From an uncultured bacterium (lineage in GTDB: Bacteria > Lernaellota > Lernaellaia > Lernaellales > Lernaellaceae), in the NCBI GenBank assembly GCA_964534375.1, contig CAZHPN010000059.1, positions 1-31,750 of the forward strand: 31,750 bases of DNA, in the 5' to 3' direction. The translations under genes were made by a program, and so were the position numbers. Positions 1 to 31,750 of this stretch are shown here, in pieces. The notes under the pieces are model-generated. The model was not told where the DNA came from. It saw only the letters and a program-made list of their open reading frames with translations, and did no database searches. Numbering within the stretch: the stretch's first letter is position 1; each line of letters opens with the position of its first letter.

Positions 1-1
1 G

Positions 2-697
2 CTCGCGAGCGGCAAATTCTGGTTCGTCCTGCAGGCCCGGATCTTCGATCAGATGGCGACGCCGATCGTTTCCGTTCTCGCGCTGCTCGCGTTGATTCTG
101 CCCGCGGCGCGCCGGCAGGCGGCGTTCGGCCTGGTGTGGCTGCTCGGCCCGGTGGTCTACGTGCTGCTGGTCCGCGACGGCAACTATATCCACAACTATT
201 ATCAGTTCCCGTTCATCGCGCCGTTCGCGATGCTCGCCGGCGTCGGCCTCGCGACGGCGGCCGAACGCTGGCCGGGGCGCTGGGTCGCCATCGTGCTCGT
301 CGCCTTCGCCGTCATGGCCGCGCTGTACGTGCGCACGTCGTTTTATCTCGACATGGCCAGCGTGCGCGCCGGCGAGCTGGCGCGGCAGTACAGCGCGCCG
401 AACGATTTGATCGTCGCTGTCGATCCGGGCGTCGACCGCAACAACCAGGTGATTTACGCCGCGCACCGCCGCGGCTGGCACTTCAACGACGTGCCGCCCG
501 ATTTGGTCGATGTCTATCGCCGGCGCGGCGCGAAATGGATCGCCGTCTGCCTCGACAAAGAACAAATGGCGAAGCATCCGGAATGGCGCGCCCGCCTCGG
601 CGGCCTGCCCCGCGTCGCCGCGGAAACCGGTTTTTGGGGCTCGCGCGGCGAATGGCATTTGGTCGAGTTGTATCGGCTGACGCCGACGGCGCGATAG
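2..697 (+). CDS. 5'-truncated polytopic membrane protein, probably GT-C (ArnT/PMT-like) glycosyltransferase C-terminal half
   Basis: Frame is open from base 2 (LASGKFWFVLQARIFDQM...). Several hydrophobic helices, an HNYYQFP loop motif, then a soluble tail with YAAHRRGW. Confidence 0.55.
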   Translation, partial: LASGKFWFVLQARIFDQMATPIVSVLALLALILPAARRQAAFGLVWLLGPVVYVLLVRDGNYIHNYYQFPFIAPFAMLAGVGLATAAERWPGRWVAIVLVAFAVMAALYVRTSFYLDMASVRAGELARQYSAPNDLIVAVDPGVDRNNQVIYAAHRRGWHFNDVPPDLVDVYRRRGAKWIAVCLDKEQMAKHPEWRARLGGLPRVAAETGFWGSRGEWHLVELYRLTPTAR

Positions 698-875
698 CCA
701 GACGAGGATTCCGCTGGAAATGTCGATTTTTTTGACAGGATCAACAGAATCAACGGGCTCGCTTCTTTTTGAAATGTTTTCTGAGCCTCTTGCAAAAATC
801 ACTTGCTGCATCTGCGAAAGCGAATTCGAGGGTTAAGCGAGATTAGTTGCTGACCCGACACCGACTGCGAGTCCT

Positions 876-943
876 CCCCTTTGGCCCCTCTCCGCGTCGG
901 GCAGGGGCGGAAAATTTCGGGAACCGAAATTTTCGGGGAGGGG
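876..943. repeat. Intergenic palindromic element
   Basis: Perfect 11-bp stem GAAAATTTCGG-gaa-CCGAAATTTTC (910-934) nested inside CCCCTCTCC...GGGGAGGGG arms; lies between convergent genes. Confidence 0.55.
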
Positions 944-1029
944 TCGGCGCGACGAGTCGCGCATTGGGCCGGTATTCGTGCAGAAGGCACAAGAATCAGA
1001 ATCATCGCCAAAATTTCATGCAGCCTCGG

Positions 1030-1410
1030 TCAGGACGGCAACTGATTCAGGCAGGCGTTGATCGCGTTCCACAACGCGACTTCGTTCGTGTAGTGCGCGC
1101 ATTGGATATTTTCGAGGCAGCCAAAGAAAGAATTGGCGTACGGATTGTTCGACGCGGCGAGTTGCCCGCAGAGGGCCAGCGTGTCGTTGTAAACCGCGGC
1201 GTCGGGAAAGCAGCCGCTCATACCGAAAAATTCGGCGGCGTAGCCGGCGCAGGCGCCGGCGGGCGCGGCATCGTCGTCGGCGGCGGCGTCGTCGTCGCCG
1301 GTGTTGCTCTCGTAATGAATCGTGGTGGTTCCCGCGTGATGACCGCCGCCGCACGCCAGGACGGCGCAAGCGAGAGCGATCGCCAGCGAGGCCGCGGCGG
1401 AATATTTCAC
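1030..1410 (-). CDS. Small Cys-rich lipoprotein
   Basis: GTG start overlaps the upstream TGA (GTGA). Signal peptide ends in lipobox VLA-C, followed by a GDDDAAADDD linker and six more Cys. Confidence 0.7.
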   Translation of the reverse strand: MKYSAAASLAIALACAVLACGGGHHAGTTTIHYESNTGDDDAAADDDAAPAGACAGYAAEFFGMSGCFPDAAVYNDTLALCGQLAASNNPYANSFFGCLENIQCAHYTNEVALWNAINACLNQLPS

Positions 1411-1880
1411 GCGTCCCTCCCCGCGAAGTCTCTGTGGAAGGCCAGCACCAGCACGCTGGCGCCCAGCAGCGAGCCGTCGCGCAGCAGATACCAATAGTTG
1501 ATCGTCGCCGTCCCTTTGGTGCTGAAGCAGCCGCAGTCGATGTTGAGGCCCTTGGCCAACGCCCACGACAGCGCGATCACGAACGAGAGATACATCAGCG
1601 AGGCGAGCAGCGCCGCGGCGTCCGTGACGCGGTCCAGCGGCCGCGGGCTGCGCAGGCCGATGACGAGCAGAACGCCGACGAGCAGTTCGGTCCAGGGCAG
1701 GACCATCGCCCACAGGTTGACCAGCGCCGTCGGCAGGAAATGGTAATTGTCGACGGCGGTCGCGAAGCCGGTCGAGTCGAGGATTTTCGGCGGCGCGGCA
1801 AGCAGAAACATCGCCGCCACCAGCAGCCGCAGCGGCAGCATGACAAACGGGGAGCCGAAAAAGGCGGCGAGCTTCTTCAT
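1407..1880 (-). CDS. MauE/DoxX-family membrane protein
   Basis: MKKLAAFF start overlaps the rhodanese stop (ATGA). Motifs LPWTELLVG, GLNIDCGCF and LLRD. Confidence 0.85.
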   Translation of the reverse strand: MKKLAAFFGSPFVMLPLRLLVAAMFLLAAPPKILDSTGFATAVDNYHFLPTALVNLWAMVLPWTELLVGVLLVIGLRSPRPLDRVTDAAALLASLMYLSFVIALSWALAKGLNIDCGCFSTKGTATINYWYLLRDGSLLGASVLVLAFHRDFAGRDA

Positions 1881-2383
1881 TTCTTGAACTCGTACAAAAT
1901 CACGCCGGCCGCCGGGTTGCCTTCGATGGGGTAGCCCGCCGCCGACCACTCGGGCCAGCCGCCGAAGAAGACGTAGACTTCGCGGTAACCGACGTTGCGC
2001 AGGGCGTCGGCGACCAACTGCGAGCTGTTGCAGCCCTCGCCGTTGCAATAGACGACCACCGGCGACGACGGCGGCACGCCCTGCATCGCCGCTTCCCACT
2101 GCTCGGCGGCGTGTTCGTAGTCGATGTGCCGCGCGCCGCGGATATGTCCCGCCGCGAATTCCTCGTTGTCGCGCGCATCGACGAAGACGACGCCCTGGTC
2201 GTAGAGCGTCTTGGCCCGCGCGAGCGTCAGCAGCGAACTGTCTGCGCCGGGACCCGCCGGCCGGATCAAGGGCAGACTTTTCGCCCGCAGCGCGTTGTGC
2301 GCCAACGCCGCGACGGCGGCCAGCGCAACGAGAATCGCCGCCGTGGCCGCGGTCCGGGCAAATTCGCGAATTCGCTTCGCCAT
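1877..2383 (-). CDS. Rhodanese-like domain protein with N-terminal membrane anchor
   Basis: FVDAR...EFAAGHIRGA, VVYCNGEGCNSS and VFFGGWPEW rhodanese signatures. Confidence 0.88.
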   Translation of the reverse strand: MAKRIREFARTAATAAILVALAAVAALAHNALRAKSLPLIRPAGPGADSSLLTLARAKTLYDQGVVFVDARDNEEFAAGHIRGARHIDYEHAAEQWEAAMQGVPPSSPVVVYCNGEGCNSSQLVADALRNVGYREVYVFFGGWPEWSAAGYPIEGNPAAGVILYEFKK

Positions 2384-2409
2384 CGCCGTCCCGTGAAAAT
2401 TGCAGAGGC

Positions 2410-2437
2410 AGTATAACCCGCCGATTTCCCATGGCAA
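2410..2437 (-). promoter_or_regulatory. Putative sigma70 promoter for rhodanese-MauE-lipoprotein operon
   Basis: TTGCCA-N16-TATACT on the minus strand, 26 nt upstream of the ATG at 2383. Confidence 0.45.
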
Positions 2438-2468
2438 GTTCGGCCGGCGCCGCCGCGGGCGGCAATGC

Positions 2469-2497
2469 TTGACAGTTCGGTTCTGGAAGTTTACACG
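2469..2497 (+). promoter_or_regulatory. Putative sigma70 promoter for NifU-ferredoxin
   Basis: TTGACA-N17-TACACG upstream of the ATG at 2541. Confidence 0.45.
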
Positions 2498-2540
2498 TAT
2501 GGGGCGCCCGGAGGGAAACAAGGGCGCAGAGGATGATTGC

Positions 2541-2765
2541 ATGAAAGAAAAAGTCGAGACCGTCATTTCCAAGATTCGGCCCTATCTGCAACGCGACGGC
2601 GGCGACATTGAGTTGATTGAAGTCGATGCCGAAAAGTTTCTGGTCAAAGTGCGGCTGCAAGGCGCCTGCCACGGCTGCCCCGGCGCGGCCATGACGCTCA
2701 AGTTGGGCGTCGAGCGGACGTTGCGCGAAGAAGTCGACGACAAGATTCAGGTCGTGACCGTCTGA
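2541..2765 (+). CDS. NifU/NfuA C-terminal-type Fe-S carrier protein
   Basis: IRPYLQRDGGDIEL and LQGACHGCPGAAMTLKLGVE (CxxC); AGAGGA RBS. Confidence 0.93.
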   Translation: MKEKVETVISKIRPYLQRDGGDIELIEVDAEKFLVKVRLQGACHGCPGAAMTLKLGVERTLREEVDDKIQVVTV

Positions 2766-2822
2766 TTTTTCGCCCCACCCGAATGGCGAACCCGATTCAC
2801 ACTACCGACGGAGGAAAGTGAG

Positions 2823-2990
2823 ATGACCCATAAGATCACCGACGAATGCATCGCCTGCGGCTCCTGCGCCGCCGAATGCCCCGCCGACGCGATCACCGAA
2901 GGCGAACCCTATGTGATCGATCCGAAAAAGTGCACGGACTGCGGCGCCTGCGCCGACGTCTGCCCGGTCGAGGCCGCCCAGCCGGCCTAA
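2823..2990 (+). CDS. 2[4Fe-4S] clostridial-type ferredoxin, 55 aa (absent from ORF track)
   Basis: Hand translation: [55 protein letters not shown]. Two CxxCxxCxxxCP motifs; GGAGG RBS. Confidence 0.95.
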
Positions 2991-3023
2991 CGCGGCGGGC
3001 AAGCTCGTTCGGAAAACACAGTC

Positions 3024-3064
3024 AACGCGGCGGCGCGTCCGAACGCCCCGCCGCGTTTCGTTTA
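3024..3064 (+). terminator. Intrinsic terminator (possibly bidirectional)
   Basis: AACGCGGCGGCGCGT-ccga-ACGCCCCGCCGCGTT stem followed by TCGTTT, between convergent genes. Confidence 0.65.
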
Positions 3065-3074
3065 ACGGCGCGCG

Positions 3075-3347
3075 TCAGTTGGCCTGGAACGTGCCGCCCG
3101 CGCTGATCCGCCCGTAGTAGGCCACCTGGCCTTTCGCATCCGAGCCGAGGCCGCCGGTCGTCCAATACTGCCACAGATAAACCGTACGGCCGTCGTCGCT
3201 GTGCGTCGAGAACCAGTTCTTGCCTTCGACGACGTCGGCCCGCGCCGGCCGCGGATTGGCCAGCCAACCGGCCACCGTAAAGATCAAGTTGGCGGTGAGC
3301 AGCACGGCCACGATGACTAACAGAGCATGCGTCCGCTTGGTGTGCAT
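3075..3347 (-). CDS. Small exported/membrane-anchored hypothetical protein
   Basis: AGGAGG RBS; MHTKRTHALLVIVAVLL... hydrophobic N-terminus with ARA-D cleavage-like site. Confidence 0.7.
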   Translation of the reverse strand: MHTKRTHALLVIVAVLLTANLIFTVAGWLANPRPARADVVEGKNWFSTHSDDGRTVYLWQYWTTGGLGSDAKGQVAYYGRISAGGTFQAN

Positions 3348-3471
3348 TTCGATCCTCCTGTGGATTGCTGTTGCGGCGTTATCGTCGGCAAGTTTGCGGC
3401 CGTTGTCCAGGGGCGGCCGGCGTGAGAAATAGCCGTGCGTCCCTGCGGCGCGAGACGCCCTCACGACCCCG

Positions 3472-4677
3472 CTAAAATTCGATCCGGCCCTGCGGCTTGT
3501 AGCCGAGTTCGCGGAAGGCGCGGGTGATGTCGAGCAAGGCCGTGTATTTGTGCCGGTCTTTGTCGACGCTGTAGTAATACTCGGTGAGGCCGAGTTTGCG
3601 TTGCACGAAATTGACCATCGGCAGCATCGGCCCGGGCAGGCTGAACACGCGGCGGCCGTTGAGTTCGGCGAACAGTGAAATCGGCGCGGTGTCGCGGCCG
3701 GCGATGTTGTAGATGCCCTGGATGTTTTTTTCGAGGGCGAGCGTGATCGACTGAATCACGTCTTTCATGTGCAGCAGGTTGACCAGCGGGTTGAAGCCCA
3801 GCGTCTTGATCACCGGCTTGGAATCGAAATACGAGTTGAACTGGCCGGAGATGTTGCGGCCGATGATGTTGCTCATGCGCAGAATGACGATCTTGACGCC
3901 GCCGTTGTCCATGAAGCTGCGGCAGATCATGTCGGCGTCGACGCGGTCCTTGATCCACTGGTCGGCGTCGGGATCGAAATTGAGCGGCGCGTTCTCGTCG
4001 AGGTAGATCGGGTTGTGAGGCGTCAACTTGTACACGACGTCCGAACTCTTGAAGACGAACTTGGTGATGCCCGGGGTGTCGAGGCATTGCCGGAGAAGGT
4101 CGCGCGTGCCTTCGACGTTCAACCGGTGAATGTTCTCGCCGCGCAGCGGCTGGTTGTGAAACGCGAGGTGGACGACGGCGTTGATCTTCGCGGCGCGAAA
4201 GGTCGACGAGAGAAACAGGTTTTTCAATTCGCGCGATTTGAGGATGTTGCAGCGGCGGTAGATAAATTTGTCCTTCGGCAGGTCGTTGAAGTAGTACGGC
4301 TTGTCGCGCATCGCGACGCCGACAATCACCCCGACGCGCCGGTTGTTGATCAGGTGCATCGTCAGGTTGCGGCCGATGCTGGTCGTCACCCCCGTGATCA
4401 GCACGTTGAGCTGCCGCTGGCCGCCGCGGGCCGGGCGCGGCGGTTTCTTCTCGCGTTTCGCCGGTCCGTCGCCGGCCGGCGGCCTGGCCTCCGCGGCCGG
4501 GGCCGGTTTCGGTTTCGGTTCCGACCGGTGCGCCGGCCGCGCGGGCGCCCGATTGACGGGTCCGCCGTTGGTGGGCGTGGGGCGCGCGGCGCGAAATTCG
4601 CCGATCAGCGTGTGCGACGGCTTGTCCAGCAGATTCGTCATCAACGGTTCCGGCGTGCTGCCCGGTTCGCGCGACAT
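3472..4677 (-). CDS. NAD-dependent epimerase/dehydratase-fold (extended SDR) protein with atypical active site
   Basis: NVLITGVTTSIG, AVVHLAF, NVEGT, FVFKSS, LHMKDV and GIYNIAG; ~85-aa Pro/Arg-rich N-terminal extension. Confidence 0.8.
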   Translation of the reverse strand: MSREPGSTPEPLMTNLLDKPSHTLIGEFRAARPTPTNGGPVNRAPARPAHRSEPKPKPAPAAEARPPAGDGPAKREKKPPRPARGGQRQLNVLITGVTTSIGRNLTMHLINNRRVGVIVGVAMRDKPYYFNDLPKDKFIYRRCNILKSRELKNLFLSSTFRAAKINAVVHLAFHNQPLRGENIHRLNVEGTRDLLRQCLDTPGITKFVFKSSDVVYKLTPHNPIYLDENAPLNFDPDADQWIKDRVDADMICRSFMDNGGVKIVILRMSNIIGRNISGQFNSYFDSKPVIKTLGFNPLVNLLHMKDVIQSITLALEKNIQGIYNIAGRDTAPISLFAELNGRRVFSLPGPMLPMVNFVQRKLGLTEYYYSVDKDRHKYTALLDITRAFRELGYKPQGRIEF

Positions 4678-4680
4678 CTG

Positions 4681-5568
4681 TCATCCCTCCCCGAGACCGA
4701 ATACGCTCGCGCGTTGTTCGAGCCCTCTGTTGATCATGTCCTGCATCACGAGTTTGACCTTGTCGGCCAGCGCGGTCACCGCTTCCGGATCCTCCAGCGT
4801 GCGCACGTCGTGCTCGCGGTAGAAGTGGATCGGCTCGCCGTAGTAAATGTGATATTTGACCGGCAGCGGCAGCAGGCCCAGCGGCCCGAACCAGGGGAAA
4901 AACGGCGTGACCGGCATATACGGGAAGCCGAACGCGCGGGCCAGCGGCTTGAGGTTGCCGATGATCGGCAGTTGCTCTTCGGCGCCGATGAGCACCGTCG
5001 GCACGATCGGCGCACGGTGCGTGAGCGACAGCTCGATGAAGCCGACGCCGAAACGCATCAGGTTGTACCGTCGCGAAAACGGCTTGCCGAGGCCGCGCGT
5101 CCCTTCCGGCCACACGCCGACCAGTTCGCCGGCGTGCAGCAAATCCTGCACGTTGCGGCGATGGCCGATGACCTGCCCGACGCGGTAAAAGAAAACGTTG
5201 ACGAAGGGCAGGAAGCCGGCGAAGTTGTCGACGATCGTCCGCAACGGACGCGGCTTGACCATGTTCATCGCCACGTCGACCGCGGTCATCGCCGCGTCGA
5301 TCGGCAGCGCGCCCGAGTGATTCGAAACGATCAGCCCCGGGCCCTCGGTCGGGATATTCTCGTGGCCTTCGCTCGCCACCCGGAAATAATATTTATGGAG
5401 ATAGCGCGCCAGGCCGTAGGCGAGGATCGTCGATTCCTTTTCCATGCCGAATTGATCGAAGCCGAAGCCCAAATCGTGCACATCGATGGACTCCATGCGC
5501 TCGAACTCGTCCGGCGGCATGAGCTTGCGCGCCCATTCCAACGCTCTCGCGCGCTGACGCTGGTTCAT
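4681..5568 (-). CDS. Lysophospholipid/glycerol acyltransferase-family protein
   Basis: GFDQFG, LIVSNHSGALPIDA, VWPEGTRG, GFIELSL and APIVP motifs. Confidence 0.88.
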   Translation of the reverse strand: MNQRQRARALEWARKLMPPDEFERMESIDVHDLGFGFDQFGMEKESTILAYGLARYLHKYYFRVASEGHENIPTEGPGLIVSNHSGALPIDAAMTAVDVAMNMVKPRPLRTIVDNFAGFLPFVNVFFYRVGQVIGHRRNVQDLLHAGELVGVWPEGTRGLGKPFSRRYNLMRFGVGFIELSLTHRAPIVPTVLIGAEEQLPIIGNLKPLARAFGFPYMPVTPFFPWFGPLGLLPLPVKYHIYYGEPIHFYREHDVRTLEDPEAVTALADKVKLVMQDMINRGLEQRASVFGLGEG

Positions 5569-5609
5569 CCGTCCCCCGAAGTCATTATGCAGAAATCCTG
5601 TTGGGTTAA

Positions 5610-5638
5610 CTAATAGTCGCGCGGCCCGCGGATGTCAA
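5610..5638 (-). promoter_or_regulatory. Putative sigma70 promoter for acyltransferase-SDR
   Basis: TTGACA-N17-TATTAG on the minus strand. Confidence 0.4.
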
Positions 5639-5677
5639 TGCAAGCGCGCGGCGGGCGCCGGGCTAGGCGGTCCGGGT

Positions 5678-6022
5678 TCACTTCACGAGAGCGATTAGCA
5701 GCACGACAAACCCGATCACGGCGATCGTCCCATGAACGACGATCGACGAGACGGGCAGCGGGGCTTTCCGCAAATAGATCGAGAACAAATAGAACCCGCC
5801 GAGTGCGGCGAGCACGAACAAAATCAGCGCCGCGGCGCCGAGCCCGCCGATCCCTTGCCCCACGGCGACCAGCAGCACCACCAGGCCGAGGCCGGCGAAG
5901 GCGCCGTGGGCCGCCGCTAGCGACAACGGAATTGGTTTATCGCCCAACCGGCGAGAAACCATAGTCGCTCCGAGGACCGCGGCGACCGCGAACAGAATCA
6001 AGGCGACGCCAACGAGAGCCAT
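5678..6022 (-). CDS. Small four-helix membrane protein with two intramembrane HG motifs
   Basis: GGAGG RBS; internally duplicated halves (AAAHGAFA and IVVHGTIA). Confidence 0.75.
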   Translation of the reverse strand: MALVGVALILFAVAAVLGATMVSRRLGDKPIPLSLAAAHGAFAGLGLVVLLVAVGQGIGGLGAAALILFVLAALGGFYLFSIYLRKAPLPVSSIVVHGTIAVIGFVVLLIALVK

Positions 6023-6065
6023 GATCGATTTCCTCCCGCCAATTCCGATGTTTTCCGCTTGCGCG

Positions 6066-6145
6066 GGCCGCCATCCAACGGCGAGCCAAACGTAAGCAGT
6101 GGGTGGAACGAAATCAACCGCCGGCCGTGATGGCGGCCAACCTAC
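6066..6145. repeat. REP-like inverted repeat with GTAG foot
   Basis: GGCCGCCATC (6066-6075) / GATGGCGGCC (6129-6138); CCTAC at 6141-6145 reads GTAGG on the minus strand. Confidence 0.5.
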
Positions 6146-6361
6146 ACGGCAAGCGCCTCGGCTAATCAACTCATCCCCTGAACAATGGCCAATGGCGAAT
6201 GGCGAGTTGCCGGCGCCGCCCGAATTTCCCGTTTTCCATTCAACATTCTACATTCCGGATTGCGCTCTTCCAAAGCTGTGAGATCAAGGCTGCCGGTGGT
6301 TGGCAGGCGGAGGCCTAATTTATCGACGGTTTCAGTCGGACTTCTACGCTGCACACGGGGC

Positions 6362-6406
6362 GAACCTATGGGTCCTCTCGGTCCCATAAGTCCTATCGGC
6401 CCTGTG
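6362..6406. repeat. Degenerate 9-bp tandem repeat
   Basis: gaacctatg ggtcctctc ggtcccata agtcctatc ggccctgtg; reverse complement resembles the TATAGGACG array at 31449. Confidence 0.5.
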
Positions 6407-6428
6407 CCGCCGCTCGCACGATGACCTC

Positions 6429-6468
6429 AAACAAACTGCGCCGCCCTGCCCTACGGCAAGGCGGCGCA
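6429..6468 (-). terminator. Likely terminator of the acyl-CoA ligase
   Basis: TGCGCCGCC...GGCGGCGCA stem followed by GTTTGTTT on the minus strand, ~20 nt after the stop. Confidence 0.55.
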
Positions 6469-6489
6469 ATGGGAACGGCGACGGCGGCG

Positions 6490-8235
6490 TCAGTTCGCCG
6501 ACTTGTATTTCTTGTAAATCGGGTCGTTTTCCTGCAGCACGCGGCGCAGGACCTTGCCGACCATGGTCTTCGGCAACTCGTCGATGAACTCGACGTAGCG
6601 CGGCACCTTGTAGTGCGTGAAGTTCTGCTTGGCCCATTCGACGATGGCCTCGGGCGTCACCTTGCCCTTGAATTCCGGCCGCAGGACCATCCACGCTTTG
6701 ATGATCTCGCCGGCTTCGGGGTCCGGCAGGCCGGACACGGCAACTTCGAGCGCCGATTCGTGGCCCAGAAGCATCGTCTCGATTTCGGTCGGGAAGACGC
6801 TGTAGCCGCGCACCTTGATGAGTTGTTTCTTGCGGTCTTCGATCGTGATGCGGCCGCATTCGTCCATGCGCCCGATGTCGCCGGTCAGCAGCCAACGTTT
6901 GCCGTCGGCGAGCGTGACGACCGTTTCGGCGGTTTCGTCGGGATTGTTCAGATAGCCGACCATCACCTGCGGGCCGGCGACGGCGATCTCGCCCGGCTGG
7001 CCTTGCGGCAGTTCCTTCGCGGCGTCGGCCGGATCGACGATCTTCCATTCGGTGCCCGGGAACGGCAGGCCGATCGTGCCGATCTTGCGATTACCCCAGA
7101 ACGGCCCGGCCGAGATGACCGGCGACGCTTCCGACAGGCCGTAGCCCTCGACCAGCCGCGCGCCGGTCACCGCTTCGAATTTCTCTTGCACCGGCCGGTG
7201 CAACGGGCCCGCGCCCGAAACGCACAGCGAAATCTTGCCCGACAGATTGTAATTCTTGATCTCAGGCCATTCCGCCAGGCGCTGGAAGAGCACCTCGGCG
7301 CCGACATAGAAGCTGCCCTCGGGCGGCCCGACGCGCAGGATCGTCTCGATCAGTTCCTTTTCCTTCGGCGGCCGCGGGAAGAGCATCATCATCCCGCCGA
7401 AGCTGACGGCGATATTCATCACGCAGGTCATCGCGAACGAGTGGAACAGCGGCAGCACGCCGATCGGCGAGGCGCCCGGCGTCGTCTTATACAGCCACAG
7501 GCGCGACTGCACGCAATTCGAAACGCAATTGAAGTGCGAGAGCACGGCGGCCTTCGGCACGCCGGTCGTGCCGCCGGTCATGATGTACGTGGCGATGTCG
7601 TCGGCCGAGAGATCGACCTTCGGCAAGGCGGGCGCCGTCTTCAGCAGGTCAATGAGCCGCAAACTGCCCGCCGGCGGCGGGGCGGTCGGAATCTTGTTGA
7701 GTTTCTTGCCGATCCATTTCTTGAGGCCGGACATAGCCGCCAGATCGGCGACGTTGGTGACGATAACGTGTTTGATCGCCGTTTCGGCGACGATCGGCGC
7801 GATCGTCCCTTCGTACAGGACGTCGAGCACGACGATGGCTTTCGCGCCGGTCATCTGCAGTTGGTTCTTGACCTCGCCCGGCTTGTAGGTCGGGTTGACG
7901 CCGGTGACGATCAGTCCGAGCTTCGCGCACGCGTAGTAGCTGACCACGTACTGGAAACTGTTGGGCAGCATCAGCGCCAGCACGTCGCCCTTCTTGAGGC
8001 CGAGGCCAGCCAACGCCGTGGCGAACCGATTGACACGTTCGTTGAGCTGCACAAAGGTCATCGTCGAGTCGAGGAACCAAATCGCCTTGTTGTTGGGATA
8101 CGCCCGCACGGTGCGCTCCAACATTTCGCCCAAAGTGACTTTCTCGAATTCGACGTTCTTCGGCACTTCGTCGGGCCAACCCGCCTCTTTCGAGAACCAC
8201 GGCCGCGACTCGTCGACAAAATATGGATTGCTCAT
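6490..8235 (-). CDS. fadD: Long-chain fatty acid-CoA ligase (AMP-binding)
   Basis: MTGGTTGVPKA P-loop, VEGYGLSEASP, GPQVMVGY, TGDIG, DRKKQLI and LPKTMVGKVLRR. Confidence 0.9.
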   Translation of the reverse strand: MSNPYFVDESRPWFSKEAGWPDEVPKNVEFEKVTLGEMLERTVRAYPNNKAIWFLDSTMTFVQLNERVNRFATALAGLGLKKGDVLALMLPNSFQYVVSYYACAKLGLIVTGVNPTYKPGEVKNQLQMTGAKAIVVLDVLYEGTIAPIVAETAIKHVIVTNVADLAAMSGLKKWIGKKLNKIPTAPPPAGSLRLIDLLKTAPALPKVDLSADDIATYIMTGGTTGVPKAAVLSHFNCVSNCVQSRLWLYKTTPGASPIGVLPLFHSFAMTCVMNIAVSFGGMMMLFPRPPKEKELIETILRVGPPEGSFYVGAEVLFQRLAEWPEIKNYNLSGKISLCVSGAGPLHRPVQEKFEAVTGARLVEGYGLSEASPVISAGPFWGNRKIGTIGLPFPGTEWKIVDPADAAKELPQGQPGEIAVAGPQVMVGYLNNPDETAETVVTLADGKRWLLTGDIGRMDECGRITIEDRKKQLIKVRGYSVFPTEIETMLLGHESALEVAVSGLPDPEAGEIIKAWMVLRPEFKGKVTPEAIVEWAKQNFTHYKVPRYVEFIDELPKTMVGKVLRRVLQENDPIYKKYKSAN

Positions 8236-8278
8236 TCGTCTTACCCCCCGCGGAGGCGTCGGACGCCTCCGATAAATT

Positions 8279-9679
8279 TCAACGGAACCGGACCATGTCG
8301 AAGAGTTCGAGCGTGTACAGCAACTGGTGCACGATCGACGGCGGCTGGCCCGACTGCTCGGTGAGTTCCCCGATCGTCCGCTCGCCGTCGATGAACATGA
8401 AGGCGTCCAGGTGCTCGTCGCGCCATTGAATGCGTCCGACCAGCGGCAGCCGCTCTTCGTTCTTCACGACAACCTTGTTCTGCGCCGTCGCGTATCGTCG
8501 TTGCAACGCCGCCGCGTCGTCTTTCTGCACGATCGCCTTGTACGTCAGATCGAACAGCTCCATTTCGGGGCGTTTGATCTTTGCGGTCCAGGACGTGTCC
8601 GCCACGAACGAGTACTCGCCCGCGGTCAGCGCCAGCGTCGCGATCAGGCGGCAGTTCACCTCATGAAGCAAGTACGGCGCGAGTTCGTCGGCGTCGATCA
8701 GGCCGGAGTCGGCCATGGTCTTGCCGACCGTCGTCTTGCGGTCGCGCGCCATGCGTTCCGCCCGCGCCAATTGGTTGGCCGTGATCTTGCCGTCGGCGAC
8801 GAGCAAATGCGTGAAGGTTTCGGCCGGCGAATTGCTTTGCACATACAACGGCACGCCGTTCTTGATGAAGATCAAGCGGGTGAACGGCGGCGCCGTGACC
8901 GTCAACTTCCCGGTGACGCCTGCCAAATAGAAATGCGCGAGCACTTGCTCGATCGGCGCATCGGCCAACCGGCCCGCCGGGGCGAACGACGCCGTTTTCG
9001 CCGCTGGGGCGGCCGGCGTCTTTGGTTTCGGCGACGCGGCGGCCGGCGGCGGCGCTTTCACCGCGGGCGCGGGGGGCTCAGGCGGCGGCGCTTTCTGCGC
9101 GGGGGTAGGAGGCGGCGCGGGCGCAGGCTCGGCTTCTTCGACCTCGATCGGCACGTCGAACGCATCAACCGGCGCTGCGGCCGCGGGGGCGGCGGGCGCG
9201 GCCGGCGACGGCTCGGCGATCGGCGCGCCGGGCAGCGGCGTGGCGCCGGGCGTCGGGCGTTCGATGCCCAGCAATCCGCAAAGCAGCTTGGCGACCGCGA
9301 CCAGGTTGAGCGGCTTGATGAGATACTCGTCCGCGCCGTACTTGGTCTTCGCTTCTTTTTGCAGATTGTACGTCTTATAAAGCGCGCTCATCAGCACGAC
9401 CGGCGTCGGCCGCGGCCCCTTCTTGATGCGTTCGCAGACCTGAAACCCGTTGACCTTCGGCAGCAGCACATCGGCGAGCACGATATCGGGGCGGTCGCGC
9501 GCAAACGCGTCGAGCCCTTCCTGTCCGTCGCGAGCCGGGATGATGCGGAAGCCGTACGCTTCCAAGAACTGGTGGACGATTTCCAACAAGTCCCCGTTGT
9601 CTTCGATCAACAGGACTTTTACTTCGGCGGACAGCCCTGCGGCGCCTGTCCCGGGTGCAGCTTTCGTTTCCGCGTTCAT
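8279..9679 (-). CDS. Response regulator: receiver domain, Pro/Ala-rich linker, DUF4388-like C-terminal domain
   Basis: VLLIEDN, DIVLADVLLP and YLIKP receiver motifs; long PAAP linker; TGKLTV...IFIKNG...ALTAGEYSF region. ATG overlaps the upstream TGA. Confidence 0.8.
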   Translation of the reverse strand: MNAETKAAPGTGAAGLSAEVKVLLIEDNGDLLEIVHQFLEAYGFRIIPARDGQEGLDAFARDRPDIVLADVLLPKVNGFQVCERIKKGPRPTPVVLMSALYKTYNLQKEAKTKYGADEYLIKPLNLVAVAKLLCGLLGIERPTPGATPLPGAPIAEPSPAAPAAPAAAAPVDAFDVPIEVEEAEPAPAPPPTPAQKAPPPEPPAPAVKAPPPAAASPKPKTPAAPAAKTASFAPAGRLADAPIEQVLAHFYLAGVTGKLTVTAPPFTRLIFIKNGVPLYVQSNSPAETFTHLLVADGKITANQLARAERMARDRKTTVGKTMADSGLIDADELAPYLLHEVNCRLIATLALTAGEYSFVADTSWTAKIKRPEMELFDLTYKAIVQKDDAAALQRRYATAQNKVVVKNEERLPLVGRIQWRDEHLDAFMFIDGERTIGELTEQSGQPPSIVHQLLYTLELFDMVRFR

Positions 9680-10602
9680 GTTTCCTTGGATTTCGTCGCG
9701 ACGCGATTCCGGCCGGCTTGCTTGGCGCAGTAAAGCGCCTCGTCGGCGAGGCGCAGCAATTCCTGGCCGTCGTCGATTGCGCCGGACATCGCCTGGCACA
9801 CGCCGGCCGAGATGCGCACGTTTGCTCGCCGGCCCTCGAATTCGAAATCGGCTTTTTCGACATTCTGGCGGATGCGCTCGGCCAGCAGCGTGGCGCCGCT
9901 GGTGTCGGTGACCACAATCGCAAATTCCTCGCCGCCGTACCGGCCGACGACGTCGCCGGCCCGGACCGCGCGGCGAAAGATGTCCGCCAGGCCGCGCAGC
10001 ACGAAGTCGCCGAAGAGGTGGCCGTGCGTATCATTGACTTCTTTGAAGTGATCGACGTCGAGCATGATGACCGCGAGCGGCCGGTGATAACGCTGCGCGC
10101 GGTTCACTTCGACCGCGAGCAGTTCGAGCAAATGGCGGTGATTGTACAACCCGGTCAAACCGTCGGTGACCGACATCTCCGCCAGGCGTTCGTTGGCCGC
10201 GCGCAATTCGTCCTGCAGCCCCTTGATGCGCAGCAGGCCGCGGACGCGCGCCGAGAGCTCTTCGATGTCGAACGGTTTGGTGATGTAATCGTCGGCCCCG
10301 GCGGCGAAGCCTTCGAGTTTCGATTGGGTGTCGTCGCGCACCGTGACCAGCACCACGGGCGTAAACGTCGTCGCGTCCGACGCCTTCAACCGGCGGCACA
10401 CTTCAAAGCCGCTGATCCGCGGCATCATCACATCGAGCAGGACCAGGTCGATCTTCTCCCGCGCCGCCGCCGCCAACGCCTCGTCGCCGTCATACGCCGG
10501 CACGACCTCATAATTCAGACCCATGAGGTACTGCGTCAGCAAATCGACGTTGTCCGGATTGTCGTCGACCACGAGAATTCGGTGGGAATTGGCCGGGGTC
10601 AC
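9676..10602 (-). CDS. Receiver-GGDEF diguanylate cyclase (PleD/WspR-like)
   Basis: Receiver ILVVDD/LLDVMMP/ITKP; TDGLTGLYN, DVDHFKEVNDTHGH, I-site RAGD and intact GGEEF. GTG start overlaps the upstream stop. Confidence 0.92.
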   Translation of the reverse strand: MTPANSHRILVVDDNPDNVDLLTQYLMGLNYEVVPAYDGDEALAAAAREKIDLVLLDVMMPRISGFEVCRRLKASDATTFTPVVLVTVRDDTQSKLEGFAAGADDYITKPFDIEELSARVRGLLRIKGLQDELRAANERLAEMSVTDGLTGLYNHRHLLELLAVEVNRAQRYHRPLAVIMLDVDHFKEVNDTHGHLFGDFVLRGLADIFRRAVRAGDVVGRYGGEEFAIVVTDTSGATLLAERIRQNVEKADFEFEGRRANVRISAGVCQAMSGAIDDGQELLRLADEALYCAKQAGRNRVATKSKET

Positions 10603-10967
10603 TCGTCCCCCAGATATTGGCGGACCACGCGGTCCAGTTCGTTGAAGTCGACCGGCTTCGATAGATAGGCATTGCAACCGGCCTGGAGCGCTTTCTCCTC
10701 GTCGCCGACCATCGCATGCGCGGAGATCGCCACGATCGGAATGTCGCTGGTCCGCGCGTCGGCCTTCAGCGTGGAGGTCGCCTGCCAGCCGTCGATCAGG
10801 GGCAACGACAAATCCATCAGAATCAAATCCGGCCGCAGCCGCTCGGCCATCGCGATGCCTTCCTGACCGTCGGCGGCCTCGAAGATCTCGTATTGATCCT
10901 GAAAGAACTGCACGAGCAATTCGCGGTTGTCTTCGACATCTTCGACGATCAGGATGCGTTTCTTCAT
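10599..10967 (-). CDS. Single-domain response regulator (DivK-like)
   Basis: ILIVED, LILMDLSLP, ISAHAMVGDEEKALQAGCNAYLSKP. Confidence 0.92.
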   Translation of the reverse strand: MKKRILIVEDVEDNRELLVQFFQDQYEIFEAADGQEGIAMAERLRPDLILMDLSLPLIDGWQATSTLKADARTSDIPIVAISAHAMVGDEEKALQAGCNAYLSKPVDFNELDRVVRQYLGDE

Positions 10968-12985
10968 CGCGATTGCGCTCCGTTGCCGTCGGCGGCGTCC
11001 GCCGCGGGCGCGATTTCGCGCGGCTCGACCGCCGGCCCCGGCGGCATTTCGTGCGTGGATTCGCCGCGCATTAGCGGTTGCGTGGAGGCGTGCCGCACCG
11101 GCAGCAAAACCGTGAATTTCGAGCCGACGCCGGGTTCACTTTCCACAAGAATATCACCTTCAAGCAGGTTTGCCAACTTCTTGGAAATCGCCAAACCGAG
11201 GCCGGTGCCGCCGTATTTGCGGCTCGGCGAACCGTCGACCTGCCGGAACTCCGTGAAGATGTCTTCCAGGTGCTCGGCCGGAATGCCGATGCCGCTGTCG
11301 GACACCCACAGGCCGACCCACGGCCCCTTGACGCCGGCCGCGCGCTCGCCGAGCCCGGAGTCGTCCAGCGGCCCAAAGCCGGCCTTGATGAAGCCGCGTT
11401 CGGTGAATTTGGCCGCATTGCCCAGCAGGTTGATGACGATTTGCTGCACTTTCGGCCGGTCCGTGACCATGACGATATCTTCGGCCGGCGCGTCCAGCGA
11501 CGCGCGGATCGGCCGGCCTTCGAGCAAGGGGCCGATCGTTTGCAGGCATTGCTCCAGCAGGCGTTTGAGCGAGAATTTCTCGACGCCGACATCCATGCTG
11601 CCCGCCTCGATCTTCGATAGGTCGAGGATCGAATTGAGCAGCTTCAACAGGTTGAGCGCGTTTCGCCGCACGCGGTGCAGATTCTTGAGTTGCAGGTCCG
11701 GCAGCCGCTCGCCGGCGCGCTGAATGACCAGCGTCGTGAAGCCGATGATCGAGTTCATCGGCGTGCGCAACTCGTGACTGACGTTGGCCAGGAACTGACT
11801 CTTGAGCCGGTTCGCCTCTTCGAGCTGCTGATTCGCCCCGCGCAGTTCGTCGTCGCGCTGGCGCAGGGCGACCGACATTTGATTGAACGTCGTCGCCAGC
11901 ACCCCGATCTCGTCGGCGCTGCGCACCGGCGTTTCCACGTTCAGTTGGCCCGCCGTGATGGCCTGCGCGCCGGCGGCGAGTTGCAGAATCGGCTCGGTGA
12001 AGCGCTGGGAAATGACGTAGACGAGCAGGATGATCAGCACCGTCGCCAGGCCGGAAAGCACGATGAACAGGAGGCGCAAGAACGCCGCCTGGCGGTAGAT
12101 GACCTCGTCTGCGGCTTCGACGCACACGAGCCAGGGCGTTTCCAGTTCGCGGTCGCCGCGGACCAACGCGTAGCCGACCGTCTTGCGCTCGGGCCAGTCG
12201 ACGCGAAAGATGCCGGTCGGTTTCTGCGCGACCAGCGCCTTGAGGTCGATGCGCAAGGGGTAGATCTGCCCTACCATCTCCTGCTCGCGGTGCGCGATCA
12301 CACGGTTGACGCCGGGCTCGAGCAAGAACAACGAACCGGCGAGATCGCCCGCGTAGGCGGCCTGCGCCGTGTCGAGAATATCCTGGAAATAGCTCCAGTC
12401 GACGTAGGCCAGCAAGTAGCCGCGCACGCGGCCCGCGTCGTCGTAAATCGGCGCCGACATCGTCAGGCTGTCGCCCTTGCGCTCGAAGACCTGCGTCAGC
12501 AAGCTCGAAAGCCGAAAATCGGAAACGTAAAAGCCTTGCTTCATCGCGGCGGTGAACCAGGGGCCGTCGCTGAGTTGGTTGCCGAGCATCGCGTCCGTCG
12601 GCAAGCCGTTGCCCCGACGGTCCTGGTTGTTGATCGCCAGCAGCTTGCGATGCGGGTCGACCAGCAACAGCAAATCGTACATCGAATAGGCGGTGATCAA
12701 CTTGTTGAACAGCGGACCGATCTTGCGCGGGTCGCCTTTTTCCTGCAGCGCCTCGAGAAACTGCGGCAACTGCGACCAAGCCTTGATTTCGGTGCGCCGC
12801 ATCTGCACGGCGCGTTCGAGATTGTAGGCCGTCTCGACCGCGATCAGATTGATCAGCCGCAATGAATGATCGCGAATCGCGCTGCTGATCTGGTAGTACG
12901 CCAACGCGCCCAGAGCGATCGTCGGCAGCAAGCTGACCAGCGACACCGCGATAATCAGCTTGTAGTAGATGGAAAGGGTTTTCAT
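10964..12985 (-). CDS. Membrane sensor histidine kinase (Cache-like sensor, HAMP, HisKA, HATPase)
   Basis: Two TM helices; DEIGVLATTFNQM HAMP; FLANVSHELRTPMN H-box; NLLGNAAKFT, DSGIGI and GGTGLGLAI boxes. Confidence 0.92.
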   Translation of the reverse strand: MKTLSIYYKLIIAVSLVSLLPTIALGALAYYQISSAIRDHSLRLINLIAVETAYNLERAVQMRRTEIKAWSQLPQFLEALQEKGDPRKIGPLFNKLITAYSMYDLLLLVDPHRKLLAINNQDRRGNGLPTDAMLGNQLSDGPWFTAAMKQGFYVSDFRLSSLLTQVFERKGDSLTMSAPIYDDAGRVRGYLLAYVDWSYFQDILDTAQAAYAGDLAGSLFLLEPGVNRVIAHREQEMVGQIYPLRIDLKALVAQKPTGIFRVDWPERKTVGYALVRGDRELETPWLVCVEAADEVIYRQAAFLRLLFIVLSGLATVLIILLVYVISQRFTEPILQLAAGAQAITAGQLNVETPVRSADEIGVLATTFNQMSVALRQRDDELRGANQQLEEANRLKSQFLANVSHELRTPMNSIIGFTTLVIQRAGERLPDLQLKNLHRVRRNALNLLKLLNSILDLSKIEAGSMDVGVEKFSLKRLLEQCLQTIGPLLEGRPIRASLDAPAEDIVMVTDRPKVQQIVINLLGNAAKFTERGFIKAGFGPLDDSGLGERAAGVKGPWVGLWVSDSGIGIPAEHLEDIFTEFRQVDGSPSRKYGGTGLGLAISKKLANLLEGDILVESEPGVGSKFTVLLPVRHASTQPLMRGESTHEMPPGPAVEPREIAPAADAADGNGAQSR

Positions 12986-13066
12986 CCGCTCGTCGCGCCC
13001 CTCGTCGCGACAGGCGATTGTACACGCTTTTCCGCGCCGCGCGCCAGTGCGCACCGTGCGTTCGGG

Positions 13067-13095
13067 TTGACAAGCCGGGGCGTTTTCCGAATAGT
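13067..13095 (+). promoter_or_regulatory. Possible promoter for the lepB pair
   Basis: TTGACA-N17-AATAGT. Confidence 0.3.
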
Positions 13096-13173
13096 ACGCC
13101 CAACTTTTTCCCGGGCTTGGTGTCCAAACCAAAATTCGGCAGCGGGGCGACGGGAAGCCGGTCGCGGGGGGCG

Positions 13174-14058
13174 ATGTTCGAAACGCGCAAATTGAACCGG
13201 CGGCGACGGGACGTCGCGGAATGGCTGGCGGGCGCCCGCGTCGCGCTGGCGCAGCAACCCCCCGACCCCATCGAGGCCGCCGCGCGCGAAGCCTTGGAGC
13301 AACGGCTGCAACGGCTCGAAGCGCTGCTCCCGACCGCCCAGCTCGACGAGCTGGAGGCGGAGTTCGGCGAATGCCGGCGCCTGGTCGACGGCCCGCAGCC
13401 GACCCGCCGCCTGGCCATCGTGCGCGAGTACGTCGAGTTGATCGCCGTGGCGCTGGCGCTGGCCCTTTTTGTGCGGGCGTTTGTCGTGCAGGCGTTCAAG
13501 ATCCCCTCTGGGAGCATGATTCCGACGTTGCTGGTCGGCGATCACATTCTGGTCAACAAGTTCATCTACGGCATCGCGGTGCCGTTCACCGATCGCAAGA
13601 TTCCGCTGTCAAAGCCGCGGCGCGGCGACATCGTGGTTTTCAAGTTTCCCGACGACACGACGAAGGACTACATCAAGCGCGTCATCGGCCTGCCCGGCGA
13701 CACGATCCAAGTGCGCAACACGGATCTGATCGTCAACGGCAAACTGCTCGGCAAGGTTGCCGACGGCGAGTTTCGCTTCGAAGACCCGAAAGGCTACGAC
13801 CATCTCAGCGAGCTGTTCGACGAGACGATCGACGGCCGGCGCCACCTGGTGCTGTACGACAAGACGACCACGCGGATGGATTCGACGCGGACGGTCCCGC
13901 CGGGGCAGTACTTCTGCATGGGCGACAACCGAGATCACTCGAACGACAGCCGCTCGTGGGGCTTTGTGCCGGCCCGCTACCTGAAGGGCCAGGCGATGAT
14001 CGTTTACTTTTCCTGGCCGCCCGGCCAACTGCGGCGGGTCGGGCGAATTTTGCACTGA
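13174..14058 (+). CDS. lepB: Signal peptidase I (copy 1)
   Basis: IPSGSMIPTLLVGD (catalytic Ser), YIKRVIG (catalytic Lys), MGDNRDHSNDSR. Confidence 0.93.
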   Translation: MFETRKLNRRRRDVAEWLAGARVALAQQPPDPIEAAAREALEQRLQRLEALLPTAQLDELEAEFGECRRLVDGPQPTRRLAIVREYVELIAVALALALFVRAFVVQAFKIPSGSMIPTLLVGDHILVNKFIYGIAVPFTDRKIPLSKPRRGDIVVFKFPDDTTKDYIKRVIGLPGDTIQVRNTDLIVNGKLLGKVADGEFRFEDPKGYDHLSELFDETIDGRRHLVLYDKTTTRMDSTRTVPPGQYFCMGDNRDHSNDSRSWGFVPARYLKGQAMIVYFSWPPGQLRRVGRILH

Positions 14059-14095
14059 CCGCGCGCCCGGCCGCCGGGCCGCATCGAGGAACGCG

Positions 14096-14980
14096 ATGTT
14101 TCGCCGACGCAACCTACGCAAGATCCGCAAGCTCGCGCAACGCTGGCTGACGCGCGCCCGGCGCGACGTCGCGCGGCATCCGCAGGGCTTTTCGGCGGCC
14201 GACCGCGCGGCGATCGATCGCGGGTTCGCCGCACTCGACCAGGCGCTGCTCGGCGACGATCCCGAGCGCATCGCGGCCGACCTCAATTTGTGCCGGCGCC
14301 GGGTGGACCAGGGGCTGCCGTTTTATCGCGTCAGTTGGGTTCGCGAAAACGTCGAAACCATCGCCATCGCGCTGGCGCTGGCCTTGTTCATTCGGGCGTA
14401 CGTGATCCAGACCTTCAAGATCCCGTCGGGCAGCATGATCCCGACGCTGCTAGTCGGCGATCAGCTTGTGGTCAACAAGTTCACCTACGGCGTTCGCCTG
14501 CCGTTCAGCGGCAAGCGGATTTTCGAACGCCTGCCGCGGCGCGGCGATATCATCGTTTTCCGCGGGGTCGACGACCCCAATAAGGATCTGATCAAACGCG
14601 TGGTCGGCCTGCCCGGCGACGTCATCGAAGTCCACGGCGCCGACCTGCTGATCAATAGTCAACCGGTGGCGCACGTGCCGGAAGGCGCGTACAACTTCGC
14701 CGACCCCTATGGCGGCGCGCACCACGCCGAACTCGACGAAGAAGACCTCGAAGGCGTCAAGCACCCGGTGCTCTTCGACCACGCCGTGGCCCACAGCTTC
14801 GACATGGTCCGCCGCGTCCCCGAGGAGAGCTTCTTCTGCATGGGCGACAACCGCGACCACTCGAGCGACAGCCGCGTCTGGGGCTTTGTGCCCATGCGCA
14901 ACGTCAAAGGCCGCGCCATGGTCATCCACTTCTCCTGGCCGCCAACGCAGTGGAAGCGAATCGGCACGGTCCTGAAATAG
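14096..14980 (+). CDS. lepB: Signal peptidase I (copy 2)
   Basis: IPSGSMIPTLLVGD, LIKRVVG and MGDNRDHSSDSR; GAGG RBS. Confidence 0.93.
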   Translation: MFRRRNLRKIRKLAQRWLTRARRDVARHPQGFSAADRAAIDRGFAALDQALLGDDPERIAADLNLCRRRVDQGLPFYRVSWVRENVETIAIALALALFIRAYVIQTFKIPSGSMIPTLLVGDQLVVNKFTYGVRLPFSGKRIFERLPRRGDIIVFRGVDDPNKDLIKRVVGLPGDVIEVHGADLLINSQPVAHVPEGAYNFADPYGGAHHAELDEEDLEGVKHPVLFDHAVAHSFDMVRRVPEESFFCMGDNRDHSSDSRVWGFVPMRNVKGRAMVIHFSWPPTQWKRIGTVLK

Positions 14981-15229
14981 CCGGCCGAAGGACGCGAACC
15001 CCCAATTGGCTTTGTTTGGTAATTTGGCCTCGCCAGCCCGGATGGCAGACGGCGCAACGCGGCCCTATCTGCGCCAAAACGGTCATAAGACGGCGCGCCA
15101 CGCCGTTTACCGCCGGCGGTGAAATCTCAATAAAACCGCCGCCAGTCGCAATAAGGCGCCGCCAGAGCAAGCCCGCCCCTGCCGCCGAAATCAACGCCGC
15201 CGCCCGTGGGCGACGCGTTTCGTGACACC

Positions 15230-16027
15230 TTAGAGAACAAGCGCGTCGAAGAGAAACGGGCGTTCGCCTGGCGAGGCCGACGACAGCACAATCTGCGGCG
15301 AGGCGCCGACCGAACCGGCAGACTCGCAGCGCCAGCCGGTGTGCGCCGGGAAACGCACGTGCGCCCGGACCGCCCGGGCCGCAAAGACCCAGGCCTCGAC
15401 CGGCTGAAAATTGAGGCCGTGAAAGGCGTGGTCTACGAAACCGCCGCAGAGCAGCAAGCGGCCGGCCGGCAAGCCCTCCATTGACATCACGACGTTCTGG
15501 CCGTGTTGCAGGGGCACGGCGACGCCCCGTTTGAGCAATTGGCGAAACTTCCCCCAGGCGACCTTGACCGACCCCGGCGGCGCCACGGCAATCTCGTTCA
15601 GCCGATCGACCAGGCGAAACGAGATCTGCATCTCCGGCCGCACCCACAAACCGACGTAGACGTCGCCGACGAGCCACTCCGACTCGCGACGCCACCCCGC
15701 GGCCGTGAGTTTGCCCACGCGCAGCGCTCCGAAACACGAAAAGACCCACACCCGGGCGTGGGTTGGCGCGCCAGGCGCCAGCAATTCCCCCGCGGCCATC
15801 GATTCGAGGCCGTCGAAGCGGCGTTTGTCGCGCGCATACCCGTCGAGCCACGCCGGAAAAAACGCCGCGCCGTCGCCGTCGCGCTTCAGCGGCGCCACCA
15901 GGGCGTCGACCTTGCGCCAGCCGTCCGGCGACGGCCGGCGCAGGTAGCGGTTCATCGTGACGGTGATGAAGACGATGAACGCCGCCGTCGCCAACAGGCC
16001 CGCGCCGAAAATCAGTTTCGCGCGCAT
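15230..16027 (-). CDS. Hypothetical protein with N-terminal TM anchor
   Basis: Hydrophobic N-terminus; starts 4 nt after the upstream gene's stop. Confidence 0.6.
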   Translation of the reverse strand: MRAKLIFGAGLLATAAFIVFITVTMNRYLRRPSPDGWRKVDALVAPLKRDGDGAAFFPAWLDGYARDKRRFDGLESMAAGELLAPGAPTHARVWVFSCFGALRVGKLTAAGWRRESEWLVGDVYVGLWVRPEMQISFRLVDRLNEIAVAPPGSVKVAWGKFRQLLKRGVAVPLQHGQNVVMSMEGLPAGRLLLCGGFVDHAFHGLNFQPVEAWVFAARAVRAHVRFPAHTGWRCESAGSVGASPQIVLSSASPGERPFLFDALVL

Positions 16028-16031
16028 GTGC

Positions 16032-17180
16032 TCAGGCCCTCCAACTCGTGATCAGGGTCGCCAGAAAATGGATGCTCACCACGGCGCCGAACGCCGCCGT
16101 CGCCGCCTCGCGCTGCCGCGCCCCTTGGGCCCCCACCTGCCGCGCGAGCGCGACCGCCGCCATCGCAAACACTGCCGACGGCAAATAGAGATAGCGCAAC
16201 ACTTCGGTAATCGGCCGGAAGTTGGCGAAGCAGAACGGCAGCAGCGCCGCGATCAGCCACAGCAGCAGCGCCCGCAGCGGCGCCGAGCCGTACGCCGCGC
16301 CGGCGGCGAGCAGAATCACGGAGGCGTCCACCAGCAGCAATTTCGCCCACACGGGCATTTCCGTCGGCCACAACAGCAGCGTGAGCAGATCGAAGAACCG
16401 AAAAAGGATATTGATCGACGCGCTCGCCCCGCCCCAGGCGTGCGCGATTTCGCCGTAAGGATATTTCGCGACGAAAACGGCGATCGCGGCAAGCAGTACG
16501 AACGCAAACGGCCAGTATTTGTTGGCGAAGGCGGCGAGATTCGCCAGGGTCAAGCGTTTGCGCTCGGGCGGCAAATAAAGGCCGTAGTCGAGGATCGCCA
16601 TCGCCAGGAGCATCGACCAAGCCATCTCCTTGCTCACGTGCGCCACGAGGAAAAACAGCAGCGCGGTCGCATACGCGAGCTTGCGGCCGTTTTGCAGAAA
16701 ACGCACGAACGCCAGCAGCCCGGCGAGGTAGCAAACCAGGCCGATGCCGTGGGTGAACATCGCCGACACGTACGTCACCGTGAAGAAAGGCGGGACGAAA
16801 CTGACGAACAGCACGCCGGCGGCGAAGCCCGCCCGGTCGGACGAGAAAATCTCGCGCGCCAACGCCGCCGTCAGCAGGGCGCAGGCCAAGTGAATCAGCC
16901 GCGCCAGCACGCCGTACGGCGCCTGCCGCTGGCCGAAGGCGCGGACCATCACGGCCCAGACCGCGGACTGCATCGGCGTATAGTAGGTGTTGGCGCCGCC
17001 CGAGGAGGTGATGAGGAACGGGTCCAGAATGTCGACGAGCGTGTGGCGGTCCACCGTGTCGCGGTAGTTTTCGTTGTTGTCGCCGACGGCGAACTGCACC
17101 GCCTTCACGCCCGGCGCGTACAACACCGCGCCCAGCGCCGCGATCGCCGCCAACATCGCCGGAAAGCCGAACTGTCTCAC
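16032..17180 (-). CDS. Polytopic membrane protein, probable GT-C-fold glycosyltransferase (start uncertain)
   Basis: About 10 TM helices; GDN loop, YYTPM (YRP-like), SKE and RYLYLP motifs as in PMT/TMTC-like proteins. Confidence 0.65.
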   Translation of the reverse strand: MRQFGFPAMLAAIAALGAVLYAPGVKAVQFAVGDNNENYRDTVDRHTLVDILDPFLITSSGGANTYYTPMQSAVWAVMVRAFGQRQAPYGVLARLIHLACALLTAALAREIFSSDRAGFAAGVLFVSFVPPFFTVTYVSAMFTHGIGLVCYLAGLLAFVRFLQNGRKLAYATALLFFLVAHVSKEMAWSMLLAMAILDYGLYLPPERKRLTLANLAAFANKYWPFAFVLLAAIAVFVAKYPYGEIAHAWGGASASINILFRFFDLLTLLLWPTEMPVWAKLLLVDASVILLAAGAAYGSAPLRALLLWLIAALLPFCFANFRPITEVLRYLYLPSAVFAMAAVALARQVGAQGARQREAATAAFGAVVSIHFLATLITSWRA

Positions 17181-17477
17181 CGCCGGCCCCCTCGCCCGCG
17201 AACCGCCGTCTCCGCGATCACCGCCAACTGTTCGGAACGGGTCGAATTTAACATACGACCGTCGAAATACAACGGGTTTGTTTGCCGCGAACGCCCGCGC
17301 GACGGACGAAGGAAAACCGCGAAGGAAGGCGATTGAAGGGTTTCGTCGCAAAGGCCGGCCTGGAGACCGGCGCGCCCAGCGAGAAATAGGCGGGCCTGCG
17401 CCGACGCGAGTCTCGACAACCGCCGGGAACTGCGGCATGATTCCGTTCGCCGCCAAACACCAAATGGAGATTTCGCC

Positions 17478-18145
17478 ATGCCGGCGCCGGAACTTGCCGG
17501 GAGCGCCGACGCCCCCGTCGGCGACGAAATAACAAACGCCGACGAGGGCGTCGGCGCTCCCAGCGAGACCCCCAGCAATGACCGCGGCTGGTTTTCTCGC
17601 GGCTATCTCCCGCACTTCGATTCGTCTTTTGTGATACAAGTAGTCACGTATCGGCTGGCCGATTCGCTGCCAAACGAGGTGGCGAGGCGAATGCTCGCGG
17701 ATTATCCCGAGGGCTGGAAATCCCCGGCGTATCGAAAGCGCATCGAGGACTACCTCGACGCCGGGCACGGCGCGTGCTGGCTGCGGCGGCCGGAGATTGC
17801 GGCGCTTGTCCACGATTCATGGCGACATTTCGACGCGGCTCGTTACCGCCTTCACGCCTGGGTCATATCATGCCCAACCACGTGCACCTCGTGGCGCAAA
17901 TGATGGAACCGAACGACCTTGCCGCGGTCGTCAACGGTTGGAAGTCGTTCAGCGCGAGAAGAATCAACGAACTCCTGCGTCGCCGCGGCGCGCTTTGGCA
18001 GCGTGAATATTGGGACCGCTTCATTCGCGACGAACAACATTATCAACGCGCCGTGGCATACGTGCACGAAAATCCCGTGAAGGCCGGTTTGGTCTCGCGA
18101 GCGGAAGATTGGCCTTGGAGCAGCGCCGGCGCGTGGAGCGCGTGA
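17478..18145 (+). pseudogene. REP-associated tyrosine (HUH/Y1) transposase, frameshifted
   Basis: Frame 1: RGYLPHFD...VTYRLADSLP...HAWV. Frame 2: MPNHVHL (HUH)...WQREYWDRFIRD...YVHENPVKAGLV...WPWSS. Removing the extra AT at 17865-17866 restores WVIMPNHVH. Confidence 0.85.
17499..17561. repeat. REP doublet hairpin (25-bp arms, 1 mismatch)
   Basis: GGGAGCGCCGACGCCCCCGTCGGCG / CGCCGACGAGGGCGTCGGCGCTCCC. Related GAGACCGGCGC(G/T)CCC units at 17363-17377 and 18181-18195 flank the transposase. Confidence 0.8.
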
Positions 18146-18615
18146 GCGGGCAACGCTCTTGGCGAAGAATGGGCCGCCTTGAGACCGGCGCTCCCGGCAA
18201 GTTCCGTGCGAATGGGAGAAAATCACGAACTTTGCATAACATTTGACTCAGCCATGTAGGGGGCGCGGGGCCTGCGGTTCCGGCGGTCGGGCTCCGCACC
18301 GGGCCATCAGGCGAGTGGTCTGCGAGATGTTGGCGTTTCGCACGCGAGGTGCGGACGGTCCTGAAGAGAGAAGGTGATTCGAACGAAGAAATTCGTCAAT
18401 GCGATGCGGCTACGGTCAGCCGCGTCCGCGCCCCCGCTGCCACGGACGGCGGCAGCGGCCCGCGAGGCAGTGCATGCCGACGCGGAACGCCGCCCGGCGG
18501 CGGCCAAGCTGCGGGCCGCGGAGGAGGGGCCGGAGCGCTTCGTGGTCTTGAACAGGCAGGGTTTGCCTATCATCCGGCAATCATCCGGGCTGAATCAACT
18601 CCGGATTGTCCGGAT

Positions 18616-18737
18616 GAATTCCGGTGACGCAATACGTGCTTGCCGCGATCGGAGGTTTTTGGCGGCGCCGTTCGGTCTGCGGGAAACTCGACCGGGCCGG
18701 AAAGGGTCGGCGATTACGTATTGCGTCCCCCGAATTC
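18616..18737. repeat. Inverted-repeat element (MITE/REP-like)
   Basis: Perfect core GACGCAATACGT (18626-18637) / ACGTATTGCGTC (18716-18727), bounded by GAATTC at both ends. Confidence 0.65.
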
Positions 18738-18780
18738 TCCCCGAACCCCGCCCCGCGCGCGTAATCTGTCGATTGCCCGG

Positions 18781-18840
18781 CCCCCGAACCCCGGACCCCG
18801 GAACCCTGCACGCTGCTCGCTGTCCGCTGCTCGCTGTTCA
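18781..18840. repeat. 7-bp tandem repeats
   Basis: CCCCGGA-type units followed by CGCTGCT CGCTGTC CGCTGCT CGCTGTT. Confidence 0.6.
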
Positions 18841-18925
18841 ACGGCTCCGAGCCCCGGCGACCGGAAACATCTTGCGCTTTTCACAAGCCACATGATAATA
18901 ACGCGCAATTGAAAAAAGGCAGGCG

Positions 18926-19780
18926 ATGTATTTCTGCTACGTCGATGAATCCGGCAGCTTGGACTGCGGGACGACAGAACCACGAACGGACTGCATTCGC
19001 AAGAATCCGATATTTGTTCTCAGCGGCTTATGCGTTTACGCAGAGAACTGGCGCAAGTTTTCGGGCATTATCGATCAACGAAAGGACGATCTCCGTGACA
19101 AACTTTTCCGAACAAAAGGGCTGTCGCTCAAACTGACCGACTGCGAATTGAAATCGTCGTGGATTCGCATTCCTACGCTCCGGCAACAGCGGCCCTTTCT
19201 GGCCGGTCTTTCCGAAATCGAGCTTTCGGGGCTGGTCAACCTTTGTTACCAGCAAATCGAACGGGCGCGCATGACCATTGTCGCCATAGTCGTCGACAAG
19301 CGCCAACTGTCTGCGTACTTCGATTCGGACAAGCTTCATCGGAAAGCGTGGGAACTGCTTCTCGAACGAGTGGAGCACTTCATGCGGGAACGTCACGACC
19401 GCCACAGCGTGATCTTCATCCGCGATGACATCAGCGTCCAGGTCAATCGGAGTTTAGCGGAAAAACACGCGTATCTGCTGAAGACGCAAGCGACCTCCGG
19501 CTTGAAGTTGAGTCACGTAATCGAAATGCCGCTATTCACGCGCAGCGAACTCTCCAACGGCATTCAGCTCGCCGATTTGGTCGCCTACAACTTTTACCAT
19601 GCGTTCGATCGCAAGAAGGCCGACTACCCGTACCTGCGGAAGATCTTGTCGTTTGTGTATAACTCCGCGAACACACCCCCCGACAAACTGGACGGGCTGA
19701 AGCTGTTCCCGCCAGACGGCGACCTGACCGGCATTGCCGCAGAAATAGAAAGGGCCTCGGTTCAACCGCCGACGCCCTAG
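18926..19780 (+). CDS. DUF3800-family protein (predicted RNase H-like fold)
   Basis: N-terminal YVDESG, ELK, IQLADLVAY and C-terminal GLKLFP motifs; intact 284-aa frame, AT-richer than flanks. Confidence 0.85.
   Translation: MYFCYVDESGSLDCGTTEPRTDCIRKNPIFVLSGLCVYAENWRKFSGIIDQRKDDLRDKLFRTKGLSLKLTDCELKSSWIRIPTLRQQRPFLAGLSEIELSGLVNLCYQQIERARMTIVAIVVDKRQLSAYFDSDKLHRKAWELLLERVEHFMRERHDRHSVIFIRDDISVQVNRSLAEKHAYLLKTQATSGLKLSHVIEMPLFTRSELSNGIQLADLVAYNFYHAFDRKKADYPYLRKILSFVYNSANTPPDKLDGLKLFPPDGDLTGIAAEIERASVQPPTP
19741..19778 (-). terminator. Intrinsic terminator of the antisense RNA
   Basis: AGGGCGUCGG-8 nt-CCGAGGCCCU stem (1 mismatch) followed by UUCUAUUUCU. Confidence 0.6.
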
Positions 19781-19837
19781 GAAAATCCTTGAAGTCCGGC
19801 TGGGCAAACCATATCGAGCCGACTGGCGGCACCGGAC
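19742..19837 (-). ncRNA. Predicted ~95-nt structured RNA convergent with and overlapping the DUF3800 3' end
   Basis: Bounded by a near-consensus promoter and an intrinsic terminator; 5' GUCCGG pairs with CCGGAC; no plausible ORF within it. Confidence 0.6.
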
Positions 19838-19843
19838 GATGAA

Positions 19844-19872
19844 AGTGTATTGTTGCCGCGCATTCCTGTCAA
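19844..19872 (-). promoter_or_regulatory. Near-consensus sigma70 promoter driving the predicted antisense RNA
   Basis: TTGACA (19872-19867)-N17-TACACT (19849-19844). Confidence 0.7.
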
Positions 19873-19906
19873 CTCCGAAAGCCGACGGCCCCGCCGAATA
19901 GGTGTG

Positions 19907-20013
19907 CGTAGTCGAGTTTGGTCGCTCCTTGACACGTCACTTCGACCCCCTCGACTACGTTCGCGGGCAGGCTTCGCGACCGGGCGGCGTAGGGGCGCCG
20001 CGTGCCGCGCCCC
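19907..20013. repeat. Cluster of REP-like palindromes
   Basis: CGTAGTCGAG (19907-19916) / CTCGACTACG (19950-19959); GTA-GGGGCGC...GCGCCCC (19989-20013). Confidence 0.6.
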
Positions 20014-20135
20014 CGCAGCCCGCGGCGCGCTGTGGAGAAATCTATCTCGTGGGCTCCCTTCCGCAATCAAGACCGGCACCTGGCAACCGTTGGACCAGCG
20101 CGATACCAGAGGAGTTGGCTAATGCTATCGTAGTG

Positions 20136-21317
20136 CTACCTAACAACAGACTTGATGACTATTCCCCAGCCGTTTGGCAACCAGTGGCTGTGAACAAGGA
20201 GCAAAAGCAAAGGCGAAACAACTATTCCCAGAAATCTCTTTAGACTAACAAGATCTAACGGAATGAGCCGCATTTTATTCGTGGATTTCAGGTACTCCAG
20301 GAACGCCACCGCAGCGTCATCCGGCGTCCCTTCAAGGACCTTGCCGTCCGCGTATGCATTCGCGTTGGCCTCAATTCGCCGAATGATTTTCCGTGAGACA
20401 ACATTCGACCACGCTTTGAACTCACGCATGGCCCGATACGAGTGCGGCGTAAAAAACAAAACGGGCAGAAAGAATGCTGTTGGCGAGAGAACCGCGTACG
20501 AGACAATGAAGAAAAGGTGATCGGGTCTAACGAGCGGAAGCCCGTACAACAGCGTATTGTTCATAATCGCGCCGACAATCCACACGCCCACGCTCATTAT
20601 AAAAATTCCGAGCGTCACTTGCGGGAAATTGAGGTTCGAAAGGCCGCCGCAATTGTCAGGATGCATCATATCGACATTTATTTCATGAGTAGACAATCGG
20701 TGCATCATTACCATGTATAGGATGCCGCGGATGGCAAATGTGCCAATCGTGATTCCGTATGTTGCTGTCACCGTCATGGCAAAAAGAAATCCGAAGGTCG
20801 GTCTATGAAAAGAACCAATCTGAACCCAGCCGTGCCACGTCCGGGCATCGCCGGTCAGATCGTACCCAACGAAAACCAACGTCGAAATAAAGATCACGGC
20901 AATCAGGAAGCGATCGAAGATTTTGTTCTCAAGGAGACAGTTGATTTTTTTGATTTCCAGAGAAACAACAGCCCGATCCCCAATCACGTCTCCCTCGAAT
21001 AGCCAGGAAGATAGTCGATCCAGTTCTTTTTGAAATAGAGAGGCCCAAATAAGCGCGAGAGGAAAACAAAGAAAACAAGTTATGTGGATCGCGAGATCAG
21101 TCAGCATGCTCACTTTCAAGTCATTGGGATCCCGGAAAAGCGACCCCTCGATCATCGCGGCAATAAAACAGGCCGCCCACAGCAGAAATGCAAACAACGA
21201 TATTCGGCCAATGTTGGGCGACTCATCGGGCCGGTAGATCCCGGCCTTTTCAAGGACAGGATACAAGATTGAGCTTTTGAGAAAGTTAATTCTTTCTCGA
21301 TTACTTTCATTCTCCAT
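20136..21317 (-). CDS. Hypothetical multi-pass membrane protein, AT-richer
   Basis: ~393-aa frame with about 7 hydrophobic segments and an HPDNCGGL loop; GGAG RBS before MENES. Alternative start at 21383. Confidence 0.75.
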   Translation of the reverse strand: MENESNRERINFLKSSILYPVLEKAGIYRPDESPNIGRISLFAFLLWAACFIAAMIEGSLFRDPNDLKVSMLTDLAIHITCFLCFPLALIWASLFQKELDRLSSWLFEGDVIGDRAVVSLEIKKINCLLENKIFDRFLIAVIFISTLVFVGYDLTGDARTWHGWVQIGSFHRPTFGFLFAMTVTATYGITIGTFAIRGILYMVMMHRLSTHEINVDMMHPDNCGGLSNLNFPQVTLGIFIMSVGVWIVGAIMNNTLLYGLPLVRPDHLFFIVSYAVLSPTAFFLPVLFFTPHSYRAMREFKAWSNVVSRKIIRRIEANANAYADGKVLEGTPDDAAVAFLEYLKSTNKMRLIPLDLVSLKRFLGIVVSPLLLLLVHSHWLPNGWGIVIKSVVR

Positions 21318-21468
21318 TTCGCGCTCCCGCCCGTCGCCGCCGAGTGACTCAGTGTATGAGGATGGCAAAAATCGACTCACCATGATTCCTGGTCTCTGCT
21401 CCTGTGGCTACTCTGGATTCGTCACACCAAGGACAAATCCAGCCCGCGTTACTGATGATGTTGTCCAG

Positions 21469-22179
21469 TCACGAGATTGTCTTTATTGCCCAATCGACGC
21501 CCCCGATCAAATCGGACACGTCGTCGCTTGTCGGTTCTTTGTCGCCCTTGTGTGCGCAACGGTTGCGGAGATCGCCGAAAAACTCAATGCGGCGCGCAGT
21601 CGGCAAGTCGATTACGTCGGCTTTTCGCAGTGCGTCTTTAATAGGGTTGAGCGTCTTGTCCTTTGTTTGCGGCCCGAGCCCGTGCGTCTCGGCCACCTTC
21701 CTTAGATGGCCTTCCAAAACGACGCCGGCAATCGTGCCGGCGGCCCGGAGATGTCCGTTTCTTTGAAGATGACGTGCCGCCTCCAGTTCGTTGTCAAATA
21801 AATCCGCTTGCAATACGCCGGTTATACCCGTCAAAATGCTTTCGATTCGAGAACGTGCGGAAGACAGAATCCCAATCTGATTCTTGATTAACATGCTTGC
21901 TCGGGCGTCCGCAACGACACCCTGACGCAATCCTCATACTACATCACTGATTCGAAAGTCATTGGCGTCAATCCAATCGCCTTGCCTTTCGTTCTCGTAT
22001 AATGCCTCAAAGTCTTCTACACGGTCCGGTAAGAGATTTCTCACGACTGCCAATGCGTCAGAATGCCATAGTTGGTACATTTGGGGCAAGTCGTTGCTTC
22101 GTACGGCCTTTCGGACGTCGTCGCCCGACTTGATTAGCCTATCTAGCTCTGTCTTTATTTGCTCGCTTCGCGAATTCAT
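21469..22179 (-). pseudogene. HEPN-domain protein interrupted by one in-frame TGA (pseudogene or recoded)
   Basis: ORFs 21934-22179 and 21469-21930 share a frame (…ISDVV*GLRQ…). C-terminus has RAAGTIAGVVLEGHL and the Rx4H motif RNRCAH. Confidence 0.75.
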
Positions 22180-22183
22180 CTTT

Positions 22184-25100
22184 TTACCCCACGTCGTTCG
22201 TTTGGCGACCCACCGGCATCCTCGGCGGTTTCGTCTTCCACATCAATTCAATTTCCTCCGCCGTCAGCCCATACGCCGCATTCACAAGATCGGTCAGCCG
22301 CCGCTCCAACGTCAGCGCCTCAACGCGGCGGGCTTGGGTCGGCGCGGCGTAGTTGGCGTATTCCTGGCGGAGGCGGGCGAGGCCGGCGGGCGACAGGGGT
22401 TTGCCCTTCGGCAGCCGCGCCTTCACCTCCGCCGCGAACTCGTCGGCCGTGAGCGACGCGAAATCGTCCAGCTTTTGCCCCGGCGTTGCCACGCCGAAGT
22501 CCATGCGCAACCAATCGAGAAGCTCGTGGCGTGCCGCCTGGTCGGTCCGCGTGATCTCGACGAGGCGCGAGACGGCTGGCTCCGCCTCGGCGCGTATAGC
22601 ATCGGTCGGACGGGCGACCGGGAACTTCTCCATCAAGTCAGCTTTGGGACTCAGGGCCTCGTCTTTCATATGCGGCAAGTATCGCCAGTTGTGCCACCAC
22701 AGCAACGGAGAATTCAGAACCGCGAGCAGGTACGGGTCGCTCGCGGGTAGGAAAAAACCTTGTTGTTGGCGTAGTAGCCATCAGCGTCCAGGGCGTAGCA
22801 TGGGTGAAACTGGATTTCCTGGTAAATAACCTTCGGGCGCTCAAATCCTTCGTAGTTGGCGCACGAGCGCAGTTCCCACCAGTGGCGTCCCTTGTCCAAG
22901 CGTTTACGGAGGGCGGCCTCCATCGGCTTTAGCCAGCGGTAGACCGACGGATAGGTGGACGCGAAAGTTGATTCGGGGGCATCGCTCAATCCCCAAGGCC
23001 ACGATGCGTCACCGCTCGATTTGATGAGGATAAGCCAAAGCCCGGCCCACTCAGGCGTCCACCGCTCGATGTCCTGCCCCCGCAGGTACGGTTTGATGAT
23101 CTCGGCGCATTTCGGGTCCTCGCGAACGAGTCGGTCGCGAGTTGGTGTGTCAATCAAGAACGCGTCGTTGAGGCCGGTCTTGATCCCGTAAATCGGGGCC
23201 GCCCCGATGAATTCTTTGAGCGGCACGCCAGCCCGTCGAATCTTTTCCATGAGCGCGTCCACCGCGGGCGGTTCGAGGCTCCACGGCGCATTCGTGAATC
23301 GCCGCCACGGCGCCGAGTAGCACTCGCGGCTAACAAACTGCGTCAGGTTCAGGCCGGGCAATTTCTCGCCGGGGACGGGGCAGATTTTGACAGCGGAATC
23401 CGGCGCCGGTTGGGGTCGGTCGCCCGGCTGCCCCATGTCGTTGAGGTTCGGCGTCGCGGCGGGTTTGCGCACGACAACGATGCAGGGGAAGACGTCGGCC
23501 TCTTCGAATATCGGCGCGTGGCCGAAGTCGAGGATTTCCTCGAAAACATCCGACGCCGAGAAAAATCCGCGCAGTTCTTCGCCGTATCCGGCGCGCAGCC
23601 ATTTGTTCGTGACGATGTACGACAAACGCCCGCCGGCGCGCAGCAGGCGCAGGCCGATTTCATAAAAATACACATACAGATCGGCCGAGCCGTTGAACGA
23701 TGAATAACGGGTTTTCAGATGAGGCTTGAGCGCGGAGATCAAGCCGCTTTGCACGTAGGGCGGGTTGCCGAGCGCCACGTCGAAGCCGCCGTCGGCGAAA
23801 ACCTCGGGGAACGCCGCCTTCCAATCGAACGCGCGGGTGTCGTAAGCCGGATCGGCGACAACGCTGTTGCCGCAACGGATGTTGTGATCCAGGTCGGTCA
23901 GCGCCTTGCCGCGTTCCGCCGTTTTGAGCCACAGGGACAAACGGGTGATTTCGACGGACTCCGGATTCAGGTCGACGCCGTAGAGGTTGTTGTTCAGGAT
24001 CGTTTTGGTCAGGTCGAAGAGCGACGCCTGGCCGCCGCGCAAGGCCGCGAGTTCCGCGTTGACCAATTCGTACTCGTGCAGCAGGTAGTCGAACGCCGAG
24101 AGCAGAAACGCGCCGGAGCCGCACGCGGGGTCGAGGATGCGCGTGCCGGTCAACGCATCGCGGTACGCTTCCCAGGCGCCGATCAGCGCCACCGTGCGTT
24201 TGCCCTCGCCGCGCTGCCGGTCCGGAGCGAATTTCTGGAACGCCGCCGCCTTCTTCTCGGCGAGCGTCGTGCCCAGGGCGCGTTCCACGATATAGCGGGT
24301 AACGAACGACGGGGTGTAGAACACGCCCTCCCGTTTGCGTTTGGAGACGGCCCGCGGCGCGGTCGCCGGGGCCTCTGCGGCCTGGGCGCGCATTTCCTCC
24401 AGGTCGGAGATCGATTGCTCGAAGATGTGGCCGAGCACCAGCACGGACACATCCTCGGCGTAGTCGTAGTCGGCGAGCGCGCGGAAGCCGCGGACCAGGT
24501 CGTCCGGCAGATCCAGGTCTTCCAGCACGGGATCGGGCCGGAAGAGGCCGCCGTTGTACGCGGGGATCTGCATGTCGCCGTTGCCGCGGTCGATCCAGGC
24601 GAAGACCGCTTTGAAGTTTTCCCACCGCGGCCGCGAATGGTACGGGTCCGTGTGATCGAAGGCGTCGCGGATGGTGTTCGCCGGCAGCAGGCCGCGATCT
24701 TCCGCGAAGGCGATGAAGAGCACGCGGTCGAGAATCTTCTGCGTCTTTTCCAGGAGCAGCGACGGATCGCGGTCGGGGCGGGCGCGCGTGACGTGCGCGA
24801 AAATCTGCGAACGCAGTTGCTTGTACTGCCGGTACAGCTTGTCGGTGACCTCGACCTGGGCGCGGGCGGAATCGTCGAGCAGCTCGGCGACGACGCTGAC
24901 GCCGTCCGGCTTCGCCGGCAGGAAATTGGCCCGGCAAAGCAGGTAGAAGAAGCGCCGGAAGACGGCTTCGTCGGCCATTTCCTCGAGGAGAAAGCGCTCG
25001 TACGCCTGCTGCGAATGATCCAAATGGTAGAGGCGCGTTTCGCGGTAGTTCGACACGAGCACCCAGCGGCAGCCGGGCGTTTCGATCAAGTACCGCCAGC

Positions 25101-25515
25101 CTTGGTCCACCGGCGTGTAACCGCGCGCCATTTCGCGGTCGAGGTCGGCATGGCCCCCTTTGAGTTCGATCGGCGCGTAGATTTTCCCCGGCGGCTCGGC
25201 GGTGAAGAAGCCGAGCGCCGCGTCGGCCTGCCCGCCGCCCGCGCTCATGTGCTTTTCGGCGTACAACTCCCAGCATTGCCCGCCCGTGTCGGCGGCGGAG
25301 CAATAACCAAGCACCTTGCGGAAGATGTCGCCCAGGAAATCGCCGTGCAGACTGACCTCGGTCATGCGATCCAACACGCCGGCGCGCTGCATCTCGATCC
25401 AGCGGCGCACGACGGCCTGGCGCTCCGGCAGGTCGCTCGGAAAACCGAACGACGCGACCCGCCGGGCCAGGAGGCGCGGATTGAACAGCGGTTGCGGCGG
25501 ACGGCTGACCGGCAC
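22184..25515 (-). pseudogene. Fused restriction endonuclease-methyltransferase (Type IIG/IIL-like), 1-bp frameshift near C-terminus
   Basis: AD...IELK nuclease motif, GVFYTP, ILDPACGSGAFL (motif I), NPPY (motif IV), terminal YGLTAEEI. One extra T in the T6 run at 22752-22757 joins both ORFs as NNKVFFLPASDPYLLAVLNSPLLWW. Confidence 0.88.
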
Positions 25516-25709
25516 GATGGGACCTCAACAAATAGGCAATGCGGCGAGCGTACCGAACTGGCGGGGCGTTGCCAAGCGGCCGGCTAATTTTAAACACAGA
25601 GACCACGGAGAAAGCGCATAGAGAACACAGAGGCGGTCGTCTCTGCGCTCTCTGTGTCTTCCCTCGGCGGGCGCCCCGAGCGCAGTCGAAGGGGCCTCTG
25701 TGTTTAGCC
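25509..25709 (-). repeat. Direct repeat copy A (promoter + RBS + GTG + long imperfect palindrome)
   Basis: Manual alignment to 26867-27089: 116/131 identical over the first ungapped block. Contains TTGGCA-N17-TACGCT (25575-25547). Confidence 0.9.
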
Positions 25710-26873
25710 GCCTGACGGTCGCAGATCCGACCGGCTCCCCGCCGGCCCCATGCCCAGGATCACCCGCAGGCCGGGCGTCCGGCCGGCGAGATGGCCGATG
25801 CCGAAGGCCAGGAGCACAGCCGCCGCCGCGACCAGCGCGAAGAGGACTCCCACGGGCAGATCGAGTTTCTCGGCGCCGGCCTGGAGCCCGACGACCACCG
25901 GGAGGTGGAGCATGTACGCCGCGTAGCTGTCCCGCGCCAGCCGGTCCAGCAGGCGGCGCGGCCCGCCAACGAGTTCGCGGAACAGCACGATCAGCCCGAC
26001 CGAGAGGCCCACGGCGAGCAGCGCCTCCCACGCGCTGCGCGCCAGGGAAGGCAGGCTGGGCCCGCCGCCGGCCATCAGCGCGTCCCAACGTCCGAGCGCG
26101 GAGACGACGTAGGCGCCCGCCGCGGCGAGCAGACCCACGGCGAGCCAGGTCAGCCCGACGCTCGTCGGCATCCGGCGGAGCCAATCGCCCCGAGCGGCCA
26201 GGGCCCCCACGGCGAAAAAGCTCACGTACTGCGGCATGTGCGCCGGCTCGGCGGCGAGGACCCAGAAGAGCGGCGCCCACTGGTCCACGGGGTAGCGGAG
26301 CCGCACTACGAACGTGACCAGGGCGAGCGCGGCCACGAACCCGAGGATCAAGGCGTGCCCGGGGACCGGCAGGGGCCGCGCCGGACCCGGCCGGGGCGCG
26401 ACCCGGCGCCAGGCCGCGTAGGCCGCCGAGTAGAGGAGCAGGTGGCCGAGAAACCAGAGGTGCCAGTAGACGGGCAGCCAGCCGCTCTGATAGAGCCCGC
26501 GGACGAACTCGCCGAGGGGCGGGCGCGACTGGGAGATGCAGACCAGGGGAAGCTGCACGCCGAGCGCGAAGACCGCCAACGGCAGGCCGATCCGCGCCAG
26601 GCGGTCCTTCAGGAAACGCCTCGCCCCCTTGCGCTCGTAAGCGCCGGGAACGAAGCAGCCGGCGAGGAGGAACAAGAGACCCAGGCCGAAGGAGGCGTTC
26701 ACGGTGCAGAACGCCCGCAAGCCCTCGATCACCGTCCGGTGGTGGATGGCCCAATAGGAGCCGGCGGGGCCGTAGGCCTGGGCGGCGTGGTGGACGATCA
26801 CGAAAACGATCACCGCGACGCGGAGTGCATCGGCGAACGCCAGCCGCTCTGCTTTCACGGCCATGGCCGGCAC
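25704..26873 (-). CDS. Acyltransferase-3 (OpgC/MdoC-like) membrane acyltransferase
   Basis: DALR...VIVHH, LLFLLAG, RLARIGLP, HLWFL and SYAAYMLH motifs. Alternative ATG at 26864. Confidence 0.88.
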   Translation of the reverse strand: MPAMAVKAERLAFADALRVAVIVFVIVHHAAQAYGPAGSYWAIHHRTVIEGLRAFCTVNASFGLGLLFLLAGCFVPGAYERKGARRFLKDRLARIGLPLAVFALGVQLPLVCISQSRPPLGEFVRGLYQSGWLPVYWHLWFLGHLLLYSAAYAAWRRVAPRPGPARPLPVPGHALILGFVAALALVTFVVRLRYPVDQWAPLFWVLAAEPAHMPQYVSFFAVGALAARGDWLRRMPTSVGLTWLAVGLLAAAGAYVVSALGRWDALMAGGGPSLPSLARSAWEALLAVGLSVGLIVLFRELVGGPRRLLDRLARDSYAAYMLHLPVVVGLQAGAEKLDLPVGVLFALVAAAAVLLAFGIGHLAGRTPGLRVILGMGPAGSRSDLRPSGG

Positions 26874-27089
26874 GATGGAACCTCAACGAATTGATAATGC
26901 GGCGAGCGTACCGAACTGGCGGGACGTTGCCAAGCCGCCGGATAACTTTAAACACCGAGAGCACGGAGCAAGTGCATAGAGAGCACAGGGGCGGTCGCAG
27001 CGCGCCGCGCGCGATCGCGCACGAAGCGTTGCGACCGCGCTCATCTCTGCGCGCTCTGTGTCTTCCCTCTGCGGCCTCTGTGTTCAGCC
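26867..27089 (-). repeat. Direct repeat copy B
   Basis: Offset 1358 bp from copy A; same TTGGCA-N17-TACGCT (26933-26905), GAGG RBS and GTGCCGG start. Confidence 0.9.
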
Positions 27090-27233
27090 TTCCAACGCCG
27101 CGAATGCACGCGAAGAGGATGCGGTGCGATTCGGGCGTGAAACCGCGAATACACACGAATGCACGCGAATAAATCGATATTGTTCACCGCCGAGGACGGA
27201 GGGGTCGCCGAGGAACCGACCACGGGCCGCCGG

Positions 27234-27282
27234 CAACTGTTCACTGTTCGCTGTTCACTGTTCACTGTTCACTGGCCGCTGC
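27234..27282. repeat. 7-bp tandem repeat (TCACTGT) x7
   Basis: caactgt tcactgt tcgctgt tcactgt tcactgt tcactgg ccgctgc. Confidence 0.8.
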
Positions 27283-27360
27283 TTGACAGCCGGCCGCGGG
27301 CCGCGTAGTCAATACGCCGACGACGCTTTCGCGGCGTGATTGGTTGGAGGGTGGAAACAG

Positions 27361-27939
27361 TTGAAACCACGATGTCTGATTTTGTTGGGCGCGCTGGTCG
27401 CGGCGTCCGCCGCGCTGCTTTTCGCCTGCGGTTCCACCAGCAGCCACGAGAGTTCGACGGCCGATGACGACGTCGCGGCCGAAACCGTATGGACCGATAC
27501 GACCTCGGGGCTGGCGTGGCAAAGCGGCGCAGCGGTCGGGACCATCCCGTATTTGGGAGAGAACGCTCAGAGTTACTGCGCCGGCTTGACCTGGGCCGGC
27601 GAATCCGGCTGGCGGCTGCCGACGATCACCGAGCTGCGCAGCCTGGTCCGCGGCTGCCCCGCCACGGATGCCGGCGATTCGTGCGGCGTGACGAACAGTT
27701 GCGCGCAATCCAATTGTTGGAGCAACACGTGCTTCGGTTGCACCAATTACCTTGGCGGTCCCGGCCCGGGCGGCGCCTACTGGCCGGCGGAACTCACGGG
27801 CTTTGTCGGCGCATCCGGGTATTGGTCGTCCACCGCGGTCACGGATTCCCCGAATGCCCTGTGGGTCGTCAATTTTTTCTACGGCGGCGTGGGCAATCTC
27901 TCGGACATCATCAACGGCTGCGTGCGCTGCGTGCGTTGA
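27361..27939 (+). CDS. DUF1566 (Lcl C-terminal-like) lipoprotein
   Basis: Lipobox LFA-C; DTTSGLAWQ, GWRLPTITELRSL, YWSST and terminal VRCVR. TTG start after GGAGG. Confidence 0.85.
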   Translation: MKPRCLILLGALVAASAALLFACGSTSSHESSTADDDVAAETVWTDTTSGLAWQSGAAVGTIPYLGENAQSYCAGLTWAGESGWRLPTITELRSLVRGCPATDAGDSCGVTNSCAQSNCWSNTCFGCTNYLGGPGPGGAYWPAELTGFVGASGYWSSTAVTDSPNALWVVNFFYGGVGNLSDIINGCVRCVR

Positions 27940-28023
27940 GCCGACGACGCCGTCGGTCGCAATCGCCGCTGCGGCGCCCGGCGCCAGCCGAGGCGTTGTC
28001 GGGATTTTCCGTTGGATGGCAGA

Positions 28024-29103
28024 ATGATTTTTCGCCGCACCAGACCTCGGGCCCGCCGGTTGCGGAAATGGTTCGCGCCGCGGTTCGCCGCGCTGCTCTG
28101 CGGCCTGGCCGTCGCGGCGGCGGTTTCCGTGCCGGTGTTGCGATGCACCTCGCCGGCGCCGCGTCCACGTGGCGACACCCTGCAATGCGAAGACGCCAAC
28201 CCCGCCTCATCTGTCGAGCCGGATGAAAATCTGGGCTACCGCTGGCGGCCGAATTACGCCGGCGGCGTCAGTTGTTGTCATGCGGACGGCCGCGTGTTGT
28301 ACGAAATGAATTTTGTCACCGACGATTTCGGCCGGCGCGTGACGCCCCAACAGCCGCCCGAGCCGACCGATTTTTTTGCGCTGTTTGTCGGTTGTTCGTA
28401 CGCCTTCGGCGCGACGGTCAACGATGACGAAACGCTGCCCGCGCAATTCGCGCAACAAATTGCCGGGCGGCCGGTGCAGGTCTACAACTACGGCGTGACG
28501 AGTTGGGGTCCGCACAACATTCTGGCTTTGATGGGCGACCCCCGGCTGGCGTCGGGGGTCCGCGAACGGCGCGGCATATTGATTTATTTGTTCATCGATC
28601 ATCACGTGGACCGGGCGATCGGGCGTTTTTCCTGGCTGTACGTGTCGGCCACGCGCTCTCCATACTACCAATTCGCGGCCGACGGATCGCTGGTGCGAAA
28701 AGGGCTGATGGATCGCCGCCACATTCCCGACGCCGGCGCCAACCTGCTCTATTTTTTATGGCGATCGTGGCCGCGACTGTGGATCGACTGGCCGCCGACC
28801 ATCCGTCCCAAGGATCTGGCGCTGACCGCGGCCGTCATCGCGCAGACGGCAGCGGCCTTTGCGAATGCGTTTGACTCGCAAGGATTCTATGTTCTTTTTT
28901 ATCCCGGCTCTCAGTATCAGTCGGCGATGACAAGGTTGCTGGAGGGCAAAAACATCCGTTTCTTGCCGTATGCGAGATTCGCCCCTTTCGCGCAGTATTC
29001 GGACGATCGTTTGGCGGTGGACCTCCACCCCACGCCGTTGGCGTATCATTTGCTCAGTGAACGAATGGCCGGCGACCTGGCGAAAGCGGGGGTTCTGCCC
29101 TGA
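28024..29103 (+). CDS. Membrane-anchored SGNH/GDSL-like protein
   Basis: FVGCSYAFG (block I-like), YNYGVTSWG and DLHPT (DxH). Confidence 0.65.
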   Translation: MIFRRTRPRARRLRKWFAPRFAALLCGLAVAAAVSVPVLRCTSPAPRPRGDTLQCEDANPASSVEPDENLGYRWRPNYAGGVSCCHADGRVLYEMNFVTDDFGRRVTPQQPPEPTDFFALFVGCSYAFGATVNDDETLPAQFAQQIAGRPVQVYNYGVTSWGPHNILALMGDPRLASGVRERRGILIYLFIDHHVDRAIGRFSWLYVSATRSPYYQFAADGSLVRKGLMDRRHIPDAGANLLYFLWRSWPRLWIDWPPTIRPKDLALTAAVIAQTAAAFANAFDSQGFYVLFYPGSQYQSAMTRLLEGKNIRFLPYARFAPFAQYSDDRLAVDLHPTPLAYHLLSERMAGDLAKAGVLP

Positions 29104-29271
29104 CGGGCGAGGGGTCGCGCCGGGGCGGAACGCGGTTGCGCCATCCCGATCCATGGCCCTCTTGACGGCTCGTTCGACAGTGAAAGAACACGGGCGACAA
29201 AAACTCTCCTGGGAGTCTTAGATGGCGCCCCCGCGGCCAGCGAGTCCGACGCGCGCGCCAGAATCAGCCAA

Positions 29272-29651
29272 CTGGAGTTCGGCGCGGACCTTCGCTTCCA
29301 GACCGAGTTGCGCAAGCGGATCGACGACCATTCCCTGGTCCCCGGGCGACGCCGGCGCGACTGCTGGCAGATGTATTGGTTTTTTTCAGCCTGGCCGTCG
29401 TCATTCCGCTCCTCTTCCACACTTTCTCGACCGTGCTTTTCTACTACGCGGTGACGGCGATCGTGATCGGCGTGGCGATGGCGCTCATATTCGTCCTGCC
29501 GCATCTCGTCGGCGAGGCGAAATTCCCGCTGCCCGTGCCCGGAACGAACCGCATCGAGTCGCCGTGGGCAGTACACCACATCGAGACCACGCTGGATTTC
29601 GCCCGCGAAAGCCGTATCTGGACCTGGCTCCTGGGCGGCCTGAATTTTCAT
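29272..29651 (+). pseudogene. Membrane fatty-acid desaturase remnant
   Basis: LEFGADLRFQTELRKRID...RDCWQMY (N-terminus-like) joined out of frame to IFVLPH...WAVHHIETTLDF...WLLGGLNFH. Central His boxes and the final EHHLFP box are absent. Confidence 0.7.
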
Positions 29652-29707
29652 ATGGGCGCGCCGCCGCGCGCCCTTTCGCGTTTGTCGGTTCGCCGTCGCC
29701 GCTTACA

Positions 29708-31267
29708 TCACATATTCTTCGTGATGAACTTGGAATACTCGCCCAGCCAATACGCGACGAGGTAGTCCGCGCCCGGGTACGTGTGCTCGGGGTTGTTGTT
29801 GCCGCACGGGCCGAGGGAGTACGGATTGTCCTGCCAGAAGAAACCGCCCGTGCACTGCTGCGGCACCGGGAAAGCGTAAAGCGCCTGCACATTCACCGTA
29901 CCCATGATTTGCCCGAGGAACGGGATGTCGGTCATCAGTGTGTTGAGCAGTTCCGAGATCGGATCGACCGTGTAGCCGGTCTGGGCCGCGAGCGCGTATT
30001 CGAAACTCGGCGCGGTCACGAAATCGGTCAGGTCGTCTACAAGCTGCGTTTGATACGGATCGGGCGGCCCGCTGGGCGTGTACGGCCCCTGGCTCATATA
30101 AATGCCGTCGAACCACGCGTTGTGCGACAGCCGCGTGTAGGTTTCGTGCTGGTCGTAGCATTTCAAAAACCACTGGTAGTCGGCGGCGCTGAAATACACT
30201 TTGCCGAGGCGCAGCAGCGAGTACCACGTCGTGTGGCTCAGGTTGTTGCCGTAGTACTGCGTGTAGCGATTCATGAAATCGATCATGGCCAACTCGTATT
30301 CGATCCGCGCCTTGTCGGTCAAAATCGCTTGCAACGGGGCCTTGAATTCGTCGGCGCCCGTCATGTGATAAGCGATGAGCAGCCACTCGGCTTTCATCGG
30401 CGCCATGATGTTCGGGCCGGCCGTCGTCGGCAGGTTGTCGGTGTCCATGATCCACCACCCCTGCTTGATCAACGCCTCCACCACCTCAGTCACGTCGGCG
30501 ACGATCATCTGTTTCGTCGGCTCGTCGTCGATCAGGTCGTAGGCGGTCACCATGCCGAAGAACCAACCGGTGTACTGGTCGCGGCTGGTGTTGCCGTACC
30601 AGAAGTCGCCCGCGTACGGGCCGCTGGTGACCTTGCGGCAACTCGTGTCCGCGTCGCACGACGCGTCGCCCGGATATTCCAGGGAGTCGATCGGCGCCCG
30701 AAACCGGGCGATGAAACCCGGCTTGCCGGTCACATGCAGGTGGCCGTCGAGCGTTTTCACCGTGGCGATGGCGTGGGCTTTCGCCTGCGCGTCGTTGGTG
30801 ACCCAATATTCGAACGCCTCGGCGCCGAGGTAGGTGCCCGTCCAAATCGTCGAATCGCCTTGGTCGCCGTAGCTCGCGGGCGTCGTGCGGTTGCTGTCGG
30901 TGAAGTAGGTTTCGACCGCCGCGCCGTAGTACGGCGATTGCCACTGCGTGTACCACGTGTCGTAGCCCATCGCCTTCGTGCGCAGCGGCCCGGCGGCGAC
31001 GTTTTCGTTGTAGTCGCGCTTTTCGACGTTCGATTGCGGCCATGGCGCGACCCAATTGTCGGCCGGCGAGGCGTCGTCGTCCGCCGGCGAGGCGTCATCA
31101 TCCGCCGGCGAGGCGTCGTCGTCATCGTCGGGCGACGTGTCGTTGTCGTCGTCATCGTCGTAGACGATCGGTTGATTGGCGCTGCTGCTCGAACCGCCGC
31201 AGGCCAGGCCGAAAAACGCCGTCGCCAAAATCAACAAACCTACGAATCCCGCAAAACGGAAGGACAT
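29708..31267 (-). CDS. Lipoprotein with Asp-rich linker and a large, probably helical, enzyme-like domain
   Basis: Lipobox GLA-C; DDDDDNDTSPDDDDD(ASPADDD)n; GDSTIWTG and TSRDQY motifs; GAGGAG RBS. Confidence 0.8.
   Translation of the reverse strand: MSFRFAGFVGLLILATAFFGLACGGSSSSANQPIVYDDDDDNDTSPDDDDDASPADDDASPADDDASPADNWVAPWPQSNVEKRDYNENVAAGPLRTKAMGYDTWYTQWQSPYYGAAVETYFTDSNRTTPASYGDQGDSTIWTGTYLGAEAFEYWVTNDAQAKAHAIATVKTLDGHLHVTGKPGFIARFRAPIDSLEYPGDASCDADTSCRKVTSGPYAGDFWYGNTSRDQYTGWFFGMVTAYDLIDDEPTKQMIVADVTEVVEALIKQGWWIMDTDNLPTTAGPNIMAPMKAEWLLIAYHMTGADEFKAPLQAILTDKARIEYELAMIDFMNRYTQYYGNNLSHTTWYSLLRLGKVYFSAADYQWFLKCYDQHETYTRLSHNAWFDGIYMSQGPYTPSGPPDPYQTQLVDDLTDFVTAPSFEYALAAQTGYTVDPISELLNTLMTDIPFLGQIMGTVNVQALYAFPVPQQCTGGFFWQDNPYSLGPCGNNNPEHTYPGADYLVAYWLGEYSKFITKNM
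31062..31124 (-). repeat. Coding 21-bp tandem repeat (DDDASPA) x3
   Basis: GCCGGCGAGGCGTC(G/A)TC(G/A)TC repeated at a 21-bp period. Confidence 0.8.
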
Positions 31268-31448
31268 GGCTTTCTCCTCAGAGCGAAATTTCTACCGCAA
31301 TAATAACAGAGTCGGGGCCGCAGCGCACCCGCCGGCGACAGGGCCGGGTGCCGGCGGGGGCGCCGCACTAGGGCGGCTAAGACCGTCGGCGACGGCGGAA
31401 TCATTTACTCGTGGCGCGATAAGAAACGATGCCTAGCCGCATGGATCT

Positions 31449-31487
31449 TATAGGACGTATAGGTCGTATAGGACGTATAGGTTCTAT
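31449..31487. repeat. 9-bp tandem repeat (TATAGGACG) x4
   Basis: tataggacg tataggtcg tataggacg tataggttc tat. Confidence 0.85.
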
Positions 31488-31638
31488 CGAGCGCGTCGAT
31501 CTCCTGGGCAACCCCACGAATTCCGCGCGTCCCGCACGTGCATTTCGCTCATGTCGCGGCCGGCCATGACTGGTTATGACTGGTTTTCCGGAACTTTTTT
31601 ATTTTCATTGCATACGGCAACCGACAAGTTCCCGCCGA

Positions 31639-31673
31639 CCACTGTTCACTGTTCATTGTTCGCTGCTCACTGT
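31639..31673. repeat. 7-bp tandem repeat (TCACTGT) x5
   Basis: ccactgt tcactgt tcattgt tcgctgc tcactgt. Confidence 0.75.
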
Positions 31674-31750
31674 TCCTGGCCCACGGCCAGGAAACCTGTC
31701 GCTGACAGTTAAACAAGTCCGCAGTAGTAGCAGCTAAAGATGTCCGCTTT

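Follow-up and report, generated by a model that had tools for sequence, protein, structure and literature searches.

A borrowed putative promoter: an acquired acyltransferase gene between two copies of the hairpin-leader unit of a type IIG restriction-modification gene in the uncultured phylum Lernaellota

In the window (the whole stretch of 31,750 nucleotides that was analysed) two unrelated genes lie one behind the other on the minus strand, each preceded by a copy of the same unit (Table 1). GTG 25515 in copy A starts a 933-aa type IIG restriction-modification ORF and GTG 26873 in copy B a 389-aa Acyl_transf_3 ORF; the string TTGGCA-N17-TACGCT, a GAGG and the start GTGCCGG are present on the minus strand in both copies. 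These motifs, and the genes that the two GTGs start, agree with the initial annotation. The paired repeat which it had described around the acyltransferase ORF is borne out: the two units are ~88% identical, occupy positions 25506-25709 and 26864-27089 and have a spacing of 1358.

Table 1. Features of the acyltransferase locus and of the transposase gene located in the same window
Feature	Position	Strand	Details
Frameshifted RAYT (REP-associated tyrosine transposase), outside the unit	17582..18142	+	NF047646 match of 96.5 bits (cut-off 80)
Type IIG restriction-modification gene	22714..25515	-	933 aa, GTG start; Pfam, PADLOC
Leader A	25516..25584	-	Putative promoter TTGGCA 25575-25570, TACGCT 25552-25547; GAGG 25526-25523
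Hairpin element A	25585..25707		CACAGAG-type MITE/REPIN-like palindrome; nhmmer 67.5 bits
Acyltransferase-3 (AT3, OafA/MdoC-like) ORF	25704..26873	-	389 aa from the borrowed GTG; PF01757 8.4e-29
Fusion junction	26858..26869		12-nt perfect palindrome CGGCCATGGCCG over the end of the leader homology and the native ATG; noted post hoc
Leader B	26874..26942	-	TTGGCA 26933-26928, TACGCT 26910-26905, GAGG 26884-26881
Hairpin element B	26943..27091		nhmmer 117.8 bits; TGA at 27086-27084

The match between copies A and B falls into three blocks, of 134 nt at 88% identity (25506-25639 with 26864-26997), 38 nt at 89% (25633-25670 with 27037-27074) and 17 nt at 94% (25693-25709 with 27073-27089). It had been interpreted as a single "expression leader"; the repeat is real, but it is a composite of a hairpin element found genome-wide and a leader found in three copies. 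The leader comprises 69 nt (TTGGCA-N17-TACGCT, GAGG, GTG), and in the alignment of leader B with A 84 of 95 positions are identical. As RNA the leaders are unstructured (z +1.9 for A, 0.0 for B). Similarity ends early in the coding sequence, as had been noted, but after 9-10 nt (GTGCCGGYCA) rather than after 7 nt. The long palindrome reported in the repeat folds into strong hairpins of -58.2 (A) and -74.5 kcal/mol (B), with z of -3.2 and -3.7, respectively. Hairpin B is a full-length member of the family, and the palindrome at its centre is GC-rich; in the alignment hairpin A has its centre deleted and carries a 24-nt insertion within the outer arm.

The two copies share the hairpin-leader junction and private characters, for example CATAGAG where the consensus has CACAGAG, which occur in none of the 23 other aligned full-length copies, and this indicates that hairpin and leader were duplicated as one piece. 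The unit consists of a dispersed hairpin, the leader that carries the putative promoter and the RBS of the type IIG restriction-modification gene, and the first three codons of that gene. A and B are 88.4% identical and share no exact match longer than 28 nt, which points to an arrangement that is old and stable.

The ORF and the space between the repeats coincide almost exactly, as had been claimed, the native ATG of the ORF being located three codons past the borrowed GTG and its stop at the hairpin terminus. The TAA (25706-25704) lies within the outer end of hairpin A; copy B has TGA in the equivalent place. The assignment of a promoter stands in part: the string TTGGCA-N17-TACGCT is found in both copies, but a sigma-70 scan gave no sites, so that the promoter is putative. 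TACGCT agrees with TATAAT at 3 of 6 positions. The same scan yielded two terminator-like sites, with 1.7 expected.

The acyltransferase is foreign, as judged by its GC content, its absence from relatives, its distant homologues and the structure of homologue L043. The gene has 73.0% GC, the restriction gene 64.1% and the genome 64.2%, in agreement with the impression that it is GC-richer than its neighbours. At E<=1e-10 it was found in only one of 17 genomes of the class or phylum, that of the window itself, where there is no second copy elsewhere. Most of the named distant homologues come from actinobacteria. Two acyltransferases, P0002 and P0003, are 83-84% identical to it; P0003 is encoded on a 27.8-kb JGI contig. 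L043 (82% identical in amino acids, 87% in nucleotides) matches the window from 26860 to 25726 only and has neither leader nor hairpin. The native ATG is at 26864-26862, which is where the closest homologues start (MAVKAER/MAAKAER). Comparison with L043 over 384 codons gave a dN/dS (omega) of 0.38, which indicates that the gene is under constraint. Translation most likely starts at the borrowed GTG, with the GAGG 7 nt upstream, and would thereby add three residues before the native Met.

The restriction gene was identified by its Pfam matches (Eco57I 2.3e-44, plus N6_Mtase and MmeI_Mtase) and by PADLOC (REase_MTase_IIG 3.1e-149), which among the 11 neighbour genes found no other defence gene. 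No second copy is present elsewhere in the genome. An orthologue in G007/L076 is 65-70% identical and cyanobacterial relatives are 49-53% identical; upstream of none of these is there leader-like or hairpin-like sequence. The G007 orthologue sits in a different gene context, and the window's own genus has no other genome. Flanking synteny was uninformative: a PMT_2-like gene is present in just one other genome, and a 519-aa gene has many paralogues in a large family.

That a shared leader precedes unrelated genes holds for the two genes at the locus and, as BLAST revealed, for a third: the remaining copy of the three in the genome, on contig C3, precedes a GDSL hydrolase gene and has no hairpin. 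There, the leader is followed by 29 codons 65.5% identical to the N-terminus of the restriction gene, within a remnant of 38 codons. Since the C3 copy runs on into the N-terminal codons of that gene, the leader is native to it. The three copies are about equally diverged (83-88% identity). The leader is absent from 60 related genomes, save for a weak match in a coding region of G003; a pattern search of genome_contigs (species-representative) and viral_contigs, which demanded 27 exact bases and misses diverged copies, gave no matches. A resemblance by eye between the outer flank of hairpin B and the stretch ahead of the leader on C3 is not significant (local score 13; 500 shuffles averaged 12.7, and 225 of them scored at least as high). 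The GDSL gene on C3 may be 5'-truncated: homologues of 575-582 aa have an additional ~340 aa at the N-terminus, but are only 26-36% identical.

The hairpin part of the repeat had been taken for part of a reusable promoter-hairpin unit. In contrast to the leader with its three copies, it is a generic dispersed element that nhmmer finds at 79 loci on 58 contigs of this genome, mostly as single copies. The arms are built of reiterated CACAGAG units and the ends carry AAC...GTT; the elements are dispersed, hairpin-forming palindromic doublets and REPIN-like. In the 16 other genomes of the phylum no match of the family type was found, and a search of Rfam gave three matches far below the gathering scores, all to eukaryotic families. 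A stop codon is abutted at 26 of the 79 loci, as compared with 5.3 +/- 2.2 for random intergenic positions (maximum 12 in 200 trials). A stop codon at the hairpin terminus is thus a habit of the whole family, beyond the acyltransferase locus.

Related hairpin families have copies that are 94-100% identical, which points to recent activity. On contigs C147 and C32 neighbouring copies resemble one another more than they do other family members, a hint of local hopping. C147 has three closely related hairpins in alternation with short ORFs, and C32 has a related copy on either side of DarT-DarG. On C88 hairpin copies lie among ordinary housekeeping genes. When same-contig pairs, and also all 79 loci, were inspected for a hairpin shared together with unique flank, the only other case was a pair on C122 (190 nt, 89% identical, comprising a hairpin and a 90-nt flank, 3357 nt apart). 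It was rejected as a second example of the A/B kind, since it consists of two FGE-sulfatase paralogues in tandem that both have a 3' flank of their own. Other shared flanks belong to further repeat families.

The statement that no integrase is visible was confirmed for the genome of the window, which is 94% complete: with TIGR02249 there was no match above the cut-off and there were 12 partial matches, the best with 78.4 bits as against 265; 14 of 14 control genomes give similar sub-threshold matches. The HUH transposase gene, which had been named as the candidate enzyme, finds no support in that role. It is a frameshifted RAYT whose cognate repeats are from a different family. The match to NF047646 spans only profile positions 54-146, and the frame is broken just ahead of the HUH motif, as seen by comparison with the intact copies on C140 and C380. 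Its repeat partner is present as a copy upstream (17490-17565) and as a 21-nt match downstream (18186-18206); the RAYTs of the window and of C380 are both flanked by the GCCGACG...CGTCGGC family. None of the seven Y1_Tnp places in the genome adjoins a CACAGAG locus. A tyrosine recombinase gene on C251 does have a weak copy of the hairpin beside it.

The arrangement was checked for misassembly in Logan contigs. Those of run X2, from another sample and study, cover positions 25041-25802 and 26854-27700 without a single difference. Contigs of X1 and X2, which are runs from peat, bridge the restriction gene, leader A, hairpin A and the 3' end of the acyltransferase gene on one side and leader B, hairpin B and the upstream region on the other, again with no differences. 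The cover gaps in runs X3 and X4 were uninformative. An empty site or an excised 1358-bp circle had been predicted; in the contigs of the four runs, a level at which rare excised forms are invisible, no joint qualified as either. An X1 contig joining 25657 to 27067, with one extra letter and a depth of 3.7, was not counted as an empty site: it is 4 nt off the A/B register (25657 = 27061) and is probably another family member. An X4 joint (26398 to 27606) was disregarded because one side measures just 21 nt.

The locus is best read as a case of promoter duplication or capture that belongs with the "putative mobile promoter" and the "long target duplication": a one-off local rearrangement, without a dedicated cassette system, has probably left the acquired AT3 ORF between two copies of the unit. 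The restriction gene and the acyltransferase gene would each be read from their own copy of identical signals. Hairpin A, located between the genes, is a probable terminator or stabiliser of the acyltransferase transcript; transcription for the restriction gene would then restart from leader A. Two orders of events are conceivable. The ORF could have entered the restriction gene at +10, producing a target duplication of ~220 bp, or the acyltransferase gene could have pre-existed upstream, with a hairpin at its stop, and the hairpin-leader-start segment have been copied before it. An empty site is absent from every relative examined. Against a one-off event speaks the precision of the ORF boundaries at both ends, which is unusual for random illegitimate recombination, the 5' junction being in frame and 0-9 nt ahead of the native ATG and the 3' junction within ~20 nt of the stop, and also that three leader copies before three different genes exceed a single accident. 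One edge of the duplicated unit lies at most 7 nt from the outer hairpin terminus and the homology to C3 begins at the inner terminus, which is a hint that the hairpin ends were involved.

An alternative is a hairpin-anchored co-mobilisation or "promoter transduction", in which a mobile CACAGAG hairpin whose inner end was missed took the leader and the first codons along to the front of the acyltransferase. It agrees with a family that is dispersed over 79 loci and lineage-specific, with the recent activity of related families and the local hopping suggested on C147 and C32, and with a unit whose outer edge is a hairpin terminus and whose hairpin A stands at the acyltransferase stop, as is usual for the family. 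We nevertheless consider it unlikely, since the CACAGAG family is tied to no transposase, the RAYTs being flanked by another repeat, since the leader on C3 has no hairpin, and since the sole other hairpin shared with unique flank stems from a tandem paralogue duplication. It is doubtful that a hairpin able to carry neighbouring DNA supplied a surface-modification gene, newly acquired, with the complete promoter-RBS-start module of a defence gene; if true, this would be a bacterial counterpart of the promoter/exon transduction by eukaryotic transposons and a general route by which this Lernaellota lineage switches on foreign promoterless ORFs. Quite improbable is a history of decayed tandem paralogues of the restriction gene, in which the unit was duplicated in tandem and gave rise to a further copy on C3; of the tandem pair, the upstream member would later have been replaced by, or deleted down to, three codons joined to an incoming acyltransferase, and the C3 copy deleted down to 38. 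The C3 locus shows that a leader with a 5' coding fragment of the restriction gene can persist, C122 that a tandem duplication including a hairpin occurs in this genome, and the about equal divergence of the leaders is in accord with it, but two precise events would be required, copy B has no trace of the restriction gene past codon 3, and the genome lacks a second copy of either gene.

The idea of an integron-like, reusable cassette has fared worse. In such a site-specific system the hairpin would be an attC-like site, and ORF-hairpin(-leader) circles would be taken up downstream of a promoter already in place. A cassette, too, has an imperfect palindrome after its ORF; AAC...GTT is present at the hairpin ends, and the alternation with short ORFs on C147 and the bracketing of DarT-DarG on C32 are reminiscent of it. 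The integrase is absent, however, the hairpins are scattered and mostly single, also among housekeeping genes, the leader would fall outside a cassette and exists in three copies, no circle or empty-site joint qualified, and the close homologue L043 has neither hairpin nor leader. The terminal heptamers of the hairpin, moreover, differ at 2 of 7 positions from the attC core consensus. An integron-like system is therefore highly improbable. Even less credence is due to an assembly artefact that joined two loci via the repeat; the window is a contig of a metagenome-assembled genome in a repeat-rich region, but the independent X1 and X2 contigs bridge both units, and an identity of 88% is too low for the copies to collapse in assembly. 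The acyltransferase arrangement is best seen as a tidy case of a borrowed putative promoter, with no sign of a new gene-cassette system.

Promoter duplication or capture would make the locus a clean natural case of an acquired promoterless ORF gaining expression signals. Putative promoter, ribosome-binding site and start codon would all be borrowed from a resident gene which is not disabled. In the barely studied uncultured phylum Lernaellota it points to promoter reuse for a restriction enzyme, a surface-glycan acyltransferase and a GDSL hydrolase. A lineage-specific hairpin family tight against stop codons is useful for annotating Lernaellota genomes. The acyltransferase locus reveals no new recombination system.

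An integron gene cassette consists of an ORF and attC and is captured behind Pc by IntI. The present locus is similar in that a promoterless foreign ORF is followed by an imperfect palindrome and preceded by a resident, here putative, promoter. It differs in that there is no IntI and no co-oriented array beside an integrase, the palindromes are scattered over the genome, and the promoter is duplicated rather than shared. The hairpins resemble the elements of the REP/REPIN-RAYT system, described by Bertels and Rainey (2011; PMC3116915) and others, in being lineage-specific, dispersed intergenic hairpins of ~100-150 nt, often at the 3' ends of genes. Unlike in that system, the seven Y1_Tnp places include no cognate RAYT flanked by the CACAGAG family, the RAYTs present go with another repeat, and the arms are built of reiterated CACAGAG units.

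Furuta, Abe and Kobayashi (NAR 2010; PMC2853133) reported cases of insertion with long target duplication in which a restriction-modification locus is involved; the direct repeats there, by definition longer than 30 bp, far exceed the target duplications of transposons, and the insert has no integrase or transposase. Here, too, a gene insert lies between long direct repeats (~200-225 bp) at a restriction-modification locus, and the insert is a single AT3 ORF with no integrase, transposase or other mobility gene. In the cases described in that paper the insert is the restriction-modification system itself, with R and M genes, and the target is recognized from the empty site in a sister genome. 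At the present locus it is the acyltransferase that is inserted, whereas the restriction-modification gene is located beyond the repeats, and the repeats are 12% diverged.

Putative mobile promoters, in the definition summarized by Matus-Garcia, Nijveen and van Passel (NAR 2012) and in a commentary (PMC3575422), are upstream sequences with at least 80% identity over at least 50 nt before non-homologous genes of one genome; according to the commentary's outline of them, the families are mostly pairs, the mechanism is unknown, and REPINs and Correia elements are examples of promoter-bearing repeats. Our case is alike in that similar putative promoter sequences stand upstream of unrelated genes within one genome. 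The identity is 88% over 134 nt, from -1 to about -124 of both genes (the region considered for such promoters being -150 to -50), and the genes are non-homologous (Eco57I/N6_Mtase and Acyl_transf_3, with the third copy before a GDSL hydrolase). It goes beyond these promoters in that the duplicated piece extends over the RBS and the start codon to the third codon, so that an in-frame fusion results, and takes in a whole hairpin, and in that the two copies are adjacent and bracket a foreign ORF exactly.

Copies A and B, two units of hairpin plus leader, were aligned by a repeat search in three blocks of 134 nt at 88% identity (25506-25639 / 26864-26997), 38 nt at 89% (25633-25670 / 27037-27074) and 17 nt at 94% (25693-25709 / 27073-27089), with a start-to-start distance of 1358. 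Both carry, in gene orientation, TTGGCA-N17-TACGCT, GAGG and GTGCCGG. The initial annotation was right that these two similar copies with common promoter-like, ribosome-binding and start signals supply the GTG starts of two unrelated genes, as the ORFs and their Pfam families (Eco57I/N6_Mtase versus Acyl_transf_3) bore out; the former is a type IIG restriction enzyme-methyltransferase (PADLOC, 3.1e-149). It was also right to place the TAA stop of the acyltransferase (25706-25704) within the outer end of palindrome A, where copy B has TGA instead. Similarity, said to end 7 nt into the coding sequence, does end early in the coding part, but the duplicated piece takes in 9-10 coding bases. Misassembly had been named as a possible refutation. 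Contigs of sequencing run X2 (another sample, another study) span 25041-25802 and 26854-27700 with zero differences and those of run X1 (probable source sample) span 24700-26093 and 26074-27271; an assembly artefact was therefore rejected and the structure is real.

Features of the two-copy arrangement and of the nearby HUH gene
Feature	Position	Strand	Description
HUH gene	17582-18142		RAYT model NF047646, 96.5 bits (cut-off 80), profile positions 54-146 only
Restriction gene	25515-22714	minus	933-aa ORF; Pfam Eco57I / N6_Mtase / MmeI_Mtase
Palindrome A	25585-25707		nhmmer family member
Acyltransferase gene	26873-25704	minus	389-aa ORF; Pfam Acyl_transf_3
Palindrome B	26943-27091		nhmmer family member

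Searched with BLAST and an iterated nhmmer profile in its own 6.30-Mb genome (381 contigs), the repeat is a composite of a dispersed palindrome and a few-copy leader. The profile search, run for three rounds, found 32, 120 and then 153 matches (both strands counted), which merged to 79 hairpin loci on 58 contigs. When the 25 longest copies were aligned, they had ends AATTTTAAACACAGAG...CTCTGTGTTTAAAATT, CACAGAG units reiterated in the arms and a variable centre. A and B fold into long hairpins (−58.2 kcal/mol, z −3.2, and −74.5 kcal/mol, z −3.7). No member of the CACAGAG family turned up in 16 further genomes of the phylum, the sole match, in the related genome G009, being to 29 nt of the variable centre. 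With a roughly defined set of 4948 ORFs as genes (length at least 100 aa, GC3 at least 0.72, GC2 below 0.60), a gene stop was found −6 to +8 nt from the element edge at 26 of the 79 loci, compared with 2.3 ± 1.4 at random genome positions and 5.3 ± 2.2 (maximum 12) at random intergenic positions in 200 trials. Abutting or covering a stop codon is thus a habit of the whole family, and the stop inside copy A is nothing special.

Elsewhere in the genome, the hairpins clustered on contig C88 have ordinary genes in between (MFS, histidine phosphatase, DUF2293, thiolase), and on C147 three closely related hairpins alternate with ORFs of no known family. On C32 two specifically related hairpins enclose a DarT-DarG pair (38283-40771, locus L075; PF14487 2.4e-59, Macro 1e-24); their variable centres match at 92% over 62 nt, and another MITE-like element interrupts the upstream hairpin. 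An all-against-all comparison of hairpin flanks found unique flank sequence in common only for A/B and on C122, the remaining common flanks being further repeat families. C122 was rejected as a second case of the A/B type because two FGE-sulfatase paralogues (483 and 811 aa; 509-5456, locus L056) stand there in tandem, in a lower-GC island; the same 90-nt flank plus hairpin follows each paralogue (190 nt, 89%), with an RHS-repeat ORF in between. An internally palindromic element of ~225 nt (C97:16899-17121 and at least 12 other contigs), the end of which overlaps CACAGAG profile matches, has been active recently, as copies 94-100% identical indicate. Another element, ~190-235 nt long and present for example at C86:13001-13234, numbers at least 14 copies (83-92% identical).

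By BLAST the 69-nt leader has three copies: A, B and C3:26309-26380. The leader RNA is unstructured (z +1.9 for A, 0.0 for B) and matches no Rfam family; a scan with the sigma-70 consensus found no site, TACGCT retaining T1, A2 and T6, and promoter activity of the leader is putative. The C3 copy is without hairpin and runs on for 38 codons, 29 of which align at 65.5% to the N-terminus of the restriction enzyme. Since it continues into 5′ coding sequence of the restriction gene, the leader is native to that gene in this lineage, and B and C3 are pieces of its start region (the leader with 3 or 38 codons) ahead of other genes. The C3 remnant ends in an ATGA overlap, its stop running into the start of a gene for a GDSL/SGNH hydrolase (PF13472, 4.9e-14); the proposed reuse of one leader by unrelated genes is therefore supported and extends to a third gene. 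The hydrolase (C3:26309-27450 with leader and remnant, loci L033/L057) is membrane anchored, an Rce1-like/CPBP gene lies just upstream of the leader, and the hydrolase homologues in relatives are ~250 aa longer N-terminally, yet only 26-36% identical. No leader- or hairpin-like sequence was found upstream of the restriction-gene relatives in the related genome G007 (locus L076, 65-70% aa) or in Spirulina, Vacuolonema and another cyanobacterium (49-53%), and species-representative genomes and viral contigs each gave 0 matches to a degenerate leader pattern of 31 nt.

The acyltransferase (ACYLTRANSFERASE) is a complete, foreign ORF. As the initial annotation had noticed, it is GC-richer (73.0%) than the restriction gene (64.1%; genome 64.2%), and at E ≤ 1e-10 it occurs in one of 17 genomes of the class, namely its own. 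Of 8000 candidates scored, 166 were database homologues at this threshold. Three JGI metagenome proteins (82-84%) come closest, followed by others at 50-61%, of which the named ones are mostly from Actinobacteria. In a 12-sequence alignment the two closest begin MAVKAER and MAAKAER, at the internal ATG 26864-26862, and differ from the acyltransferase just in its short C-terminal tail. Because they start exactly at that ATG, the preceding GTG-CCG-GCC comes from the leader. Translation probably begins at the borrowed GTG, which has GAGG 7 nt upstream, the ATG being preceded by no Shine-Dalgarno sequence. The homologous locus L043 (82% aa, 87% nt) aligns to 26860-25726 only, with neither leader nor hairpin on either side of the gene. 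A dN/dS of 0.38 over 384 codons against L043 indicates that the captured gene is constrained. The fusion point of leader and ORF lies within a perfect 12-nt palindrome, CGGCCATGGCCG (26858-26869), created in part by a single T-to-C difference of leader B from leaders A and C3; it may be either chance or a mechanistic trace.

Just outside hairpin B, a 14-nt motif (CGAATGCACGCGAA-like) is present in three direct copies (27101-27171); the rest of the genome matches the stretch 27141-27171 about 50 times, and one of these matches is ~50 nt away from a further hairpin locus, on C26. A heptamer tract, (CTGTTCA)n, lies at 27236-27274 between two divergently oriented genes; the genome has 10 loci with at least three perfect units and hundreds of BLAST matches. 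Since this repeat is present on very many contigs, the summed contig depth at the tract reached 742-6313 in four runs from wetland. This intergenic region is mostly repeat debris. The ORFs that separate the RAYT remnant from the restriction gene (~17800-22700) have lower GC3 (0.54-0.69) and were assigned to no family except DUF3800 (18926-19780); this is probably a horizontally acquired island.

The integron-like cassette system proposed from the sequence is not supported. No integron integrase scored over the cut-off; the best TIGR02249 match had 78 bits versus 265, and sub-threshold matches of the same kind occur in all 14 control genomes. A Xer-like tyrosine recombinase at C251:129-1132, itself matched twice below threshold (77 and 50 bits), has a weak match to the CACAGAG hairpin (22.8 bits) at a distance of 127 nt. 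Among the joints listed for the contigs of four runs, none qualified as a single-repeat (empty-site) or circle joint, which is weak evidence since contigs lose rare variants. The HUH gene, put forward as candidate enzyme, is a RAYT frameshifted just before the HUH motif (intact paralogues are on C140 and C380). Its repeats are of another family, a GCCGACG...CGTCGGC palindrome, with a copy just upstream (17490-17565) and just a 21-nt match downstream (18186-18206); the C380 RAYT has tandem arrays of this repeat on both sides. None of seven places with Y1_Tnp adjoins a CACAGAG locus. With 95% identity across the repeat and 85% aa identity at the adjacent PMT_2-like N-terminus, C380 (1570 nt) nearly copies the 17490-18142 region; it is a variant from another strain or else a paralogous locus.

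The reading with the best support is a promoter duplication or capture that happened once. A and B have an identical hairpin-leader junction; they also have in common characters found in 0 of 23 other aligned copies, such as CATAGAG where the consensus is CACAGAG. Because of these common features, the hairpin and leader were duplicated in one piece, together with the first 9-10 coding bases. This piece of ~200-225 bp (hairpin, leader, three codons) now heads the foreign acyltransferase and the restriction gene alike. Either the ORF would have entered the restriction gene at +10, duplicating a long target, or the acyltransferase would have stood upstream beforehand, the hairpin lying at its stop, and a copy of the unit would then have been placed in front of it. 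Both orders give the same product; the second fits the stop-hugging habit of the family better. Hairpin A may act as terminator or stabiliser. We regard a hairpin-driven "transduction" of the promoter as unlikely; in its favor are that the outer hairpin terminus is the end of the duplicated unit, that the C3 homology begins at the inner terminus and that both ORF junctions are precise. For the one-off duplication, the leader alignment (84 of 95 positions, 88.4%; longest exact match 28 nt) indicates an old event and implies that recombination of A with B would be inefficient, which fits the stability of the structure in two samples.

The arrangement belongs to known kinds rather than to a new system. 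It resembled an integron in none of the tests run. The CACAGAG hairpin is alike in kind to REPINs and MITEs, with the difference that no cognate transposase was identified for it. The A/B arrangement resembles the insertions with long target duplication at restriction-modification loci outlined in PMC2853133, except that the insert here is something other than the restriction system and that relatives yielded no empty site. It falls within the operational definition of putative mobile promoters, which PMC3575422 gives as upstream sequences of unrelated genes that are identical at 80% or more across 50 nt or more, with more than 4000 families, mostly pairs, of unknown mechanism.
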